Positions 1 to 64,000 of a DNA stretch of 64,000 bases are shown one piece after another. The DNA lies in NCBI GenBank assembly GCA_049968235.1, contig JBMFRC010000001.1, positions 357,443 through 421,442 of the forward strand. Reading direction: 5' to 3'. A program made the position numbers and the translations under genes. The notes beneath the pieces were generated by a model. It ran no database searches and was not told the DNA's origin. It saw only the letters and a program-made list of their open reading frames with translations. This stretch comes from Candidatus Hydrogenedens sp. (GTDB lineage Bacteria; Hydrogenedentota; Hydrogenedentia; Hydrogenedentales; Hydrogenedentaceae). Numbering within the stretch: the stretch's first letter is position 1; the number at the start of each line of letters is the position of its first letter.

Positions 1-1193
1 ATGCTCTTATCTGGACCTCTGTAATGTTATTGTCTCTGATGATAATGCTCTGGACAACAGCGGATGACCTTGTCTATACCATTTTAGGATATAAACCTAT
101 ATATACAGTTTGGGTTATGGCGGGTGTTACAGGTTTCTATACCTTTGCAGGAGGATTATCCGCCGTGGTAATGACCGATGTAGTTCAGTTAATAGTAATG
201 TATGTTGGGGGGTTAGGTTTGCTGGCATTAAGTTTATGGGAAGTCGGTGGATGGAGTGTTATGAGAGCCAAAATAGAGGCACTCGGTCCGGAATATGCAA
301 ATCATTTTACAATTCTTCTGCCAAACAGCATAGAAAATCCATTCCCATGGACAGGAATTGTCTTCGGTCTGGGTATTGTTCTTGCCATCGCTTATATGAG
401 TGGAAATCAGGCAATTGTTCACAGAACATTGGGCGCCCGTTCTGAATGGGATGCCAAAGCAGGGATGCTCATGGGAGGTTTTTTGAAGTCTTTTATTCCA
501 TTAATGGTAGCTCTGCCCGGACTCTGCGCTATTGTTTATCTGCATGAAAGAAACATTATATTGCATGAACAGGATAAAGTTATTCCCACTATGATACGGA
601 TGATGCTACCACCAGGATTACGAGGACTTATGTTTGCAGCTCTTTTTGCTGCATTAATGTCCAGTATCTCCGGCACTCTTAGTTCTGCTTCCACCATATT
701 TGTTACAGATATTTTCAATAAGCTCTGGACATTAGGAAGAAAAAAATCATTAGACGAAAAACAGGCTTTATATGTGGGACGAGGTTTTACCTTGTTTCTT
801 ATCATAAGTAGTGCCATCTTTGCGGAACAAATATCACGAGTTGGTGGAATTTATAATTTTATCCAAACTATTTTGTCTCTATTTCAAGGTCCCTCTCTGG
901 CTATTCTATTGCTTGGAATTATGTGGAAACGAGCCACCGGTTGGGGAGGTCTGGTAGGCTTAATATCCGGCGTCTTTTTCTGTTTTATTTTATGGTGTGT
1001 TCCCAACCTATTCCCTGCAGAAGACCCATTCTTATTTGTTTCCATGTGGTCTTTTGTCTTCTCAATCATTGTTACTGTAATAGTTAGTCTTCTAACCCCG
1101 CCCGAACCCGAAGAAAAGATTCGGGGTTTGGTCTGGGGGTCTGTTGTTCAGGATATAAAAGCACAAAAAGCCTTAGCGGAAAGGATTCAATAA
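1..1193 (+). CDS. sodium:solute symporter (SSS) family transporter, 5'-partial (reading frame open to window start)
   Basis: ORF 24..1193 is open in frame back to base 3. The product is a polytopic membrane protein with an SSS-like core (YTFAGGLSAVVMTDVVQLIVMYVGG) and many TM helices. Confidence 0.7.
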   Translation, partial: ALIWTSVMLLSLMIMLWTTADDLVYTILGYKPIYTVWVMAGVTGFYTFAGGLSAVVMTDVVQLIVMYVGGLGLLALSLWEVGGWSVMRAKIEALGPEYANHFTILLPNSIENPFPWTGIVFGLGIVLAIAYMSGNQAIVHRTLGARSEWDAKAGMLMGGFLKSFIPLMVALPGLCAIVYLHERNIILHEQDKVIPTMIRMMLPPGLRGLMFAALFAALMSSISGTLSSASTIFVTDIFNKLWTLGRKKSLDEKQALYVGRGFTLFLIISSAIFAEQISRVGGIYNFIQTILSLFQGPSLAILLLGIMWKRATGWGGLVGLISGVFFCFILWCVPNLFPAEDPFLFVSMWSFVFSIIVTVIVSLLTPPEPEEKIRGLVWGSVVQDIKAQKALAERIQ

Positions 1194-1636
1194 TGAATAT
1201 CTATACAAAAACTATTTTTTCTATACTCTTTGTTCCCATAATTTGCACTATGTTTTCCATTAGCGCATTTACACAAACAAATGAAACTGCCTCTAAAGAT
1301 GTGGATATTCCCAAAGCAGAGGTTTCTTACATATTTCATCTTGCAGATAAAGTAGTGGACAGTTGGTTAGCGTTCCTAGACGGATTGGGCAGGACATTTG
1401 ACCCTATCATAAGACCTATTTTCAGACCTATTACAACATTCTTAGAACGCACTTATCAGCCCTGGGCTAAAATATGTGCTCTGGGATTATTTGTTGGCAC
1501 TATGCTCTGGGTATGGCTCGGAATGCCTAAAGAATATGTTAACCTGGGTAGAAAAAAGAAAACTGTGTGGACAGATCTAAGATTGTGGACAATCATTTCC
1601 ATGCTTCCTCATATTATTGTATATCTATACTTCTAA
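1193..1636 (+). CDS. hypothetical small membrane protein (N-terminal signal/TM plus C-terminal TM)
   Basis: 147-aa ORF. Its ATG overlaps the TAA of the symporter (TAATG), consistent with translational coupling. Hydrophobic N- and C-termini. Confidence 0.4.
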   Translation: MNIYTKTIFSILFVPIICTMFSISAFTQTNETASKDVDIPKAEVSYIFHLADKVVDSWLAFLDGLGRTFDPIIRPIFRPITTFLERTYQPWAKICALGLFVGTMLWVWLGMPKEYVNLGRKKKTVWTDLRLWTIISMLPHIIVYLYF

Positions 1637-1652
1637 CTTAGGAGATTTTCAT

Positions 1653-1946
1653 ATGGCAAACGAAGAAAAGAACATAAATACTCAGGACCGCGGCGAAATG
1701 CACCGCATTGATAATGAACGAAATCAAGGAGTGCAATTAGAACATAGAGATGCAGAATTATATATTGTGATGGGGATTTTTGTAGTGGCTTTAGGTTTGC
1801 CTGTTATTTTAGGGACTTATTTCTCCATGCAAGCAAGTAATTACCGACCCGCAGTTGTGAATTTTATTTGCGGTGTTGTAATGACGGGTATTGGAATAGC
1901 ATCAATCCTTTACGGCTGGGCTATGAAGAAAAGACTCTTGTCGTGA
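1653..1946 (+). CDS. hypothetical small membrane protein (2 predicted TM helices)
   Basis: ATG at 1653 is preceded by a GGAGA-like RBS. The longer ORF from 1617 lacks an RBS. Two hydrophobic helices. Confidence 0.4.
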   Translation: MANEEKNINTQDRGEMHRIDNERNQGVQLEHRDAELYIVMGIFVVALGLPVILGTYFSMQASNYRPAVVNFICGVVMTGIGIASILYGWAMKKRLLS

Positions 1947-2569
1947 ACAACACAGTTCCTTCAGGATATATACCGCTTCGTTATACACAAAAAGAAGTTC
2001 CTTTACGACTGCCTGTCCCGCGATTTTATCGCTATCGAACACAGATTAGTAAATTATTTCTATCATTCTCAGGCAAAGTAGTCCCTCTACCCATACAAGA
2101 ATTACCTAAGTATGAGTTAGTCGCCTGGCCTCTGTATATAGTCCGATTCTTTTTACAGTCTGGTACAGAGAAAACACAAGAAATATTTATCGCTGTAGAT
2201 GCCTGGACAAGAACAATTGCACGATTTGAGCGTATAAAAGAGATACAAGACACTCCTACCGCAGATTTTCAATTATGGATTAAACCTTCTATATCATTAG
2301 ACGAAGTAAAATCTATCGCCCGGTACGGACTCATGCATCAGTTGCTACGCCAGCGAAGATTACAACCTGCCCCTGAAACGGTTATACCCGAAATTATATT
2401 TTTAGTTTATACGCCTATATGGGCATGTTATTTTGCACGAACTCTACACTCCTTAGATGTTCGACTTCTCGATGGTTATTCCGGTGAAAAAATAGGTTCC
2501 CAAACCCGAAGTGCCTTCTTAAATGCTCTGATACATCATCACTCTGAAAAATCAGGAACTTCTTATTGA
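1868..2569 (+). CDS. hypothetical protein (alternative GTG start at 1943 overlapping upstream stop as GTGA)
   Basis: 233-aa ORF with no recognisable motif. The start is uncertain. Confidence 0.35.
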   Translation: MRCCNDGYWNSINPLRLGYEEKTLVVNNTVPSGYIPLRYTQKEVPLRLPVPRFYRYRTQISKLFLSFSGKVVPLPIQELPKYELVAWPLYIVRFFLQSGTEKTQEIFIAVDAWTRTIARFERIKEIQDTPTADFQLWIKPSISLDEVKSIARYGLMHQLLRQRRLQPAPETVIPEIIFLVYTPIWACYFARTLHSLDVRLLDGYSGEKIGSQTRSAFLNALIHHHSEKSGTSY

Positions 2570-2727
2570 AAACAACTATATACTTTGTATATACCTATTA
2601 AAAACTTTCACCTCGAACAATCGGAAATTATTTTAATATAAATTAGTGGAAACTTTTTATATTTGTGCTAAAGTTAATATAACACCTAAAAAGTTTGCAG
2701 TAAATTTCCCCAGATAATGCAAATATT

Positions 2728-3539
2728 CTACATGGCCAGCAAGATATAAAACATTTCCTCCTCCCGGAAATGATTAAAATGAGCCGAATTCCCAAAAGCA
2801 CCAAACTCATCCCACATTACAGGAAGTTCACTTGCAGATAATGATAATCTCGAAGGATTATTAATATCTGTAATTAAAAATCGCTCAACACATTTTCTTA
2901 ATCTCGGAACAGGACTTAAATCACCTAATTTCACGGCAAACCTATCTTTTATAGGAAGGGAATCGTCATACATCTTTACTACCTACTGTAACATTCCTAT
3001 CCTCTCGGGCTTAAAATACTGAATAGCCTGAATCATAACCGCGCAAGGGTCTACTCCGAGAGGAAGTTACTTGTGTTTGATGGAAGAGGCACACCTGGTT
3101 TAATTAGCATATCAGGGTGTGGAGCCCATCCAAAATAATTGTAACTGCCTTTATCAAATTGGCAGGGTAATATAGGTTTATTGAAATCATAATCTACATG
3201 AAATCTCGTACGAACAGATTCTGCATCAGAATCAGAAAGGAATACACAGATATTAAAATCCGGCATATATTCTGGATACAATAGGGTAGGTTCAAAAATT
3301 GCATCGAAAACGAAATTGCCATGACAATCTAATAATTTTATGGGAGGATAATACTCTCCCTTTGCTTCATTCGCATACATTTCAAATATTACACCCATTT
3401 GTTTTAAATTATTCTGACATGACGAATGTCTTACCGTCTCTCTTGCTCTTGCTTATGCAGGCGATAATATTGTAGCAAGATTCCCTATAATCGCAATGAC
3501 AACTAATAATTCAATCAGCGTAAATCCTTTCTTTTTCAT
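2728..3539 (-). pseudogene. prepilin-type N-terminal cleavage/methylation domain protein (DUF1559, H-X9-DG family), disrupted
   Basis: Minus-strand ATG at 3539 gives MKKKGFTLIELLVVIAIIGNLATILSPA, a type IV pilin-like methylation motif. An in-frame TAA (3453..3455) sits where the conserved Leu of LLPAL-AKAREAARR is expected. The frame then continues ARARETVRHSSCQNNLKQMG... into ORF 3051..3398. A further C-terminal piece (FGNSAHFNHF, resembling FGSxHPGG) lies in another frame in ORF 2728..2973. Confidence 0.6.
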
Positions 3540-4146
3540 TTTTAATCTCCTTTCCAAATAAGGTTAAAATTTTATTTTTATCGATATGAGTTCTTTATAT
3601 CACATGATATAACATAATAAATATTAATAACCAATAATGATTATTATAATAAATATATTATATTATAACATGTTATTCAATGTTAATTTAATATATAATT
3701 TAAGTTATTATACAATAGTAGAAATTATAATAGAATATCAATATTTGTTATACTCATTATTAATATTTACTATTATATCTCTATTTTACTAAAACGTTCT
3801 AACTATGCTATCGATTTATAGGAGTAATACAAGAATTACTCTTGAGACCTCTGAATAAAAAAATACGATAAATAGTATATGAAAAATTATATATAGGAAG
3901 GGTAAAAGGGAAAAGTAAATATGTGGTATGATGAAAGAGGCAAAGCAGGTAAGTTTTTTATATTATGCAGTGTCAAAACAAAGACTGACATGATGAGAGA
4001 AATGATTGAGAGTAATGCAAGAGATAACCCTGTGGGAGAAATTGGAATGCAGATGAGTAGAGGGGAGAGTATAAGTCAAACCGGGGAGAGCGGAGGAGTT
4101 CGTCTTTACTATTTTATGCATTTTTGAATACTGAGTGATGATTTTT

Positions 4147-4193
4147 CTGTGTTCTCTGTGGTTGATTACATTTTTTCACCACGGAGGACACAG
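4147..4193 (+). other. stable 15-bp stem-loop (ctgtgttctctgtgg / ccacggaggacacag, 17-nt loop)
   Basis: Inverted repeat read directly from the sequence. On the + strand the two mismatches are G-U wobbles. No U-tract follows on either strand. Confidence 0.3.
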
Positions 4194-4571
4194 AGGAGCA
4201 TAGATAAAGGAGCATATCATTTCTTGCTAATGACTGCATATAATTTAAAACGGATGTATGGAAAATTAAGGAAACAAAAGGAGAGATATGCATAGATAAC
4301 AAAAAGATAGAAAAACGGACAGAAAACAACAAATAAAATGGGTAAAAGTAAAAATATAGACTCTTGCATTTTAATTCCTCATCGGGGTTTTATCTCGTAA
4401 AAACATGTATAATTTATACTCTAACCTCTTACACAAATTGTTCAGAGGTCTCATTGAATAATAAGACTCTATGTAATTCAGATAGAAAAGCCCGTGTCTA
4501 TTTTAATGAATTTTCCATTCGTCCTGTTTGCCTAATTGGGTCGCTCGGTCTTACTTGCTTTTATTGAAGAC

Positions 4572-6914
4572 TTATTGGGGAATAAGTGAAGAAAAGTCAA
4601 CATTTGCTGATATATCTGGCTGGCGACGGATATTTAAAGGAAGCATTATAAAAACATAATCCCCTTCTATCCTATGTTTTATTCCTTTTTGTAAATACAT
4701 ATCTACCCCGCCATCATCTTTTCTATCCATGCCTATGCTATATATTTTAAATGCAAAGTCATCTCCTTTTATATATGTAATTGGTTCGCCATTTTTCCAT
4801 GGGTCCTCAGGAATTTTAGAAATATAATCGGGAACAAGTTCTTTTAGATTATCAGGAAGCCGATTATTTTTCAAACGAAATCGTTCAATGGCTATAGCGG
4901 TTTGAACAAGATTTATAAGAACATAGTGCCGTAATTCGGAATCAAAACAGCGGTCCAATGACGGGTATATTATGTTGAGGTTTATATAAAGCCAGTGTGG
5001 GGGAATAGATGTGAAGAGTGAATTTATTTCTCTCTTTTTCAGAAGATGAGTCTTATAGTCATCGAACGAACATTTTTCTTGTATGCAAATGTTTTCTTTT
5101 TGTGCTACATTGGTAGCCGTTTTTCTTAGTGCGGTATATAGATTCATTGCCACCATTCTTTCTATATCTGTAAGATAAAAAACATCAAAGATAGGAACCC
5201 ATGATTTAATTATATTTCTCAATTGATAATATTGAAGGTACTTATATTTTTGTATCCAGGAACTATATTCAATTAAGAATCCTTCTCTTTGAACCATAGG
5301 TAAAACAGACAGAAACATCAGTAATTCTGTATGTAAACTCAAATTAAATAAGGACCTTTCTTCAGGAGGTACCGAAAAATTCTGAACAATATTACTTAAT
5401 TCTAAAAGTACTTCTTCGGATAGTTCTTGATGATTAATAATCCATTCTAAATTATCATAGAATTTCCTAAACATGGCAATATATACAAGTTGTGAAATAT
5501 ATACAGGTTCATCTTTTAGAGATTTAGAAACAGAGGCACAGGTTCGCAATGCCCGCAACATATTTCCATAATCACCATCTATGGCACTTAAAATAGCCTC
5601 CAACCCTAATTTCCTCTCAAAATCTCGCAATTCGGAAAGATGTCCCAATTCCACAGAATAACCCTTAGTTAAATCAATTGAATAGTACCCTTTTGTTAGA
5701 CCACTTTCAGCAGTTTCATGGAGTTTTTGGGTTAATTTTTTATATACCTTCTCGTAAACTTCTTTATATAACCAGTAGAGATTTTCCGATAGGGGCTTAT
5801 CATATCTTATTATATCGCCATAAAAACGGTTCAATATTATCTTTAGATATTCTTTTTCTTCCTGTGTTTTAAATTTTTCATCAATCTCCTTTTGATACAA
5901 TTTTTCAAAATCCATTTCCTTCAAAATGACATCTCGACAAAGAGGAAATAAATCGTAATATTTCCGGGCAATGTTCTCCTTTTGCGGAACGGAACTATAT
6001 TTTTCATTCATTTCTTTTAAGGTTGCAGGGAGAGAATTTCCTCTAAAATAAGCAATACATTTTTCAATAGTTCCTGTTTGTAAATGGGAAATAAGCGTTA
6101 AGATTGCAAAACAAAGGGGCAGTAAATATCCAACACATAAGAATGAAACCCGTTCCTCTATATACGGAGAATTCCCAGAATTTTCCAATAAATCTTTCTC
6201 TGGTGTTTTCCAATAATAACCATGTGCAAATAACAGAAGATTGAGCCATGTTATAGCAAAGATTGCAGATAAGAACAGATATGTACCTCCAAGTATGGAT
6301 GTATTAAGAATACCCAAATATTGCCATGGCACTATGCAGACAAAAATACTAAGGAAAATAATTAGCAGGAAAATCCTTTCTTTTTTCCCTAACAAACGGG
6401 CTCGGATTGTAATGAATAAATAAACAAAAAACATGATAAGATAGTAAAAATAAACTGCATGAAAAACGATATAGATAAGGGAAAGAGAAAATTTCCTACA
6501 TGAAGGGAAAATAATAAATAACAAATTCTTAACAAAAGAAATAAGCCACGAAACCCCTTGCCCTATTCCAAAAAGATGATATAGGGTCATAAACCATTCT
6601 TTATTTGAGTATATATAAAAGGAGGACAATGAATAAAAAGATATAAGCAGACACAGGACAAGAAACGAAAAGATAAGAATACTTGATGGGTTAAACATGA
6701 TTAACCAGACAATTATCCCATAAGTAATGACAATCCCGGTAATAAATATCATAAGGGGCATTAAGAAAGAATTTATATCAGGGAAAGGAATCTGCAAACT
6801 TGCCAGAGCGGGGTCTGGTACAATATGCATCTTAAACTTCCAATAAAAATAGATAAACTCTATATCCAGATAACAGGCAATGTTATGAAAAGATTTATGT
6901 TCCCTGCTAACCAA
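4572..6914 (-). CDS. large polytopic membrane protein with C-terminal soluble helical domain, function unknown
   Basis: 780-aa ORF. The N-terminal ~300 aa are very hydrophobic (about 8-10 TM). No conserved catalytic motif recognised. Last gene of the GntR-ABC operon. Confidence 0.55.
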   Translation of the reverse strand: MVSREHKSFHNIACYLDIEFIYFYWKFKMHIVPDPALASLQIPFPDINSFLMPLMIFITGIVITYGIIVWLIMFNPSSILIFSFLVLCLLISFYSLSSFYIYSNKEWFMTLYHLFGIGQGVSWLISFVKNLLFIIFPSCRKFSLSLIYIVFHAVYFYYLIMFFVYLFITIRARLLGKKERIFLLIIFLSIFVCIVPWQYLGILNTSILGGTYLFLSAIFAITWLNLLLFAHGYYWKTPEKDLLENSGNSPYIEERVSFLCVGYLLPLCFAILTLISHLQTGTIEKCIAYFRGNSLPATLKEMNEKYSSVPQKENIARKYYDLFPLCRDVILKEMDFEKLYQKEIDEKFKTQEEKEYLKIILNRFYGDIIRYDKPLSENLYWLYKEVYEKVYKKLTQKLHETAESGLTKGYYSIDLTKGYSVELGHLSELRDFERKLGLEAILSAIDGDYGNMLRALRTCASVSKSLKDEPVYISQLVYIAMFRKFYDNLEWIINHQELSEEVLLELSNIVQNFSVPPEERSLFNLSLHTELLMFLSVLPMVQREGFLIEYSSWIQKYKYLQYYQLRNIIKSWVPIFDVFYLTDIERMVAMNLYTALRKTATNVAQKENICIQEKCSFDDYKTHLLKKREINSLFTSIPPHWLYINLNIIYPSLDRCFDSELRHYVLINLVQTAIAIERFRLKNNRLPDNLKELVPDYISKIPEDPWKNGEPITYIKGDDFAFKIYSIGMDRKDDGGVDMYLQKGIKHRIEGDYVFIMLPLNIRRQPDISANVDFSSLIPQ

Positions 6915-7657
6915 TAGGTATAAATTCGTTCTTTTCGATTCATAGGGATATGGGACAACAAATAAACACCTGATTTATAATCTCTTCTCATCCGTCGGCT
7001 TACTTTCAAATGCCAGACAAGCCCTGATAACACTAAAGCAATCAGTGGGAAAAATACGAACAGTAAGTCCAGTAAGTAAGAATAGTCGAAGGAGACTATC
7101 CACCGCATTGCCAGCAATATAAACATAACAGAAACATAAAGAGTAAAAAGTAAAAACCAGAAAATACCCGTCCATACGGGAATAATCAGTCCATTATTTC
7201 TGAGTTCAAACCAGACCTGAGCAATTTGACTATTCGGAAAACTTTTAATAACCATATTCGGTTCTAATTTGCTTAGGACACTACGAAGACGCAAAGGAAG
7301 TAATAACTTTATATCTTTTTTTATGCCAGTCCTTACCTGTGAAGTAATTTTTACACTCAAAAACCAGATGAGGTAAGTATAAAGTATTACTAACACCAAA
7401 AATATTAAGTAAGTATATGTAGAAAAGGATATTTTATTTTCATACTCTGCACCTGTAAAAGGTAAAGAACCAAATAAAAAGGGAATTACCCTATCCATAA
7501 TAGTTGCATAGTCCAAAACTGCTAATATCACACATGAAAAAATAGAAAGAAATATAATTATTCCTACCAAAAATGGTGAAAAGACAAAAAACCAGCATAA
7601 AAATTGAATAGTGAGATACACAATCCCATGTATAACAGCAGGGAAAATTAAAGGCAC
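6860..7657 (-). CDS. hypothetical integral membrane protein (putative ABC-2-type permease component)
   Basis: 265-aa ORF beginning with GTG, multi-TM. Overlaps the upstream ORF by 10 nt and the downstream ORF by 55 nt. Confidence 0.45.
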   Translation of the reverse strand: MPLIFPAVIHGIVYLTIQFLCWFFVFSPFLVGIIIFLSIFSCVILAVLDYATIMDRVIPFLFGSLPFTGAEYENKISFSTYTYLIFLVLVILYTYLIWFLSVKITSQVRTGIKKDIKLLLPLRLRSVLSKLEPNMVIKSFPNSQIAQVWFELRNNGLIIPVWTGIFWFLLFTLYVSVMFILLAMRWIVSFDYSYLLDLLFVFFPLIALVLSGLVWHLKVSRRMRRDYKSGVYLLSHIPMNRKERIYTYWLAGNINLFITLPVIWI

Positions 7658-8100
7658 ATAAAAAGGAAGTTCAAGAGGGAAAAATTTTGAAAGGCATCCA
7701 TGTATCTATGGGTAGATAATTCATAAGGTACATATTCTGATAAAATAAAAGCCACAACAAACCGTAAAAGAAAAGTAGAGAGAATAACTAAAAAGAGCCG
7801 TGTAAATAAAGATACAGTTACAATTAAAGATAAAGTTATGGGAAGATGAAATATTCTATGTGGAAAACCAATATGCATTTCTCCGGAATTACCTATCTGA
7901 AGGAGTAAAAGAATGGATATAGCATAAACCGTAAGATACAAACTAATGTCTACATCTTTCCAGTCAACAAGAAATATGGGGACAAAAATACGAAAGGAAA
8001 TAGCAACAAATATGCACATTCCTAAAACAACACCAAAAATACTACCCCCTACATATAATTCCTCCCACAATAAGGCTTTCCGAGACGAGTTAAGTTTCAT
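7648..8100 (-). CDS. hypothetical integral membrane protein (about 4 TM)
   Basis: 150-aa hydrophobic ORF immediately downstream of the ABC ATPase. Confidence 0.45.
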   Translation of the reverse strand: MKLNSSRKALLWEELYVGGSIFGVVLGMCIFVAISFRIFVPIFLVDWKDVDISLYLTVYAISILLLLQIGNSGEMHIGFPHRIFHLPITLSLIVTVSLFTRLFLVILSTFLLRFVVAFILSEYVPYELSTHRYMDAFQNFSLLNFLFMCL

Positions 8101-8224
8101 AAAAATTACTCCTTATCTTGTTTTTTCACATAAGCAATAAAAATTTCTTCTAACGATGGAATAGCGATATTAATTATCTCTCCACCTTGTTGTTGTATTT
8201 GTTCTTTTATGTTTGTGTTATTCC

Positions 8225-9036
8225 CTACACACAAAACCTGATACCCATGGCCAGGGAATTTATTCGTTTTATACCGGGGATATTCTTCAAATTTAATTTT
8301 TTATTGTTCATCCTCACTTCTAACAAATAGTGTTGTTTTTTTATCTCTTCCAGATTTCCATTCATAACAACTCTACCATGATGAAGCATGCATACATCAT
8401 CCGATACTCGTTCTACTTCATCCAATAAATGCGAGGAAAATAACACAGTTCGTCCTTCTTCGGCTACGGAACGAACTACTGCTGATAATATATCCATCCT
8501 CGCTACCGGGTCTAAACCTGACGATGGCTCGTCCATACCAACAACTCCGGACGATGTGATAATGCTACCAGTAATCCTGTTCGTGCTAATTCGCCCAGTG
8601 ATAATGCCCGTATCTTACGTTTCGGGTCTAATTCAAACTGTTCAAATAATTGATATGAATATGTCATATCCCAATTTGGATAAAAAGCGGACATATAACG
8701 GATTAATTGTTCAATACGCATCCATCGGGGAAGGTCCCGCGTTTCTGATAAGTAACCAATACGGCTGAGTACCTCTTTTGGATACTTCACGGGATTTAGA
8801 CCAAAGACAGAAACAGAACCTATCTCTACGGTATAAGCACCTAAAATATGATGAATAAGAGTCGTTTTCCCGGCTCCATTTTCCCCTACCAAACCAAATA
8901 CCCGACCCTGCAATACTTCTATCGTTACATCATTTAGAGCACACTTTCTCCCGAAATTCTTGCATAAGTTTTCGGTCTTAATGATAATTGAGTCTTTTTT
9001 TCCTTCAGATTGTTTATTCATGGTCTTTCTCCTCAT
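8225..9036 (-). pseudogene. ABC transporter ATP-binding protein, interrupted by a 1-nt frameshift near 8533-8540
   Basis: ORF 8512..9036 carries Walker A (GENGAGKTT) and a signature-like motif (LSLGELAR), and ends ...PELLVWTSHRQV*. ORF 8225..8536 starts MDEPSSGLDP, so the Walker B stretch LLVxDEPSSGLD is split across two frames. Confidence 0.65.
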
Positions 9037-9418
9037 CCATGTGCAGTTTTATTTGTTCTGCGCGGGACTGTATTAGTTCTAATAACTGGCTTAATGAAAA
9101 GTTAAGGTGCTTTGCTATAACCAATAGAGAATCTATATGTTCATATATGACGCGGTATCGTTCTTCATCGGAAAATAATGTTCGTATAGTAGCCACATAA
9201 GTACCGGCTCCAGGACGGGTATAAATCATCCCTTGATTTTCCAGTTCCCGATATGCTTTGGATACTGTATTGGGATTGATTAACAGTTGTTGAGCCAATG
9301 TGCGAACAGGAGGTAATTCATCTCCATTTTTCAAAGAACCTGTAGCAATTAGGTATTTGAACTGCCGAACAATCTGTAGATATATTGGCGTTCCATCTTG
9401 AGTATTAATTCGAATCAT
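9014..9418 (-). CDS. GntR family transcriptional regulator (short YtrA-like subfamily)
   Basis: 134-aa protein with an N-terminal winged HTH (LPPVRTLAQQLLINPNTVSKAYRELENQGMIYTRPGAGTYV). First gene of the operon, divergent from the ATP-grasp gene. Confidence 0.75.
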   Translation of the reverse strand: MIRINTQDGTPIYLQIVRQFKYLIATGSLKNGDELPPVRTLAQQLLINPNTVSKAYRELENQGMIYTRPGAGTYVATIRTLFSDEERYRVIYEHIDSLLVIAKHLNFSLSQLLELIQSRAEQIKLHMDEEKDHE

Positions 9419-9903
9419 AATTTGAATCCTAATGTATTACTGTTCTACTAATATAATACAATTTTTCTCCCGTTTGTCAATACCTTTTTAATATTTTTTC
9501 ATTATTTCATATCTTATTTTTTATCAATTATTTATATATGCTATGTCTCTTAATTCTTACGCAGGAGATTATTGTAAAGAAAAAATTTTTACAGAGTTTT
9601 ATCAATTTTAGGGGATATAAATTATTTGAAAACAGTGATGTCATCTACAATTATTGTTGTCTATATTGCTCGTAAGTTTTGAGAACGGATTTCCTTGCTT
9701 AGATAGTATAAAAGAAGAGAATAATCCTCCCATTTTTTATTTACTTTAATTACAAATCTGATTTTACTTCTCGATTACATGTATAATTTATCCTAAAACC
9801 TCTTCTTCTTTTTATTCAGAGGGCTCAATTAGTGTATCTCTTTATAAATCGTTTATCAATAATAAAAACATAACATACTATACAGAAGGGAAACAGATAA
9901 GGT

Positions 9904-10812
9904 ATGTTACAGATAGAAAAAATAGACATCCAAAAAATAAATGCAATAGCAGATATGTTGGAAACAACGACAAAGATTATAAACAGCGGATTGGATGAAT
10001 CAGCAATAAGTTCTATGTATAATGAATCAACCCCATTATGGGTCCGAACAGTTAACAATCAGTTCTGCGGGATAATTAATGATAGCAATGATATAAAACT
10101 TATTATTTCAACTGCGAAAAGAAAAGCAGAAGAAGGGGCGCCTATACTTGTTCAGCAGGGGATAGAAGGAAAAACCTGTTATCTAATCGGTTATCGTATG
10201 TCATACCATTTTTTTCCTGTAGAAATTTTTGGTGTAGAGTTTATTCCCGGAAATTATCGTATTCCTCGATTGTTATGGTTGCCTGTAGAATTTCCCGGAA
10301 AAGAATTAAAATCCATAACAGAAAAAGCCAAAGAAGTTGCCCGGAATCTTCCCCTTGGATATTATGGTGTGTTATTTGAATTCGTTGTAAATGCACAGGG
10401 TGTATTTTTATCTTTTATTGACCCATTTTTCCAGCCGGATGAAGGAATGTGCCAGATATGTAAGGAAGGAACGGGCATGGATTTAATGCGGATACATCAA
10501 ACTGTTGAAAAACAGGGGATTCCTGATGTGGTTCCTACACGCGAATTAGGATGTGCTATAGCGTGGATTATCCCGCATAGTGGAATTGTGCAAAGTATAA
10601 AGAACATTGAAAAGGTGCAAAGCACGGAGGGAATTAAGCAGGTGTATATACGAGTACATGAGGGAGATTCGCTCACTCATATAACAGATATAGATTCCCG
10701 TAATAAAACAGGATATGTAATTGCTATTGGTCCGGATGCCTTTACCGCACGGAATAGGGCGTTATCTGCAGTTTCGCGAATACAAATCAATACGCGTAAT
10801 CTTTTACCTTGA
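9904..10812 (+). CDS. ATP-grasp fold protein (central/C-terminal ATP-grasp domains only)
   Basis: Motifs GYYGVLFEFVVNAQGVFLSFIDP and ILVQQGIEGKTCY resemble the ATP-grasp B/C domains. There is a stop 3 codons upstream of the ATG, so no N-domain is encoded. Confidence 0.45.
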   Translation: MLQIEKIDIQKINAIADMLETTTKIINSGLDESAISSMYNESTPLWVRTVNNQFCGIINDSNDIKLIISTAKRKAEEGAPILVQQGIEGKTCYLIGYRMSYHFFPVEIFGVEFIPGNYRIPRLLWLPVEFPGKELKSITEKAKEVARNLPLGYYGVLFEFVVNAQGVFLSFIDPFFQPDEGMCQICKEGTGMDLMRIHQTVEKQGIPDVVPTRELGCAIAWIIPHSGIVQSIKNIEKVQSTEGIKQVYIRVHEGDSLTHITDIDSRNKTGYVIAIGPDAFTARNRALSAVSRIQINTRNLLP

Positions 10813-10870
10813 GAGATATTTTAAGTTGGTCCTGTCGGACAAATCAGGCGCGTTTGACGCATCGGATACT

Positions 10871-11896
10871 TTATATTATACTTCCTGTCTTCTTGATAAT
10901 ATTCTCTGCCATACAAAGGAGTTCGACCCATTGAATATTATAATAGCGGGGATTATGGAAATCTGCATGGATACCATTTTGGATTTTAGTGACCATAGTC
11001 TGTATGGCTTCTTCTACGCTGACTTGAGGGCGAAATCCTAAAATCTGCTCGGTCTTCTTCGTGGAAACGCGGTAACTGCGTCCTCGTGTAGAACCATATT
11101 CTACTTCAATTCCGATATCCATTCCATTTTCACGAAATACTTTCCGTACCCAATGGGCTAATTCAAGTATCCGATAATTTTTATAAGATAGATTAAATAT
11201 CTGATTTCCTACAATTTTTAGGTCCGCTTGCAGGCAAGCCACATAAGCACGGGCTATATCGATTACATCAATCAAAGGTCGCCACATCTCTCCTCCACAA
11301 TGAACAGTTAAGAAACCTTTATCAAATGCAGATTTTACAAAGGTATTAACGACAAGGTCATACCGCATACGGGGACTCCATCCATATACAGTTCCCTGTC
11401 GTAACAAGGTTGGATAGAAATCGGGTCCGGATAGTTTTAACAGTTCTTTTTCTGCCTGATATTTGCTTACCGCATACGCAGCACGCGGTTCTACTGGGCT
11501 TTCCTCATCCTGCAAAACATCTTCCGCTAATAGTCCACGGTCATAAATAGAGCAACTGGATGCAAAGATAAACCGCTTTATCCCTCTACGTTTGCAATTT
11601 TCTCCTAAAATAGCCGTGGCTTCCGTGTTTAATTTTTTGTTGGCTTCCGGATTAAATTCTGCCATCGGGTCGTTACTCAATCCTGCCAGATGAATAACTC
11701 CGTCGACATCGTCCAACCATGCAGAATCAAATTGACATAAATCACCCTGAACACATTCAATTCGATTTTTTACTTCTTCCAGCCCTTCATCTCCGAATAG
11801 GAATTTATCAACAACACGGACTGCAAACCCATGATTTAACAATTCGCGAACAGTAACCGCACCAATATAGCCAGAACCACCTGTTACCAGTATCAT
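10871..11896 (-). CDS. NAD-dependent epimerase/dehydratase (extended SDR) family protein
   Basis: N-terminal Rossmann motif ILVTGGSGYIGAVTVRELL; 341 aa. Confidence 0.8.
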   Translation of the reverse strand: MILVTGGSGYIGAVTVRELLNHGFAVRVVDKFLFGDEGLEEVKNRIECVQGDLCQFDSAWLDDVDGVIHLAGLSNDPMAEFNPEANKKLNTEATAILGENCKRRGIKRFIFASSCSIYDRGLLAEDVLQDEESPVEPRAAYAVSKYQAEKELLKLSGPDFYPTLLRQGTVYGWSPRMRYDLVVNTFVKSAFDKGFLTVHCGGEMWRPLIDVIDIARAYVACLQADLKIVGNQIFNLSYKNYRILELAHWVRKVFRENGMDIGIEVEYGSTRGRSYRVSTKKTEQILGFRPQVSVEEAIQTMVTKIQNGIHADFHNPRYYNIQWVELLCMAENIIKKTGSII

Positions 11897-11934
11897 CTTT
11901 TAACTCCTTCTTCTAATATTTATTTTTTCAATCA

Positions 11935-13842
11935 TTATGGCACAAACAGAGTTCGTATTTCTTTTTTTGTTAATCCTGCATAATCTGTAACCACAAATGT
12001 AATTGTATGCGTTCCGGAGGGTAAATCTTCATCTTGTTCCCAACGTAGTGTTCCACGAGGTCCATCATATTCACTCAGTAGCCATTTCTGGTCGCAGAAA
12101 ATTTCTGCCCGTGCTATACCACTTCCTATATCGGAAATAGAAGCAGATATAGGAGGTCGTTTTGTAAGTTGTTTTATGTCTTTATTAATATTAATGGAAA
12201 TATTTGTGATTTGTGGAGGTTCATCATCTCTTATTAATGCGAAAGTGCCCCAATCAGATACAGTGGCAATAACAGAGTCTCCCCTCTTTTGAGAATCTAC
12301 TCTTGTCCATGAAGAACTTGTTTTACGGTATAAATGGATTCGCTCTTGCGGTTGGACATTCTCTCGAATCTGTATTTTCATCTGTACCGCTTCTGCCATA
12401 GGCACATTATACGGTTCTATTTTCCATATATTTGAGGTAATTACCATGCCCTGAGGGACTTTCTGTGCAGAGACAGGGGAGATGGAAAGCCAGAGGATTC
12501 CGTATGGTGTATTGGACGGTATATCTATCTGAAAATCATTCAATACAATGGGATTTATTTTATCTTGTGCCTTAACTGCATATATAGTCTTTTCCCATGG
12601 AGGTATAGATGGATGGGACACTCGAAAAGTATATTTGCCTGATGCAGGAGGTTCCCATGGAAGTTCGTAAATATTATTTGCCCGCTGGATAGGTTTTAGT
12701 AAGATAGACTCCTGTTCTGAGATGCATGTAACCTCAGGTATTTCCTTCGCAGATGTTTGTGCTAATAGAATTTCTAATACAAGGATAGACGGTAAATAGT
12801 GAATAGAAATATCTGTTTTTTCTATCTTCTTGTGTAAATCATTTGCAGGAACATCTGTGATGTATAGAGGAATCTGTGTTTTTTTCCTATCAAAGTCCTC
12901 TACTTCTATCTGGATATGCTCCTCATCTTTTATAGAAATCCAATCTTTTCGAGCCTGCTTGTAATTCTGCGATTGATTTCCCTGCCATTGCCACAATAAC
13001 CAATAAATTGGATTTGAGATGTAAGGATAAAAAGCGACCACAGCATCCCGATAGGTATTGTAATCAATGCGGTCTTGCTGAATAGTCGATAAGATGTTTT
13101 CGCTATTCTTTAATGAAATTCGGTAAGGTCCCAATTTACAATTGCCGGATTCGGGGTCGATGGTTGAAATACCAAATCCTATTGCACCCTGTGCATTAAT
13201 AACGATAGGAAATGTTGTCTTTTCGTTAATAGGTATTTCTAGAGGAAGACAGCGACCATTGATGGTTGCGTGAATACTTCCGGGGATAACAAGTAGAGAT
13301 GTTATTTGAGGTTTATTACGGTCAATCCAGTGAAAACCATATTCCCATGGATTTAGACATGTAATTCCATCTTTTGTGCGAAGTTCAAAGTGTAAGTGTG
13401 GTGCTTTTGTTCCAGACTGACCTGTATATGCGATTATAGTCCCTTTTTTTACAATAAGTTCGTTGTCTTTGAGCATTAGGTCTACGGTGAAGGATTCTTT
13501 CTGATGTTGGACCTTTTGCAGATAAGACTGATATGGTTCTGCAAAAGAAAGTAGGTGTGCATAAATCCCCATAATTCCCGAATGAAATTGAATATATAAC
13601 ACGCGACCATAACCCCAGGGACCGCAACGCATCCTTGTTACATAGCCATCATCTATGGCATAGACCGGTGTACCAACAACAGCATGATAGTCCACGCCCA
13701 TATGAAAACGACCATCTCGATGCTCGCCAAAGGAAGAAGTAGCCATCAAGTCTCCTTTCAAAGGGAGAACAAAAGATTCTTTGGCAGAAAGGGAATTGAT
13801 TATTATAAAAATAAATGCAATAAATGGAGTTATGAACTTCAT
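11935..13842 (-). CDS. M23 family metallopeptidase with signal peptide and C-terminal beta-rich extension
   Basis: HxxxD and HxH motifs (FHMGVDYHAVVGTPVYAIDDGYV ... APHLHFEL). The start ATG overlaps the upstream stop (TAATG). Confidence 0.75.
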   Translation of the reverse strand: MKFITPFIAFIFIIINSLSAKESFVLPLKGDLMATSSFGEHRDGRFHMGVDYHAVVGTPVYAIDDGYVTRMRCGPWGYGRVLYIQFHSGIMGIYAHLLSFAEPYQSYLQKVQHQKESFTVDLMLKDNELIVKKGTIIAYTGQSGTKAPHLHFELRTKDGITCLNPWEYGFHWIDRNKPQITSLLVIPGSIHATINGRCLPLEIPINEKTTFPIVINAQGAIGFGISTIDPESGNCKLGPYRISLKNSENILSTIQQDRIDYNTYRDAVVAFYPYISNPIYWLLWQWQGNQSQNYKQARKDWISIKDEEHIQIEVEDFDRKKTQIPLYITDVPANDLHKKIEKTDISIHYLPSILVLEILLAQTSAKEIPEVTCISEQESILLKPIQRANNIYELPWEPPASGKYTFRVSHPSIPPWEKTIYAVKAQDKINPIVLNDFQIDIPSNTPYGILWLSISPVSAQKVPQGMVITSNIWKIEPYNVPMAEAVQMKIQIRENVQPQERIHLYRKTSSSWTRVDSQKRGDSVIATVSDWGTFALIRDDEPPQITNISININKDIKQLTKRPPISASISDIGSGIARAEIFCDQKWLLSEYDGPRGTLRWEQDEDLPSGTHTITFVVTDYAGLTKKEIRTLFVP

Positions 13843-14993
13843 TACTTCTTATTTTTTTTTGGTGCTGTTGGCTTTGTTGTGGTTTGAGCAGGCACGGATT
13901 TCTTTACTGCTGGGGTTTTATCCTGACGGGATAATTTTTCTAAAATGGGGTCAAAGGCGAGGAATATTTTCACTTTTTCCGAATCATTTAGATAAGGTTT
14001 ACAATATTCAAATATCTTTTCATCCGTTTTTTGTTCAATTAAAATATTTTTAATTTTTTCTTTAACCTGTTCAAAGTTAACCTTCTCTTCTGCTTCGCAT
14101 TCTAACAATTTAAACAAATGCCATCCTAATGAACTTTTTATGACAGGGCTCAGGTCTCCCGGTTTCATGGCAGGTAGAACCTGTGTAAAAAACGGAGGCA
14201 ATGCTTCTGTGGGTATCCATCCCATATCGCCTCCTTTCTGACGGTCCGGTGCTTCGGAAACAGAACGGGCAACCGCGTCAAAACTTTCTCCTGCCTTTAT
14301 TCGTGCTAATGCTTTCTCTACTTCTTTTTGTGTTTCCTGCCATGCTTTTTCATCTGCCGTTTTTGCATTGGGCTTTGGTTGTCGAAATATTTGTTTTAAA
14401 TGCACGCGTGAGGGTTTCATGAAAAGGTCCGGGTTACTTTCATAAAACTTTTTCGCTTCATCATCTGTTACGGTTATCTTATTCTCATTTACAAGGGCTT
14501 GTCTCATCTTTTTTAATATCAGATTTTTACGGGTTCTTTCGCGAAAAGATTCTATTGTCTCTCCTTTGGCTTTTAAGATGTCCTCCATACTGGGAGGGTT
14601 CTTTCCTGCCTTTTTTGTATCCTCCTGAATTTCCTTAATTTGTTCATCCACTGCTTTTTTTACCTCATCCTCAGTTACAGAATATTTTCGTTTTAGAGAT
14701 TCCTGATACAAAATTTCGCGTTGGGCTAAATTGGTAATGCAACGGATGGCAATATGGATACGGTCCTCATCTTTTACATCTTTTTGTCCCGTTCCCGCAA
14801 CATATTCCAATAGTTCCAGATGATACCTCATTAAAAATTCTTCTTTCGATATGGGCGTACCGAGAACCAAAGCCACAGGTCCATCCGGGACAGATTTCTC
14901 TACGATATCCATCCTAGACAGGTCAGGAGCCTGAGCAGGTAAATATGAAATCCAGAGGATAGAGGTAAGCACAAAAAGTAATTTGCGAAACAT
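13842..14993 (-). CDS. SurA/PrsA-like periplasmic chaperone with parvulin-type PPIase domain
   Basis: Signal peptide. Parvulin motif ...DAVARSVSEAPDRQKGGDMGWIP...GWHLFKL. Lys-rich C-terminal tail. Confidence 0.6.
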   Translation of the reverse strand: MFRKLLFVLTSILWISYLPAQAPDLSRMDIVEKSVPDGPVALVLGTPISKEEFLMRYHLELLEYVAGTGQKDVKDEDRIHIAIRCITNLAQREILYQESLKRKYSVTEDEVKKAVDEQIKEIQEDTKKAGKNPPSMEDILKAKGETIESFRERTRKNLILKKMRQALVNENKITVTDDEAKKFYESNPDLFMKPSRVHLKQIFRQPKPNAKTADEKAWQETQKEVEKALARIKAGESFDAVARSVSEAPDRQKGGDMGWIPTEALPPFFTQVLPAMKPGDLSPVIKSSLGWHLFKLLECEAEEKVNFEQVKEKIKNILIEQKTDEKIFEYCKPYLNDSEKVKIFLAFDPILEKLSRQDKTPAVKKSVPAQTTTKPTAPKKNKK

Positions 14994-15020
14994 ATAATTA
15001 TCCTTATTTTAAAATTATGT

Positions 15021-15356
15021 TCAATCCTGTGTTTTATCCACTGGTTTTTCTGTTTCAGGGGTAATTTCAGTTTGTGTTGTTTTTATAATCAATAATCCGT
15101 AGTAAATCAAAATACCTGAGATGCCATAAGTAATAACAAAAATCAATGCACATAAAATAACCATTGTGCCTATAGCAATGTAATATCCACTCAATTGCAT
15201 CATCAAAAATACAAATAGGGCTATGAGAGTGAAAAACAATCCGGCAATAGTTGCAATACGATTTGGCTCCAGATGAACAACAACCTGTTTTTTTGTATCC
15301 AGAAGGGGTCTTACCTCGGGATAATCCAAATTATGAAGGTTATTTATATTCTTCAT
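15021..15356 (-). CDS. hypothetical small membrane protein
   Basis: 111-aa ORF with two long hydrophobic segments. Confidence 0.4.
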   Translation of the reverse strand: MKNINNLHNLDYPEVRPLLDTKKQVVVHLEPNRIATIAGLFFTLIALFVFLMMQLSGYYIAIGTMVILCALIFVITYGISGILIYYGLLIIKTTQTEITPETEKPVDKTQD

Positions 15357-15688
15357 CTTCCGATTTGTACCTTTTTATTCATTCTATATAAATATACAAA
15401 ATTCAGACCCCCATTTACATTTTTAAAATTACCATTAATCAATCACTTAGAGGTAGAAAGTATTAACAAATTGATAGCTAAAACAAATAATTACCAGTAA
15501 AGGCAATTCATAAATTGTCTCAAAAGGGTATAGATGAATACATATATATCAAATGATAACCTTACATATTCGTTCTATGTCTTTTTATCCAATCCACATA
15601 TCCCATTTATATAATCTCTCATTTCTACTTACATAGATAGTATTAATTATCTGATTTAAGGTTAAAAAATATTAATTTTGTAAAGTTT

Positions 15689-16378
15689 TCATTGGGATTT
15701 ATATGATGATAAAAAATCCTGATAGGCTGTAAGGATTTGCTCCTCGTTCATAGGTGCAATAATCATACGGACTGTAGTAGAAGCAGTCTGTCCTGTTTCC
15801 AATGTTTTACCAAACAGTGAGAAATACATGGAGTAATGTGTATTCCCTACTGGTGGAGTTAATATAGCAAAGCAGTTATCTTTGCGTGCCATCTGAACCA
15901 CGGCAAGATTTGTCTCTTTATTGATGCGATAAATAATTGGCTCCTTAAAGGAGGGACGTATTGTCCAATCTACAGGATTAGGTGGAATAGTCCAGCGTCC
16001 ATCACGAATAATCGAAATAGATTGTTCGTCCCTTGGGAAAGCCTGCCAATCTCCCGCATCCACAGGAGTGGGAAGAAACTTATTGCCTTCCTCCGTTTGT
16101 GCATAAACGTAAGATTCTGGAAATTTATCGGTCAGGTAAGAGGAAAGAAATATTTCAAAATCCGGCAAATTTTGTTTTGCTTCAATTGAGATATGAAGGT
16201 CTAATGTGTAAGGATTTATCCATTGATATACAGAGGACAGGACAAAAGGATGTGCTTCGTCTGCTTCCCACTTTACTTTTATTGTTTTCTCATCTACCCA
16301 TTCTGTTGAACTTTGCACACTCCGCATACTTTCTCCGAAGCGTTGGTTGGTTGCAAATACACGGTAAAAATTTAACAA
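15689..16378 (-). CDS. hypothetical protein (TTG start; frame stays open upstream into the 3' end of the C45 gene)
   Basis: 229-aa ORF. The only in-frame start-like codon after the upstream stop is TTG at 16378. No known motif. Confidence 0.4.
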   Translation of the reverse strand: MLNFYRVFATNQRFGESMRSVQSSTEWVDEKTIKVKWEADEAHPFVLSSVYQWINPYTLDLHISIEAKQNLPDFEIFLSSYLTDKFPESYVYAQTEEGNKFLPTPVDAGDWQAFPRDEQSISIIRDGRWTIPPNPVDWTIRPSFKEPIIYRINKETNLAVVQMARKDNCFAILTPPVGNTHYSMYFSLFGKTLETGQTASTTVRMIIAPMNEEQILTAYQDFLSSYKSQ

Positions 16379-16548
16379 GCCCGGTAGTGCAGACGGATTG
16401 GTAGAAATTTCAAGTTCCGGTGAAATAGAGGAGAACGGGACAAATCCGATAGACCTCCCTTCAAAACGGAATGTGCCTTTCAGTGCTCCTGTATCTATAA
16501 GATATTCACCTGGAGTTTTATCTGAAGCAATGAAATATGGTTTTTCTT

Positions 16549-17826
16549 CTATTGATTTTGTTGATGATATTTTTCTTTTCGTGCAGAGTTAAAAAGTTCT
16601 TTCATTTTGTAGTGAACATAGGGCTGTTTTGCCGCATCCTCTTTTCCTTTCGCGTGAGCGACCCATAATTCTAAATCTGTGGGACAATAGAGAACGCTGT
16701 GCAAGTTAACATTGACCATTGCCACTGCTTTGAGGATCTCTAATGCGATATTCTGGTCAATCTTGCCGTAATTCTCTTTTATTCGTGTAGCCATTCCTTT
16801 ATAACGATGGTCATAGGAATTTGAACCATAGGGCATATTTGGTGCATTGGCACAGGTCTGTAAAGAGCGAATGGTTGGATCCATTGCTTCATCGGCACGC
16901 ATAACGGCATTCTCAATGGGAATTGCATATTCGACAGTCTCGCGCGGGTCATTATCTGTAAATATTGCTACATGATGGGCACACGTTTCATAAACCAGGG
17001 CTCGGTTTTCATCTCCATCCGCAATCACATAGTTATAACCCACGGTATGCCGTGCTTCGAGAACAATTTCTGTTACCTGGTCCAAAGTAGATGCTTCTTC
17101 CAATATCTTGCGTAGAAGAAATTCAAGTGGGATACCATCAATGCGTCGGTCTTTATTCGTTGCTCCAATCTGTGCAATGGATACTTTGCGGTTATTCATG
17201 CCGGAGAGAACACCAATTGCACATGCATAACCGACAGAAATAAATGAATTCAATCCTTGTGGTTCATAACAGAAGGTAACCGCTGTATCCTGAATTCCTG
17301 CTTCCATAATCCAATCAAAATTTCTACCATGATACATCTTCCCATCAACAGTAGCTTTACCCCACACGGCAAACGAACTACAACCCCGTTCTGTTATAAC
17401 GGAAACAACATGAATACGACGCAAATCCTGAAGATTTACACCGGCACCATCAGCAATCCCCTCCAGTTCACGAGAATACCGTAATGGAATATGTGGCGAA
17501 CATAATCTCCATGTAACATCCAATATCAACTTTGCTGCAAACTTTGGTAACCCTACTTCTTGCTTCGCCAGTTCTAATAATTCGTCAAATCGTGCAAGAC
17601 TACGGTGAATAACATCTTTCAAGAGAACACCTCGTTGAAAACCCATCTCATACGGGGTCCCTTTCAAGTGAATAACCTTCGTCCCTTCAATTTCCTCCAA
17701 GAAAGCTTTTTGTATATCTACTGCTTCATGGGGACCGCGCGTAGGATAGAGCCAGAAGTAGAATCCAGCACCTAAAACCAGCACAACAAAAAGAATGGGA
17801 AGTATAAAACGAATTTTCTTTTTCAT
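16549..17826 (-). CDS. peptidase C45 / acyl-CoA:6-aminopenicillanic-acid acyltransferase-like Ntn hydrolase, membrane anchored
   Basis: ATG at 17826 with a GGAGAA RBS (the ORF-table start 17853 is a TTG). N-terminal TM helix. Candidate autoprocessing/nucleophile site is ERGCSSFAVWGKATVDGKMYHGRNFDW. Confidence 0.6.
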   Translation of the reverse strand: MKKKIRFILPILFVVLVLGAGFYFWLYPTRGPHEAVDIQKAFLEEIEGTKVIHLKGTPYEMGFQRGVLLKDVIHRSLARFDELLELAKQEVGLPKFAAKLILDVTWRLCSPHIPLRYSRELEGIADGAGVNLQDLRRIHVVSVITERGCSSFAVWGKATVDGKMYHGRNFDWIMEAGIQDTAVTFCYEPQGLNSFISVGYACAIGVLSGMNNRKVSIAQIGATNKDRRIDGIPLEFLLRKILEEASTLDQVTEIVLEARHTVGYNYVIADGDENRALVYETCAHHVAIFTDNDPRETVEYAIPIENAVMRADEAMDPTIRSLQTCANAPNMPYGSNSYDHRYKGMATRIKENYGKIDQNIALEILKAVAMVNVNLHSVLYCPTDLELWVAHAKGKEDAAKQPYVHYKMKELFNSARKEKYHQQNQ

Positions 17827-17979
17827 GGGAAATTCTCCAATAACAATTTTCAAGTGAAATTATGTTTATGTTATTTACATTAAATATTTGAATTCAAAAA
17901 ATATACCAGGATTATTTATTATATCTATATCATCTGACTTTTATTTTCAAAAAAATTTTCATCGGGTTATTATCGTCTA

Positions 17980-20900
17980 TTATACATCCTTAATGATAGA
18001 AATAGGGATTGTTAGATTGTTAGCAATATCGGGAATATCATTTCTATATGTAAAAAGGATTATCTGTTGTCCTTCTCCCAATGCTTTCAATGTTTCCAGA
18101 GATTGAATCAATTGGGGATAGTCATAAGACACAAAAGGGTCATCTAACAATAACGGAATTGGTTCTTTGAGAAAATGAGGAATTTTCATAAGGGCGACAC
18201 GCATAGCAAGATATGCCTGTTCCTGAACAGAGGGATTTGAAGATAATTCTTCCAGAGGTATGGGGTTCTCTGTTTGTGCAGGAATAACTTTCAATGTCAG
18301 GTCCTGCTCTACAAGCACACCTGTATATTTGTACTTCGTTAAATGTATCAGCAAACGACTGACTTCATTTTGTAAAGGCAATGCAATTTTATGATACCGA
18401 TATGTGGATAATTGCTGTAATACCGATATTGCTGATAATACACTCTCCTGTTCGTATCGAAGTATTCTCCATTGAGTTTCATAATAATATTTTTCTTCAG
18501 CAATTTCATTTAACGGTCGCAATTTGTTTGTCAATGTTTCCAACTCTGATTGTAGAATCTGTATATCCTTTTGTATTTGTTCTACTTCGTTTTCTGTTTG
18601 CTCAATAAGTAGTTGCAATTGTTCTTCATCTTCGGCGGGGACTGATGGGACAAAATCTTGTGTTTGTTTTTCCAGTTCCTCTATTGTGCCATCATTCAGC
18701 AATTGTTGAAGTTGCAGTTCGGTTTGTTTAATTCGTGAAAAGATAGCCTGTGCTTCTTCGGCAAGGGCATATTTGTTTTTCCATTCGGAGATACTGCTTA
18801 CTCCTGCCAGTTCTAATATCTCCTGAATCTGTTTCTGGTTTTGAGATAGTTCCTCATCCACTTTTTGCAGTTGTTGATTTAAATCCAATCGCTTTTTCCG
18901 AAGCTCGGATACCTTTGTTTTTAGCCCACAGTACATTTCTTCTGCACGATAATATGAACGGAAAGTATCCTGTGTTAAAGTTTCCCCTGGTTGAAGCAGT
19001 CCGGATTGAACTAAGTCATGTTCTATCCGGCTAAGTATCTCTTTTTGAATTTTATTGTAAATATCCTTTGTATATTCTTCTTTTTTCGTTATAGTGTATG
19101 TTAATTGTTGATATTGGTTCCGGAGGTCCCAGAGCCTGCGGTGGTACATTCTTGCTTTTTCCTGCAATTCAAATACCTTTCGCCGATTTTGCTCTATTTT
19201 ATCCTTATCTTCCAGAGATAGACCTGCTTGTTCAAAAAGATTTTGTATCTCTTGATAAAGGTCGTAGGTTCGGGTCTGGTTAATCGTAAATAGTTCCTCT
19301 GCTTTACGAACCTGTGTAGATAAATCTCCCTCGTTTTTTAACCAGGCACAGTATTCGTCATAAAGCCCCTGCAATTCGCGCACATGCTGTAAATTGGCTT
19401 TATTAAGTAGTGCTGTTATTGGATGCTTATCAATATATTCGAAGGTAACTATTTTCTGAATTTTTTCTTTCAATTGCTTCAGGAAAACATCGATTTCTTT
19501 CAGAGTTCGCTTATTATTGATATAAGAACTCACAAAATATAAAAAAGCCAATCCTACTGCACTGGCAAACCATAGAGATTCCTTTTTATGCATTGTTATA
19601 AACAGATAAATGAGTAAAATATCCAGCAAAAAACAAAGCGTCCCTAATACCAGGTCCACAGGTTGTCGGGAACGAATTTGTAGTTTTAATACCTCTGCTT
19701 CTTCCAATTGTCTTTCTAATTCTTGCTGTTCTTCTTCCGGTTTATCTTTATATTTCAAATAATCATCTACAAGCCCTGCAAAGTCATTTATATCATCAAA
19801 TAATTCCCGATACGGTTGCGTTTGTTGTTGAACACGGGTATATTCTTTTCTCAGTTCATTAAGTTGCGATTCGCTTTTATGTGTTTCCTTCAAAGAACTT
19901 TTATACATATCAATGGCAAAATCGGTTTTGGAGTAGAACATATCATCTTTTTGTATTACCTCTGGAAGTTCCGAAACAATTTTTTCAACTTCCTGAATAT
20001 GTTCGTTTACCTTCTCTCGTTGATTGTGTAGTTCTTTCAACACCTCCTCATTACTGTGAATATGTTTCAAATATTCCTCATATTTATCTTGATAATCCTT
20101 AATATAATCAATAGGGATAAAGGTAGAATGACGCAGTTCTAACTCAAGTTCATTGATTTCCCCAGAGATGTTCTCAATCTCATTTTGCAATTTCTGCTTT
20201 TGCATTTCCGCATGATTGATAGCCATCTCCGTTTGAATAACATATACATTCTGGTCAACTGGAAAATTTCTAAAATTGGAGTATGAAAAGGAACGTCTAG
20301 TCAGTTCATTTAACTTGTCTCGTAAGGCTTTTGCATCGTTCTTTTTTCTCCAGAGCGTATATTGACGGGCATATTGTAATTTATCTTGCAGTTCCTTATA
20401 TTTCTGTTGAAGACTACTCAGTTTCTCCTTATGTTGTTTCAGAAATAATTTCTTCTCGCATATTCTTTCAAAACTTTCCTTTACCTGCTCATATTCCTCT
20501 GATAACCTTTCTATTTGTTCCGATATCAGGTTATAGGGGCGTTTATAGGTACGTTCTGTTCCGATGGATTGCAAATATTCCTGAAAATCGGTAATTATGG
20601 TATTTACAGATTGTTCCGTTGTCCCTGTATCTATCAAACACTGAAGATGTTCCTTTACTCTGTTCCCGTGGGTAAAGGAATTCAAACTGTCTATTGTCTT
20701 CTGTGAAATTACAGACACTCCGGAGAACATTTCACGAGTCAAATCCAGATGTTCATTTATAAAAGCAGGTTCTCCATTTGGATATACAGGAACTGTATCT
20801 GTTATATCATTTGCATCCATCCCTTCATATATTCTTAATGATGGTTCAGGTCCAAATACTCGATGAAGATGTATCAGTTTCCCCGTATTCAGGCGATAAA

Positions 20901-21138
20901 CAATATTTCCCCGATAATCCGAAGTATACCATGGTGTATATTTATAATAATTTTCAGAAAAGGATGCATTTTTCTTTTTGGAAGTTTTTTGCCCAAATAA
21001 CATATCCAGCATAAACTGGAATAATGTATTTTTCCCATTCTCATCTCTGACAAAAATTATCTGGAACCCCTTCTCAAATTCAAGGGGAATCTTTTGTAGT
21101 TTCCCGAAACCATAGATATGTCCCTTTATAAATTCCAT
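17980..21138 (-). CDS. SbcE/YhaN-like SMC-type ATPase (AAA_27-like) with long coiled coil and internal 2-TM hairpin; degenerate Walker A/B
   Basis: N-terminus IKGHIYGFGKLQKIPLEFEKGFQIIFVRDENGKNTLFQFMLDMLFG follows the Rad50/SbcC/YhaN head pattern, but the P-loop reads RDENGKNT. C-terminus has Walker B/D-loop LLLDDPFVSYD. Central LVLGTLCFLLDILLIYLFITMHKKESLWFASAVGLAFLYFVSSYI forms two TM helices within ~700 aa of coiled coil. Confidence 0.6.
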   Translation of the reverse strand: MEFIKGHIYGFGKLQKIPLEFEKGFQIIFVRDENGKNTLFQFMLDMLFGQKTSKKKNASFSENYYKYTPWYTSDYRGNIVYRLNTGKLIHLHRVFGPEPSLRIYEGMDANDITDTVPVYPNGEPAFINEHLDLTREMFSGVSVISQKTIDSLNSFTHGNRVKEHLQCLIDTGTTEQSVNTIITDFQEYLQSIGTERTYKRPYNLISEQIERLSEEYEQVKESFERICEKKLFLKQHKEKLSSLQQKYKELQDKLQYARQYTLWRKKNDAKALRDKLNELTRRSFSYSNFRNFPVDQNVYVIQTEMAINHAEMQKQKLQNEIENISGEINELELELRHSTFIPIDYIKDYQDKYEEYLKHIHSNEEVLKELHNQREKVNEHIQEVEKIVSELPEVIQKDDMFYSKTDFAIDMYKSSLKETHKSESQLNELRKEYTRVQQQTQPYRELFDDINDFAGLVDDYLKYKDKPEEEQQELERQLEEAEVLKLQIRSRQPVDLVLGTLCFLLDILLIYLFITMHKKESLWFASAVGLAFLYFVSSYINNKRTLKEIDVFLKQLKEKIQKIVTFEYIDKHPITALLNKANLQHVRELQGLYDEYCAWLKNEGDLSTQVRKAEELFTINQTRTYDLYQEIQNLFEQAGLSLEDKDKIEQNRRKVFELQEKARMYHRRLWDLRNQYQQLTYTITKKEEYTKDIYNKIQKEILSRIEHDLVQSGLLQPGETLTQDTFRSYYRAEEMYCGLKTKVSELRKKRLDLNQQLQKVDEELSQNQKQIQEILELAGVSSISEWKNKYALAEEAQAIFSRIKQTELQLQQLLNDGTIEELEKQTQDFVPSVPAEDEEQLQLLIEQTENEVEQIQKDIQILQSELETLTNKLRPLNEIAEEKYYYETQWRILRYEQESVLSAISVLQQLSTYRYHKIALPLQNEVSRLLIHLTKYKYTGVLVEQDLTLKVIPAQTENPIPLEELSSNPSVQEQAYLAMRVALMKIPHFLKEPIPLLLDDPFVSYDYPQLIQSLETLKALGEGQQIILFTYRNDIPDIANNLTIPISIIKDV

Positions 21139-22298
21139 TCCGGGGGAACCTCACATGTTTCAACGGTAGGAATTTTTAGATTTGCTCCTCCAGCAATTCT
21201 TGCGGTTAAATGTCGGACTCGTTTTGCAATACTGACAGCGGAGGTATTCGGTGCACATTTTTGTTGTTCCGTTACCTGCTTAAAAAATTCAGATAGAACG
21301 GTAATCTCTCGCAAATCTTCTGCATTTTCAAATCCTTCTATTTCTCCATCAAAACTCCATGTAATAAATAGATTTTCTTCCTGAATAGATATCATTGTTT
21401 CCGGGATGCCATTTAGAAGGGAAGGAGAAATTGTTCCACTGAAACGGAGATGAACAACACAGGGTTTTTGCAAATTTGTCAATTCATTTCGTAACTTCGT
21501 GTGAAGTCCATCTTCATTTGTAAACAAAGACATATCTATATTGATAAGAGCATAAAAATTTTTCTGTAAAGACATATGTTCTACATGGGAAACTTTCCAT
21601 TGATTATCATCCGATTGAAAGCGAATACCTAAAACCCCAAAAGGAGGAGTATCATCCATACTTATAGGGTCGGGAATACCACAACAACACGCCGTCAATT
21701 GCGAAGTATTGTAAAATTGTTTGAAACTGTGTCCTTTCCCTACCCCGATATATGAGATAACATCCGGGACCTTCTCAAACCATCTTGACAATTCCCTTTT
21801 ATCGTTAAACATAGGCAATTCATAAGATAGAAGAATATGATTCCTGCCATCATAGCCAGTCGGTAAATTAAGTTCCGCAAAATCCCCTACCTTCCTATTA
21901 TCTCCTGCTATTGCATAAACAACAATCGGGGTCTTATTCCCTTCCCACCTGTTTGTTGTTTCGGAATTCATTACTATTACATTTTCGGGAAAAGTCTCTA
22001 ATATGTAGGGAGAATATTTTGTGATAGGGTCTGATTCGCCGGGAATAATAATGACTGGAACAGGTTTAATTGCTTCACATCGCTCAAACAGGAATTGAAG
22101 GGTTTGTTCCGTTACATATTCTGCATCCAGCAAATTACCGGTTATGAATAAGGCATCTGCTTTATACTCAAATACTTTACTGACAATTGCATCGAGTAAT
22201 TCCCTCTGTCTTCTTCTTCGTTCTTGACCATAGTGTAGGTTTAAGGAGGAAAAAAAGGGCTTGTCTAAGTATACATTTGCGGTATGTAAGATGAACAT
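21126..22298 (-). CDS. SbcD/Mre11/YhaO-like calcineurin-type phosphoesterase homologue with substituted catalytic motifs (probably inactive)
   Basis: Colinear with SbcD motifs I-III, all substituted: MFILHTANVYLD (DxH becomes NxY), ADALFITGNLLD (GD becomes GN), VIIIPGESD (GNHD becomes GESD). Overlaps the downstream ATPase gene by 13 nt. Confidence 0.55.
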   Translation of the reverse strand: MFILHTANVYLDKPFFSSLNLHYGQERRRRQRELLDAIVSKVFEYKADALFITGNLLDAEYVTEQTLQFLFERCEAIKPVPVIIIPGESDPITKYSPYILETFPENVIVMNSETTNRWEGNKTPIVVYAIAGDNRKVGDFAELNLPTGYDGRNHILLSYELPMFNDKRELSRWFEKVPDVISYIGVGKGHSFKQFYNTSQLTACCCGIPDPISMDDTPPFGVLGIRFQSDDNQWKVSHVEHMSLQKNFYALINIDMSLFTNEDGLHTKLRNELTNLQKPCVVHLRFSGTISPSLLNGIPETMISIQEENLFITWSFDGEIEGFENAEDLREITVLSEFFKQVTEQQKCAPNTSAVSIAKRVRHLTARIAGGANLKIPTVETCEVPPEWNL

Positions 22299-22323
22299 TT
22301 TCGTTTAACCTGTAACAGTTTGA

Positions 22324-23274
22324 TTAAGAATATATTATATCAATTTGCGGTTCCTGCTTTGCTATGGCATCAGTAAAACCCCTATATCGCCAATATCGGA
22401 ATACTCGGCGATACATTCGGAGAAGTAATTTAGAATCTTCTGGAAGTTTTAAGCAAAAACGGTGGTAGTAAGGAATAAGCAGGGCATTGATAATTCGTGT
22501 AGTATAAGGAAAATAAAGTTTATAATTAACGACGATATGATAGTCATTAGGAAACAATCGCAGGTAACAGCCCATTGAATAACCCCGACGGTAATGATAT
22601 CTGCACATATCCAGATATGAACTTCCTTTCCAAAGCCAACAAAGAGCCTGATTGTCAATATGAAGTTTACAACCTACTTGCGAGAGCCTTTTTACCAATT
22701 CCACTTCTGCGAATTCCGGGAAATAAAATGATTTGTTAAATGTTCCACTTTGAAGAATAAGGTCACGAGGGATACTCATGTTATAGAGAGAGAAATGGGA
22801 AGGAGTTATTTGTGTAATTTCCTCCATTGAAGGTGGTTCATCCTCTGGCAAGAACCAGGGTGTTATGCTTTTTGAAGAGAGTCGCGGATGCAAAAGTAAC
22901 GCGCCTCCGATACAGGCTTTCCCCTCATATGCGTATTGGAGCTGGACATGCCTTTGGATCCAACTATTACTGGGCAATACCTCCGGTTGACTGCACAATA
23001 CCCACTTTCCTTTCGCCTCGTGCAATGCTAAGTCCCATGCTTGTATCATTGACTCTCCCCCATGTGGAATATAACGAACAATCAACGGAGACCCTTTTGA
23101 CAAAGAAGCAACTGTCTTTCGCGTTTCTTCTGAGGAATTCGTTTCAACAATAATCCACTCAAATTGTGCTAAAGGATAATCCTGATGTTCCAGATGAAAA
23201 AACCATGGGGATAAACACCACGACAAATTATTTCCTACTAACAGCACGCTTGCATGGATTTCATTCGTTGACAT
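22324..23274 (-). CDS. glycosyltransferase family 2-like protein (GT-A fold; DxD position reads QPE)
   Basis: Pattern SVLLVGNN...FEWIIVETNSSEETRK...GGESMIQAWDLALHEAKGKWVL loosely follows GT2 N-terminal conservation. Confidence 0.35.
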   Translation of the reverse strand: MSTNEIHASVLLVGNNLSWCLSPWFFHLEHQDYPLAQFEWIIVETNSSEETRKTVASLSKGSPLIVRYIPHGGESMIQAWDLALHEAKGKWVLCSQPEVLPSNSWIQRHVQLQYAYEGKACIGGALLLHPRLSSKSITPWFLPEDEPPSMEEITQITPSHFSLYNMSIPRDLILQSGTFNKSFYFPEFAEVELVKRLSQVGCKLHIDNQALCWLWKGSSYLDMCRYHYRRGYSMGCYLRLFPNDYHIVVNYKLYFPYTTRIINALLIPYYHRFCLKLPEDSKLLLRMYRRVFRYWRYRGFTDAIAKQEPQIDIIYS

Positions 23275-23383
23275 TCCGATACTTTCTTCCCTTTTTGTTA
23301 TTATAAAATATTAACATGATAATATACTGAAAAGGGAATTTTTATTTCTATATATAGTTTTCCAGAGATAAGGCTCATCATAT

Positions 23384-25666
23384 ATGTCGCAAATAGCAAG
23401 TAAGGTTTCGGAGTTCCGACGCTTCCCTTTTTGGGGAACATTACTCGGGGGTATTTTCCTGTTACTTTTGATACGTATTTATTGGGACCCTATGCTGGCA
23501 GCCAGTTTAGGTAAAAGCGATAAAGAAGATATATGGGCAAACAAACAATATTCCGTTTGGGGTCCTATATGGAAATATGGGTTTGACCGTATCGGGAAGG
23601 GAGAAATTCCGCACTGGAATCCGTATCAACTTTGTGGACAACCCTACCTTGTGGACATACGTACATCTTTGTTTCAACCCTTGCATATACTATTTTGGCG
23701 AATGGACTTTGCACATGCCTATCAATGGTATATTTTCCTTTCCATGTCCCTTTTAGGTATCGGTTTTTTAATATGGGGTAGAATTTTAGAGATTCCTTAT
23801 CCTGCTTTAATACCCGGACTTGTATCTGTGGTATTTTCGGGACCTGGAATATGTGTTCAAATGTCGTTACCTTTGTTAAGTGGTTCTGTGTGGCTAATTT
23901 TTCTACTAAGTGGTATGGTATATTTCTTTGAAAACCATACACCACGCAGTTTTCTCATCTTATTGTTTATATGGACCGCATTGATACTATCTGGAAGTAT
24001 TGAATGCATATTTGCAGGTCTCCTTATGCTCATCCTTTTCCCTTTTATCTTTCGCAGTTTCCCGACACTTTCCATAGAAAGGAAATCTTTATCGGTAATT
24101 TTCAAAATTATAGTTGTTTTGATACTGGGAATAATGGTAAGTGCATTTGCATGGTTTCCTTTTATATCATGGCAGATATATACAGATGTACACTGGAGCC
24201 AATTTCTTAGTTTTCCTTTATCGGCTCATTTTCCCGAAACATTCTCTCTCGCTTTTTCTCAAATCTTTCTCCCTATATGGGCATGGGACCTTCCAAAATT
24301 ACCCGTTTTATATCCCGGATTAATATGTTTCGTATTTATTTTTCCCGCATTTTTTGACCGTGAACTTCGTTCTATCGTATGGTTTCATGGGCTAATCTTG
24401 TTATTTTTCTTCCTTCTATTTTTTATAAACCTTAACCTGGCACGAATACTTCAACAGGGAATGTTAATTCTTGTTGCAATTTCTTTCTCAACATTGGCAG
24501 GGATAGGCTTTCACCGATTGCTATTAAAAGGTCGGGATTTAAGTTCTCCATATGTATGGGTTTCGGGTATCTTTGTTTTTTTATTGCTATTAGCCCTCAT
24601 TTTAATCGCTAATCCATGGATAAAGGGTGTATCCATTTTATTACTCTTTCTCCTTATCCCTGCAACAATCATCCGTATACCCAAAATAAATTCTATCCTT
24701 TGCATCTTAATCGCTCTGTTAAGTTTCATCGAATTGTATTATTTACTTCGTCCTTTTCTACCTGAAAGTTATATCCCCGTTATTGAAAAAAAAGATGTTT
24801 ATTCCGAATTCGTCAGACAGCTCCGCTATCAAACAGGCACAGGAAGAGGTCTGATTGTCCCGGAATCGAACTCAATACTCTGGTCGGAAAACCTCGGGAT
24901 GTATTATCACTGGCAATTGGTGAATGGAACAGAACTACCCACAGATAAATATGCACAATTATGGATGAAATCCCTTTCAAATCAAACACAGGAAAAAACA
25001 GAACTATTAACAAATCCGTTAACAACAATCAGTGGTGTTCAGTGGGCATTTACTACAAATATGTCAATAGATAACGATAAGGGGAAAAATTTAAAAACCT
25101 GGCGAAAAATGGAGCAAATCTACTTTGTTGATATTTATGAAAATACCCAACCTATACCGCGATGTTTCTGGGTACCCCACTACCGAAAAGTCTCTTCTAT
25201 GGAAGAGGTCTTAAATATTTTGACACATAGTAACTTCTCTCCATTTAAAGAATGCGTGATACAGTCAGATGTTCCGATTTCCTACGACAAAAAAACTGCT
25301 GATATACTTCCCTTAACACCGGAACAGGATGCAGATTCTTCCGCAAAGGTAGTAACTACCAATATCCAGGAGGAAAACTCTGAATATATCTCTATACAGA
25401 TAAAAGCACCTAAGGAAGGTTTCTTAGTGCTTTTAGACACATACAACCCGGGCTGGAAAGCATTTGTCGATGGAGAACTTACTGAAATTTTTAGAACAAA
25501 CGGTATATTTAGAGGTGTTCCCATACCGGGAGGGGTACATCAGGTTGTATTCAAATATACAAGCCCTGGCTGGGACGCAGGGAGAATAATTACATTCGTG
25601 GCTATTCTTTTAACTCTATCAACACTACTCATCGAAAAAGTTTTCAATAAAAGCCAAACCGCATAA
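23384..25666 (+). CDS. YfhO-like polytopic membrane protein (putative GT-C-type glycosyl/arabinosyl transferase)
   Basis: 760 aa with more than 12 TM in the N-terminal 450 aa. First-loop motif DIWANKQYSVWGPIWKYGFDRIGKGEIPHWNPYQLCGQPYLVD is typical of YfhO-like proteins. C-terminal extracytoplasmic domain. Confidence 0.5.
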   Translation: MSQIASKVSEFRRFPFWGTLLGGIFLLLLIRIYWDPMLAASLGKSDKEDIWANKQYSVWGPIWKYGFDRIGKGEIPHWNPYQLCGQPYLVDIRTSLFQPLHILFWRMDFAHAYQWYIFLSMSLLGIGFLIWGRILEIPYPALIPGLVSVVFSGPGICVQMSLPLLSGSVWLIFLLSGMVYFFENHTPRSFLILLFIWTALILSGSIECIFAGLLMLILFPFIFRSFPTLSIERKSLSVIFKIIVVLILGIMVSAFAWFPFISWQIYTDVHWSQFLSFPLSAHFPETFSLAFSQIFLPIWAWDLPKLPVLYPGLICFVFIFPAFFDRELRSIVWFHGLILLFFFLLFFINLNLARILQQGMLILVAISFSTLAGIGFHRLLLKGRDLSSPYVWVSGIFVFLLLLALILIANPWIKGVSILLLFLLIPATIIRIPKINSILCILIALLSFIELYYLLRPFLPESYIPVIEKKDVYSEFVRQLRYQTGTGRGLIVPESNSILWSENLGMYYHWQLVNGTELPTDKYAQLWMKSLSNQTQEKTELLTNPLTTISGVQWAFTTNMSIDNDKGKNLKTWRKMEQIYFVDIYENTQPIPRCFWVPHYRKVSSMEEVLNILTHSNFSPFKECVIQSDVPISYDKKTADILPLTPEQDADSSAKVVTTNIQEENSEYISIQIKAPKEGFLVLLDTYNPGWKAFVDGELTEIFRTNGIFRGVPIPGGVHQVVFKYTSPGWDAGRIITFVAILLTLSTLLIEKVFNKSQTA

Positions 25667-26071
25667 TGTTTTAATACCCATCATTTGAGCATTAACATCC
25701 TTTGTAAATAGCGAAAAGTTTCTGTTTAAATGAACAAATGAGAATGAGTGCGTAGAAAAAACAGCACAGACACAGCGCTGTATTGAGTACATGTATAACC
25801 CTACCCATGCAGGAGTAATTTATAAATTGCTTCTACAACCTATAGAATAAGCAGAATCTCTGTGTATAATAAAAATATTCTATCGACCTATTGGAACTTG
25901 CTTTGCCAGACCCTATTCCATCGCTTTATCTATCTCCATTATTCCATTTGTTCCTTTTTAGAATACGAACACTAAATTTGTTTATTTGGAAAATAATCTG
26001 GAAATATGTAATTATAACTATTATTTCATATCTTGTTTCTAACTTTATCTTGATTTTGCGGAGTTTTTCCT

Positions 26072-27049
26072 ATGCGTATACCTGATTATGTTTATGGTAG
26101 TATTGCACCAACTTTTACCGTTTTCAAGGAAGATGGTTCCCTTGACCCTGAGGGTCAAAAGCGTCTCCTTGAATATATGATTGAAAAAGGTTCCATATCC
26201 GCATTTTTCATTCGTTCGGGTATGGGACAGATGTATACCTTTTCTTTTGAAGAAGTAAAACAATTGGCAGAGATTGCCTGCAAAGTGGTGAAAGAGCATT
26301 CTGCGGTACTTATCGGATGTAGCGGTATCTGGGACCGTAACTATGACCACCGTCCTAATCGACAGGAATACATTCAACAGGCAATCGAATTAAGTCGTTT
26401 TGCACAAGATATAGGTGCGGATGGTGCTGTATTAACTATCCCTGAGGCTCTGGTGCCCGAAAATAATGAGTCGCTTGAAGATTTAATATATCGTTATTTT
26501 GAAACGGTCTGTTCCGCAGTGAAAATACCCGTGTTATTCTATCAACCCCCCGGCACAAGACCCGAATATTGTTTAACACCGGAATTATTGAAAAAACTTG
26601 CAAAAATAGACAATCTTGTAGCCGGAAAAGTATCCATTGCTGATGGCGGTTATTTGTTCGATTTAGTCCGTGCCGTTCGTAATGAAAATTTTTCTTTAAT
26701 TGTCGGAAATGAGACTGTTTTTTATGCAGGGCTTATGTTAGGTTGTCGCGCCTGTATTGGTCAGGGAACCAGTCTAAACCCTCAAATTATCTATGCTATG
26801 GTTAAACGGTATGAAACAGCAGATATAGAGGGGTGTATGCAGGCTCAAGAGGATATAAATATACTTGTGAGAAAATGTCCGAATGCGGTAGAATTTTTCA
26901 AACGTTATATTACGGAACAGGGTTATCCTGTAAATGAAAGTTCTCGAACGATTGAAAACAATCCCTATTTTGAAAAACGTGAAAGGTTATCCGTTCCGGA
27001 ATATGAAGCATTCAAGCAGATTTATGAAAGTATCCTTGCAAAATATTAA
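26072..27049 (+). CDS. dihydrodipicolinate synthase/N-acetylneuraminate lyase family (class I aldolase) protein, substrate unknown
   Basis: Aligns to the DapA N-terminus (GSIAPTFTVFKEDGSLDPEGQKRLLEYMIEKG...) and to the Schiff-base lysine region (LVAGKVSIADGG). The GTTGE motif is replaced by SGMGQ. Confidence 0.6.
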   Translation: MRIPDYVYGSIAPTFTVFKEDGSLDPEGQKRLLEYMIEKGSISAFFIRSGMGQMYTFSFEEVKQLAEIACKVVKEHSAVLIGCSGIWDRNYDHRPNRQEYIQQAIELSRFAQDIGADGAVLTIPEALVPENNESLEDLIYRYFETVCSAVKIPVLFYQPPGTRPEYCLTPELLKKLAKIDNLVAGKVSIADGGYLFDLVRAVRNENFSLIVGNETVFYAGLMLGCRACIGQGTSLNPQIIYAMVKRYETADIEGCMQAQEDINILVRKCPNAVEFFKRYITEQGYPVNESSRTIENNPYFEKRERLSVPEYEAFKQIYESILAKY

Positions 27050-27074
27050 AGCGAATTTTATTTGAGGAATACAC

Positions 27075-27962
27075 ATGTTAACAGATAATATTCTCGATTT
27101 AATTGGTAATACTCCCCTTATTCAGTTAAAAGGTGAGCGTATTTTTGCAAAGGCAGAATTTTTAAATCCCGGGGGAAGTATCAAGGACCGTGTAGCTTTA
27201 TCTATGCTGGAAGGGGCAGAACGCGATGGAAGACTAAAACCCGGATGTGTCATTGTTGAGCCGACTTCCGGAAATACAGGAATCGGCATTACTTTAGTGG
27301 GTAGATTGAAGGGGTATCGTGTTTGTATTGTTATGCCCGAAAATATGAGTGCAGAACGGAAAAAATTAATTAAGGCACTTGGAGGAGAACTTATCCTGAC
27401 CCCGGCGGAGCAAAGTATTATGGGAGCGGTCAATAAAGTCAAGGAAATACAGGCAAATGACCCGAATGTTTTTGTCCCTCAGCAATTTGAGAATCCGGAC
27501 AATCCCCGTGTCCACTACGAAGAAACTGCTCGTGAACTCTGGCGACAAATGGGCGGGAATATTGATTGTTTCGTAGCAGGTGTGGGCAGTGGTGGAACCT
27601 TACAAGGAGTAGGCAAATTTTTGAAGGAACATAAACCCAATGTTCGCATTGTTGCCGTAGAACCCAAAAATGTTTCTGCTTTATTGGGACATGAGCCGGG
27701 GTTACATCAAATTCAGGGGATTGGTGATGGTTTTATTCCGCCGATACTGGATGTGTCTATGGTAGATGAAGTAGTGGAGGTAACCGATGAAGATGCTATC
27801 GAGACAACACGCTCTTTAGGGCGTGATTATGGACTTTTAGTTGGGATTTCTTCCGGGGCCAATGTTTGGGCTGCTCGTGTTATGGCACAAAAAATTTCCG
27901 GCACTATTGCCACAGTGCTACCTGATAGAGCGGAACGATATTTCAGTACTTCGCTTATGTAA
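27075..27962 (+). CDS. cysK: cysteine synthase A (O-acetylserine sulfhydrylase), PLP-dependent
   Basis: Motifs NPGGSIKDRVA (PLP lysine), TSGNTGIG and GVGSGGT; 295 aa. Confidence 0.85.
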   Translation: MLTDNILDLIGNTPLIQLKGERIFAKAEFLNPGGSIKDRVALSMLEGAERDGRLKPGCVIVEPTSGNTGIGITLVGRLKGYRVCIVMPENMSAERKKLIKALGGELILTPAEQSIMGAVNKVKEIQANDPNVFVPQQFENPDNPRVHYEETARELWRQMGGNIDCFVAGVGSGGTLQGVGKFLKEHKPNVRIVAVEPKNVSALLGHEPGLHQIQGIGDGFIPPILDVSMVDEVVEVTDEDAIETTRSLGRDYGLLVGISSGANVWAARVMAQKISGTIATVLPDRAERYFSTSLM

Positions 27963-27963
27963 T

Positions 27964-28701
27964 TTAGGTATTCCACTGAAACTGTTCTCCTAAATATACT
28001 TTTCGAACGCGCTCATCAGCAGATACCTCTTCAGGGGTTCCGGTGCATATAACTTGCCCTTCGCTAATGATATAGGCACGGTCTGTTATCGATAAGGTAT
28101 CCCGCACATTATGGTCGGTAATCAAAATACCGATACCTCGCTCTTTCAATTCCTTCACCATAATTTGTAATTCGCTAATAGCAATTGGGTCTATTCCCGC
28201 AAAGGGCTCGTCTAAAAGAAATATTTTAGGCTCTGTAATTAATGCGCGAGCAATTTCTGTTTTTCTACGCTCTCCACCTGAAAGGGTATAGGCATATTGG
28301 TTTGATAAATGTTCTATATTCATCTCTTTCAGAAGTTGGTGAGCTTTCTCTTTATGTTCTGCACGACTACCGGGTAAAAATTCCAATATTGCTAATAGAT
28401 TTTGTTCCACAGTTAAATTACGGAATACAGATGGTTCTTGAGCCAGATATGCAATCCCTGCACGGGCTCTACGATACATCGGGAAACGGGTAATATCCTG
28501 CCCCATAAAAAATACCTTTCCATCATCCGGCTTAAATAGCCCCACTACCATGTTAAATGTTGTTGTTTTTCCAGCACCATTGGGTCCCAATAATCCTACT
28601 ATCTCACCTTTATTTAAACATAGTGAAACATTGCGGACAACTACGCGTTTCCGAAATGATTTGACTAACCCTTGAGTTTCCAATAACTTTTCAGAAGACA
28701 T
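27964..28701 (-). CDS. lptB: LPS export ABC transporter ATP-binding protein LptB
   Basis: Walker [10 protein letters not shown], signature [15 protein letters not shown], Walker [17 protein letters not shown] at 28701 with a GGGAGAGG RBS. Confidence 0.85.
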
Positions 28702-28712
28702 ATACCTCTCCC

Positions 28713-29618
28713 TCATAGAGGTTTTAGCACATCAGGGAAGGCACATTGAAGCAGTAACCGGTTTAGTCGCACCTGTTCTTCTGCTGTTAATGTTCCCTTA
28801 TTTAAGAACTCTTTTGCCGTTTCCGGTAAAGTTGTCTTTGCCCATGCTTCCTTATTATAGAAATCCGGTTTCCGTAATAATCTATTTATCTGTTTGACCA
28901 AATCCTGTTTTCTCTTTAGAATCAAATCATTAGGAGTGGACAAAAATTGACTTCTCGCATCCCCATCAAATTTACTTAACAAGTATTTGCCGGGAGTCAT
29001 TTCGCTGGATTGCCCCTGTCTTTTTAATTCTGCAATAAAACCATTCCAATCTATAACATCAGTTTCCGTAAGAAGAGACAACCCTGTCTCTATACCACCT
29101 TCAGAACCAACTCCTCCCTGTAGCGGTATCATATCCGCTTGTAGATTTTCGATGTCAATCGTATTGTTCTTAAAATCCAGAACAATTTTGGAACCTTTTA
29201 ATCCCTGTGCTTTGGGACTATCTAACATAGGATTCCCTGTGAATTCTACCATTTCCTTTTTAAAGTCCCAGACTGCTTTCTCTGCTGTTAATTTACCTTC
29301 AGGATGTTCAAGATATACCTTGCCTTCCATACGAATCAGTACCGGTGAATTTCGACCTTCTTCCCATTCAAAAGTCATTCTATCCGCTTTGATAGGCATA
29401 TTAGGGGTATTGGGTTCTTGAGATAGTAAAACGATACTTACACCTCCGCTCATCTCACGTATACTCATTCCTTGATTTAGTGTCCCTTTCAATTTCCCAA
29501 CTTTCTCAATTTTCATGGAGGAATATTTACCTAAACTTATATTCTCCTGAGCATATACTTTTACATATATAGCGATAAACAATAATAAGATGAATAATAC
29601 AGGCATTAGTTTTTTCAT
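28713..29618 (-). CDS. lptA: LptA/OstA-family periplasmic LPS transport protein
   Basis: Signal peptide plus OstA-like beta-jellyroll repeats ([13 protein letters not shown] ... [21 protein letters not shown]). Sits between lptC-like and lptB. Confidence 0.6.
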
Positions 29619-30199
29619 GTTGTATTCCTCAATATCAACGGGACCTGTCCGGATACTTCTTCCAGTTCAAACTCTTTAGTGTCAGGATAAATAATTAAAT
29701 TTTCCGCATCCAGATGTAAATCTGTGCCCTGCACTGCAATTTTCCCATGTGTCCAGATGCGGGCAGGTTCTGTTTCTGTTCGATTACTCCATTCAATCCC
29801 ATCCGTATTAAATAAAATATTATCCATTTGAGCCTCTACATTTCCCACAAGAGAGGCTTTATTCATTTTTTCAAAAACTCCTTCTCTTGCAGAAATTTTG
29901 ATATGTTCTTTACCGGATTGAATATCATAAATGACTGCATGTACATCTTCAACTTTCCATGTATTTTCATCAATGACAGCAAACTTTTCCGCATGCAACC
30001 ATAAGGTAGGTTTGCGTGCTTCACCTATGGTAGGACGTGGGTCATGATGATACAAATCCACAGACGAGACATTCATATCATCTATGGATTGCTTTTGAGG
30101 AGGAGTTGTCTCCGCAGTAGGTAGGGTTGTAGAGTTTTTTTTGCCACAAGAAAATAGTAGAAGTGTGCAAATTGTAAATACCGTCATCCATCTCATCAC
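29615..30199 (-). CDS. lptC: LptC-like lipoprotein
   Basis: 194 aa. Lipoprotein signal (LLLFSCG). Position is immediately upstream of lptA-lptB, with 4-nt overlaps. Confidence 0.45.
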   Translation of the reverse strand: MMRWMTVFTICTLLLFSCGKKNSTTLPTAETTPPQKQSIDDMNVSSVDLYHHDPRPTIGEARKPTLWLHAEKFAVIDENTWKVEDVHAVIYDIQSGKEHIKISAREGVFEKMNKASLVGNVEAQMDNILFNTDGIEWSNRTETEPARIWTHGKIAVQGTDLHLDAENLIIYPDTKEFELEEVSGQVPLILRNTT

Positions 30200-30972
30200 G
30201 CAGTGCCTCGGGTATTTTTTTCATAAATAATCTTTAACCCTTTTAATGTCAACAAGGGGTCAACCACATCAATATTTTTTGCCAGTTGGGCAATGGTTTC
30301 AGCAAGTCCACCTGTTGCAAGAACACGGGCATGAGTTCCCATCTCCAGACGTATCCGTTCAATCAATCCATTTACCAAATCCGCATATCCATAGGTAAGA
30401 CCTGAACGGATATTGTTTACTGTATCCCGACCTATAACAGCGGGAGGGACACTAATCTCTACTCGTGGTAACTTAGCACAGTGTTCAAATAAAGCATCTG
30501 CAGATAATTGAATGCCGGGGACAATTACTCCACCTAACCATTCCGATTTGGCAGTTACGACATCAAAGGTTGTAGCTGTGCCGAAATCTACGATAATTAA
30601 GGGTCCTCCATATTCTTCGACCCCTGCTACAGCATTTACAATGCGGTCAGCACCTACCTCTTTCGGGTTATCACATTGGAGAACAATACCTGTGCGTATC
30701 CCCGGCTCAACCATTACAGGTTCAAAACCAAAGGCTCGTTCACATAGATGATATAAAGCGGGATTGATATCCGGAACCACACTGGAAATACAACATCCCC
30801 GAATCTGCGAAGGCTTAATATTTGCAGAATAAAATAACATTGTAATCAACAAATAAAACTCGTCCCCAGTTCGATAATTAGATGTTACGACCCTCCAATG
30901 ATTTATCAACTTGTCCTTATGATAAATACCCAGCACAATATTGGAATTTCCAACATCAATAACCAATAACAT
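30196..30972 (-). CDS. coaX: type III pantothenate kinase
   Basis: MLLVIDVGNSNIVLGIY ... GADRIVNAVA ... LIIVDFGTATTFDVV ... ATGGLA motifs. Confidence 0.85.
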   Translation of the reverse strand: MLLVIDVGNSNIVLGIYHKDKLINHWRVVTSNYRTGDEFYLLITMLFYSANIKPSQIRGCCISSVVPDINPALYHLCERAFGFEPVMVEPGIRTGIVLQCDNPKEVGADRIVNAVAGVEEYGGPLIIVDFGTATTFDVVTAKSEWLGGVIVPGIQLSADALFEHCAKLPRVEISVPPAVIGRDTVNNIRSGLTYGYADLVNGLIERIRLEMGTHARVLATGGLAETIAQLAKNIDVVDPLLTLKGLKIIYEKNTRGTA

Positions 30973-31034
30973 AGTTCTACCTTCCTACCCATCGGGCTTT
31001 AAATAATGGGAAAGTATCTACCTTTTTTATTGTA

Positions 31035-32033
31035 TTATACCCTTTCTATTAATAACGAAATATCTAACGCGGAAACAGAATGGGTTATCGCCCCTACGGA
31101 AATAATATGCACACCGGTTTCAGCCACAGGACGAACCCGCTCTAAATTTATATTTCCACTTGCTTCCAGTAGTACCGGGTATCCTTTGGCTATCTTTACC
31201 GCCATCTTTATATCCTTTAACTCCATGTTATCCAGCAAAATAGCGTCTGCTCCTGCTTTTAACGATTCTTTAACCTGTTCCAGTGTGATTACTTCGACTT
31301 CTATCCGTTCCAGATGAGATATATGTTCACGAACTTTGCGGATTGCAGAGGCTATATCTCCTGATATTTCCAGATGATTCTCTTTAATTAATATACCATC
31401 CGACAGATTAAACCGATGCCGATGTCCACCTCCATGAACCACTGCATCAATCTCCATAGCACGGAGCAGGGGCATGGTCTTCCGTGTATGACAAATTCGC
31501 ACAGGTAAATCTTTAACCCGTGATACAAATTTATGTGTAAGTGTTGCAATCCCTGAAAGATGCTTTAAAAAATTAAGGGATACACGTTCTGTAGTCAATA
31601 CTGCACGCGCATTTCCTTCAAATGATGCAATAATTTGTCCTTTTCGTATATGGGTCCCATCTGTAACTGACTCCCAATTTTCTATCTCCGCCTCATTAAT
31701 TTCATACAACCGTCTGAATATTTCAATTCCACTAATAATTCCATCCGCCTTGGCAATTACATTTACTTTACACCTCTTATCCGGGGGGACAATAGCATTC
31801 GTTGTTTTGTCTCCCAGTCCTATATCTTCCTGAAGTGTAAGATACAAAAGTTCATCTCTATCAATAGGACAAAACATCAGCATATATCCTGTTTCTATAA
31901 GGTTAATATCGGATTTTATTCCACTTAAATGTTCAATCATATCATAAAAAGATACATATAATCGAATTATGTTTATCTCTTCTTCATCAACCTTGATTGA
32001 ACAAAATACATCTATCCCATCGATATTCATCAA
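31035..32033 (-). CDS. nadC: nicotinate-nucleotide diphosphorylase (carboxylating), quinolinate phosphoribosyltransferase
   Basis: LQEDIGLGDKTTNAIV ... HTRKTMPLLRAMEIDAVVHGGGHRHRFNLSDGILIKENH. The start is probably an internal Met (about 31880-31940); the ORF is longer than typical NadC. Confidence 0.8.
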   Translation of the reverse strand: MMNIDGIDVFCSIKVDEEEINIIRLYVSFYDMIEHLSGIKSDINLIETGYMLMFCPIDRDELLYLTLQEDIGLGDKTTNAIVPPDKRCKVNVIAKADGIISGIEIFRRLYEINEAEIENWESVTDGTHIRKGQIIASFEGNARAVLTTERVSLNFLKHLSGIATLTHKFVSRVKDLPVRICHTRKTMPLLRAMEIDAVVHGGGHRHRFNLSDGILIKENHLEISGDIASAIRKVREHISHLERIEVEVITLEQVKESLKAGADAILLDNMELKDIKMAVKIAKGYPVLLEASGNINLERVRPVAETGVHIISVGAITHSVSALDISLLIERV

Positions 32034-32095
32034 AAATAATTGAGTTTTTCGACATATCTATCTATGGATTTTCCTGTATATGAACGGAATATATG

Positions 32096-34321
32096 TTAGA
32101 AACCCGGGTCGGGATTACTTTTTTCTTCGGGTGGCAGAAGTGGTGCGACTTCAGTCTCGGAGGGGGGGACGGGTTCTGTTGTAGTAGATGATGAGGGCTG
32201 GTTACTGTCAATCGGTTCCAGAAGTGTTTCTTCTGGAACGGTCTCTTCTGTCCGTCTGGAAACTGGATAATAAATAGGCGGGGCTGTCCCTTCGATATAT
32301 GCCTCTGTGTAGGAACCACCGAGTGTACCTGTAATACGATTAATTTTGTAGAACTGCACACCGGAAGGAACTGTAAAATCGCGTACAGGCAGGTCTTTTT
32401 CAGCGAACATCATGAAGTCAACCCAAATTGGGCATGCGAGCCTTCCTCCGGTATAATTTACTCCTCTACCTAAACTGCGATTGTCCTTATAACCGACCCA
32501 TACAACAGTGGTAAAATCTGTGGTAAATCCACAAAACCAGGCATCACGGCTGTCATTGGTTGTTCCGGTTTTACCTCCTACAGGCCTTTTCAAGGCACTG
32601 GCACGATGCCCCGTCGGGTAATAGCCCAACGAAGAGTCGGGGGTGCATACTCCCTTCAACATGTGCATGGTAACATACGCAACCTTCGGGTCAACAACCT
32701 GTTCTTTTTGTTGATACAGGCGATAATCATAAAGAAGCAACCCTTCCGCATCGCGAATTTCTTTTATAAACACAGGGTAGAATTTTATTCCATTGTGAGC
32801 AAAGACGGAATAAGCAACAGTATGGCTGAGTGCAGTTACTTCTACTGTGCCAAGACCTAATGTTAAACCTACAGAGTTGCTAACTACGGTGTTCATTTCA
32901 CATCGTTCAAAAAAGGTACGAACGAAAGGCAATCCCAACATATCCACCAGACGAATAGAAACAATATTTATGGATTTTTCGATAGCCTGTCGCAGGGGTA
33001 TCGGACCACGAAAAGAACCATCAAAATTTTGAGGAGCCCAAACGCGTCCATTGGGCATAACACGAACAAATGGGGAATCGTCAATAAGTGTTGATGGCGT
33101 CATTCCTGAGGCTATAGCGGACATCCATATAAAGGGTTTTACACTGGACCCGGGCTGTCGTTTCGCCTGTGTTGCAGTGTTATATTTTTCCTCTTCCCAA
33201 TTTCTTCCACCCACAAGTGTGCGGACAAAGCCTTCATATCCCGGACGATTATCAATGCAAACCAATGCACCGGAAACAGGTATAAAATTCTTTGTTTCAA
33301 GACGCGGTTTATCAAATTTTGTCAAATGCTCTTCTAAAGTAGTTTCTGCTACTTTTTGCAAAGAATAATCGAGTGTTGTATATACACTTAGTCCCCCTTC
33401 AAACACTTCGCTTACAGAATATTTGGAAAGCAAGATTTTTCGGACCTCTTCGACAAAATATGGCGCTTTTATACGATAAGGTTCGTAAATATCAATTCCT
33501 TCCTTTTTCAGTTGCTCTCTTTTTTCAGGTGTCATTACCCGTGAGGATAAATCTTCTGATAAAGCCTTCTGATATTCCTCCTCAGTAATAAATCCCTCTT
33601 CACGCATTTGCTCCAATACAATGTTTCTGCGTTCAATTGCATTCTTTAAATGGTTAATGGGTTCATTAACATTAGGAGCCCGAGTTAATCCGGCAAGAGT
33701 TGCTCCTTCACTCAGCGTTAAATTCTGCACACTTTTCCCAAAATATTGCCTTGAAGCAGACTCCACACCATAAGCATTAATCCCTAAAAAAACCTGATTC
33801 AGGTAAAGTTCTAATATTTCATCCTTTGTAAATTCCCGTTCCACCTGTAAAGCGACAATAGCCTCTCGTATCTTCCTTTTTATAGACCGTTCTTGTCCAA
33901 TACCTAATGTTTCTACATTCCGAACAACTTGCTGTGTAATGGTGCTACCTCCACGAAAACGTCCTGTACGTAATCCATATAAAAAAGCGTTTATAATGGC
34001 ATCCGGTCGGACACCTTTATGCGAATAGAATAAAGCATCTTCTGTAGCAATAAATGCTTTTTGCACATGAAGGGGTATCTGACTGAGAGGAACTAATTGT
34101 CTGTCTTCAATCGTAAATGTATACAGGAGTTCCCCTGTATCTGCATATATCTTCGTCCCCGTTTTCGGACGGAAAGTCTCTAAAGAAGAAATGACATTTT
34201 GAGCATCCTCCAATATCCACACAAATACCCCGAGAGCAGAGCCCCATAAGGCTCCGACTACCAGCATGAAACTAAAAAATAGCCATGCACAACCGCGTCG
34301 GGGTGTAACTGTATACTCCAT
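32096..34321 (-). CDS. mrcA: class A penicillin-binding protein (bifunctional transglycosylase/transpeptidase, PBP1A type)
   Basis: N-terminal TM. GT51 motifs (EDALFYSHKGV, GGSTITQQVVRN). Transpeptidase motifs SSVKPF, SNS-like, KTGTT. Pro/Ser-rich C-terminal tail. Confidence 0.9.
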   Translation of the reverse strand: MEYTVTPRRGCAWLFFSFMLVVGALWGSALGVFVWILEDAQNVISSLETFRPKTGTKIYADTGELLYTFTIEDRQLVPLSQIPLHVQKAFIATEDALFYSHKGVRPDAIINAFLYGLRTGRFRGGSTITQQVVRNVETLGIGQERSIKRKIREAIVALQVEREFTKDEILELYLNQVFLGINAYGVESASRQYFGKSVQNLTLSEGATLAGLTRAPNVNEPINHLKNAIERRNIVLEQMREEGFITEEEYQKALSEDLSSRVMTPEKREQLKKEGIDIYEPYRIKAPYFVEEVRKILLSKYSVSEVFEGGLSVYTTLDYSLQKVAETTLEEHLTKFDKPRLETKNFIPVSGALVCIDNRPGYEGFVRTLVGGRNWEEEKYNTATQAKRQPGSSVKPFIWMSAIASGMTPSTLIDDSPFVRVMPNGRVWAPQNFDGSFRGPIPLRQAIEKSINIVSIRLVDMLGLPFVRTFFERCEMNTVVSNSVGLTLGLGTVEVTALSHTVAYSVFAHNGIKFYPVFIKEIRDAEGLLLYDYRLYQQKEQVVDPKVAYVTMHMLKGVCTPDSSLGYYPTGHRASALKRPVGGKTGTTNDSRDAWFCGFTTDFTTVVWVGYKDNRSLGRGVNYTGGRLACPIWVDFMMFAEKDLPVRDFTVPSGVQFYKINRITGTLGGSYTEAYIEGTAPPIYYPVSRRTEETVPEETLLEPIDSNQPSSSTTTEPVPPSETEVAPLLPPEEKSNPDPGF

Positions 34322-34330
34322 CCTATAATC

Positions 34331-34726
34331 CTACAAAGTTATCTTTTCCGTTACAAATAACTGGCTAATTATAAATGAAACGCATATTACTAAAATAACG
34401 CCTATCAGGGAACCCACTAAATTTGCAAGAGAATCCCGTAAATCGAAAGAACGTGTCGGTACAAAAATCTGGCATATTTCCATGAAAAAGCCATAAACAA
34501 AAGATATACCGACAGAGGTAAAAATAAGGGTCTTGTTTGAATATCTATGCTCGCTTCGCATCATTCCCACAGATATAAGGATTGATAAAATCCCATATAG
34601 TATCACATGCAACACTTTATCTTGATAAGGAAACCAATCCGGTGTTGTTTGTGTTATCGGTTGGATGGATAACCAGAAAACAAACATAGCATATAGGATT
34701 GTTATAAATAAATACTTTTTTTTCAC
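34331..34726 (-). CDS. VanZ-like family membrane protein
   Basis: 131 aa, 4 TM. Conserved DKxxH (QDKVLHVILYG) and EICQ...R..D..D...N..G motif. Confidence 0.55.
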   Translation of the reverse strand: MKKKYLFITILYAMFVFWLSIQPITQTTPDWFPYQDKVLHVILYGILSILISVGMMRSEHRYSNKTLIFTSVGISFVYGFFMEICQIFVPTRSFDLRDSLANLVGSLIGVILVICVSFIISQLFVTEKITL

Positions 34727-34728
34727 AT

Positions 34729-36318
34729 TTAGTTCCCTTTTGTTTCAATAGAAATGTGCCCTTCTACAGACATATCGGGATTATTGGGGGAAGGGGAATG
34801 AAATCCGGAGGAAAAATTACTTCCTTGCTGAATGGAAGCATTTTGCATGTCTACAGGTATAGAATCATATCCTGCTGTCTTTCCTTTTATTACAAAAGAA
34901 GGGGGTAATCTTTCTGGTAAAATTGTTATTACAGCCGGATAGCCTCCATCAATTGGTGCACGAACAACAGGTGCTTCACGAACTGTTAAATATCCCGTCT
35001 CATCCATAAAAAAAGTAAGCGTGGTATCTCTGCCCTCAGAAAGCAAATCTGCAAGAAGGAGATATACATCGGGTACGAAATATTGTCGAATTTTCAGTAA
35101 ATCCCCTGCTATTTGAATTACTTTTTCTGTGTTGAGGACCCAGAGATATGCAGATAAAGGCAATAGTTCATTCGGATTATTAAAATAAACTTCCGGAGGA
35201 ATCATAGGTCGGGTATAGTTATAACTTCGGGTTTTAGCACTCATAAGCAGGGTATTTCGTCGGAATAACAATTCGGGACGAAGGCGAAACTGAACATATT
35301 GTATGGCTCGTATTACCTGCATTACTGCCTGCATGGAAAATTCAGGTGCTATTTGTGTCCCATATTTCACGGGAAACTCCATCGGATTACTCCTAACTTC
35401 CATCGGTAAAAATGGCAAGTCTGTAACAATTCCATATTGTAATGGAACAAATAATTGAGTAGCAGAGATACCCACCCTCTCCGGAATAATAATCATTCTT
35501 ATATTATGTAATTTAGGTGGAAAACAGGAGAAGATGCTTCGCAAACTATGATAATGAGACTCCGACAAAACCCCACCATCAAAGACTAAGATATAAAATT
35601 CATTGAAGAAACTTTTCATAGGTTCGGGTAGTTGCACATCATTGATAAACTTATTTGACGGTAGATAGGTTGATAGAACCATGCATAGGTATATAAGGGA
35701 TTCATATATATGTGCTAAAACATGGGGAGAGGGCATCTCTCCTGTGGACAAAAATTGCTGAACGGAAACATTCCATATTTGTTCCAGATGAACCGGTGTC
35801 TTTTTTAATTCTGAATCTATCATTTCTGTTAATTGAATAATCTGTGCATCTTTTAAGTTATCTATTCCCTTTAATAAAAATTGAGAAGATAAGGAAATTG
35901 ATGGGAGGTCTGGAACTTGCTTTTGAACTTCTCTAAGCAGAGCTTGGGTAGCAAATACCGACGCATACATCAGTAAATCACCCTGAAATTCAGGTGTCTG
36001 GCGAATCATTGCATCCCATACCTGCAAATGAGCAAGTGAAAATGTATGTGCTTCAAAATATGCGGAAATTTGTTTTCTCCACATTTCTAATGTAAATTCT
36101 TTTGCAATTAATTTTTCCTTCAATGTTTGCCAGAATACTTCCCACTCGGCAGTATTCGGTTCAGGCGGTGAAAAAGTCTCTGATGTAGATATGTTTGATT
36201 GTGACAAAGGCAATGAGTTTCCAGAATTATCATCAGTAAACACTTGCTCTGCAAACAAGAACAATATACAAAAAGAAATTAAAAAACTATCGAGGTAGAA
36301 AATTTTTTTTCTTAACAT
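34729..36318 (-). CDS. hypothetical secreted protein
   Basis: 529 aa with an N-terminal signal/TM. No recognisable motif. Confidence 0.5.
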   Translation of the reverse strand: MLRKKIFYLDSFLISFCILFLFAEQVFTDDNSGNSLPLSQSNISTSETFSPPEPNTAEWEVFWQTLKEKLIAKEFTLEMWRKQISAYFEAHTFSLAHLQVWDAMIRQTPEFQGDLLMYASVFATQALLREVQKQVPDLPSISLSSQFLLKGIDNLKDAQIIQLTEMIDSELKKTPVHLEQIWNVSVQQFLSTGEMPSPHVLAHIYESLIYLCMVLSTYLPSNKFINDVQLPEPMKSFFNEFYILVFDGGVLSESHYHSLRSIFSCFPPKLHNIRMIIIPERVGISATQLFVPLQYGIVTDLPFLPMEVRSNPMEFPVKYGTQIAPEFSMQAVMQVIRAIQYVQFRLRPELLFRRNTLLMSAKTRSYNYTRPMIPPEVYFNNPNELLPLSAYLWVLNTEKVIQIAGDLLKIRQYFVPDVYLLLADLLSEGRDTTLTFFMDETGYLTVREAPVVRAPIDGGYPAVITILPERLPPSFVIKGKTAGYDSIPVDMQNASIQQGSNFSSGFHSPSPNNPDMSVEGHISIETKGN

Positions 36319-36356
36319 ATCACATCATCTAAACATTCACTTTTTGGTTTATAACA

Positions 36357-38081
36357 TTATTGAGATTCAGGGACAGCAAATAATTTTGTGCTACCTTTAT
36401 TAAAAATTAGTGGAAATTTATCAGGCAATTGAATACTCTTATGAAAAGTTTCCTGCTCATACGGTCCATCTATAATATATCTCACTTTATATTTTTTTAA
36501 TATTTCTTCCATAGTATATGAATCTCCACAGGTATAAAAACGGAATACATCCTCCGTTTTTTGGACATAATCTTTCGTAAGCATGAAATGCCCTGTAACT
36601 GTCCGGCAGGGAGTAAATGCAAAAATAAACTGGGATGTTTTAGGTGATGCTATAACCACATCATTCTCTTTTCCATTCCTTTTTAAATACTCCAATGCGG
36701 AATTTTCATCTATGGATAAGAAATAAGCCCATTGGGGATGCCCATATTTCAAATCGTAAAACATGGAGTAATATACAAAAACAGTGGTAGGGACGGACAA
36801 CAGAATTATCAGGATAGTAAGTAAGAACTGTCGTGCAAATAGAAAAGAAAAAATACGAATTACCTTATTTTCAGTGATGGTATGTTGTGTAATGTAATTA
36901 TTTATCCATTCGTAGGGACCTATCATAGTTAATATAGGTGGAACAAGGATGAAGGCATATAATCCCGATTCCTGACCTGCTTTCCAATAGGGATAAAGAT
37001 TACAAATCCCCCATGCTACCATTATCCAAACAAAGATTATTAAAAAACGAACCTGTTCCTGACACTTTTTTACAAGATATACAAAAAATATCATGCAAAC
37101 CAACCATGTCCAGCCGATACCCAAAACATATTCAATTAAAAACCCGGGCTTGCCCATAAATTGATAATTTGCAGACCAACCTGACATACCTAACGCATCA
37201 GAAAGGGATATCCAGAGATAATACAGAATCGCAGGAGCATGGATTCCAGCAGGGATAGCACATAAATAGAACCATTTCCTCTCAAACTTCCTTTGTATAG
37301 AACAAAATAAAATCGGGATTAGTGTAAACATAATATAGGATTCAGGTATCAGGTAAGGACGCATCAATGAGTGGAGTAAAGCCATTATGCCACACAGAAC
37401 GAAATATATCGTTTTTCCTGTCTGAAAACCGCGTATAAGGAATGCGTACATCAGAACAGATAGTGTTATGGAACGAATAAAATGAGGCTTACAAACAAGA
37501 TAACTAAATATCTGAATCCCTTCCATATCCCATGAAAGAGGTAAGGATAAATGAAGGTATTGGTTCAACAATTCCACGAACCAACCAAAGCCTGAACCCA
37601 AAGTAATGAGAAGTAATACAAATCTTCTCTGATAAATGCTCTCGAAAAATATAGCGAGAAAATAATATAAAGAAAATAGAAATAAAAATACAGATAGGCA
37701 TCTATCGATATGAAAAAAGTTAATCACAGAGATATGGAGAAGCCGTGCGGTCCTTCCTAATAACCACCATTCTACATTGAAATACGAATCTGGGGGAGAA
37801 TATGGCGTGCATTGATTGGTAAACCACCATTTCCCTTCCCACGCCTGACGCTGGAACATGATATATCCCAACGAACCCGCAGTGCCTCTGCCCACTATGC
37901 CCATGAAAACACCTTTCTCTCCTTCAAGGTATTTCCCATATAAATATGGGAAGGTGCCTATAATGCAAACAACAATACCGAATAGGAGGGGGAACCAAAA
38001 CTCTCGTCTTGCAATTGGAGGACAGTAAGTAAAATTTTTTATTGGTTGAGTGGTATCCGTAAAAGAGTCCCCCTTTCCCAT
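36357..38081 (-). CDS. large polytopic membrane protein, possible GT-C-type glycosyltransferase (ArnT/PMT-like)
   Basis: 574 aa, more than 10 TM, C-terminal soluble domain. The stop overlaps the start of the upstream sulfatase-family gene (ATGA at 38081). Confidence 0.4.
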   Translation of the reverse strand: MGKGDSFTDTTQPIKNFTYCPPIARREFWFPLLFGIVVCIIGTFPYLYGKYLEGEKGVFMGIVGRGTAGSLGYIMFQRQAWEGKWWFTNQCTPYSPPDSYFNVEWWLLGRTARLLHISVINFFHIDRCLSVFLFLFSLYYFLAIFFESIYQRRFVLLLITLGSGFGWFVELLNQYLHLSLPLSWDMEGIQIFSYLVCKPHFIRSITLSVLMYAFLIRGFQTGKTIYFVLCGIMALLHSLMRPYLIPESYIMFTLIPILFCSIQRKFERKWFYLCAIPAGIHAPAILYYLWISLSDALGMSGWSANYQFMGKPGFLIEYVLGIGWTWLVCMIFFVYLVKKCQEQVRFLIIFVWIMVAWGICNLYPYWKAGQESGLYAFILVPPILTMIGPYEWINNYITQHTITENKVIRIFSFLFARQFLLTILIILLSVPTTVFVYYSMFYDLKYGHPQWAYFLSIDENSALEYLKRNGKENDVVIASPKTSQFIFAFTPCRTVTGHFMLTKDYVQKTEDVFRFYTCGDSYTMEEILKKYKVRYIIDGPYEQETFHKSIQLPDKFPLIFNKGSTKLFAVPESQ

Positions 38082-39622
38082 TAAAAATAACCTCCACTGG
38101 TAATTTTTTCTTTCTCTTCAGAGGACATCTCTTCTTTTTGCCTTTCTTGAGGAGGGTTTATTTCCAATTTCTCTTTATCTGTTTTCATAACAGGTCGGGA
38201 AGAACACCATTTCTTCCATTCTTGATTAAAATAATTCCACATCTCTGTATGCTGTGTTTTATCGACACTTTTTTGTGGAAATCCTTTCTCATTCGGAGTT
38301 AATAATTCTTCAAATTCAGGTTCCGCACAAAACGAACAGGGTTGCCGTTTCCCATTTATATATTCTTCACGGAGTTGCTTTTGCTTCTGAGCATACTCGG
38401 AACATTCCTGCCATGTAAGCCATTGCTGCCAATTTAGATATTGCCATCCCTTTTTAATTAATGACCGACCTATGGTTCGCGAGGGAAGATATAACTCTGA
38501 AAAGATGATTCGCTCCTGGGGCAGTTTCTTTTTTTCACCCTTCCACCAATCGAGTAAAGGTAAAGCAATTCCATCCCATTGGGGGTCTGTCCATGTTATT
38601 CCGAGAAACATCAAAAGTGTCGGGAACATATCTACCAGAGATACCTCTTCGTCTATCCTCCGCATTTGTGAGTTTATATAAGGAGCATGAATAATAAGTG
38701 GAACATGTATAGTCTCAAGATACAGTCGCCAGGCATGCTCAAGAAAACCGTGGTCTAAAAATTCTTCTCCATGGTCTGCAGTAAACAACCAGATAGCATT
38801 TCGATTTGCCCGTAGTTTCTTTAATGAATTATAGAGTGTCTTTATACAATCATCTGTAAGTGCAATTTCTGCGTCATAACGAAGGACAAGGTCTTCAAAA
38901 CGAACATCACCGGGACCAAACCCCTGTTGAACTAACTCGGGCAAATGAAAACGAATTTCATCATATAAACGAAGAGGTTTCGAATAAATTCTATCCTCAA
39001 ATCGGAGATAGTAAGAAGGAGGAGGGTCATAAGGTTCGTGGGGGTCATAAATATGAACATACATAAAAAGAGGCTTATTGTTATCTAAGGTATTTATGTA
39101 TTTTAAAATTTCCTCCACAAGTTTAACCCCATTTCCACTGATACCAAACTGCCTTGTTAGCACTTTTATATAATCAAAACCTTTCCCGAACATTTGTTCT
39201 TCCAGTGCAGGATGGTCTGTAAAAAGTAACATTGTATAACCTTGATTTTTGAGAATCTCAGACAGTGTTGTAACTGATGGGTCAATTTGTGCTCGCCAGC
39301 CTGTACTCCATGGAGTAGAAGATGGGTAGCGTCCCATTAAAATAGCACTCACACTTTCACATGTATATGTCGAAGCGGAATAGGCTTTTTCAAAGATAAG
39401 GCTTTGTTGAGCAATTTCATCTATAAACGGACTGGTATTACGATGATACCCGTAAACTCCTAAATGGTCTGCACGAAGAGAATCGACCACGATAAAAAAT
39501 ATATCCGGCGATACAGTGCCATTATTTATATTCGATGAAAGAGGCGCATCCGCTCTACTACATTCAAAGCAAAAAAAAGAAAGGAACAAAATTAAAACCA
39601 TGCTTTTTATGCTTGCAGACAT
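38081..39622 (-). CDS. sulfatase-family (alkaline phosphatase superfamily) enzyme, LtaS/EptA-like with Ser/Thr nucleophile
   Basis: FFIVVDSLRADHLGVYGY ... SASTYTCESVSAILMGRYP. No C-x-P-x-R formylglycine motif, so it is transferase-like rather than a true sulfatase. N-terminal signal/TM. Confidence 0.7.
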   Translation of the reverse strand: MSASIKSMVLILFLSFFCFECSRADAPLSSNINNGTVSPDIFFIVVDSLRADHLGVYGYHRNTSPFIDEIAQQSLIFEKAYSASTYTCESVSAILMGRYPSSTPWSTGWRAQIDPSVTTLSEILKNQGYTMLLFTDHPALEEQMFGKGFDYIKVLTRQFGISGNGVKLVEEILKYINTLDNNKPLFMYVHIYDPHEPYDPPPSYYLRFEDRIYSKPLRLYDEIRFHLPELVQQGFGPGDVRFEDLVLRYDAEIALTDDCIKTLYNSLKKLRANRNAIWLFTADHGEEFLDHGFLEHAWRLYLETIHVPLIIHAPYINSQMRRIDEEVSLVDMFPTLLMFLGITWTDPQWDGIALPLLDWWKGEKKKLPQERIIFSELYLPSRTIGRSLIKKGWQYLNWQQWLTWQECSEYAQKQKQLREEYINGKRQPCSFCAEPEFEELLTPNEKGFPQKSVDKTQHTEMWNYFNQEWKKWCSSRPVMKTDKEKLEINPPQERQKEEMSSEEKEKITSGGYF

Positions 39623-39763
39623 TGTTATTCACTTATATTATTATATTAAATGAGTTCATACTTGAAATTTACTTTATCGTATTAGTATACAAAATTGAAG
39701 GATATGTATTAATACTGTAAGGCAAGAATTCATAATAAAGTTGAAAATAATTCTGTGGGGGAA

Positions 39764-40834
39764 TTATGCACGATATAAAGAATGTCCAATACCCATTGCT
39801 TCGCGAACGGATTCCACCGTTCTCAATGCAACAGGAGTAACTTTTTGGGCATTAGCACGAAGGAAAGATTCTATATAATCCTGATTATTATCGGGTTGAT
39901 TGTATTTTTCAATAATGGGCGCATTAAATTCTGATACCAATCGAGCAACTTCTTGCTTTAATTTCCCATAAAACTTCTCGCCATTCCGATATTTTTGAAC
40001 AAAATCTAAATATAAATGTTCGGGAGCCAGTAAGGAAAGGAGTCTGTATAAAACACCGACCCCCGCTGGCATATGAGGAATAATAGCATCCGGGTCATTA
40101 CTTTCTACAGGTAAGGGTAAGGGGTCTGTTGATGTCTCCACAGCACGAATTTTCTTTAATACAGTCTCCGGGTCATCCAACAAATCTAAAGTATTGTTTT
40201 CACTCTTACCCATTTTGGAAGCGCCATCCAAACCGGGAAGTCGAAGTGCTTCTCTGCCCACTGCCTGAGGTACATGAAGTGTCTCACCAAAACGACTATT
40301 AAACCGCTGGGCAATATCAATCGCCATCTCTACATGCTGACGCTGGTCGTCGCCTACAGGAACTTTATCCGCCTGCACTATTAAAATATCTGCTGCCATT
40401 AGAACCGGATAACCTAACAGTCCGTAGGAAAGAGGATTCCCATCGATTCTGGCATCTTCCTGTAGTTTCGACATTTTATCTTTGTAGGTGGTTCCGCGTT
40501 CTAAAAAACCAATATTTGTAATCATCCCCAGTAATAAAGTTAACTCCGCGGTACAAGGCAAATCACTTTGCCGGTAGATAATAGATTTGTTCGGGTCTAA
40601 ACCACAGGCAACATAAGTTCGGAGCATATCAATTGTATTCTGATAGATATTCTCTCGCGTGGTAATTGTCGTTAGAGCATGATAATCTGCAACAAAATAA
40701 TAACATGTAGATGTGTCTAATTCCTGAAGTTTTAAAAAATGTCGAATAGCACCAAAATAGTTCCCGTAATGTAATCTACCTGTAGGACGAATTCCAGATA
40801 AAATAACTTCTCTTTTCTTCAATTGTTCAACCAT
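39764..40834 (-). CDS. trpS: tryptophan--tRNA ligase
   Basis: Class I HIGH-like (SGIRPTGRLHYGNYFG) and KMSKS (KMGKSENN) motifs; 356 aa. Confidence 0.85.
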   Translation of the reverse strand: MVEQLKKREVILSGIRPTGRLHYGNYFGAIRHFLKLQELDTSTCYYFVADYHALTTITTRENIYQNTIDMLRTYVACGLDPNKSIIYRQSDLPCTAELTLLLGMITNIGFLERGTTYKDKMSKLQEDARIDGNPLSYGLLGYPVLMAADILIVQADKVPVGDDQRQHVEMAIDIAQRFNSRFGETLHVPQAVGREALRLPGLDGASKMGKSENNTLDLLDDPETVLKKIRAVETSTDPLPLPVESNDPDAIIPHMPAGVGVLYRLLSLLAPEHLYLDFVQKYRNGEKFYGKLKQEVARLVSEFNAPIIEKYNQPDNNQDYIESFLRANAQKVTPVALRTVESVREAMGIGHSLYRA

Positions 40835-41126
40835 AGTAAAACCTCTCTTACATGTTTTACAAAGAATATGGGATAAAATGTGTAATATTGGAACTAATAT
40901 TATATAAAAAATAATTATCGATACTCTAATAGAGGTATGTAAATACTGTATTTTTTGTGGTGATTTATTTTAATTAAGGTTAAATATACGATTTAGAGGG
41001 GATTTGCATTTTGATTTTTAGATTTGTTAAATATTAGAATATGTTATATAACGAACGGTAAGTAGAACATTAAAGTAAAAATAATTATAAAAAAATTAAA
41101 CCAAAAACCTATTGGAGGATTTCAAT

Positions 41127-43121
41127 ATGGCAGAAGAAAAAAAATCAATTAGTTCACTGATGGTAGAAAATAGAACTTTTCCACCATCTGAAGAAGTTCG
41201 AAAAAGAGCCCACATCAAATCGTTCGATGAGTATTATCAGATGTGGAAGCGGTCTATAGATGACTGCGAAAATTTCTGGTTAGAACAGGCAGAAACCTTG
41301 TCCTGGTTCAAAAAGCCCACCAAAGCCCTGGAATATACATGGAACACAGAAGCACGGATAATCCGCCATACATGGTTCGCCGATGGTGAATTAAATGTGA
41401 CTTATAACTGCCTTGACCGTCATCTAAATACACCAATAGCAAAGAAAACCGCTATTATCTGGCAGGGTGAACCTGAAGAAGATGTAAAACACATTACTTA
41501 TGAGGAACTTCATAAAGAAGTTTGTAAGTTCGCAAATGTATTAAAGTCTTTAGGTGTAAAGAAGGGTGACCGTGTATGTATTTACCTACCTATGATACTT
41601 GAACTACCGATTGTTATGCTTGCTTGTGCTCGTATTGGTGCCATTCATTCTATAGTATTTGGTGGTTTCAGTGCGGAATCTCTTCGTGACCGCATCAACG
41701 ATTCTTCATGCAAAATCCTTATTACATCAAATACCTCTTTGCGTTCCGGCAAGTCCATTCATCTAAAGGAGATTGCTAATAACGCAATGAAAGAAACTCC
41801 GTCGATTGAAAAATGTGTTGTCGTGAAAAGAAATAATGAGCCTTGTTCCATGACCGAAGGTCGGGATTTATGGTATGACGAACTCATGGCAAAGGCATCC
41901 GATGTTTGTGAACCTGAAAAGATGAATGCAGAAGATTATTTATTCATCCTTTATACATCCGGTTCCACCGGCAAACCTAAGGGGGTAGTTCATAGTACAG
42001 CAGGTTATTTACTTCATGTGTCTCTATCGCATAAATATATCTTTGATATTCACGATGATGATATTTATTGGTGTACTGCAGACATCGGTTGGGTTACAGG
42101 TCATAGTTATATTGTTTACGGTCCACTTTGCAACGGTGCTACAACCGTTATGTTTGAGGGTGTTCCTACTTATCCTGATGCAGGTCGTTTCTGGCATATC
42201 GTTGATAAATTTAAGTGTACCGTTATCTACACAGCACCCACTGCCATTCGCACACTCATCCAGAAAGGTGATGAATGGCCTGCTAAGTATGATTTAAGTT
42301 CACTTCGTGTATTAGGTTCCGTAGGTGAACCGATTAATCCCGAAGCTTGGATATGGTACTACGAAAAGATTGGAAGAGGTCGTTGCCCGATTGTGGATAC
42401 ATGGTGGCAGACAGAAACCGGCGGTATCTTAATTACACCTCTTCCCGGTGCACATACACTGAAGCCCGGAAGTGCTGGTAGACCATTCTTCGGTGTTGAC
42501 CCTGTTATTCTAAGAGATGACGGAACAGAAGTAGATGCCAATGAAGGTGGGAAACTTTGTATTCGTAAACCCTGGCCGGGCATGATGAGGACCACATGGG
42601 GCGACCATGATAGGTTTATTGATACCTACTTTACTATGTATAAGAACCTGTACTTCACAGGTGATGGTTGCAGACGGGACGAAGACGGTGACTACTGGTT
42701 AATGGGTCGTATTGACGATGTGGTCAATGTCTCCGGTCACCGTATTGGAACGGCAGAAGTAGAAAGTGCTTTGGTCTCCCATGAAAAAGTCGCAGAAGCG
42801 GCAGTTGCTCCAATGCCTCATCCTATTAAAGGGCAAGCTTTATATGCTTATGTAACTCTGGTCGCAGGTGTTGAAGAAAGTGAAGAACTCCGGAAAGAAC
42901 TGGTTATGCATGTCCGTAAAGAAATCGGACCTATTGCCGCACCGGATGTTATTCAATTTGCCCGTGCATTACCCAAGACCCGTTCCGGTAAGATTATGCG
43001 TCGTATCCTTCGTAAAATTGCCGAAAATGACTTTAGCAATTTAGGTGATACCACTACATTGGCTGACCCGAAAGTCGTCGAAGAACTCGTTGAAGGCAGA
43101 AAAGCCTTACTTAAAGATTAA
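41127..43121 (+). CDS. acs: acetyl-CoA synthetase (acetate--CoA ligase)
   Basis: ATG at 41127 with a GGAGGA RBS. AMP-binding motif [12 protein letters not shown], plus WWQTETGG and a conserved Acs C-terminus ([13 protein letters not shown]). Confidence 0.9.
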
Positions 43122-43152
43122 TATGAATACTTTTTGTTAAAAGAACTTTTTG

Positions 43153-43195
43153 GAGCCGTGAGATGTCGCTACATTATACTCACGGCTCTTATTAA
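43153..43195 (+). terminator. rho-independent terminator candidate downstream of acs
   Basis: Perfect 10-bp inverted repeat gagccgtgag/ctcacggctc with a 16-nt loop, followed by ttattaaatt. Confidence 0.45.
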
Positions 43196-43226
43196 ATTAA
43201 AAATAAATCTCTGGAGGGTTTTAAGT

Positions 43227-44618
43227 ATGAGTGAACAAAAAACTCAAAATCGTTGGATTGTTGTTATTGGAGCACTTATTGTTCAGGTAAGTCTGGGTGC
43301 TGTCTATATCTGGAGTGTATTTCAAACTCCACTCAAAGCAGCCTTCCCCACATGGACTGAAACGCAAGTAACTTATCCATCACAGATTGTGCTTGCCACA
43401 TTTGCCCTCGCTGTTATTATTGGGGGAAGAATTCAAGATAAGTTAGGACCCCGAATTGTAGGAATTTCTGGCGGAATTATTTTAGGGGTTGGACTTATTC
43501 TGGCTAAATTCACACAAAATTTTATATCCTCTCCTGAAATGGCTTTATACTGGCTTATCTTTTCCTTCTCTATATTAGGTGGATTGGGAATTGGTTTCGC
43601 TTATGTTTGTCCTATTGCCACCTGTGTAAAATGGTTTCCGGATAAAAGAGGTTTAATTACTGGATTAGCAGTTGCAGGTTTCGGTGCGGGTGCCTTTTTC
43701 TTCGCTCCTTTAGCCAAAGCATTAATATCGGGTGGGGCATACGAAATTATGACCGTGAAACTTTTCTCGCTACCTCAGGTCGGTGTATTCAATACTTTTC
43801 TTACACTCGGGGTTATTTTCCTCGTTGCCGTTGTATTTGGTTCTTATCTGTTAAAAAATCCTCCCGCAGGTTATAAACCCGCAGGTTGGAATCCTCCACA
43901 ACCTTCAGGTGGAGCAGGAACTCGTGTCGATTATAGTCCCACAGAAATGTTAGCAACCCCTGCTTTCTGGTTGCTCTGGATTACTTATTTTGCAGGTTGC
44001 ACAGCAGGTTTGCAAGTAATTATGAAAGCATCCCCTATCTGGCAATCTTTCAGCGTGTCCGCAGTAACTACAAGACCTGTCCCTGAAGATATATTTAGTG
44101 GAATAGTCTCCAAAGGAGCCATGGCTGTTTCTCTTATCGCTATATTTAATGCAGTGGGACGAATCTTCTGGGGTAAGGTCTCCGATAATATCGGTAGAAA
44201 AGCAACCTTAACTATTATGTTCTTGTTATGTGGCATTGCTATGTTACTATTAAACTATTTGAAAACATATCCTTTATATATTTTGGGAATAGGTGTTGTA
44301 GGATTATGCTTTGGTGGATACCTGGCGTTGTATCCTGCTGTCATAACAGATTACTATGGAACAAAGAATGTTGGTATCAATTACGGTCTGATGTTTACCG
44401 CATACGGAGCAGGGGGACTGGCGGGTCCTTATCTTGCTGCAAAATTAATGACTGTTGCAGAAAAAGTTCCTTATATAATCACGGAAAAAGGTGCTCAAAT
44501 TACAAAAGAATTTGCTTTAGGTAGTTATAGCACCGCATTTATTGTTAGCGGTATTGCCTGTCTTGTAGCAGGTGCTATCATACTTATTATTCAGCCTCCG
44601 AAAACAGCCAGTAATTAA
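43227..44618 (+). CDS. MFS transporter, oxalate/formate antiporter (OFA)-like family
   Basis: ATG at 43227 with a GGAGGG RBS. 12 TM. OFA-like N-terminus RWIVVIGALIVQVSLGAVYIWSVF. Confidence 0.7.
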   Translation: MSEQKTQNRWIVVIGALIVQVSLGAVYIWSVFQTPLKAAFPTWTETQVTYPSQIVLATFALAVIIGGRIQDKLGPRIVGISGGIILGVGLILAKFTQNFISSPEMALYWLIFSFSILGGLGIGFAYVCPIATCVKWFPDKRGLITGLAVAGFGAGAFFFAPLAKALISGGAYEIMTVKLFSLPQVGVFNTFLTLGVIFLVAVVFGSYLLKNPPAGYKPAGWNPPQPSGGAGTRVDYSPTEMLATPAFWLLWITYFAGCTAGLQVIMKASPIWQSFSVSAVTTRPVPEDIFSGIVSKGAMAVSLIAIFNAVGRIFWGKVSDNIGRKATLTIMFLLCGIAMLLLNYLKTYPLYILGIGVVGLCFGGYLALYPAVITDYYGTKNVGINYGLMFTAYGAGGLAGPYLAAKLMTVAEKVPYIITEKGAQITKEFALGSYSTAFIVSGIACLVAGAIILIIQPPKTASN

Positions 44619-44642
44619 AAACATATCCAAATTTATACAATA

Positions 44643-44680
44643 GGGTAGAGAATATTATTTTCTCTATCCTATTTTTTTCG
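44643..44680 (+). terminator. rho-independent terminator candidate between convergent MFS and O-antigen ligase genes
   Basis: Stem gggtagagaa/ttctctatcc (one G-U), 7-nt loop, followed by tatttttttcg. Confidence 0.5.
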
Positions 44681-44697
44681 CTGGATATAAAGAATAC

Positions 44698-46176
44698 TCA
44701 GGGTAATTCCTCTTTTTTAGAAACAGGAGAAATTTCATCTTGCAGGATTATGAATATTGCCAAAGAAAAAGCAAGATATACCTGCCCAATAGGATAGGAA
44801 AGGCGGGGAAAAGCCAGTGACATAACCACTATTTGTGAAACTAATGCACACCAGTAACCAATCCAAAAACCTTTATCTTCTCCCTGATATTCAACATTGA
44901 CAAGATAACCACTCCGCAACATAATACCTACTAAAGCAAAAAGCATAATACAAAACCCAATAATCCCACCTTTGAACAACCAATATACCCAAAGATTATG
45001 TAAAGTCTGATAAGTGGAAAGAGCATACAAATCCTGCCAAAAATTCGAGGCTAAACCCATTCCTTCAAACTGGCTTCCCATCCCGGTCCCTAACAATGGG
45101 GATTTTTTAAAGTTTTCAAGGGCTCCCGTAACTTCAACCAACCGTGCCTGAAGGGAAATACCTAAATCCGAATTCGTCCAGGATAATATGTCTAAATGGA
45201 AAAGAAGAACCAGGGTAAAAAAGATAACGGTTAAGCATAACATAAACATAACAAATGCTAAAGGTCGCAGTCGTGAGGGCAAGTAGATAATGAATACAAG
45301 GACGCTGCCAAAAAATACGCTAACCAATGCAGTTTTCATCATTAATATGAAAAGAGGAAGGGTAAAAAATGCAACAAGAATAAGTGCCTTTAATTTTTCT
45401 TTATACTCTTTCTGGTAGAAAAACTGACTTAGAAATATAATGAAAAATATTTCAAAGAACATGTGCCCATTTAAGCGAACTTCCTGTAATCGGAAAGGAC
45501 CTATTTTAGCCGGTACAAATTCCCCTAAATAATTCTGAAAACGGAGTACTTTCCCTGTAAAAAAAACATAAATAAATATCGCACAGGTGGCAATTCCCAA
45601 TAATACCGTCAGTATAAAAATTATATTGATAGTCTTCTTTAAAGAAGTCAGGGATTTCCATGCGTGTGGAAAGATAATAGCAGAGAGGAAGAAGAATGGG
45701 AATCGTGTTTCTGCTATGACACGTTGCCAATTGTGACCGGATACAAATCCAATGGTAGCAATATAAACAAAAAACATCAAATACAGGAGGGCGAAATACA
45801 GGAAAATGCTCCACCGCCAATATACTCGTTCAAGAACAAGGTTAACAAAAAAATTTCCTAAAAACATGAACATCATAATTTCACGGGGATGCAATTCCAT
45901 ACCTGCAACAGGAAAAATCCTTATGGAAATATAATAATGATTAAGCATCATAAACACGAGAAAGATAGTGGCAGAGTAATTCAGGGGAAGTAAAAAATAT
46001 AAAACCGCTAAAGGAGCGGATAAACCCAAAAGAAGGACATATAAAAAAGGAAGTTTTATGATGAAGAGCAAAAAAATAAGCCCCAAACCATAAAGAAGTG
46101 TGCAAAGAAAAACAACAATCGGGAGGGATGTTTTTGTTAAAAACAATTTTTTTTCTTGGGATATTACTTTCTGCAC
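44698..46176 (-). CDS. O-antigen ligase/polymerase (Wzy_C) family membrane protein
   Basis: 492 aa, about 12 TM. Loop motif NFKKSPLLGTGMGSQFEG ... TLHNLWVYWLFKGGIIG is typical of the Wzy_C family. Confidence 0.55.
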   Translation of the reverse strand: MQKVISQEKKLFLTKTSLPIVVFLCTLLYGLGLIFLLFIIKLPFLYVLLLGLSAPLAVLYFLLPLNYSATIFLVFMMLNHYYISIRIFPVAGMELHPREIMMFMFLGNFFVNLVLERVYWRWSIFLYFALLYLMFFVYIATIGFVSGHNWQRVIAETRFPFFFLSAIIFPHAWKSLTSLKKTINIIFILTVLLGIATCAIFIYVFFTGKVLRFQNYLGEFVPAKIGPFRLQEVRLNGHMFFEIFFIIFLSQFFYQKEYKEKLKALILVAFFTLPLFILMMKTALVSVFFGSVLVFIIYLPSRLRPLAFVMFMLCLTVIFFTLVLLFHLDILSWTNSDLGISLQARLVEVTGALENFKKSPLLGTGMGSQFEGMGLASNFWQDLYALSTYQTLHNLWVYWLFKGGIIGFCIMLFALVGIMLRSGYLVNVEYQGEDKGFWIGYWCALVSQIVVMSLAFPRLSYPIGQVYLAFSLAIFIILQDEISPVSKKEELP

Positions 46177-46235
46177 TGTTGTTTCCGTTTTTATATTACC
46201 CTACAATAAACCGCAATTTAATTTCTAATTGGTTA

Positions 46236-47966
46236 TTAACTTGCCAGACCTTTCTCGTGTTCTTCCGCCAACTGTTCAATAAAATCCAATTCCAGTTTGG
46301 GGAATAGAACTTTGGGCGGGTTGAGAAGCCCCCCCGGGGCTAAAGGCTTTGTAATTTCTTCCCATATATCGTCTCCCCCTTCGGGACCCTGTTGCTTTAT
46401 TTCATAATTTAAGATAGAACACAATTCTGAACTACCATCTGGTATAAAGGGGTTCATAAGGATTGTTAACGCCTTAACAACCTGAACACATACATAAAGG
46501 GTCGTTCCCGTTCTTGCTATATCCGTTTTTCGAGTTGTCCAGGGTTGTTTGGAGTCAAAATAGACATTGGCTTTACGGGCAAGATCTACCCATCGTTCTA
46601 AGGCTAAACGGAAACGGAATGTTTCAATACTTTCAGCAACTCCTTCTTTTGCTGTAGCAATGGCAGAAAGCATGGCTTTATCCGCTTCATCCATTGTCCC
46701 GGTGGAAGGAACTTTACCTTCAAAGTTCTTGATAATCATTGTTAAAGTTCGATGAACAAAATTTCCAACAATATCACAAAGTTCCCCATTATAATGGTTA
46801 CGAAATTCATCCCAATCAAAATCAGAATCCTTACTCTCCGGCATAATAGAACATATATAGTATCGAATAGCGTTTGTCCCTAATTTGTCAATAGCCCAGT
46901 TTACACGAATCATATTACCTTTGGACTTAGAACCCTTTTCGGACTTTCCTGTTTTGCGATTAAAAATATTCAGGTATTCATTGCCAACCACATTGTCTGC
47001 CATAATAAAATTATCTTGTCCCATTAGCATAGCAGGGAAAATAACGGCATGGAAAGGAACATTATCTTTACCAATAAAATGAATTAGCCTCGTATCTGGA
47101 TTTTTCCACCAATCTTCCCATGCTTGCGGGTCATTATATTTGTCTATACCCCACTGCCTTGTATTGGTCACATAACCAATAGGGGCATCGAACCAGACAT
47201 AAATACGTTTATTTAATGCATCCGGATGAGTCAACGGAATAGGCACTCCCCAATCGGTATCTCGTGTGATACAACGGGGACGTAAATCATTTATCCAGCT
47301 CAAGGCTATACCACGGACATTACTTCGCCACTCCGGATGGGATTCTAACCAATGAGTAAGTCTTCCCTGAAATTTGGGCAAATCAAGAAACCAATGTAGA
47401 GATGTCTTTAATATAGGCGTGGAATTATCTCCAGGGATATTTGCACGAGGATTGACTAATTCCTTTGCAGTATATTGGGCTCCACACTTTTCGCATTCAT
47501 CACCATTAGCATCTTCATAACCACAACGGGGACATTGCCCTTTGACATAGCGGTCAGGTAAAAAGCGGTTTGTCTTCGTCGAATACCACAATTCCATTTC
47601 GCGTGGGAAAATATATTGTTTATTATAAAGGTTTGTAAAGAAAGATTGTGTGGTATCAATATGCAAATCCCATGAAGTTCTCCCGTAAATATCATACGAA
47701 ATCCCCAATCTTCGGAAGGCTTCCGCATTAGCATTATGATAACGGTCTATAACATCTTTGGGGGTCGTCCCTTCTTTCAATGCTGTTAAAGTAATGGGCA
47801 CGCCATACTCATCCGAACCGCCTATATATAGGACTTTCTGACCTCGAAGCCGTTGATAGCGGACATAAATATCCGCAGGCAAATAGGCTCCTGCAATATG
47901 TCCTAAATGAATATGTCCGTTAGCATAGGGTAATGCACTCGTAACTAAAATTTTTTTATAACCCAT
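46236..47966 (-). CDS. metG: methionine--tRNA ligase (core enzyme without C-terminal tRNA-binding/dimerisation domain)
   Basis: HIGH motif ALPYANGHIHLGH, zinc knuckle CPRCGYEDANGDECEKCG, KMSKS-like KGSKSKGN. Confidence 0.9.
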   Translation of the reverse strand: MGYKKILVTSALPYANGHIHLGHIAGAYLPADIYVRYQRLRGQKVLYIGGSDEYGVPITLTALKEGTTPKDVIDRYHNANAEAFRRLGISYDIYGRTSWDLHIDTTQSFFTNLYNKQYIFPREMELWYSTKTNRFLPDRYVKGQCPRCGYEDANGDECEKCGAQYTAKELVNPRANIPGDNSTPILKTSLHWFLDLPKFQGRLTHWLESHPEWRSNVRGIALSWINDLRPRCITRDTDWGVPIPLTHPDALNKRIYVWFDAPIGYVTNTRQWGIDKYNDPQAWEDWWKNPDTRLIHFIGKDNVPFHAVIFPAMLMGQDNFIMADNVVGNEYLNIFNRKTGKSEKGSKSKGNMIRVNWAIDKLGTNAIRYYICSIMPESKDSDFDWDEFRNHYNGELCDIVGNFVHRTLTMIIKNFEGKVPSTGTMDEADKAMLSAIATAKEGVAESIETFRFRLALERWVDLARKANVYFDSKQPWTTRKTDIARTGTTLYVCVQVVKALTILMNPFIPDGSSELCSILNYEIKQQGPEGGDDIWEEITKPLAPGGLLNPPKVLFPKLELDFIEQLAEEHEKGLAS

Positions 47967-48056
47967 GTGTTATTTATTCCTCAAAATATCTTTGGGTCTT
48001 GAATTTCTCTGGCGTTTGAAGTTCAAAAAATTAATAAAAAATTGCATGTCAAAAAA

Positions 48057-48833
48057 CTATTGTTCAAGCAATGACATCAGATACTGATAACTTCTTTCAG
48101 CACTGTCCAGTGAATTATTCTCAAAATCGGTATCCTGTTCTATAATCCATTCGCCGGAATTCATCTCTTTTACCTCTGCCAATACCCCTCGCCAATCTAT
48201 TTTTCCATTATTACCTAATTCCGTAAATTTTAAAGGTTCTATTTCGCGAACATCTTTTAAGTGGAACAAAGAAATTCTCGTATTGTATCGTTTTGCAATA
48301 AGTAAGGGGTTTTTGTGTGTGGCGACATAAGCCCAGCCCAGGTCTAATTCAATATTAATGCTCTGAGTATGAGTAACGAGTATATCTAAAAAATAGCCCT
48401 GTGCGGTGGCACTAAGTTCATGAGCATGATTGTGATAAGAAATGGAAAGCCCCTGTTGTTTTGCCTGATTACCTATTTGTTCCAGTTCATTGAGGACTGA
48501 AGATAAAAGGGTCTCATCTTGCCATATCTGAGGGTCAATCCATGGAACAACGACCTTGCTAATACCCGATTCTTGTACTTCATTGAAAAAACTCTGCGGG
48601 TTCTGTCTCAGCATTAAAAAGTCCACATGGGTGCTTATTGGTGTTAGATTATATTGTCGTAATTTTTTCACAAATTCTGGGATGGTCATCGTCCCTGTAT
48701 CTGCAATTTCTACATACTGAAACCCTATATCAGCAATTCGTTGAAGGGCTTTATCACAATCTTTTTTTAACTCATCACGAACTGTATAAAGTTGAAGTGC
48801 TATTATAGGAAATTGTGAATTGGAATGTGTCAT
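48057..48833 (-). CDS. sugar phosphate isomerase/epimerase (xylose isomerase-like TIM barrel) family protein
   Basis: IALQLYTVRDELKKD... N-terminus typical of AP endonuclease 2 / xylose-isomerase-like TIM barrel proteins. Confidence 0.65.
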   Translation of the reverse strand: MTHSNSQFPIIALQLYTVRDELKKDCDKALQRIADIGFQYVEIADTGTMTIPEFVKKLRQYNLTPISTHVDFLMLRQNPQSFFNEVQESGISKVVVPWIDPQIWQDETLLSSVLNELEQIGNQAKQQGLSISYHNHAHELSATAQGYFLDILVTHTQSINIELDLGWAYVATHKNPLLIAKRYNTRISLFHLKDVREIEPLKFTELGNNGKIDWRGVLAEVKEMNSGEWIIEQDTDFENNSLDSAERSYQYLMSLLEQ

Positions 48834-48836
48834 AAT

Positions 48837-49613
48837 TTATTTTTCATGTAGAAATATTTTTTTAAGGAAATTATAACTTTCTGAAATTTCTTCAAATATA
48901 TCTCCTTGAAAGGAGTCCTGTTCATATATATACCATTCTACCTGGGCTGTTTTTGCAGATGGGAGAATTTCTTCCCAGTTAAGTTCGCCTTTTCCTAAGG
49001 GGACAAAAATATGTCTCTTACCGGTAAGTTTCTTTTCTATCTTAGCATCTTTAATATGGATAACAGGGCACCGTTTCGGATATTTTTTTAGCCAATCCGC
49101 AGGATTGGAACCTCCAATGTATAGCCATGCTAAATCAAATTCCGCAAATAAATTATCCGGGCAGGTAGATTGTAAAAGGACATCCAGTTTGCATGAGGTC
49201 TGATTGGGAAAGAATTGAAGTTCCCAATCGTGATTATGATATGACAGACGTATATTTTTTAAGCGAAGTCGGGCACCCAGTGCATCCAGTCTTGCACAGC
49301 CTTTTAACCAGGCTTCTGCATCGGAACGACAATCGGACATCATTCCACCCGGAGCAACATCTGTTACACCTACTGTTTTCCAGAACTCCACCTGCTCATC
49401 AAATTTTTTCTCAAAATCTTCAACATTTATATGTGCTGCTACTGCTTTTAATCCTGCATTATCCAGTGCAGAACATATTTCTTTTGCCGGTAAACCGGGC
49501 ATGCCACTCCATTGAACATATTCATACCCAATTTCACGGACTTTTTTTAATGTGCCTTGCAAATCTTTTTTTGCTGGCTCACGAACACTATATAATTGCA
49601 GTCCAAAGGGCAT
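48837..49613 (-). CDS. sugar phosphate isomerase/epimerase (xylose isomerase-like TIM barrel) family protein, tandem paralogue
   Basis: PFGLQLYSVREPAKKDLQGTLKKVREIGYEYVQW...; same size (258 aa) as its neighbour. Confidence 0.65.
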   Translation of the reverse strand: MPFGLQLYSVREPAKKDLQGTLKKVREIGYEYVQWSGMPGLPAKEICSALDNAGLKAVAAHINVEDFEKKFDEQVEFWKTVGVTDVAPGGMMSDCRSDAEAWLKGCARLDALGARLRLKNIRLSYHNHDWELQFFPNQTSCKLDVLLQSTCPDNLFAEFDLAWLYIGGSNPADWLKKYPKRCPVIHIKDAKIEKKLTGKRHIFVPLGKGELNWEEILPSAKTAQVEWYIYEQDSFQGDIFEEISESYNFLKKIFLHEK

Positions 49614-49630
49614 AATATTTCCCTTTTTTA

Positions 49631-50047
49631 TTATTTAGTTTCCTGTTTTTCTTTCTTCTCTTTCTTCGGCTTCTTGGTCTCTTTCTCTTGGACCATATCT
49701 ATAATTTCGATTCGAGCCAGTGGGGAACCATCTCCCAGTCTGTGGTCGAGCCGAAGGATACGGGTATATCCACCAGCACGGTTGGCACAAGTAGGGGCAA
49801 TCTCTTTAAATAATCGTGTTACAACATCATTATCGCGGAGGCGAGCAAATGCCAATCTTCTATGATGTACCGAATCTACTTTAGCAAGGGTGATTAAAGG
49901 CTCTGCAAACATTCGAAGTTCTTTTGCCTTCATCAAACCGGTTTCAATGGCATCATGACGGAACAAGGCACACATTAAACTCCGCATCAATGCCTGTCTA
50001 TGGGAAGTATTTCTACCTAATCTTCTTCCTACTTTACGATGTCGCAT
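49631..50047 (-). CDS. rplQ: 50S ribosomal protein L17
   Basis: [24 protein letters not shown]...GGYTRI; Lys/Glu-rich C-terminal tail. Confidence 0.9.
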
Positions 50048-50071
50048 GTTTCAAACTCCTCAACCAATTAT

Positions 50072-51166
50072 TTATTTGTCTTCTTGTTCTTTTTCTAACA
50101 TTTTTTCTGCCAACAAATCCTCTGCCTCGCTTACCTGTCCCTGAACACCGGGTTCATGAAATTCTACAGGGAATCGTTTCGAATGAGAACTGGAACTTTG
50201 TCTTTTTTTCATTCCCAGATTGAGCCCTAATTTCTGGAGGCTCTCTTTAACTTTTACAATTGTTGTCGCACCTAAATTCGGAAGTTTTGAAAGGGACTCT
50301 TCTGTATACCCTACAAGGTCGCCAAGTGTATGTATATCTGCCTTTTTGAAGCAATTTAAGGCTCTTTGCGGGAATTCTACCTGTTCGATGGGTTTGAGAA
50401 GAAGTTTATTCCTCTTGATTTCATTTATATCTTCTTCATTCTCTTCTTCCTCTTCAGATTTCACCTCTACTTTTTCCTGTTTTACGAAGATACGAAGATG
50501 GTCAATTAATAATGAAGCGGATTGTTCTAAAGCCAATTCCGGGGTAATGGAACCGTTGGTCCAGATTTCAAGGATAAGTCGGTCATAATCCGTTTTTTGA
50601 CCAACACGGGCATCTTCTACCTGAAAATTTACTTTGGTCACAGGGGAAAAATTGGCATCGAGATAAATTGTTCCGCGTTCCGCATGTCCTAATTCCAATT
50701 CTTCCGCAGGAGAATATCCTCTACCACGGGAAACTTTAATGTCCATCTTCAGTTTGGCATCACTACGAACCGGGACAGCAATGACATGGTCCGGGTTATA
50801 TACATCTATGGGCTGACCTTCAAATAGGTCTTTTGCATAAATAATATTTTCGCCTTCGTGTTCAAAGGAGAAAATAAGTGATTCCCCTTGATTAAGGGAT
50901 ATTTGACATCGTTTCAGATTTAGAACCAGGTCCGTAACATCTTCTTGGAAACCGGGGATTGCTGAAAATTCGTGATATATCCCATCTATTTTTATGGCAG
51001 TAATAGCACTCCCTTCAAGTGAAGCGAGAAGAACCCGCCGTAATGAATTTCCTACTGTTACGCCGTATCCCCGTTCAAATGGTTCTACAATAATCCGAGC
51101 ATAACGGTCATTGGATGACGGGTCAAATTGAACCACTTCTGGAATGATGAATTCTTTTGCTACCAT
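50072..51166 (-). CDS. rpoA: DNA-directed RNA polymerase subunit alpha
   Basis: VGNSLRRVLLASLEGSAITAIKIDG; alpha-CTD GDLVGYTEESLSKLPNLG; acidic C-terminal extension. Confidence 0.9.
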   Translation of the reverse strand: MVAKEFIIPEVVQFDPSSNDRYARIIVEPFERGYGVTVGNSLRRVLLASLEGSAITAIKIDGIYHEFSAIPGFQEDVTDLVLNLKRCQISLNQGESLIFSFEHEGENIIYAKDLFEGQPIDVYNPDHVIAVPVRSDAKLKMDIKVSRGRGYSPAEELELGHAERGTIYLDANFSPVTKVNFQVEDARVGQKTDYDRLILEIWTNGSITPELALEQSASLLIDHLRIFVKQEKVEVKSEEEEENEEDINEIKRNKLLLKPIEQVEFPQRALNCFKKADIHTLGDLVGYTEESLSKLPNLGATTIVKVKESLQKLGLNLGMKKRQSSSSHSKRFPVEFHEPGVQGQVSEAEDLLAEKMLEKEQEDK

Positions 51167-51236
51167 TTGGTTATACCCTTTGAATTTATGGTTATGCGTT
51201 TTATTTTTTTCTGTATTGTTTATATAGAAACAGAAG

Positions 51237-51635
51237 TTATACTCTTCTTCTTTTTCGGGGTCTACAACCGTTATGAGGAATAGGTGTTGTATCTTTTATC
51301 ATGGTTACATTTAAGCCAGCTGCTTGAATGGCTCTAATTGCGGATTCGCGACCCGCACCGGGTCCACTCACAAATACACTTACCTCACGAAGTCCCATTT
51401 CCAGAGCCTTTTTACTGGCTTGTTCTGCAGCTAATTGTGCCGCATAAGCCGTGCTTTTGCGAGAACCGCTAAAACCTACCTGTCCCGCACTGGACCAGGA
51501 AATGACATTGCCTAAATGGTCCGTTATGGAAACAATCGTATTGTTAAATGTTGCCTGAATATAGGCGTTACCGGATGTTATCCCTAATATGACTTTTTTC
51601 TTTTTTGCTCTTGATTTACCTTTGTCTTTTTGCAC
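51237..51635 (-). CDS. rpsK: 30S ribosomal protein S11
   Basis: [16 protein letters not shown]...[15 protein letters not shown]. Confidence 0.9.
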
Positions 51636-51687
51636 GGACGATACTCCTTTTGCAATTTATTCAGTGTTGATATTATTAACGAAATAT

Positions 51688-52053
51688 TTATTTCTTCTTA
51701 GACGCAATTCTACGGGGGCCTTTCCGTGTGCGAGCATTGGTATGGGTTCGCTGTCCACGAACGGGCAATCCCTTTTTATGACGGGACCCACGATAACTTC
51801 CTATGTCCATTAACCGCTTTATATTGGCGGCGATTTCACGCCGAAGGTCACCTTCTACTTTATAATGATTCTGGATATAGGATGAAATTATATTTGCTTG
51901 TTCGTCAGTCAAATCGCGCACACGTGTATCTGGATTAATATTTGTATTCTTCAAAATTTCGAGTGCACGGGCAGGACCTACTCCGTAGATATAGGACAGT
52001 GCCACAACAATTCTTTTGTCTTTAGGTAAATCTACACCTACAACACGAGCCAT
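51688..52053 (-). CDS. rpsM: 30S ribosomal protein S13
   Basis: [26 protein letters not shown]; AGGAGAG RBS. Confidence 0.9.
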
Positions 52054-52070
52054 TCTTTATCTCTCCTTAT

Positions 52071-52184
52071 TTATCCCTGTTTTTGTTTATGTTTTGGGTT
52101 ATCACAAATAACACGGACCTGACCGTGTCTACGGATAATTTTACATTTCTCACAAATCTTTTTTACTGAACTTCTCACTTTCAT
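52071..52184 (-). CDS. rpmJ: 50S ribosomal protein L36
   Basis: Hand translation of the minus strand gives [37 protein letters not shown]. Too short for the ORF track. Confidence 0.85.
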
Positions 52185-52202
52185 AATCGTTCCATTTCCT
52201 TC

Positions 52203-52439
52203 TTACTCGTTTGATGGACCTGATTGTTTAAACCGATATGTAATGCGACCTCGTGTAAGGTCATAGGGGGACATTTCCACCTTAACCTTATCACCGGGCA
52301 ATATTCGTATAAAATTCATTCTCATTTTCCCTGAAACATGAGCCAGTATTGTGTGTCCATTCTTCAGTTGTACTTTAAACATACAATTCGGTAGTGGTTC
52401 TACCACAACACCGTCAATTTCTATGGGCTTTTCTTTCAT
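52203..52439 (-). CDS. infA: translation initiation factor IF-1
   Basis: S1-like [40 protein letters not shown]. Confidence 0.9.
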
Positions 52440-52460
52440 ACGTTTTTTATATTTAGACCT

Positions 52461-53252
52461 CTAATTATTTCGTTGTCCCCATATAAGTTTTTCGTTATAT
52501 GAAAGGATTTCTCCTTTGTCTTCACGGACAACAACGCTATGTTCAAAATGGGCACTGGGCAAACCATCTCGGGTTACCGCTGTCCAACCATCGCTTAATA
52601 TACGAACGGCGGATGTCCCCATATTCACCATCGGCTCTATGGCAAGTATCATGCCTTTTCTAAGTCTCACTCCAGGTTTACCTGTATCGAAGTTCGGAAT
52701 TTGTAAGGGTTCGTGCATCTCCGTACCAATACCATGTCCTACAAAATCACGAACTACAGAAAACCCTTCTTTTTTACATGTACTTTCCACTATTTTTCCT
52801 ATATCGTTTATTGTATTTCCTTCTTTTGCAACACAAATGGCTTTTGACAGAGCCAAATCGGTTGTCTCAATCAGTTTTTTTCGTTGAGCATCAATTTCAC
52901 CACATGGCAATGTAACTGCCGCATCGCCATAGTAACCACAATAACATGTTCCAACATCAATGCTCACGATTTCTCCTTCTTTTAACATTCTTTTACCGGG
53001 TATCCCATGGACAACTTCATCTTCGATAGATATACATGTTGCCGCAGGATAACCACGATAACCTTTGAACGACGGTATAGCCCCTCGTTCTCGTATCATT
53101 TCTTCGGCAATTCTATCTAAATCTTTTGTTGTTATTCCCGGTCTAATATGCTCTGCTAAAGTCGCTAAAACTTCAGCAACTATTTGATTTGCAGTGCGGA
53201 GTAATTCTATCTCCCATTCAGAGCGAATTACCACCATACCGCATTTTTTCAC
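52461..53252 (-). CDS. map: type I methionine aminopeptidase
   Basis: Metal-ligand context (DVGTCYCGYYGD..., HGIGTEMHE, ILAIEPM). The start is either GTG at 53252 or ATG at 53237. Confidence 0.85.
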   Translation of the reverse strand: MKKCGMVVIRSEWEIELLRTANQIVAEVLATLAEHIRPGITTKDLDRIAEEMIRERGAIPSFKGYRGYPAATCISIEDEVVHGIPGKRMLKEGEIVSIDVGTCYCGYYGDAAVTLPCGEIDAQRKKLIETTDLALSKAICVAKEGNTINDIGKIVESTCKKEGFSVVRDFVGHGIGTEMHEPLQIPNFDTGKPGVRLRKGMILAIEPMVNMGTSAVRILSDGWTAVTRDGLPSAHFEHSVVVREDKGEILSYNEKLIWGQRNN

Positions 53253-53326
53253 CTTTATAGAATTAAGATTATGTATTATAACAACTTACAAAATTAAATT
53301 CAACATAAAAAATATTTATTTTTGCA

Positions 53327-54658
53327 TTAAAAACCTCTGCGAGAACGAATTCGTCCCGCTTTTCCACTAAATCCATCGTAATGCCTCATTAATAAATGCT
53401 GTTCTATCTGCTTAATTGTATCTAATGCAACACCGACTAAAATCAATAAGCTGGTCCCTCCAAAAAATTGAACAACAGTCCAATCGGGAACTTTGATAAA
53501 GAAATATACCGCTTCAGGGAGTAATGCAATGATAGTAAGAAATATCGAACCTGCAAGGGTAATTCGTGTCATAATATGATTTAGATATTCTGCTGTGGCT
53601 TTACCGGGACGGACACCTACGATAACTCCTCCATACTTCTTCATATTGTCTGCAATTTCTACGGGATTAAAAGTAATCGCTGTATAGAAAAAGGAAAAGA
53701 AAATAATTAGACCCCCATAACAAATGGCATAACCAATATTACCCGGATAAAATAGTTGTCGAATAATCTGTTCCAGAATGGGAATGCGTATCGTATCGCC
53801 CAGATAGGCAGGAAGGGAAAGTATGGAACTTGCAAAGATAATAGGAATAACACCTGCCTGATTAACTCGTAATGGTAAATATGTTTTCTGTCCGCCAGAA
53901 ACCCTTCTCCCTTTCACCTGCCTCGGATATTGAACGGGAATTCGACGTTGACCTGTGGTTATAGCAATGGCACCCGCAATAACCGCAACCATTAAGAAAA
54001 CAAGGACAAGTGCCTGAAACATATTTAATTGCTTGGAAACAAAAACTAATTGGACAAGATGTCTCAATGCTGCGGGCATGCGTGAAACAATACTGGTAAA
54101 AATAATCAATGACATACCATTGCCGATACCAAATTCGCTTATCTGTTCTCCTATCCACATAACAAATGCGGCACCTGTTGTAAATGATAAAATGCAGGTA
54201 AAGATAAAGATGGGACCCGGATTAGGAACAATTTCTTTCCCTAACCCTTGTAAAAACCAGGCAATTCCCATGGATTGAATAATACAAAGAACTATTGTCC
54301 CGTAACGGGTATAATCATTAATTTTTTGTTGACCCTGTTGCCCCTCTTTTTGCAATTTTTCTAATGCAGGAATAATCGGAATTAAGAGTGATAAAATAAT
54401 TGATGCGGTAATATAGGGCATAATACCTAATGTAAAAACGGTAGCACGGGCAAAGGCACCTCCACTGAACATATCGTAGAAACCTAATAGCCCGCCTCCC
54501 TGACTAATTTTCTGGGCTAATGCGGAACCATCAATGCCGGGAGCCGGTACATGACAGCCGAGCCTGTAAATTGCTAACATAACGAGAGTAAATATGATAC
54601 GGCTTTTCAGTTCCGGGATTCTAAATGCATTTTTGAAAGCCTCTATAGGTTGAGACAC
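53327..54658 (-). CDS. secY: preprotein translocase subunit SecY
   Basis: 443 aa, 10 TM. Conserved SecY segments (GIMPYITASIILSLL, GRRIPVQY). Confidence 0.9.
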   Translation of the reverse strand: MSQPIEAFKNAFRIPELKSRIIFTLVMLAIYRLGCHVPAPGIDGSALAQKISQGGGLLGFYDMFSGGAFARATVFTLGIMPYITASIILSLLIPIIPALEKLQKEGQQGQQKINDYTRYGTIVLCIIQSMGIAWFLQGLGKEIVPNPGPIFIFTCILSFTTGAAFVMWIGEQISEFGIGNGMSLIIFTSIVSRMPAALRHLVQLVFVSKQLNMFQALVLVFLMVAVIAGAIAITTGQRRIPVQYPRQVKGRRVSGGQKTYLPLRVNQAGVIPIIFASSILSLPAYLGDTIRIPILEQIIRQLFYPGNIGYAICYGGLIIFFSFFYTAITFNPVEIADNMKKYGGVIVGVRPGKATAEYLNHIMTRITLAGSIFLTIIALLPEAVYFFIKVPDWTVVQFFGGTSLLILVGVALDTIKQIEQHLLMRHYDGFSGKAGRIRSRRGF

Positions 54659-54679
54659 CGAATAACTCCTCTCATACTA

Positions 54680-55162
54680 TTATGAGTTTTGTTTTTCTTC
54701 TGAAGTTTCTTCTTTTATCTTTTGTAATTTAATCGTTCCGCCAGCACTTTCAATCTTTTGTTGTGCAGAGGGAGAGACCGATTGAACTATGATATTAAAA
54801 GATTTTGTTAATTCTCCTTTACCTAAAATCTTAACACCGCCTTTTTGTTTCTTTGCTAAACCTTTCTTAATTAAATCTTCTGTTGTGATGGTTGCTCCTG
54901 TATCAAAGAATTTTTCGAGCATCTCTACATTCACTACGGAAACCGGGAACCGCTTTATATGATGAAAACCGCGTTTGGGCAAACGACGATGTATAGGCAT
55001 TTGACCACCTTCAAACCCGGGTTTTGTCTTATAACCCGAACGGGATTGGGCCCCTTTATGTCCACGACAGGAGGTCTTGCCATGTCCTGAACTGGGACCT
55101 CTTCCAACGCGTTTTCTTCTCTTTTTGGCACCTTCTTTATAAGTTAATGTATGTAGTTCCAT
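54680..55162 (-). CDS. rplO: 50S ribosomal protein L15
   Basis: RVGRGPSSGHGKTSCRGHKG. Confidence 0.85.
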   Translation of the reverse strand: MELHTLTYKEGAKKRRKRVGRGPSSGHGKTSCRGHKGAQSRSGYKTKPGFEGGQMPIHRRLPKRGFHHIKRFPVSVVNVEMLEKFFDTGATITTEDLIKKGLAKKQKGGVKILGKGELTKSFNIIVQSVSPSAQQKIESAGGTIKLQKIKEETSEEKQNS

Positions 55163-55188
55163 CGTTTTTTTCCCTTTTTACCTTTGAT

Positions 55189-55743
55189 TTATTCTTCCTT
55201 CGGTTTTGTTTTCCTCGTTATGGTATTCAAGCCTCTGATTTGTAATATTTCCTCACGGGTTTTGAGTTGACGAAGCCCATTCAGGGTTGCCCATATTACA
55301 TTTACTGAGGTATTAGAACCTAATGATTTTGTTAACACATTTGAATATCCTGCCGCCTCTAAAACTGCACGCACAGGACCACCAGCGACAATTCCCGTTC
55401 CACGAGAAGCCGGTTTTAAGAGGACCCTCGCCGCATCTGCTCTACCCAGTACTTCATGAGGGATAGTCGTTTCTACAATAGGGACCTTGAACATATTTTT
55501 CTTCGCTTTTTCTGTTGCTTTCCGGATGGCATCAACAGTTTCTCCCGCTTTACCGATTGCCGCACCAATATTTCCTTTGCCATCTCCCACAACAACGAGA
55601 GCAGAGAAACTGAAACGTTTGCCACCTTTTACTACTTTGGCAACACGACTAACACGAATAACCTGTTCTATAAATTCCGTCGGTTGCTGTTCAACTATAA
55701 CATCATCTTCTTCCGTATTTCTTCTTGATTTTCTTTCCATCAT
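55189..55743 (-). CDS. rpsE: 30S ribosomal protein S5
   Basis: [24 protein letters not shown]. Confidence 0.9.
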
Positions 55744-55757
55744 AATTCATGTTCTCC

Positions 55758-56111
55758 TTAAAATTTTAATCCTGCTTCTCGTGCGGAGTCTGCAAGTGCT
55801 TTTACTCTACCGTGATATAAATGTCCTCCACGGTCAAATGCAACTTTAGAGATAGATTGGGCAAGAGCCTTTTGGGCAAGGACACTTCCTACCTGTTTGG
55901 CAGATTCAATATTCCCACCTTTAATCTTTAGTTGCACCGATGACGCTGAGACTAAGGTTTTACCCTGAGTATCATCAATTATCTGAGCGTAGATATGATT
56001 CAATGTCTTTGTAACGCGCAGTCTCGGACATGAAGTTGTTCCAAAAATCTTCTTACGAACTCTTTGTTTTCTCCGTTCCAGACGAGCTATTTTTTGATAA
56101 ATTTTCTTCAT
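55758..56111 (-). CDS. rplR: 50S ribosomal protein L18
   Basis: [17 protein letters not shown]...[25 protein letters not shown]. Confidence 0.85.
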
Positions 56112-56130
56112 AGTATCTCTATCCTATTTG

Positions 56131-56670
56131 TTATTTGCCACTTGCTTTGGATTCTTTTCTACGAATGCGTTCATAATCGTAACGGATTCCCTTACCTTTA
56201 TAAGGTTCCGGTTTGCGTAACGCACGGATATTTGCGGAGACCTGTCCCACCAATTCTTTATCAATTCCTATGACCTTTATTGTTTGTGGGTTATCAACGG
56301 CAAAAGTAATTCCAGGTGGGGGTTCCATACTAACGGGATGACTGAAACCCAATGTAAGGTTCAAATTCTTCCCTTGTAAGGAAGCACGGTATCCGACCCC
56401 CTCAATCAATAAGGTCTTTTGATAGCCCTTTGTTACACCTATTATCATGTTGTGAATCAGAACACGAGTTAATCCATGCAGGGCTTTATGTTCTCTTTTA
56501 TCACTGGGTCTTTGAACAATGATTTGCTTATCTTCAATATTTATAATAACCTCTGGATGAAAGGTTCTTTGTAGTGTTCCTTTAGGTCCTGTAACGGTCA
56601 GGGTGTTCCCCTGTAATTCGCATTTTACGCCATCCGGTACAGGTACCGGTAATTTACCTATCCGCGACAC
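56131..56670 (-). CDS. rplF: 50S ribosomal protein L6
   Basis: MSRIGKLPVPVPDGV...GKGIRY. Confidence 0.9.
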   Translation of the reverse strand: MSRIGKLPVPVPDGVKCELQGNTLTVTGPKGTLQRTFHPEVIINIEDKQIIVQRPSDKREHKALHGLTRVLIHNMIIGVTKGYQKTLLIEGVGYRASLQGKNLNLTLGFSHPVSMEPPPGITFAVDNPQTIKVIGIDKELVGQVSANIRALRKPEPYKGKGIRYDYERIRRKESKASGK

Positions 56671-56706
56671 TGTTTATCCCTTTCTGTTATTTCTTTTTGT
56701 TTTAGG

Positions 56707-57105
56707 TTACCAGACTTCACAAATAACTTCACCACCGAGTTTTTGTTTCTTCGCATCACGACCTGTCATAATCCCTTTCGGGGTTGACATAATTTGTATT
56801 CCAAAACCACTCCGAACAGGTTTCAGGTCTCGATAACCGGAATACCTGCGGATGCTGGGTCTACTTACTCTTCGAATTCCCTGAATTACAGAACGACGGT
56901 CTTTGGTATAATTCAGTTGAATTTTTAATTGAGGTACTTTGCTGTCCTTATCCAATTGATAATCTGCAATAAATCCCTCTTTTTTCAGGACTTTGCAGAC
57001 CTCTTCTTTTATTTTAGAAGCAGGAATTTCTACCGTTACGTGTCCTGCTTGTGCCGCATTGCGCATCCGCGTTAACATATCACTAATGGGGTCATTCATT
57101 GACAT
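56707..57105 (-). CDS. rpsH: 30S ribosomal protein S8
   Basis: DPISDMLTRMRNA...GGEVICEVW. Confidence 0.9.
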   Translation of the reverse strand: MSMNDPISDMLTRMRNAAQAGHVTVEIPASKIKEEVCKVLKKEGFIADYQLDKDSKVPQLKIQLNYTKDRRSVIQGIRRVSRPSIRRYSGYRDLKPVRSGFGIQIMSTPKGIMTGRDAKKQKLGGEVICEVW

Positions 57106-57126
57106 ATTTCTTACCCTTTTCCTTAT

Positions 57127-57312
57127 TTACCAACTCGATTTAGTTACACCGGGAATTTTACCTTCCAAAGCCAAAGTACGGAAACAAATTCTACAAATCT
57201 GGAAATCGCGCATAAATGCTCGAGGTCTTCCACATCGCTTACATCGATTATACTTGCGAACCTTGAATTTGGGAGGCCTGCTTGCTTTTATCATTAAAGA
57301 TTTCTTAGCCAC
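57127..57312 (-). CDS. rpsZ: 30S ribosomal protein S14 type Z (zinc-binding, 61 aa)
   Basis: [22 protein letters not shown]. Confidence 0.85.
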
Positions 57313-57323
57313 AATAGTTACTC

Positions 57324-57869
57324 CTATGTTGTAAATGGCATTCCAAACATTCTTAATATTTCACGATTAGCATCTGTCGATGTCGAATTTTTGAACACGA
57401 AAGTAATGTTCATTCCACGAACACGTTGAATGCTATCAATATTTATTTCCGGAAAAATAGTTTGTTCCTTTAACCCTAATGTATAGTTGCCAAAGGGGTC
57501 AAAGGATTTTGTAGGAACTCCGCGAAAGTCGCGAATACGGGGAATGGCAATATTGAAAAGGCGGTCCATAAATTCATACATACGGTCACCACGCAAGGTT
57601 ACACGGCAACCGATACTAACACCTTTTCTTAATTTAAAGTTCGATACAGACTTTCTTGCCTTACGAATTTGCGGTTTTTGTCCTGTGATAATACCCAATT
57701 CATTCGCCGCATTTTCTAAAAGTCGTGCATCCTGTGTGGCATCGCCGACACCCATATTCACAACGATTTTCTCCAGACGCGGAACCTGCATGATATTTTT
57801 ATATTGAAACTTTTTCATCGCCTCAGGGACGATTTGCTGAAAATATTTCTCTTTTAACCTTGGAGCCAC
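57324..57869 (-). CDS. rplE: 50S ribosomal protein L5
   Basis: [39 protein letters not shown]. Confidence 0.9.
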
Positions 57870-57884
57870 AGTTTTTCTCCTTCT

Positions 57885-58196
57885 TTAATCTAATGCTTCA
57901 CCGGTCGCTTCCCAAACACGAACACGGCGTCCATCTTCTAATTTTTTCATTTTTATTTTTGATGGTGCATTAATTGCTTCGCACCACGGAGCTACATTGG
58001 AAATGTGGATAGGTGCTTCTTTTTGGACAATCCCACCTGCCTGATTTCGTGCAGAAGGTTTTGTATGCTTCTTCACAATATTTACCCCTTCCACCAAAAT
58101 CTTTTGTTTTTTAGGATAAACTTCTAAAACTCTACCTTTTTTACCTTTGTATTCACCACGAATAACTATTACGGTATCTTTCTTACGAATATGCAT
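57885..58196 (-). CDS. rplX: 50S ribosomal protein L24
   Basis: MHIRKKDTVIVIRGEYKGKKGRV. Internal ATG at 58196 with a GGAGG RBS is preferred over the ORF-table start 58211. Confidence 0.85.
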   Translation of the reverse strand: MHIRKKDTVIVIRGEYKGKKGRVLEVYPKKQKILVEGVNIVKKHTKPSARNQAGGIVQKEAPIHISNVAPWCEAINAPSKIKMKKLEDGRRVRVWEATGEALD

Positions 58197-58212
58197 GCAA
58201 TTAACCTCCATC

Positions 58213-58581
58213 CTATAATACTTCCGGGGCTAAGGAAACAATTCGCATGAACCCCTTTTCCCGCAATTCACGGGCAACGGGTCCGAAGATGCGTGTTCCC
58301 CGAGGTTCCATTTGATTGTTAAGTATCACGGCTGCATTAGAATCAAAACGGATAGTTGTCCCATCCGGACGTTGTGTATCGCGACGCATGCGAACAACAA
58401 CCGCTTTAACAACATCTCCTTTTTTTACATTGGAGTTGGGAATGGCTTCTTTGACACTGGCAGTTATAATATCTCCAAGACCAGCATAACGACGCCTGGA
58501 ACTACCCATTACCTGGATAACCCGAATTACACGGGCACCCGAATTATCTGCCACTTTTAATCGCGAATATATCTGAATCAT
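58213..58581 (-). CDS. rplN: 50S ribosomal protein L14
   Basis: [17 protein letters not shown]... Confidence 0.9.
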
Positions 58582-58589
58582 TGGAATTT

Positions 58590-58970
58590 TTACTCCTCTG
58601 CTGGTTGTTCGGAACTTATAAGTTCACTGGTTTCATCTATCTGCAATGCTTCCTCTATACCTTTTTTCTTAAGAACATCCGCAGATTGGATTATCTCTAC
58701 CAATCTCCAACGTTTGGTCTTACTTAAAGGACGGCACTCACGAATACGAACAATATCCCCAGTTTTGGCTTTGTTTTCTTCGTCATGCGCCTTATATTTC
58801 TTTGTTCGTTTGACCCCTTTTTTGTAAAGAGGATGATACTTTAACCGTTCTACGCTCACCGTTATGGTTTTATTCATAGCGCTACTCGTAACAATTCCAA
58901 CGAGTTCTTTTTTCAATCCTGTTGTTTTCGTATTTTCTGAACTCATAGTTCGCAATTCCTGATTCTCCAT
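58590..58970 (-). CDS. rpsQ: 30S ribosomal protein S17 (with acidic C-terminal extension; alternative start ATG 58946)
   Basis: [29 protein letters not shown]...[18 protein letters not shown]. Confidence 0.85.
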
Positions 58971-58980
58971 TTAGATTGTT

Positions 58981-59205
58981 CTACTTTTTCTTCTTACCTT
59001 TTTGCTTACCTTCTTCAGATAATTCTCGTTCTCTTAAAATTGTCTTTATCCGAGCAATATCTTTACGGGTAACACGACCCGCCCGAACATTATCTACAAC
59101 ACCTGTTACTAATTTCAGTCGAAAATTAATCAACTCTTTTTTTCGTTCTTCGAGGAGTGCCATCAATTCCTCGCTATTTTTATCGCGTAAATCTTTCGCC
59201 TGCAT
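58981..59205 (-). CDS. rpmC: 50S ribosomal protein L29
   Basis: MQAKDLRDKNSEELMALLEERKKELINFRLK. Confidence 0.85.
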   Translation of the reverse strand: MQAKDLRDKNSEELMALLEERKKELINFRLKLVTGVVDNVRAGRVTRKDIARIKTILRERELSEEGKQKGKKKK

Positions 59206-59229
59206 TTTTATTCATCCTTTTATAAACGA

Positions 59230-59637
59230 TTAACTTCGTTTTATCAATGTTGTTTTAATGGGCAATTTATGTCCAGCCAAACGAAACGCTTCTTCTGCTA
59301 AATTTTGCTCTACTCCTTCCACCTCGAAAAGGATACGCCCTCTTTTTACGACGGCAACCCATTCTTCCGGTGCTCCTTTGCCTTTACCCATACGAGTTTC
59401 GGCAGGTTTTTTAGAAATAGGTTTATCCGGAAAAACGCGAACGAAGATTTTTCCTCCACGTTTGAGATGTCGTGTAATGGCAATACGCGCCGCTTCTATC
59501 TGACGGGCAGTAATCCATGCGGTTTCCAGTGCTTTAAGTCCATATTCGCCGAAATTAACTTCCGTAGCACCTTTAGAAACGCCGCGTCTTCTTCCGCGTT
59601 GTTGTTTTCTATATTTTGTTCTGCGTGGAGATAACAT
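59230..59637 (-). CDS. rplP: 50S ribosomal protein L16
   Basis: [19 protein letters not shown]...[24 protein letters not shown]. Confidence 0.9.
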
Positions 59638-59649
59638 GTTTTAGACTCC

Positions 59650-60393
59650 TCAACCATTCGTTTGTTTGTTTTGGGGTGCTTTTCGAACAGGTCTTCCCGA
59701 ACGATCACCACGAGAAGGTGTCATTCGCACAGTTTCAACACCTGCTACACCGCTAACAAATTTTTTATGTTCAATATCCCCTAAATATATCCACACTTTT
59801 ACGCCAATGGTTCCATAAGTGGTAAAACTGGTTGCCACACCATAATCAACCCATGCCCTTAAAGTATGTAGAGGAACGCTACCTTCGTGTGTTTGTTCAG
59901 CACGGGCAATTTCGGCTCCGTTTAATCTGCCTGCAACACGAATGCGGATACCTTTGGCTCCTGCCCGCAATGCACTTTCGACAGCTCGTTTCATGGCACG
60001 GCGGAAGGAAGCTCGTTTTTCTATTTGAAGAGCAATGTTTTCTGCTACTAATTGAGCATTTAGTTCCGGCAACTTTACTTCAACAATCTGTAAATTCACC
60101 ATTCTACCAGGGCACAAGATTTCTACTTCGGTCTTTACTTTTTCTAATTCGGCACCTTTTTGACCAATAACAAGACCCGGCCTTGCGGTATAAATATAAA
60201 TTTTTACCCTTTTTCCGGCTCGCTCTACATCAATACGGGCTATACCTGCGGCAAACAATCGCTTTTTTAAATATTCACGGATTTTCAGGTCTTCATGAAA
60301 TAATGATGTATATTCTCTTTCATTATACCAGATAGAAGACCATTTTTCTATGACTCCTAAACGGAAGCCAAATGGATGAACTTTTTGTCCCAC
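59650..60393 (-). CDS. rpsC: 30S ribosomal protein S3
   Basis: [18 protein letters not shown]; KH domain; arginine-rich C-terminus. Confidence 0.9.
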
Positions 60394-60405
60394 GCGTATC
60401 TCCTT

Positions 60406-60786
60406 TTATTTTTTCTTTGCGGGTGTTGGTTTTCTTTCTTCGCCTGCAATAACAATGTGTATATGTGAATGACGATGACGAATACGGACTGCTCGTCCCC
60501 GAGGTGCTGATTGATAAGAACGGACGATTCTCCCTGGGTCTACACGAACCTCCGTAATCTGCATCTCATCTGTATCTATTCGCACTTTTTTCTGCCTCGC
60601 TTTTTCTTCTGCATTGGCGACAACGGACTGCAATAGTTTCAGCAAAGGTTCACCGGAACGTTTTAATGTAAAGGTTAGGATATCCCTCGCTTCTGCAACT
60701 TTGCGTCCGCGTATTAAATCAACCACCAATCGCACTTTGCGAGGTGCTATTTGTAAATGTCTTAAATGGGCTTCTGCAGAAATCAT
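60406..60786 (-). CDS. rplV: 50S ribosomal protein L22
   Basis: AHLRHLQIAPRKVRLVVDLIRGRKVAEA. Confidence 0.9.
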   Translation of the reverse strand: MISAEAHLRHLQIAPRKVRLVVDLIRGRKVAEARDILTFTLKRSGEPLLKLLQSVVANAEEKARQKKVRIDTDEMQITEVRVDPGRIVRSYQSAPRGRAVRIRHRHSHIHIVIAGEERKPTPAKKK

Positions 60787-60796
60787 GGTTTAACTC

Positions 60797-61066
60797 CTAT
60801 TTCTTTTTACTATCCGGATGTCCATGGAAAACGCGGGTTGGAGCAAACTCACCTAATTTATGCCCAACCATATTCTCAGTTATAAACACCGGGATAAAGG
60901 ATTTGCCGTTATGAACCGCTATGGTTAGCCCTACCATTTCAGGGATAACGGTAGAACGACGTGACCAGGTCTTTATTACCTTATGGTCACCGGTACTCTG
61001 CTGTTTCAATACTTTATCCAGCAGTGATGCGTCAATAAAATATCCTTTTTTCAGTGAACGAGGCAC
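60797..61066 (-). CDS. rpsS: 30S ribosomal protein S19
   Basis: [19 protein letters not shown]...[16 protein letters not shown]. Confidence 0.9.
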
Positions 61067-61080
61067 TTTTTATCTCCTAC

Positions 61081-61902
61081 TTATTTCTCGTTTCTTCTTC
61101 TTAATATATATTTATTTGTCCGATGATTCTTCTTGCGGGTCTTATATCCTTTGGTCGGTTTTCCCCAGGGAGTTACAGGATGCCTACCCCCGCGAGTCCG
61201 ACCACCCAACGGATGGTCTACAGGGTTCATTACTTCCCCGCGAACTTTAGGTCGACAACTTAACCAGCGAGTACGACCTGCTTTCCCCAGACTGATATTA
61301 ATATGTTCCTCATTGCCAACCACTCCGATAGTCGCCCGACAAATACTCAATACTTTTCGCATCTCACCGGAGGGCATACGCAATACAACAAACCTTTCTT
61401 CTTTAGCAAGTATCTGGCAACTGTTTCCTGCTGAACGGGCTAATTGCCCACCTTTGCCCGGCGTAAGTTCTACATTATGGACCATAGTCCCCAATGGGAT
61501 TTTTATAAGAGGAAGGCAATTACCTACTTCAAAATCAACATTCTCGCCACTCATTACCGTTTGACCAACAGTTAAACCCTGGGGAGCAAGAATATACCTC
61601 TTTTCACCATCCAGATATGTGATAAGAGCGATATTAGCAGAACGCATCGGGTCATATTCAATTGCAGTAACTTTACCCGGAATACCATCTTTATCACGAC
61701 GGAAATCAATAACTCTGTAAAGCCGTTTATGTCCTCCTCCGCGTCTGCGGACTGTGATGCGACCTAAATTATTTCGTCCCGATTTTTGTTTGAACGAAAT
61801 TAATAAATTCTTTTCCGGCTCTTTTTTTGTCAGAGTTGAAAAATCAGCCACCGTCATATGTCTGCGAGACGGTGTATAAGGTTTAAATCTCTTTACCGGC
61901 AT
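61081..61902 (-). CDS. rplB: 50S ribosomal protein L2
   Basis: [16 protein letters not shown]...GGGHKRLYR...[10 protein letters not shown]. Confidence 0.9.
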
Positions 61903-61914
61903 TGTTTATAACTC

Positions 61915-62208
61915 CTAAACGAGTTCAATTTTTTCGCCCGCCCGAAGGGTAACGATAGCTTTTTTCCAGTCCGCTTTTTTCCCCATCTGACGGGTTCTAA
62001 AATTTCTTCGTGTTTTACCTTTATAGTTCATGGTGTTCACACTTACTACATGAACACCCGGGAACATAGTTTCTACTGCTCTTTTAATTTGAATTTTATT
62101 GGCTTTTGATGCAACCTGAAAAGTATATTGGTTGGCTTTTGCTGTCTGGATCTGTGACTCTTCGGTTATCACCGGTTTTTTTATGATATGATAGACTTCA
62201 TAGCTCAT
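61915..62208 (-). CDS. rplW: 50S ribosomal protein L23
   Basis: 97 aa, between rplD and rplB. The stop overlaps rplD. Confidence 0.85.
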   Translation of the reverse strand: MSYEVYHIIKKPVITEESQIQTAKANQYTFQVASKANKIQIKRAVETMFPGVHVVSVNTMNYKGKTRRNFRTRQMGKKADWKKAIVTLRAGEKIELV

Positions 62209-62831
62209 GATAATCTTTCCTCCAATGAAGGAATGGCTTCTTCCTGAATAAATATTTTATATGCCCATAATACATCGTAGGCATTAACATCTCCTGCGGT
62301 TCTTACTTCTACATTGGGCATGTTGCGAGTAGAAAGCATAAGATTATTATCTATCGATTGCGTTATAATAAGCGTTTTCTTCTCTTCGGGATGTATTTTT
62401 GATAAAATATCAGCAACGGCTTTCGTTTTCACCTGTTCTACTTTGAATCCCGCAAGTCCGAAAAGCCTTTGATTTCTTAGACGGTCGCTTAATGTACTAG
62501 ATAACGCCAATCGTTTCATCTTGACAGGGACATCAATACGATAATCGCGGGGACGAGGTCCGAAAACAATACCGCCACCACGCATTTGCGGTTCACGGGT
62601 GCTTCCATGTCGGGCATTTCCTGTTCCTTTCTGGCGATAAGGTTTTTTACCACCTCCGCTCACTTCTCCGCGATTTTTCGTTTTATGCTGTCCTGTATGA
62701 AGGGAACTGCGTAATGCCCGTATCACTTCATGGACTAAGGTCTCACGAATCGGGGCATCAAATACTTCCGATTTTACTTCCCGTTCATACTGCAATTTTC
62801 CTTGTGTATCAATGACCGGTATTACAGCCAT
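62205..62831 (-). CDS. rplD: 50S ribosomal protein L4
   Basis: [37 protein letters not shown]. Confidence 0.9.
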
Positions 62832-62834
62832 GGT

Positions 62835-63476
62835 TTATGCATTCCTTTTTATTTTTACAGTGTGCTTTATTTCAACTAAACCCCCATTAGCACCGGGGAT
62901 AGAACCACGAACTACTAGCAAATTCTTTTCAGGGACGACATCTACAACTTCCAGATTTTGAACCGTCACACGGACATTTCCCATGTGGCCCGGAAGTCCT
63001 TTCCCTTTATATACTTCTGCGGGATAGGCACTTTGTCCTATGGAACCCGGTCTACGATGGAAATTTGAGCCATGAGTTCCCGGACCTCCGCTATATCCAT
63101 ACCGTTTCACGACGCCCGCAAATCCTCTTCCTTTGGACTTTCCAGAAATGTCTACCCGGTCACCTATCTTAAATATATCTAATTTAATTTCGTCACCGGG
63201 TTTTAGAGGGTTATCTGATTCCACGCGAAATTCTTTTAAGAAACGCTTCGGCGGAACACCTGCTTTCTCGAAATGTCCTTTCAGGGGTTTGGTGCATCGT
63301 TTCGGCTTTATATCATCAAAACCGACCTGAACTGCTTCATAACCATCTTTTTTCTCTGTTTTTCTTTGAATGACTACACACGGACCTGCCTGGACAAGGG
63401 TTACATCTATCCACTGTCCATCCTGCGTAAATATCCGTGTCATTCCTAATTTTTTACCCAGAATTCCCGTTGCCAT
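62835..63476 (-). CDS. rplC: 50S ribosomal protein L3
   Basis: [35 protein letters not shown]...[10 protein letters not shown]. Confidence 0.9.
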
Positions 63477-63517
63477 TCTTGGGATATCCTTACTATTAAG
63501 CGTTAATTAGTTTTCAT

Positions 63518-63823
63518 TTACTGTTTAACTTCCACATCCACGCCGGGCGGTAAAGCCAGTTTGGTAAGTTCTTCCACCGTGGCTTGTCCTGGATTAATTA
63601 TGTCTATAAGTCTTTTGTGAACACGCATTTCAAACTGTTCTCTCGACTTTTTATCTACATGCGGACTGCGATTTACTGTGTATTTGTGCATTTCCATCGG
63701 TAAAGGCACTGGACCACGAACCGCAGCACCTGTCTTCTTTGCAACAATAACAATCGCCTTTGCGGACTGGTCTAACAATCTATGGTCATATGCCTTTAAC
63801 TTAATTCTTAACCGAATGCTCAC
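63518..63823 (-). CDS. rpsJ: 30S ribosomal protein S10
   Basis: [25 protein letters not shown]...[23 protein letters not shown]. Confidence 0.9.
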
Positions 63824-63847
63824 TTTATCTCTCCTTTAACAAGGTAA

Positions 63848-64000
63848 TTACTCTATAATTTTACTGACGACACCCGCACCTACGGTTCGTCCACCTTCTC
63901 GAATGGCAAATCGCAACTGCTCCGCCATCGCTATCGGCGTTATCAACTTCGCACGTATACGAATATTATCTCCAGGCATCACCATCTCTACTCCCTCCGG
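63848..64000 (-). CDS. tuf: elongation factor Tu, 3'-terminal 50 codons (gene continues beyond window end)
   Basis: Hand translation of the minus strand: [50 protein letters not shown]. Confidence 0.85.

What the first reader, a model, noticed from the sequence alone, without database searches (positions are those of the whole stretch)
4572..9418. GntR(YtrA-like)-ABC operon ending in a 780-aa orphan membrane protein, with a frameshifted ATPase
Five co-directional, overlapping minus-strand genes sit behind a 480-bp AT-rich divergent promoter region. They are a short YtrA-type GntR repressor, an ABC ATPase, two small polytopic membrane proteins (150 and 265 aa, overlapping by 10 nt and possibly one split permease), and a 780-aa protein. 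The 780-aa protein has about 8-10 N-terminal TM helices and a ~450-aa helical C-terminal domain with no motif I can recognise.

The architecture resembles YtrA-regulated ABC-2 envelope-stress transporters, but the large last protein is not a standard permease. The ATPase is interrupted by a frameshift, and the two small membrane ORFs overlap out of frame. The locus is either decaying or carries assembly errors.
Basis: partly seen in the sequence, partly recalled or inferred. Interest (0 to 1): 0.5.

Follow-up and report, generated by a model that had tools for sequence, protein, structure and literature searches.

The report
Decayed YtrA-type ABC operon, giant permease
The five reading frames are really three genes: a small repressor, an ABC ATPase and one 1,176-residue membrane protein from a large unstudied family. 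In this Candidatus Hydrogenedens genome four single-base deletions have broken the ATPase and the membrane protein, so the locus is a recent pseudogene operon, not a set of orphan genes.

Summary
The minus-strand ORFs at 4572-9418 exist as described, but the gene count is wrong. Relatives carry a conserved three-gene operon:
- a YtrA-type GntR repressor (134 aa);
- an ABC-2/DrrA-type ATPase (305 aa);
- one 1,050-1,240 aa membrane protein.

In the window the 150, 265 and 780 aa ORFs are collinear fragments of that one protein. The ATPase is broken twice, not once. All four breaks are 1-nt deletions. Adding one base at each restores a 305 aa ATPase and a 1,176 aa protein with no internal stops.

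The same breaks occur in other MAG assemblies of this population that differ by SNPs. Five neighbouring genes checked against a relative are intact. A pseudopilin gene just downstream carries a nonsense mutation. Real, recent gene decay is therefore more likely than assembly error. The repressor and its promoter/operator are intact.

Verdict: an ordinary pseudogene locus that points to an uncharacterised ABC-partner family.

The parts
9453..9480 (-). Sigma-70-like promoter: TTGACA (9480-9475), 16-nt spacer, TATTAT (9458-9453)
   Evidence: It is the best promoter-like site in 2400-10100, matching 11 of 12 positions. The same TTGACA...TAT(T/A)AT arrangement is conserved upstream of the gntR gene in six related loci. 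Function is inferred, not shown.
9433..9460 (.). Putative YtrA-type operator: palindrome TGTATTA-N14-TAATACA overlapping the -10 box and the region just downstream
   Evidence: It occurs once in 64 kb and in none of 100 shuffles. Relatives conserve TGTATTA-N6-TAATACA-G-TAATACA at the same place. In the window the middle half-site is degenerate (TAGAACA). Binding was not tested.
9014..9418 (-). Intact YtrA-subfamily GntR repressor gene (134 aa)
   Evidence: PF00392 GntR matches at E=1.5e-14. NCBIfam PmtR scores 64.9 bits over residues 4-117. It is 83-87% identical to the regulators of L001 and L002 in one frame. Its best PDB matches are 121-134 aa YtrA-type proteins: 4ham, 3neu, 3by6, 6sbs and 2du9.
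8106..9021 (-). ABC-2/DrrA-type ATPase pseudogene (305 aa when repaired), read in three frames. The real start is the ATG at 9021.
   Evidence: The 305-aa ATPases of L001 and L002 align as residues 1-162 (9021-8536), 163-262 (8536-8237) and about 242-305 (8300-8109), each in a different frame. The repaired protein matches PmtA at 170.8 bits, then GldA, DrrA and NodI.
8528..8544 (-). ATPase frameshift 1: TTGTTGGT^ATGGACGAG, one base missing between 8537 and 8536, inside Walker B (LLV-MDEP)
   Evidence: Adding one base gives RPELLVMDEPSSGLDP. Homologues have RPELLLLDEPSSGLDP.
8244..8260 (-). ATPase frameshift 2: AATTCCCTG^GCCATGGG, one base missing at about 8252/8251
   Evidence: Homologues read RINAMGHGYRVL.
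4572..8100 (-). Giant membrane-protein pseudogene (1176 aa when repaired).
   Evidence: P0001-P0006 (1114-1181 aa) align collinearly in three frames: 8100-~7685, ~7687-6863 and 6863-4575. The repaired translation has no internal stop and is 67% identical to P0001.
7670..7689 (-). Membrane-gene frameshift 1: CAAAATTTTT^CCCTC, a run of 5 T (7684-7680) where 6 are needed
   Evidence: P0001 reads TFRKFFPLEIRFYIPLIFP.
6852..6868 (-). Membrane-gene frameshift 2: TGGATA^TAGAG, one base missing between 6863 and 6862, which creates an in-frame TAG
   Evidence: P0001 reads SIWIVEFIYFYWKFK. This break is present in three assemblies.
6081..8100 (-). Polytopic membrane region, about 15 TM helices. The two halves each open with an amphipathic W-x-E-L helix.
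   Evidence: A hydropathy scan was run on homologues. hhalign of residues 1-285 against 286-680 on an 87-sequence alignment gives E=2.3e-5 and probability 51%. No Pfam ABC-2 membrane model matches.
4998..6080 (-). All-alpha solenoid domain, inferred to be periplasmic, with conserved RYPID and EPxxxSQLVR motifs
4575..4997 (-). C-terminal GspG-like pseudopilin head: a long helix plus a small beta-sheet, with motif LPxxLxxLVPxYLxxIPxDPW...YSIGxDxxDDGG

Best explanation
**Gene content.** The locus is a three-gene operon under a YtrA-type autorepressor: ytrA-like gntR, an ABC-2/DrrA-type ATPase, and one giant membrane protein.

**How the intact form in relatives probably works.**
- The repressor dimer sits on a long palindrome over the -10 box and keeps the operon off until an unknown envelope-related signal releases it. 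This is inferred by analogy with YtrA and PmtR.
- An ATPase dimer then powers the single large polypeptide.
- The two pseudo-symmetric membrane halves of that polypeptide stand in for the usual pair of ABC-2 permeases.
- After its last TM helix it carries a helical solenoid capped by a GspG-like pseudopilin head, probably in the periplasm.
- I take this to be an envelope-directed exporter or mechanotransducer in which ATP hydrolysis moves or loads the periplasmic module. This step is inferred.

**State in this genome.**
- Four independent 1-nt deletions have inactivated both structural genes, two in the ATPase and two in the membrane gene.
- The ATPase is cut inside Walker B.
- The membrane protein is cut after about 140 and about 413 residues.
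- The repressor gene and promoter/operator remain intact.
- The decay is recent. There are no further stops or large indels, and constraint looks only mildly relaxed.
- The deletions appear fixed in the sampled population.
For: **One gene, not three**
- Six homologues of 1114-1181 aa align collinearly across the three ORFs.
- The homologues start with the same MKLNS..KALLWEELYVGG as the 150-aa ORF.

**Breaks and repair**
- The ATPase of relatives is 305 aa and aligns in three window frames.
- All four shifts go the same way. Adding one base at each restores full-length proteins with no internal stop.

**Operon conservation**
- GntR-ATPase-giant protein is found in all the contexts examined: L001, L002, L005, L006, L008, L009, L010, L014, L015/16 and L022.
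- These include distant ~1050-aa members.
- L006, L012/13 and L014 have duplicated giant genes behind an ATPase.

**Breaks are real**
- L003 (GCA_049969095.1) matches window 6330-14082 with 2 SNPs and 0 gaps, so it carries all four breaks.
- L019 (GCA_049971155.1) matches 7621-5690 at 100% and includes break j2.
- The fragment ORFs are deposited from two assemblies.
- Five adjacent genes at 9864-15433 are single-frame against relative L020.
- The neighbouring DUF1559 pseudopilin gene has an in-frame TAA at 3455-3453.

**Relaxed constraint**
- The window copy changes 12 of 231 positions (5.2%) that are invariant in the other six sequences.
- Its nearest relatives change 1.4% and 3.9%.
- The window changes include P6S and W7R.

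**Regulator and operator:**

**ATPase class:**

**Domain architecture:**

**YtrA-family behaviour** (first gene of an ABC operon, autorepression, long palindromes): PMC6746942. PmtR-Pmt: PMC5080381.
Against: - No reads were available.
A systematic platform or polishing error shared by them cannot be excluded. One break lies in a T5 run.
- Apart from the four frameshifts the genes look clean. That is what sequencing errors would also give.
- The excess of changes at invariant sites is modest, and the window lineage is also the more divergent one.
- For the mechanism, no Pfam ABC-2 membrane model matches the TM region.
- The internal-duplication signal is weak (51% probability).
- The full-length AlphaFold model was unusable (pLDDT 42.6).
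- The periplasmic location of the C-terminal module rests only on the positive-inside rule.
- No substrate or inducer is known for any member.
Confidence: 0.75

Rival explanations
1. The operon is intact in the organism. The four missing bases are systematic sequencing or assembly-polishing errors reproduced in all three MAGs.
For: - All four lesions are 1-nt deletions, the commonest error type of several platforms.
- One lies in a T5 run.
- Once corrected, the genes have no other defect.
- The MAGs share an accession batch.
Against: - Three of the four sites are not homopolymers longer than 3.
- The assemblies differ by SNPs, so they are separate consensus sequences.
- Five neighbouring genes (5.5 kb) verified against a relative are not disrupted.
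- No disruption is visible in the long ORFs that tile 12-64 kb.
- An adjacent gene carries a nonsense substitution, which is not an indel error.
- Invariant residues such as P6 and W7 are changed.
Confidence: 0.17
2. The frameshifts are bypassed. Programmed -1 ribosomal frameshifting or transcriptional slippage still yields full-length proteins, or the fragments work as a split system.
For: - Every break needs a -1 shift.
- The break at 7689-7680 sits on a canonical slippery heptamer, A_AAT_TTT, in the incoming frame (my reading of the sequence).
- The second ATPase fragment starts with ATG at the Walker B Met.
Against: - The other three sites have no slippery sequence.
- Every homologue encodes the proteins in one frame.
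- Four consecutive recoding events would multiply to a negligible yield.
- An NBD split inside Walker B has no precedent that I know of.
- The slippery look of j1 follows simply from losing one T in AAA-TTT-TTC, which is AT-rich Lys/Asn-Phe-Phe coding.
Confidence: 0.03
3. One reading: five separate genes, comprising two small membrane proteins that may be one split permease and an independent 780-aa orphan membrane protein.
For: - The ORF list shows these five to six frames.
- NCBI annotated the pieces as separate hypothetical proteins.
Against: - Full-length homologues span all three membrane ORFs without a gap.
- The 265 and 780 aa ORFs begin at non-ATG codons inside conserved sequence.
- No relative has the split arrangement.
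Confidence: 0.02

Closest known systems
Bacillus subtilis ytrGABCDEF (YtrA-repressed ABC system; PMC8060467, PMC12772383)
   Same: - A short YtrA-type GntR is the first gene and probably represses its own operon.
- It is followed by ABC ATPase and membrane components.
- One membrane component has a large extracytoplasmic domain.
- The system is envelope-associated and may act without classical substrate transport.
   Different: - Ytr has two ATPases, two ABC-2-like permeases and an FtsX/MacB-type YtrF.
- Here one ATPase is paired with a single ~1100-1200 aa polypeptide.
- The extracytoplasmic module is a helical solenoid plus a pseudopilin-like head, not a MacB-type domain.
- The organism is a diderm candidate-phylum bacterium.
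Staphylococcus aureus PmtR-PmtABCD (phenol-soluble modulin exporter; PMC5080381)
   Same: - These are the best NCBIfam matches for both the regulator and the ATPase.
- PmtR scores 64.9 bits over almost its full length.
- PmtA scores 170.8 bits over its full length, including the C-terminal domain.
- The regulatory logic, a repressor followed by an exporter, is the same.
   Different: - The scores are far below the equivalog cutoffs of 200 and 350 bits.
- Pmt permeases are small 6-TM ABC-2 proteins without a periplasmic domain.
- No PSM-like peptide genes were seen here.
Type II secretion major pseudopilin GspG (EpsG 4lw9, PulG 5wda)
   Same: - The motif P-x-DPW...Y..YS.G.D..DDGG is retained, including the region that binds calcium in GspG (from my own knowledge of GspG).
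   Different: - There is no prepilin leader or N-methylation motif and no hydrophobic alpha1-N helix.
- The domain is fused to the end of a polytopic ABC partner, not assembled into a fibre by GspE/GspF.
- It scores below the family cutoffs (TIGR01710 19.6 against 88.85 bits).
Fused or mechanotransmitting ABC systems with large periplasmic domains (MacB, FtsEX, LolCDE, LptB2FG, BceAB)
   Same: A cytoplasmic NBD dimer is coupled to membrane proteins whose main functional part is a large extracytoplasmic domain.
   Different: - There is no sequence or fold match to the FtsX/MacB or LptF/G periplasmic domains.
- The ATPase class is ABC-2/DrrA-like, not MacB-like.
- Both TMD halves lie in one chain with extra helices.

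Membership tests
YtrA subfamily of GntR regulators | N-terminal GntR winged-helix DNA-binding domain | tested here: met
   PF00392 matches at E=1.5e-14 over residues 13-75.
YtrA subfamily of GntR regulators | Very short C-terminal effector/dimerisation region of about 50 aa with two helices; total length about 120-135 aa (PMC6746942) | tested here: met
   The protein is 134 aa. Its best PDB matches are all 121-134 aa YtrA-type proteins. 3neu aligns over residues 10-118 and 2du9 over 10-131. PmtR aligns over 4-117. The helices themselves were not modelled.
YtrA subfamily of GntR regulators | First gene of an operon that also encodes an ABC system | tested here: met
   The gene order is conserved in the window and in all the related loci examined.
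YtrA subfamily of GntR regulators | Binds a long palindromic operator at its own promoter and represses it | not testable with these tools
   A unique, conserved 28-bp palindrome overlaps the -10 box. Binding and repression need EMSA or reporter assays.
PmtR / PmtA equivalogs (NCBIfam NF047563, NF047565) | Score at or above the curated equivalog cutoff | tested here: not met
   PmtR scores 64.9 bits against a cutoff of 200. PmtA scores 170.8 bits against a cutoff of 350 on the repaired ATPase.
ABC-2 (type V, DrrAB/Wzm-like) exporter | NBD of the DrrA/NodI/GldA/PmtA class with all ATP-binding motifs | tested here: met
   The repaired ATPase matches PmtA, GldA, DrrA and NodI best. Walker A (GENGAGKT), the signature (LSLGE), Walker B (LLVMDEP) and the H-loop (SSH) are visible. 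In the actual sequence, frameshift 1 splits Walker B.
ABC-2 (type V, DrrAB/Wzm-like) exporter | Membrane domain recognisable as an ABC-2 permease: 6 TM helices per half and a Pfam ABC2_membrane-type match | tested here: inconclusive
   No Pfam or NCBIfam membrane model matches. About 6 TM helices lie in the first half. The two halves align weakly (hhalign E=2.3e-5, probability 51%) and share an N-terminal W-x-E-L helix. No confident structure is available.
T2SS major pseudopilin GspG (TIGR01710 / PF08334) | Prepilin leader with the G-F-T-L-I-E N-methylation motif and a hydrophobic alpha1-N helix | tested here: not met
   The giant protein has no N_methyl match. The domain follows a soluble solenoid.
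T2SS major pseudopilin GspG (TIGR01710 / PF08334) | Globular head fold: the alpha1-C helix packed on a small beta-sheet | tested here: met
   [not shown]
T2SS major pseudopilin GspG (TIGR01710 / PF08334) | Score above the family cutoff | tested here: not met
   TIGR01710 scores 19.6 bits against 88.85. PF08334 scores 16.6 bits against 21.
Pseudogene (recently inactivated operon) | Reading frame disrupted relative to intact orthologues | tested here: met
   There are four frame changes relative to 6-8 intact orthologues.
Pseudogene (recently inactivated operon) | Lesions reproducible in independent assemblies or reads | tested here: inconclusive
   The lesions are present in two further MAG assemblies that differ by SNPs.

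The most novel reading that the evidence does not exclude
The intact form of this operon may define an undescribed class of ABC machine.
- It consists of a YtrA-type repressor, one ABC-2-type ATPase and a single giant polypeptide.
- That polypeptide supplies both membrane halves and ends in a periplasmic solenoid with a pseudopilin-like head.
- It is widespread in Hydrogenedentota and in other uncultured lineages with higher G+C sequences.
- ATP hydrolysis would be transmitted to the pilin-like head, which would engage pilus or pseudopilus-type fibres or another envelope structure. One candidate partner is the hugely expanded DUF1559 pseudopilins of these phyla.
- The same periplasmic module also exists as thousands of free-standing ~450-aa membrane-anchored proteins. 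It would then be a new, common envelope domain.
Probability: 0.25. Interest if true: 0.65.

Novelty: new variant of a known kind. Interest (0 to 1): 0.4.

Why it matters
**For this window**
- The result corrects the annotation. Five or six 'hypothetical proteins' deposited in GenBank are fragments of two pseudogenes.
- It gives a clean example of recent operon decay in an uncultured Candidatus Hydrogenedens population. The repressor survives while its structural genes are lost.

**More broadly**
- The locus points to a large protein family with no Pfam or NCBIfam model, no name and no solved structure.
- About 6,300 cluster representatives match at E<=1e-10.
- The full-length members checked are always paired with a YtrA-type regulator and an ABC-2-type ATPase.
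- The family combines two fused membrane halves with a periplasmic solenoid and a GspG-like head. That combination is not described for any ABC system I know of.
- If it is a mechanotransmitting envelope machine, it would add a new output domain to the YtrA/ABC envelope-stress theme.
- It would also give a handle on the unexplained expansion of pseudopilin-like proteins in PVC-like and candidate phyla.

Tried and rejected
**Searches that found nothing useful**
- Pfam, NCBIfam and PADLOC searches of the giant protein and six homologues gave only sub-threshold T2SSG hits.
- A sequence-profile search of the full-length alignment against PDB found nothing.
- AlphaFold2 of full-length P0001 with a 6-sequence alignment gave pLDDT 42.6, too poor to use for the TM region.
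- Foldseek of the C-terminal model against PDB found no hit below E=0.5.
- The afdb50 fold library was unavailable.
- Rfam and tRNA scans of the whole window found nothing.
- A second word-indexed protein search with the C-terminal alignment returned only 8 proteins and no informative names. It did reveal contig L019.
- Cluster name look-ups for 20 distant members gave only 'hypothetical protein' and no taxa beyond Candidatus Hydrogenedens.
- Literature searches for this architecture found nothing.

**Contigs that could not help**
- The flanks of relatives L001 and L002 are not syntenic with the window, so they could not test other window genes for frameshifts.
- Contig L004 looked as if it might carry a different ATPase allele. 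Its end is an assembly chimera joined at the Walker A codons.

**Ideas rejected**
- Programmed frameshifting: only one of the four sites is slippery.
- Alternative genetic code: reading TAG as sense at 6862 gives sequence unlike the homologues.
- Phase variation: there are no long homopolymers.
- Anti-phage defence system: PADLOC hits were generic ABC and AAA similarity only.

Full report
**1. What is in the sequence**

- 9014-9418 (134 aa)
- 8512-9036 (174 aa)
- 8225-8536 (103 aa)
- 7648-8100 (150 aa)
- 6860-7657 (265 aa)
- 4572-6914 (780 aa)

Upstream lies a 486-bp divergent region of about 26% GC. It separates them from a plus-strand gene for an L-amino-acid-ligase-like protein (9904-10812). 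Pfam places a GntR domain in the first ORF and ABC_tran in the second. It finds nothing above threshold in the three membrane ORFs, only a sub-threshold T2SSG hit near the C-terminus of the 780-aa ORF. NCBIfam agrees.

**2. Three genes, not five**

A search with the 780-aa ORF returned six proteins of 1114-1181 aa from Candidatus Hydrogenedentes/Hydrogenedens MAGs and metagenomes.
- Their N-termini (MKLNSPWKALLWEELYVGG...) match the start of the 150-aa ORF.
- tblastn shows each homologue aligning collinearly to 8100-~7685, ~7687-6863 and 6863-4575, in three different frames.

In the relatives' contigs the operon is GntR (126-134 aa; 142-143 aa in the distant members below), ABC ATPase (303-308 aa) and giant protein. 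Their 305-aa ATPase also aligns to the window in three frames: 9021-8536, 8536-8237 and ~8300-8109. So the ATPase has two frameshifts. It ends at 8106, five bases before the ATG of the next gene.

**3. The four lesions**

Reading the junctions shows that each is a single missing base:

| Junction | Gene | Sequence | Position of missing base | Note |
|---|---|---|---|---|
| j3 | ATPase | TTGTTGGT^ATGGACGAG | 8537/8536 | inside Walker B |
| j4 | ATPase | AATTCCCTG^GCCATGGG | about 8252/8251 | |
| j1 | membrane protein | CAAAATTTTT^CCCTC | T5 run, 7684-7680 | 6 T needed |
| j2 | membrane protein | TGGATA^TAGAG | 6863/6862 | creates a TAG |

Adding one base at each site yields a 305-aa ATPase and a 1176-aa membrane protein with no internal stop. 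The repaired membrane protein is 67% identical to P0001.

**4. Real or artefact?**

The exact GntR protein occurs on contigs of two other MAGs.
- L003 (GCA_049969095.1, 7753 bp) equals window 6330-14082 with two substitutions and no gaps, so it carries all four deletions.
- L019 (GCA_049971155.1) equals 7621-5690 at 100% and includes j2.
- The fragment ORFs are deposited as separate hypothetical proteins from two assemblies. The window's source is a 421-kb contig of a Candidatus Hydrogenedens sp. MAG.
- A close relative (L020/L021, 82% nt identity) is syntenic with window 9864-15433, and all five genes there are single-frame and full-length in the window.
- From 12 to 64 kb the window is tiled by long ORFs.
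- Just downstream, at 3539->3051, a DUF1559-type pseudopilin gene with a clear prepilin N-methylation motif has an in-frame TAA at codon 29, where Leu is expected. This is a substitution, not an indel.
- The repaired membrane protein differs at 12 of 231 positions that are invariant in the other six sequences (5.2%). P0001 and P0002 differ at 1.4% and 3.9% of such positions. The window changes include P6S, W7R and three further Pro-to-Ser changes.

Together these favour real, recent decay localised to this region.

**5. Regulator and control region**

The 134-aa protein is intact and 83-87% identical to its orthologues.
- It matches the PmtR model nearly end to end.
- Its best solved relatives are all 121-134 aa YtrA-type regulators.
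- The best promoter-like site in the region is TTGACA-16-TATTAT at 9480-9453.
- A palindrome TGTATTA-N14-TAATACA at 9433-9460 overlaps the -10 box. It is unique in the window and absent from 100 shuffles.
- Six orthologous upstream regions conserve TTGACA...TGTATTA-N6-TAATACA-G-TAATACA immediately before the RBS.

This fits the long palindromes and autorepression described for YtrA-family regulators (PMC6746942). Binding is inferred, not shown.

**6. The giant protein**

A full HMM search of 1.84 billion cluster representatives found 23,570 hits at E<=1e-3, 6,300 at E<=1e-10 and 289 at E<=1e-30.
- The hits include many full-length ~1000-1100 aa proteins.
- They also include many ~450-aa proteins made of one TM anchor plus the C-terminal soluble module.
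- None of those tested has a Pfam domain.
- Those with names are 'hypothetical'.
- Two distant full-length members, P0041 and P0026, again sit in GntR-ATPase-giant operons.
- Some genomes have ATPase-giant-ATPase-giant, or one ATPase followed by two to four tandem giant paralogues.

Architecture:
- Hydropathy indicates about 15 TM segments in the first ~675 residues.
- On an 87-sequence alignment the first 285 residues align weakly to residues 286-680 (hhalign E=2.3e-5, probability 51%).
- Both halves open with a W-x-E-L amphipathic helix. This suggests two fused permease-like halves.
- A full-length AlphaFold model was unusable.
- The window's own C-terminal 527 residues, modelled with a 41-sequence alignment, gave pLDDT 84.8 and pTM 0.86.
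- That model is an all-alpha solenoid followed by a long helix and a small beta-sheet.
- Foldseek against PDB found nothing significant.
- A profile of the last ~130 residues also finds GspG sequences first.
- Positive-inside loops before the last TM helix place this module in the periplasm. This is an inference.

**7. ATPase class**

The repaired ATPase matches PmtA best (170.8 bits, full length), then GldA, DrrA and NodI. It therefore belongs to the ABC-2/DrrA class with a C-terminal extension, but scores below every equivalog cutoff.

**8. Interpretation**

The intact module most likely works like YtrA/Ytr or PmtR/Pmt (PMC8060467, PMC12772383, PMC5080381). It would be an autorepressed, envelope-directed ABC-2-type system.

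What differs is the membrane partner. It is a single chain that supplies both halves and ends in a periplasmic solenoid with a pseudopilin-like head. I favour an exporter or mechanotransducer whose periplasmic module binds or hands off an envelope component. That part is inference.

In this genome the system is dead. No polypeptide contains a complete nucleotide-binding site, and the membrane protein terminates after about 150 residues. Only the repressor remains.

**9. Rivals**

- Shared systematic sequencing error remains possible (about 0.17).
- Programmed frameshifting is unlikely. Only j1 sits on a slippery heptamer (A_AAT_TTT), which is a by-product of losing one T from AAA-TTT-TTC.
- The five-gene reading is refuted.

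**10. Verdict**

As a feature of this window it is an ordinary, recent pseudogene operon that sits at a synteny breakpoint next to another decayed gene. Its value is that it exposes a widespread, unannotated ABC-partner family with an unusual periplasmic pilin-like module. I rate it a new variant of a known kind, with moderate interest.

Noticed in passing
window 3051-3539 (minus strand), stop at 3453-3455: A DUF1559-type pseudopilin gene is interrupted by an in-frame TAA at codon 29, where Leu (TTA) is expected. It has the prepilin N-methylation motif KGFTLIELLVVIAIIG (TIGR02532 E=4.7e-8, PF07963, PF07596). A further remnant ORF lies at 2728-2973. This is a second decayed gene directly downstream of the operon.
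   Followed up: partly
window 3500-4500: An extremely AT-rich, ORF-free stretch (21.6% GC at 3501-4000) lies between the end of the giant gene and the pseudopilin pseudogene. I did not determine its origin. It could be a degraded gene, a promoter region or an insertion scar.
   Followed up: no
window 9864 and 15433; loci L020/L021: Synteny with a close relative (82% nt identity) covers only 9864-15433. In the relative an Opp-type peptide ABC importer operon sits beside the L-amino-acid-ligase-like gene, where the window has the GntR operon. The decayed locus therefore lies at a rearrangement breakpoint.
   Followed up: partly
L012/L013 (DAOOVZ010000046.1), L014, L006: The giant gene has expanded in tandem. 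In one Ca. Hydrogenedens MAG a single ATPase is followed by four paralogues (1199, 1209, 1239 and 1118 aa). L014 has GntR-ATPase-1199-1237, and L006 has ATPase-1133-ATPase-1161. This suggests interchangeable membrane partners for one ATPase.
   Followed up: partly
P0101, P0106, P0127, P0140 and many others; L017: The periplasmic solenoid plus pilin-like module also exists as very numerous stand-alone ~450-aa proteins with one N-terminal TM anchor. In L017 two such genes sit near a DUF1559 pseudopilin and a GntR/CmpB pair. No Pfam model covers the module.
   Followed up: partly
L004 positions 2590-2700 (GCA_049971155.1 contig JBMFLO010000427.1): The contig end is an assembly chimera. After the Walker A codons (GENGAGKTT) the sequence switches to a different, LivG/F-like ABC ATPase.
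   Followed up: yes
window 1193-2569 (plus strand): Three overlapping ORFs of 147, 109 and 233 aa lie in different frames and have no family matches. They could be three small genes or another disrupted gene. This was not resolved.
   Followed up: no
window 7680-7689: The frameshift in the T5 run happens to sit on a canonical -1 slippery heptamer (A_AAT_TTT) in the incoming frame. I judge this to be a by-product of AT-rich Asn-Phe-Phe coding, not programmed recoding.
   Followed up: partly
L010 and L014 record titles: Two contigs that carry clear Hydrogenedentota-like versions of the operon are labelled 'uncultured Nitrospirales bacterium'. This is possibly a binning or taxonomy error in those MAGs.
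   Followed up: no

What the first reader, a model, noticed from the sequence alone, without database searches (positions are those of the whole stretch)
17980..22298. SbcEF/YhaON-like pair: membrane-anchored SMC-type ATPase with degenerate Walker motifs plus a catalytically degenerate Mre11/SbcD-like phosphoesterase
Two overlapping minus-strand genes (13-nt overlap) are arranged nuclease-homologue first, ATPase second, as in B. subtilis yhaO-yhaN (sbcF-sbcE) and in sbcDC.

The 390-aa upstream protein is colinear with SbcD/Mre11 motifs I-III, but nearly every metal-binding residue is replaced. HTSDWHLG becomes HTANVYLD. AGDxFD becomes TGNLLD. AGNHD becomes PGESD. Motif V keeps only one His (GKGHS).

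The 1052-aa partner has the Rad50/SbcC/YhaN head pattern, but its P-loop reads RDENGKNT instead of GxNxxGK[ST]. Its Walker B reads LLLDDP, with the catalytic Glu replaced by Asp. Its ~700-aa coiled coil is interrupted by a two-helix hydrophobic hairpin (LVLGTLCFLLDILLIYLFITM ... WFASAVGLAFLYFVSSYI) where a zinc hook would normally sit, so the complex is predicted to be membrane tethered.

A Rad50/Mre11-type machine in which both enzymatic centres look inactivated, flanked by envelope genes (GT2-like, YfhO-like, C45 hydrolase), suggests a repurposed structural or sensor role. Membrane tethering, membrane remodelling or defence are possibilities rather than DNA-end processing.
Basis: partly seen in the sequence, partly recalled or inferred. 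Interest (0 to 1): 0.65.

Follow-up and report, generated by a model that had tools for sequence, protein, structure and literature searches.

The report
Catalytically dead membrane-anchored Mre11–Rad50-like pair
Two overlapping genes in an uncultured Candidatus Hydrogenedens bacterium encode a membrane-anchored relative of the Mre11–Rad50 DNA-break repair machine; both its nuclease site and its ATP-binding site have decayed, yet selection still preserves both proteins, so they have probably taken on a non-enzymatic structural role.

Summary
Window 21126-22298(-) encodes a 390-aa protein with an Mre11/SbcD fold. Seven of its eight metal-ligand positions are substituted. Window 17980-21138(-) overlaps it by 13 nt and encodes a 1052-aa SMC/Rad50-type protein. 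That protein has a degenerate Walker A (VRDENGKNT), a lost signature motif (SSNPSV for LSQGT), no CxxC hook, and a two-helix hydrophobic hairpin at the coiled-coil apex.

Comparative data add three points.
- The hairpin, and in Hydrogenedentota the Asp-Asp Walker B, are family traits of YhaN/SbcE-type (Pfam AAA_27) proteins. They are not local oddities.
- Decay was stepwise. Other Hydrogenedentota, Acidobacteriota and Clostridia have both enzymes intact. Several Hydrogenedentota lineages have a dead nuclease with an intact ATPase. Only one monophyletic Ca. Hydrogenedens subclade, which includes H. terephthalaticus and this window, has also lost the ATP-binding motifs.
- Both genes are under purifying selection (dN/dS about 0.10-0.18), like their neighbours.

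The GT2 glycosyltransferase-like gene just upstream has also lost its DD/DxD motifs. It travels with the pair across the genus, next to a divergent YfhO-like gene.

Best reading: a pseudoenzyme version of the SbcEF/YhaON module that acts as a non-catalytic membrane-anchored scaffold. Its actual function is unknown. It is a new variant of a known but poorly understood family.

The parts
21126..22298 (-). 390-aa Mre11/SbcD-fold (YhaO/SbcF-type) pseudo-phosphoesterase
   Evidence: ORF. Pfam Metallophos is sub-threshold at 16.6 bits against a cut-off of 21.5. Family profile versus PDB hits Mre11/SbcD only, E=9e-17. AF2 pLDDT 84.7; Foldseek top 50 are all Mre11/SbcD. dN/dS 0.12-0.18 against the two closest orthologues compared.
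22263..22286 (-). Motif I remnant HTANVYLD (canonical H-x-x-D-x-H-L-D); Asp replaced by Asn8, His replaced by Tyr10
22125..22142 (-). Motif II remnant TGNLLD (canonical GDLxD/E); Asp replaced by Asn55
22026..22043 (-). Motif III remnant PGESDP (canonical PGNHDP); Asn-His replaced by Glu-Ser
21819..21842 (-). Motif IV region NHILLSYE (canonical hhhHG/T); His replaced by Tyr159
21726..21746 (-). Motif V remnant GVGKGHS (canonical LGHxH); first His replaced by Lys188. The second His is kept here but is N/Y/Q in orthologues.
21126..21138 (-). 13-nt overlap (ATGGAATTTATAA) between the stop of the nuclease-like gene and the start of the ATPase-like gene; suggests translational coupling
   Evidence: The same 13-nt overlap is seen in loci L011-L013 and L014-L018 (coordinates).
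17980..21138 (-). 1052-aa SMC/Rad50-type (YhaN/SbcE-type, AAA_27) pseudo-ATPase with a central membrane hairpin
   Evidence: ORF. AAA_27 is sub-threshold at 17.9 bits against 22. Orthologues pass AAA_27 and AAA_23. Profile hits Rad50 at E=2e-5. AF2 architecture; Foldseek hits Smc5/6, condensin, Rad50, MukB, JetC and LmuB. dN/dS 0.10-0.12.
21025..21051 (-). Degenerate Walker A VRDENGKNT (orthologues with intact motif: GLNESGKTT)
19519..19653 (-). Two-helix hydrophobic hairpin (aa 496-516 and 522-540, loop HKKES) at the coiled-coil apex; predicted membrane anchor
   Evidence: Hydropathy. Central hydrophobic segments are present in 118 of the 120 homologues examined. The AF2 model turns at residues 517-518. 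No CxxC.
18211..18243 (-). Destroyed ABC signature motif SSNPSVQEQAY (intact relatives: LSQGTLEQLY / LSxGTIDQLY)
18133..18153 (-). Walker B LLLDDPF (Asp-Asp; shared by all Hydrogenedentota members, including those with otherwise intact motifs)
18037..18066 (-). H-loop region QIILFTYRND. The Rad50 His position is Arg in every locus in the motif table, and varies (T, H, R) among the homologues.
22324..23274 (-). 316-aa GT2-like gene, 25 nt upstream on the same strand; probably the first gene of the operon. Its DD and DxD motifs have decayed (IVETNSSEE at nt 23125-23151; LCSQPEV at nt 22978-22998).
   Evidence: dN/dS 0.07.
23384..25666 (+). 760-aa YfhO-like polytopic membrane protein, divergently transcribed; part of the four-gene block conserved in the genus

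Best explanation
This is a YhaO/YhaN (SbcF/SbcE)-type module: an Mre11/SbcD-fold phosphoesterase homologue, translationally coupled to an SMC/Rad50-type ABC protein. The two long coiled-coil arms of that protein meet in a hydrophobic helical hairpin instead of a zinc hook.

In the lineage of this window the module has become a pair of pseudoenzymes, in two steps.
1. The nuclease metal site was lost first. The loss is seen in several Hydrogenedentota lineages.
2. The nucleotide-binding motifs of the ATPase (Walker A and signature) were lost later. This happened once, in the Ca. Hydrogenedens subclade that contains H. terephthalaticus.

Both proteins are still full-length, co-translated and under purifying selection, and the head domains are the best conserved parts.

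The most likely mode of action (inferred, not shown) is non-catalytic. A nuclease-like dimer bound to the two heads would form a static assembly held at the cytoplasmic face of the inner membrane by the hairpin. The roughly 300-390-residue arms would act as a spacer or tether. The assembly probably works together with the co-operonic GT2-like protein, which has also lost its catalytic acidic motifs, and perhaps with the neighbouring YfhO-like membrane protein.

Shown: homology, fold, motif loss, order of losses, selection, synteny. Inferred: loss of activity, membrane insertion, complex formation, scaffold role.
For: Homology and fold.

Motif loss in the nuclease-like protein.
- One of eight ligand positions is canonical in the window protein.
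- All 12 Hydrogenedens orthologues are degenerate.
- 47 of 47 sampled non-Hydrogenedens homologues are canonical.

Stepwise pattern across GTDB species representatives.
- L014-L016: both dead.
- L017-L019: nuclease dead, ATPase motifs intact.
- L023: nuclease partly dead, ATPase intact.
- L020-L022, L024, Acidobacteriota L025-26 and Clostridia: both intact.

Single origin and relaxed constraint.
- The ATPase-dead clade is monophyletic in an NJ tree.
- Column entropy at Walker A (0.88) and signature (1.40) exceeds the head mean (0.66-0.68) in the dead clade.
- In the much more divergent intact clade those motifs are nearly invariant: 0.19 and 0.44 against a head mean of 1.0.

Purifying selection.
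- dN/dS is 0.10-0.12 for the ATPase, with the heads at 0.08-0.16.
- dN/dS is 0.12-0.18 for the nuclease-like gene against the two closest orthologues (0.26 for the one more distant pair with unsaturated dS).
- The neighbours GT2 (0.07) and YfhO (0.10-0.14) are comparable.

Coupling: the 13-nt overlap is conserved.

Hairpin: and the description of the hydrophobic, insoluble central domain of B. subtilis SbcE (PMC2811018).

Synteny.
- The block YfhO | GT2, Mre11-like, ATPase is kept in the window, L005-7, L011-L013 and L014-L018, with different outer flanks.
- A GT2 homologue sits immediately upstream of the pair also in the distant Hydrogenedentota loci L020 and L023.
- GT2 motif decay.
Against: - No biochemical or structural test of activity was possible.
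- The Walker A Lys is retained (Arg in P0006), a Thr or Ser follows one position later, the Walker B Asp is mostly retained, and a Q-loop-like Gln is present. Weak nucleotide binding therefore cannot be excluded.
- Membrane insertion rests on hydropathy and on an AF2 model of moderate confidence (pLDDT 72.9, pTM 0.32). A re-entrant rather than spanning hairpin is possible, and the short loop carries two Lys.
- Formation of a nuclease-like/ATPase complex is inferred from gene overlap and family precedent only.
- The link to GT2 and YfhO is synteny only. It is absent from L019, L021, L022 and L024.
- Even the active family (SbcEF) has a poorly defined function, so 'scaffold' says what the pair cannot do rather than what it does.
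Confidence: 0.6

Rival explanations
1. A regulatory pseudoenzyme. The dead pair survives because it modulates, sequesters or localises an active paralogue encoded elsewhere in the genome (a canonical SbcCD or a second YhaON-type complex) or its DNA substrate, as many pseudoenzymes do.
For: A related Hydrogenedentota contig (L002) carries a second Metallophos gene followed by a gene of about 1000 aa on the opposite strand, next to its intact YhaON pair. Paralogous Mre11/Rad50-type modules therefore exist in the phylum. The head domains are the most constrained parts, as expected for retained protein-protein interfaces.
Against: No paralogue was seen in the 64-kb window, and the rest of the genome could not be examined. 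Conserved linkage to GT2 and YfhO rather than to DNA-repair genes does not fit a DNA-repair regulator.
Confidence: 0.15
2. Still an active DNA-end processing machine that uses non-canonical residues, for example an Asn/Tyr/Glu/Lys-lined site in the nuclease and a Lys-Asn-Thr P-loop in the ATPase.
For: The substituted positions in the nuclease-like protein are themselves conserved within the genus (Asn8, Asn55, Asp90, Gly187). The Walker A Lys and the Walker B Asp are mostly kept.
Against: Seven of eight metal ligands are gone, including the motif III His. Walker A and signature positions vary freely among close relatives (VRDENGKNT, FRDDNEKNT, VKEEQDRNS, VRDKNEKDT; SSNPSV, PQNEVI, STKQSV). Their entropy is above the head average. 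That is the signature of relaxed constraint, not of a new active site.
Confidence: 0.1
3. An anti-phage defence module of the SMC-like kind (Lamassu/LmuB-like or Wadjet-like).
For: PADLOC LmuB profile PDLC03859 gives E=1.2e-13 over residues 534-1042, and there are weak JetC hits. Foldseek lists LmuB and JetC among the architectural matches. In L011 a Mu-like prophage lies next to the block.
Against: The matches cover the coiled coil and the C-terminal head, regions shared by SMC-type proteins generally. The nuclease-like protein has no PADLOC hit. No LmuA/LmuC or JetA/B/D-like neighbours are present. The block is syntenic and vertically conserved across a genus and is under purifying selection, unlike typical defence islands. 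A defence effector without nuclease or ATPase activity is hard to rationalise.
Confidence: 0.05
4. Decaying pseudogenes or mis-called ORFs with no function.
For: Catalytic motifs are lost in three adjacent genes. Pfam hits are sub-threshold.
Against: The 1052- and 390-codon frames are uninterrupted in at least eight species-level lineages. dN/dS is 0.10-0.18, equal to neighbouring genes, and the overlap is conserved.
Confidence: 0.02

Closest known systems
B. subtilis SbcF-SbcE (YhaO-YhaN), the SMC-like DSB-repair and competence pair (Krishnamurthy et al. 2010, PMC2811018)
   Same: The gene order is the same: SbcD-like gene first, then the SMC-like gene. The heads are AAA_27/AAA_23-type. There are two coiled-coil arms of about 300 aa or more. 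A central domain with a hydrophobic stretch replaces the CxxC zinc hook.
   Different: Here 7 of 8 nuclease metal ligands, the Walker A motif and the signature motif are lost. The host is a diderm of the candidate phylum Hydrogenedentota. The module is linked to a GT2-like and a YfhO-like gene rather than to yhaM. No direct sequence comparison with B. subtilis YhaN/YhaO could be made with the available tools.
Mre11-Rad50 / SbcCD
   Same: The fold of both subunits, the colinear phosphoesterase motifs, the ABC head split by an antiparallel coiled coil, and the operon arrangement.
   Different: There is no zinc hook; a hydrophobic hairpin sits in its place. The catalytic residues of both subunits are missing. 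Walker B is Asp-Asp rather than Asp-Glu.
Intact YhaON-type pairs of other Hydrogenedentota, Acidobacteriota and Clostridia (L020-L022, L024-L028; P0013-P0120)
   Same: They are orthologous or homologous over the full length (21-30% identity for P0012 and P0013), with the same architecture, including the hairpin and the upstream nuclease gene.
   Different: Those proteins keep HxxDxHLD, GD, GNHD and GHxH in the nuclease, and GxNExGK[ST] and LSxGT in the ATPase. The window clade does not.
Lamassu LmuB / Wadjet JetC (SMC-like defence ATPases)
   Same: SMC-like architecture; there are sequence-profile and fold matches.
   Different: The partner genes are absent, and the locus lies in a conserved core-genome context. 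The similarity is confined to regions common to SMC-type proteins.

Membership tests
SbcE/YhaN-type SMC-like proteins (Pfam AAA_27 heads) | N-terminal AAA_27/AAA_23 head domain above the Pfam threshold | tested here: inconclusive
   The window protein scores 17.9 bits against a cut-off of 22, so it is sub-threshold because the P-loop has decayed. Full-length orthologues pass: P0009 33.8 bits, P0012 39.3 and P0013 52.9 for AAA_27. Orthology comes from the full-length alignment.
SbcE/YhaN-type SMC-like proteins (Pfam AAA_27 heads) | Two long coiled-coil arms separated by a central, partly hydrophobic domain; no CxxC hook | tested here: met
   AF2 helices span 202-516 and 519-933, with the turn at 517-518. 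Hydropathy peaks are 2.65 and 1.67. Central hydrophobic segments are present in 118 of the 120 homologues examined. No CxxC. This matches the description in PMC2811018.
SbcE/YhaN-type SMC-like proteins (Pfam AAA_27 heads) | SbcD/Mre11-like gene immediately upstream (yhaO/sbcF) | tested here: met
SbcE/YhaN-type SMC-like proteins (Pfam AAA_27 heads) | Recognisable Walker A, signature and Walker B motifs (a functional ABC ATPase) | tested here: not met
   Walker A is VRDENGKNT and the signature is SSNPSV. Walker B (LLLDDPF) is retained.
SbcE/YhaN-type SMC-like proteins (Pfam AAA_27 heads) | Direct sequence similarity to B. subtilis YhaN | not testable with these tools
The supplement of PMC2811018 is not held and the afdb50 library was unavailable.
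Mre11/SbcD nucleases (calcineurin-like phosphoesterases) | Mre11 phosphoesterase plus capping-domain fold | tested here: met
   AF2 pLDDT 84.7. The Foldseek top 50 are all Mre11/SbcD, with E down to 1.4e-11 and target-normalised TM-score up to 0.71. The profile hits only Mre11/SbcD.
Mre11/SbcD nucleases (calcineurin-like phosphoesterases) | Conserved metal-ligand and catalytic residues of motifs I-V (D, H, D, N, H, H, H, H) | tested here: not met
   One of eight is retained in the window protein. All 12 Hydrogenedens orthologues are degenerate.
Mre11/SbcD nucleases (calcineurin-like phosphoesterases) | Pfam Metallophos above the gathering threshold | tested here: not met
   16.6 bits against 21.5. 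The intact partner of P0013 scores 51.3 bits.
Rad50/SbcC | CxxC zinc hook at the coiled-coil apex | tested here: not met
   There is no CxxC anywhere in the protein. The apex is hydrophobic.
Lamassu (LmuB) / Wadjet (JetC) defence systems | Cognate partner genes (LmuA effector and LmuC; JetA/B/D) in the same locus | tested here: not met
   The neighbours are GT2-like, YfhO-like and C45/AAT-like. The nuclease-like protein has no PADLOC hit.
GT2 glycosyltransferases (upstream gene) | Acidic DD and DxD motifs of the GT-A fold | tested here: not met
   The window gene reads IVETNSSEE and LCSQPEV, against VVDDGSTD and FLCDDE in the L023 homologue. Pfam scores are 25.7 and 84.8 bits respectively. The motif assignment is by alignment only.

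The most novel reading that the evidence does not exclude
In Ca. Hydrogenedens an entire three-gene operon (GT2-like, Mre11-like, Rad50-like with a membrane hairpin) has been converted from enzymes into a non-catalytic, membrane-anchored structural assembly. It would be a bacterial coiled-coil tether or spacer derived from a DNA-repair machine. It would work at the inner membrane, possibly organising the YfhO-type envelope glycosylation machinery or tethering the nucleoid or other structures to the membrane. Related nuclease-dead versions elsewhere in Hydrogenedentota would be intermediate stages.
Probability: 0.25. Interest if true: 0.7.

Novelty: new variant of a known kind. Interest (0 to 1): 0.5.

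Why it matters
Mre11-Rad50-type complexes are defined by coupling ATP hydrolysis to nuclease action. Here selection appears to maintain such a complex after both activities have gone, so the architecture itself (heads, long arms, apex anchor) seems to have a selectable function.

The graded series found here gives a natural experiment for dissecting what each activity contributes in the almost unstudied SbcEF/YhaON family:
- both enzymes intact;
- nuclease dead, ATPase intact;
- both dead.

The data also draw attention to the hydrophobic apex hairpin. It is present in essentially all family members examined, including those of Firmicutes, so this branch of SMC-like proteins is probably membrane-anchored, something the 2010 characterisation did not recognise.

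The practical impact is limited: the organism is uncultured and the function is unknown.

Tried and rejected
- Single-sequence Pfam, NCBIfam and PDB searches gave only sub-threshold hits for both window proteins. Family profiles were needed.
- The PADLOC LmuB and JetC hits were treated as generic SMC similarity and rejected as evidence for defence.
- Promoter and terminator scans were no better than shuffles and gave no operon boundaries.
- I tried to find the taxonomy and gene context of other degenerate YhaO-like clusters (P0235, P0251 and others). Alignments A5 and A6 were too diverse for the search for related loci. The metagenome scan with P0235 found nothing. The scan with P0251 returned only distant, intact Firmicutes-like loci. 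Cluster names identified only P0257 as Hydrogenedentota.
- A PDB sequence search with the GT2-like protein found nothing.
- Literature searches for membrane-anchored or pseudo-enzymatic Mre11/Rad50-like or AAA_27 proteins found nothing relevant. Papers from 2023 and 2025 still list SbcE/SbcEF only as a recombination or SMC-like DNA-repair factor.
- The afdb50 fold library was unavailable, and the supplement with the B. subtilis alignments is not held.
- The pseudogene hypothesis was rejected on dN/dS.

Full report
**1. What is in the window.**

Two minus-strand ORFs occupy exactly the reported coordinates:
- 21126-22298, 390 aa;
- 17980-21138, 1052 aa.

They overlap by 13 nt. The sequence ATGGAATTTATAA contains both the ATPase start codon and the nuclease-like stop codon.

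A 316-aa GT2-like gene (22324-23274) lies 25 nt upstream on the same strand. A 760-aa YfhO-like gene (23384-25666) is divergent. A C45/AAT-like gene (16549-17853) follows 126 nt downstream.

An identical copy of the 390-aa protein is recorded from a Candidatus Hydrogenedens sp. MAG (P0121). The nearest named species is Ca. Hydrogenedens terephthalaticus, whose ATPase is 80% identical. The lineage is phylum Hydrogenedentota, FCB group.

**2. Identity of the 390-aa protein.**

On its own it gives only sub-threshold matches:
- Pfam Metallophos 16.6 bits against a cut-off of 21.5;
- SbcD_Staph E=5.7e-4;
- T. maritima Mre11 E=0.01.

Profiles do better.
- A profile of the 12 Hydrogenedens orthologues alone lists only SbcD/Mre11 chains in the PDB, with E about 1e-3.
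- Adding the partners of more distant ATPase orthologues raises this to E=9e-17, again with Mre11/SbcD only.

An AF2 model built on a 58-sequence alignment has pLDDT 84.7 and pTM 0.83. Its 50 best PDB matches are all Mre11/SbcD (E down to 1.4e-11). The protein is therefore an Mre11/SbcD-fold protein.

**3. Its active site is gone.**

| Motif | Window protein | Canonical |
|---|---|---|
| I | HTANVYLD | HxxDxHLD |
| II | TGNLLD | GDLxD/E |
| III | PGESDP | PGNHDP |
| IV | LLSY | hhHG |
| V | GVGKGHS | LGHxH |

Only one of the eight ligand or catalytic positions is canonical. That one, the second His of motif V, is N, Y or Q in orthologues.

All 12 Hydrogenedens orthologues share the degeneracy. 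In contrast, 47 of 47 sampled non-Hydrogenedens homologues from the word-indexed search are fully canonical.

An exhaustive HMM search of 1.84 billion cluster representatives with the degenerate-only profile found 2589 relatives. Among the best 150:
- 94 are fully canonical;
- about 30 have four or fewer of the eight positions canonical.

One of the degenerate ones, P0257, is annotated as Hydrogenedentota. Nuclease-dead YhaO-like proteins are therefore not unique to this genus.

**4. Identity of the 1052-aa protein.**

Alone it gives AAA_27 at 17.9 bits (cut-off 22) over residues 8-62. It has full-length orthologues down to 21-30% identity (P0012, P0013). P0009, P0012 and P0013 pass the Pfam AAA_27 threshold, and P0009 and P0012 also pass AAA_23.

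The family profile hits P. furiosus Rad50 (E=2e-5). The alignment pairs the family's signature, Walker B and H-loop regions with those of Rad50.

The AF2 model (pLDDT 72.9) shows:
- beta-rich N- and C-terminal head halves;
- nearly continuous helices 202-516 and 519-933;
- a turn at residues 517-518.

Foldseek returns Smc5/6, condensin, Rad50, MukB, JetC and LmuB. The arms have a coiled-coil-like composition, and the protein contains no CxxC.

**5. The hairpin.**

Residues 496-514 and 522-540 give Kyte-Doolittle 19-residue means of 2.65 and 1.67. These are the only segments of the protein above 1.6, and they flank the modelled apex turn.

Central hydrophobic segments occur in 118 of the 120 best homologues. 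In 97 of them there are two such segments together with a canonical Walker A. This includes the 620-800-aa Clostridia proteins.

This matches the 'unique central domain' of B. subtilis SbcE/YhaN. That domain has a hydrophobic first half, is insoluble, and lacks a CxxC (PMC2811018).

Whether it spans the membrane or is re-entrant cannot be decided here.

**6. ATPase motifs.**

| Motif | Window and its clade | Relatives with intact motifs |
|---|---|---|
| Walker A | VRDENGKNT; also FRDDNEKNT, VKDLSGKNT, VKEEQDRNS, VRDKNEKDT | G[LP]NE[SQ]GKTT (remaining Hydrogenedentota); GKNESGKS (Clostridia) |
| Signature | SSNPSV, PQNEVI, STKQSV and others | LS[QK]GT[LV][ED]Q |
| Walker B | LLLDDPF; drifts further in the window clade (LLLEDPF, IILNDPF, LLLDNPF) | Asp-Asp in all Hydrogenedentota and in several Clostridia; Asp-Glu in Acidobacteriota and many Clostridia |
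| H-loop | QIILFTYRND | The Rad50 His position is Arg in the Hydrogenedentota orthologues and in every locus of the table; it varies (T, H, R) among the homologues |

The members that lack Walker A form one clade in an NJ tree. Entropy comparison:
- In that clade, Walker A (0.88) and signature (1.40) are more variable than the head average (0.66-0.68).
- In the far more divergent intact clade, they are almost invariant (0.19 and 0.44, against 1.0 for the heads).

This is the pattern expected if constraint on nucleotide binding was released once and the rest of the head stayed constrained.

**7. Order of events.**

Pairing each ATPase with its upstream gene gives four grades:
- Both intact: four other Hydrogenedentota (L020-L022, L024), Acidobacteriota (L025-26) and Clostridia.
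- Nuclease partly dead, ATPase intact: L023.
- Nuclease dead, ATPase intact: L019 (= P0012), L017, L018, and the loci of P0009 and P0011.
- Both dead: the window, L014 (H. terephthalaticus), L015 and L016.

The nuclease site therefore decayed first and the ATP site later.

**8. Selection.**

Nei-Gojobori dN/dS between the window and two orthologues of the doubly dead clade:

| Gene | dN/dS |
|---|---|
| ATPase | 0.12 and 0.10 |
| Nuclease-like | 0.12 and 0.18 |
| GT2-like | 0.07 (one comparison; the other saturated) |
| YfhO-like | 0.14 and 0.12 |

Within the ATPase, the heads are among the most constrained regions (0.08-0.16) and the hairpin is the least constrained (0.23-0.31).

These are maintained proteins, not pseudogenes.

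**9. Context.**

The block YfhO(-) | GT2, Mre11-like, ATPase(+) recurs with different outer flanks in every Ca. Hydrogenedens locus examined: the window, L005-7, L011-13 and L014-18.

A GT2 homologue (25-27% identity) also sits directly upstream of the pair in two distant Hydrogenedentota contigs. One of them, L020, has both enzymes intact. The GT2 linkage is therefore older than the genus. It is absent from L019, L021, L022 and L024.

The L023 GT2 is canonical: VVDDGSTD and FLCDDE, Pfam 84.8 bits. The Hydrogenedens proteins read IVETNSSEE and LCSQPEV, vary at those positions, and score 25.7 bits in the window protein (28.0 and 37.5 in the two other orthologues scanned). A third enzyme of the operon thus appears to have lost its catalytic acidic motifs. 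This rests on alignment only.

**10. Interpretation.**

The most economical mechanism is a non-catalytic, membrane-anchored coiled-coil assembly retained for a structural or tethering role, plausibly together with the GT2-like protein. I put about 0.6 on this reading overall. Confidence is higher for the identity and for the loss of catalysis than for the scaffold role itself.

Rivals:
- a regulatory partner or decoy for an active paralogue (0.15);
- residual non-canonical activity (0.1);
- anti-phage defence (0.05);
- pseudogenes (0.02).

The defence idea rests only on generic SMC-type similarity to LmuB and JetC. It is contradicted by the core-genome-like synteny and by the absence of partner genes.

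**11. Novelty.**

The literature held here still treats SbcEF only as a recombination or SMC-like DNA-repair factor. I found no description of membrane anchoring or of catalytically dead members.

I classify this as a new variant of a known, poorly characterised kind. Interest is moderate (0.5). The stepwise conversion of a whole operon into pseudoenzymes is unusual and gives a usable natural series. However, the organism is uncultured and no positive function can be assigned.

Noticed in passing
window 22324-23274 (-); motif regions nt 23125-23151 and 22978-22998: The co-operonic GT2-like gene has lost the canonical acidic motifs. It reads IVETNSSEE and LCSQPEV where a homologue in another Hydrogenedentota contig (L023:13-1068) has VVDDGSTD and FLCDDE. 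Pfam scores are 25.7 and 84.8 bits. It is nevertheless under strong purifying selection (dN/dS 0.07) and has a highly conserved C-terminal half (YHYRRGYSMGC, PYYH, YRRVFRYWRxRGF) that no Pfam model covers.
   Followed up: partly
window 22324-25666; loci L005-7, L011-L018, L020, L023: The four-gene block YfhO-like | GT2-like, Mre11-like, ATPase-like is conserved throughout Ca. Hydrogenedens despite different outer flanks. A GT2 homologue directly precedes the pair also in two distant Hydrogenedentota contigs, one of which has fully intact enzymes.
   Followed up: partly
proteins P0235, P0237, P0240, P0251, P0253, P0257, P0262, P0273, P0276, P0281, P0288, P0293, P0308, P0312, P0334: About 30 of the 150 best representative clusters of YhaO-like proteins in the 1.84-billion-protein library have four or fewer of the eight metal-ligand positions canonical. 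The recurring pattern is HTADxLLD / AGNLFD / PGPRDP / LGG. Only P0257 could be assigned, to Hydrogenedentota. The partners and taxonomy of the rest are unknown.
   Followed up: partly
L002 11425-15269 (-): A related Hydrogenedentota contig carries a second Metallophos gene (302 aa) followed by a gene of more than 1000 aa on the opposite strand, near its intact YhaON-type pair. This may be a paralogous SbcCD-like module.
   Followed up: no
L011 662-5149: In a related genome, Mu-like prophage genes (Portal_Mu, Phage_capsid_4) abut the YfhO-like gene where the window has unrelated genes. This marks a rearrangement or insertion point at the edge of the conserved block.
   Followed up: no
window 16549-17853 (-): The downstream C45/AAT-like gene is 93% identical in protein to its H. 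terephthalaticus counterpart (L014). That is much more conserved than the ATPase-like (80%) and nuclease-like (about 75%) genes next to it. It is absent downstream of the pair in L012, L016, L017 and L018.
   Followed up: no
window 11935-14993 (-): An M23 peptidase with C-terminal Ig-like domains (635 aa) and a SurA-like PPIase (383 aa) abut. The start of the first and the end of the second share nucleotide 13842, which suggests a coupled envelope-maintenance pair.
   Followed up: no
window 27964-30199 (-): An ABC ATPase ORF (250 aa) is followed by two ORFs of 301 and 194 aa that overlap it head-to-tail by 4 nt each. By eye this resembles an LptB/LptA/LptC-type cluster, consistent with a diderm envelope. 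It was not tested with any tool.
   Followed up: no
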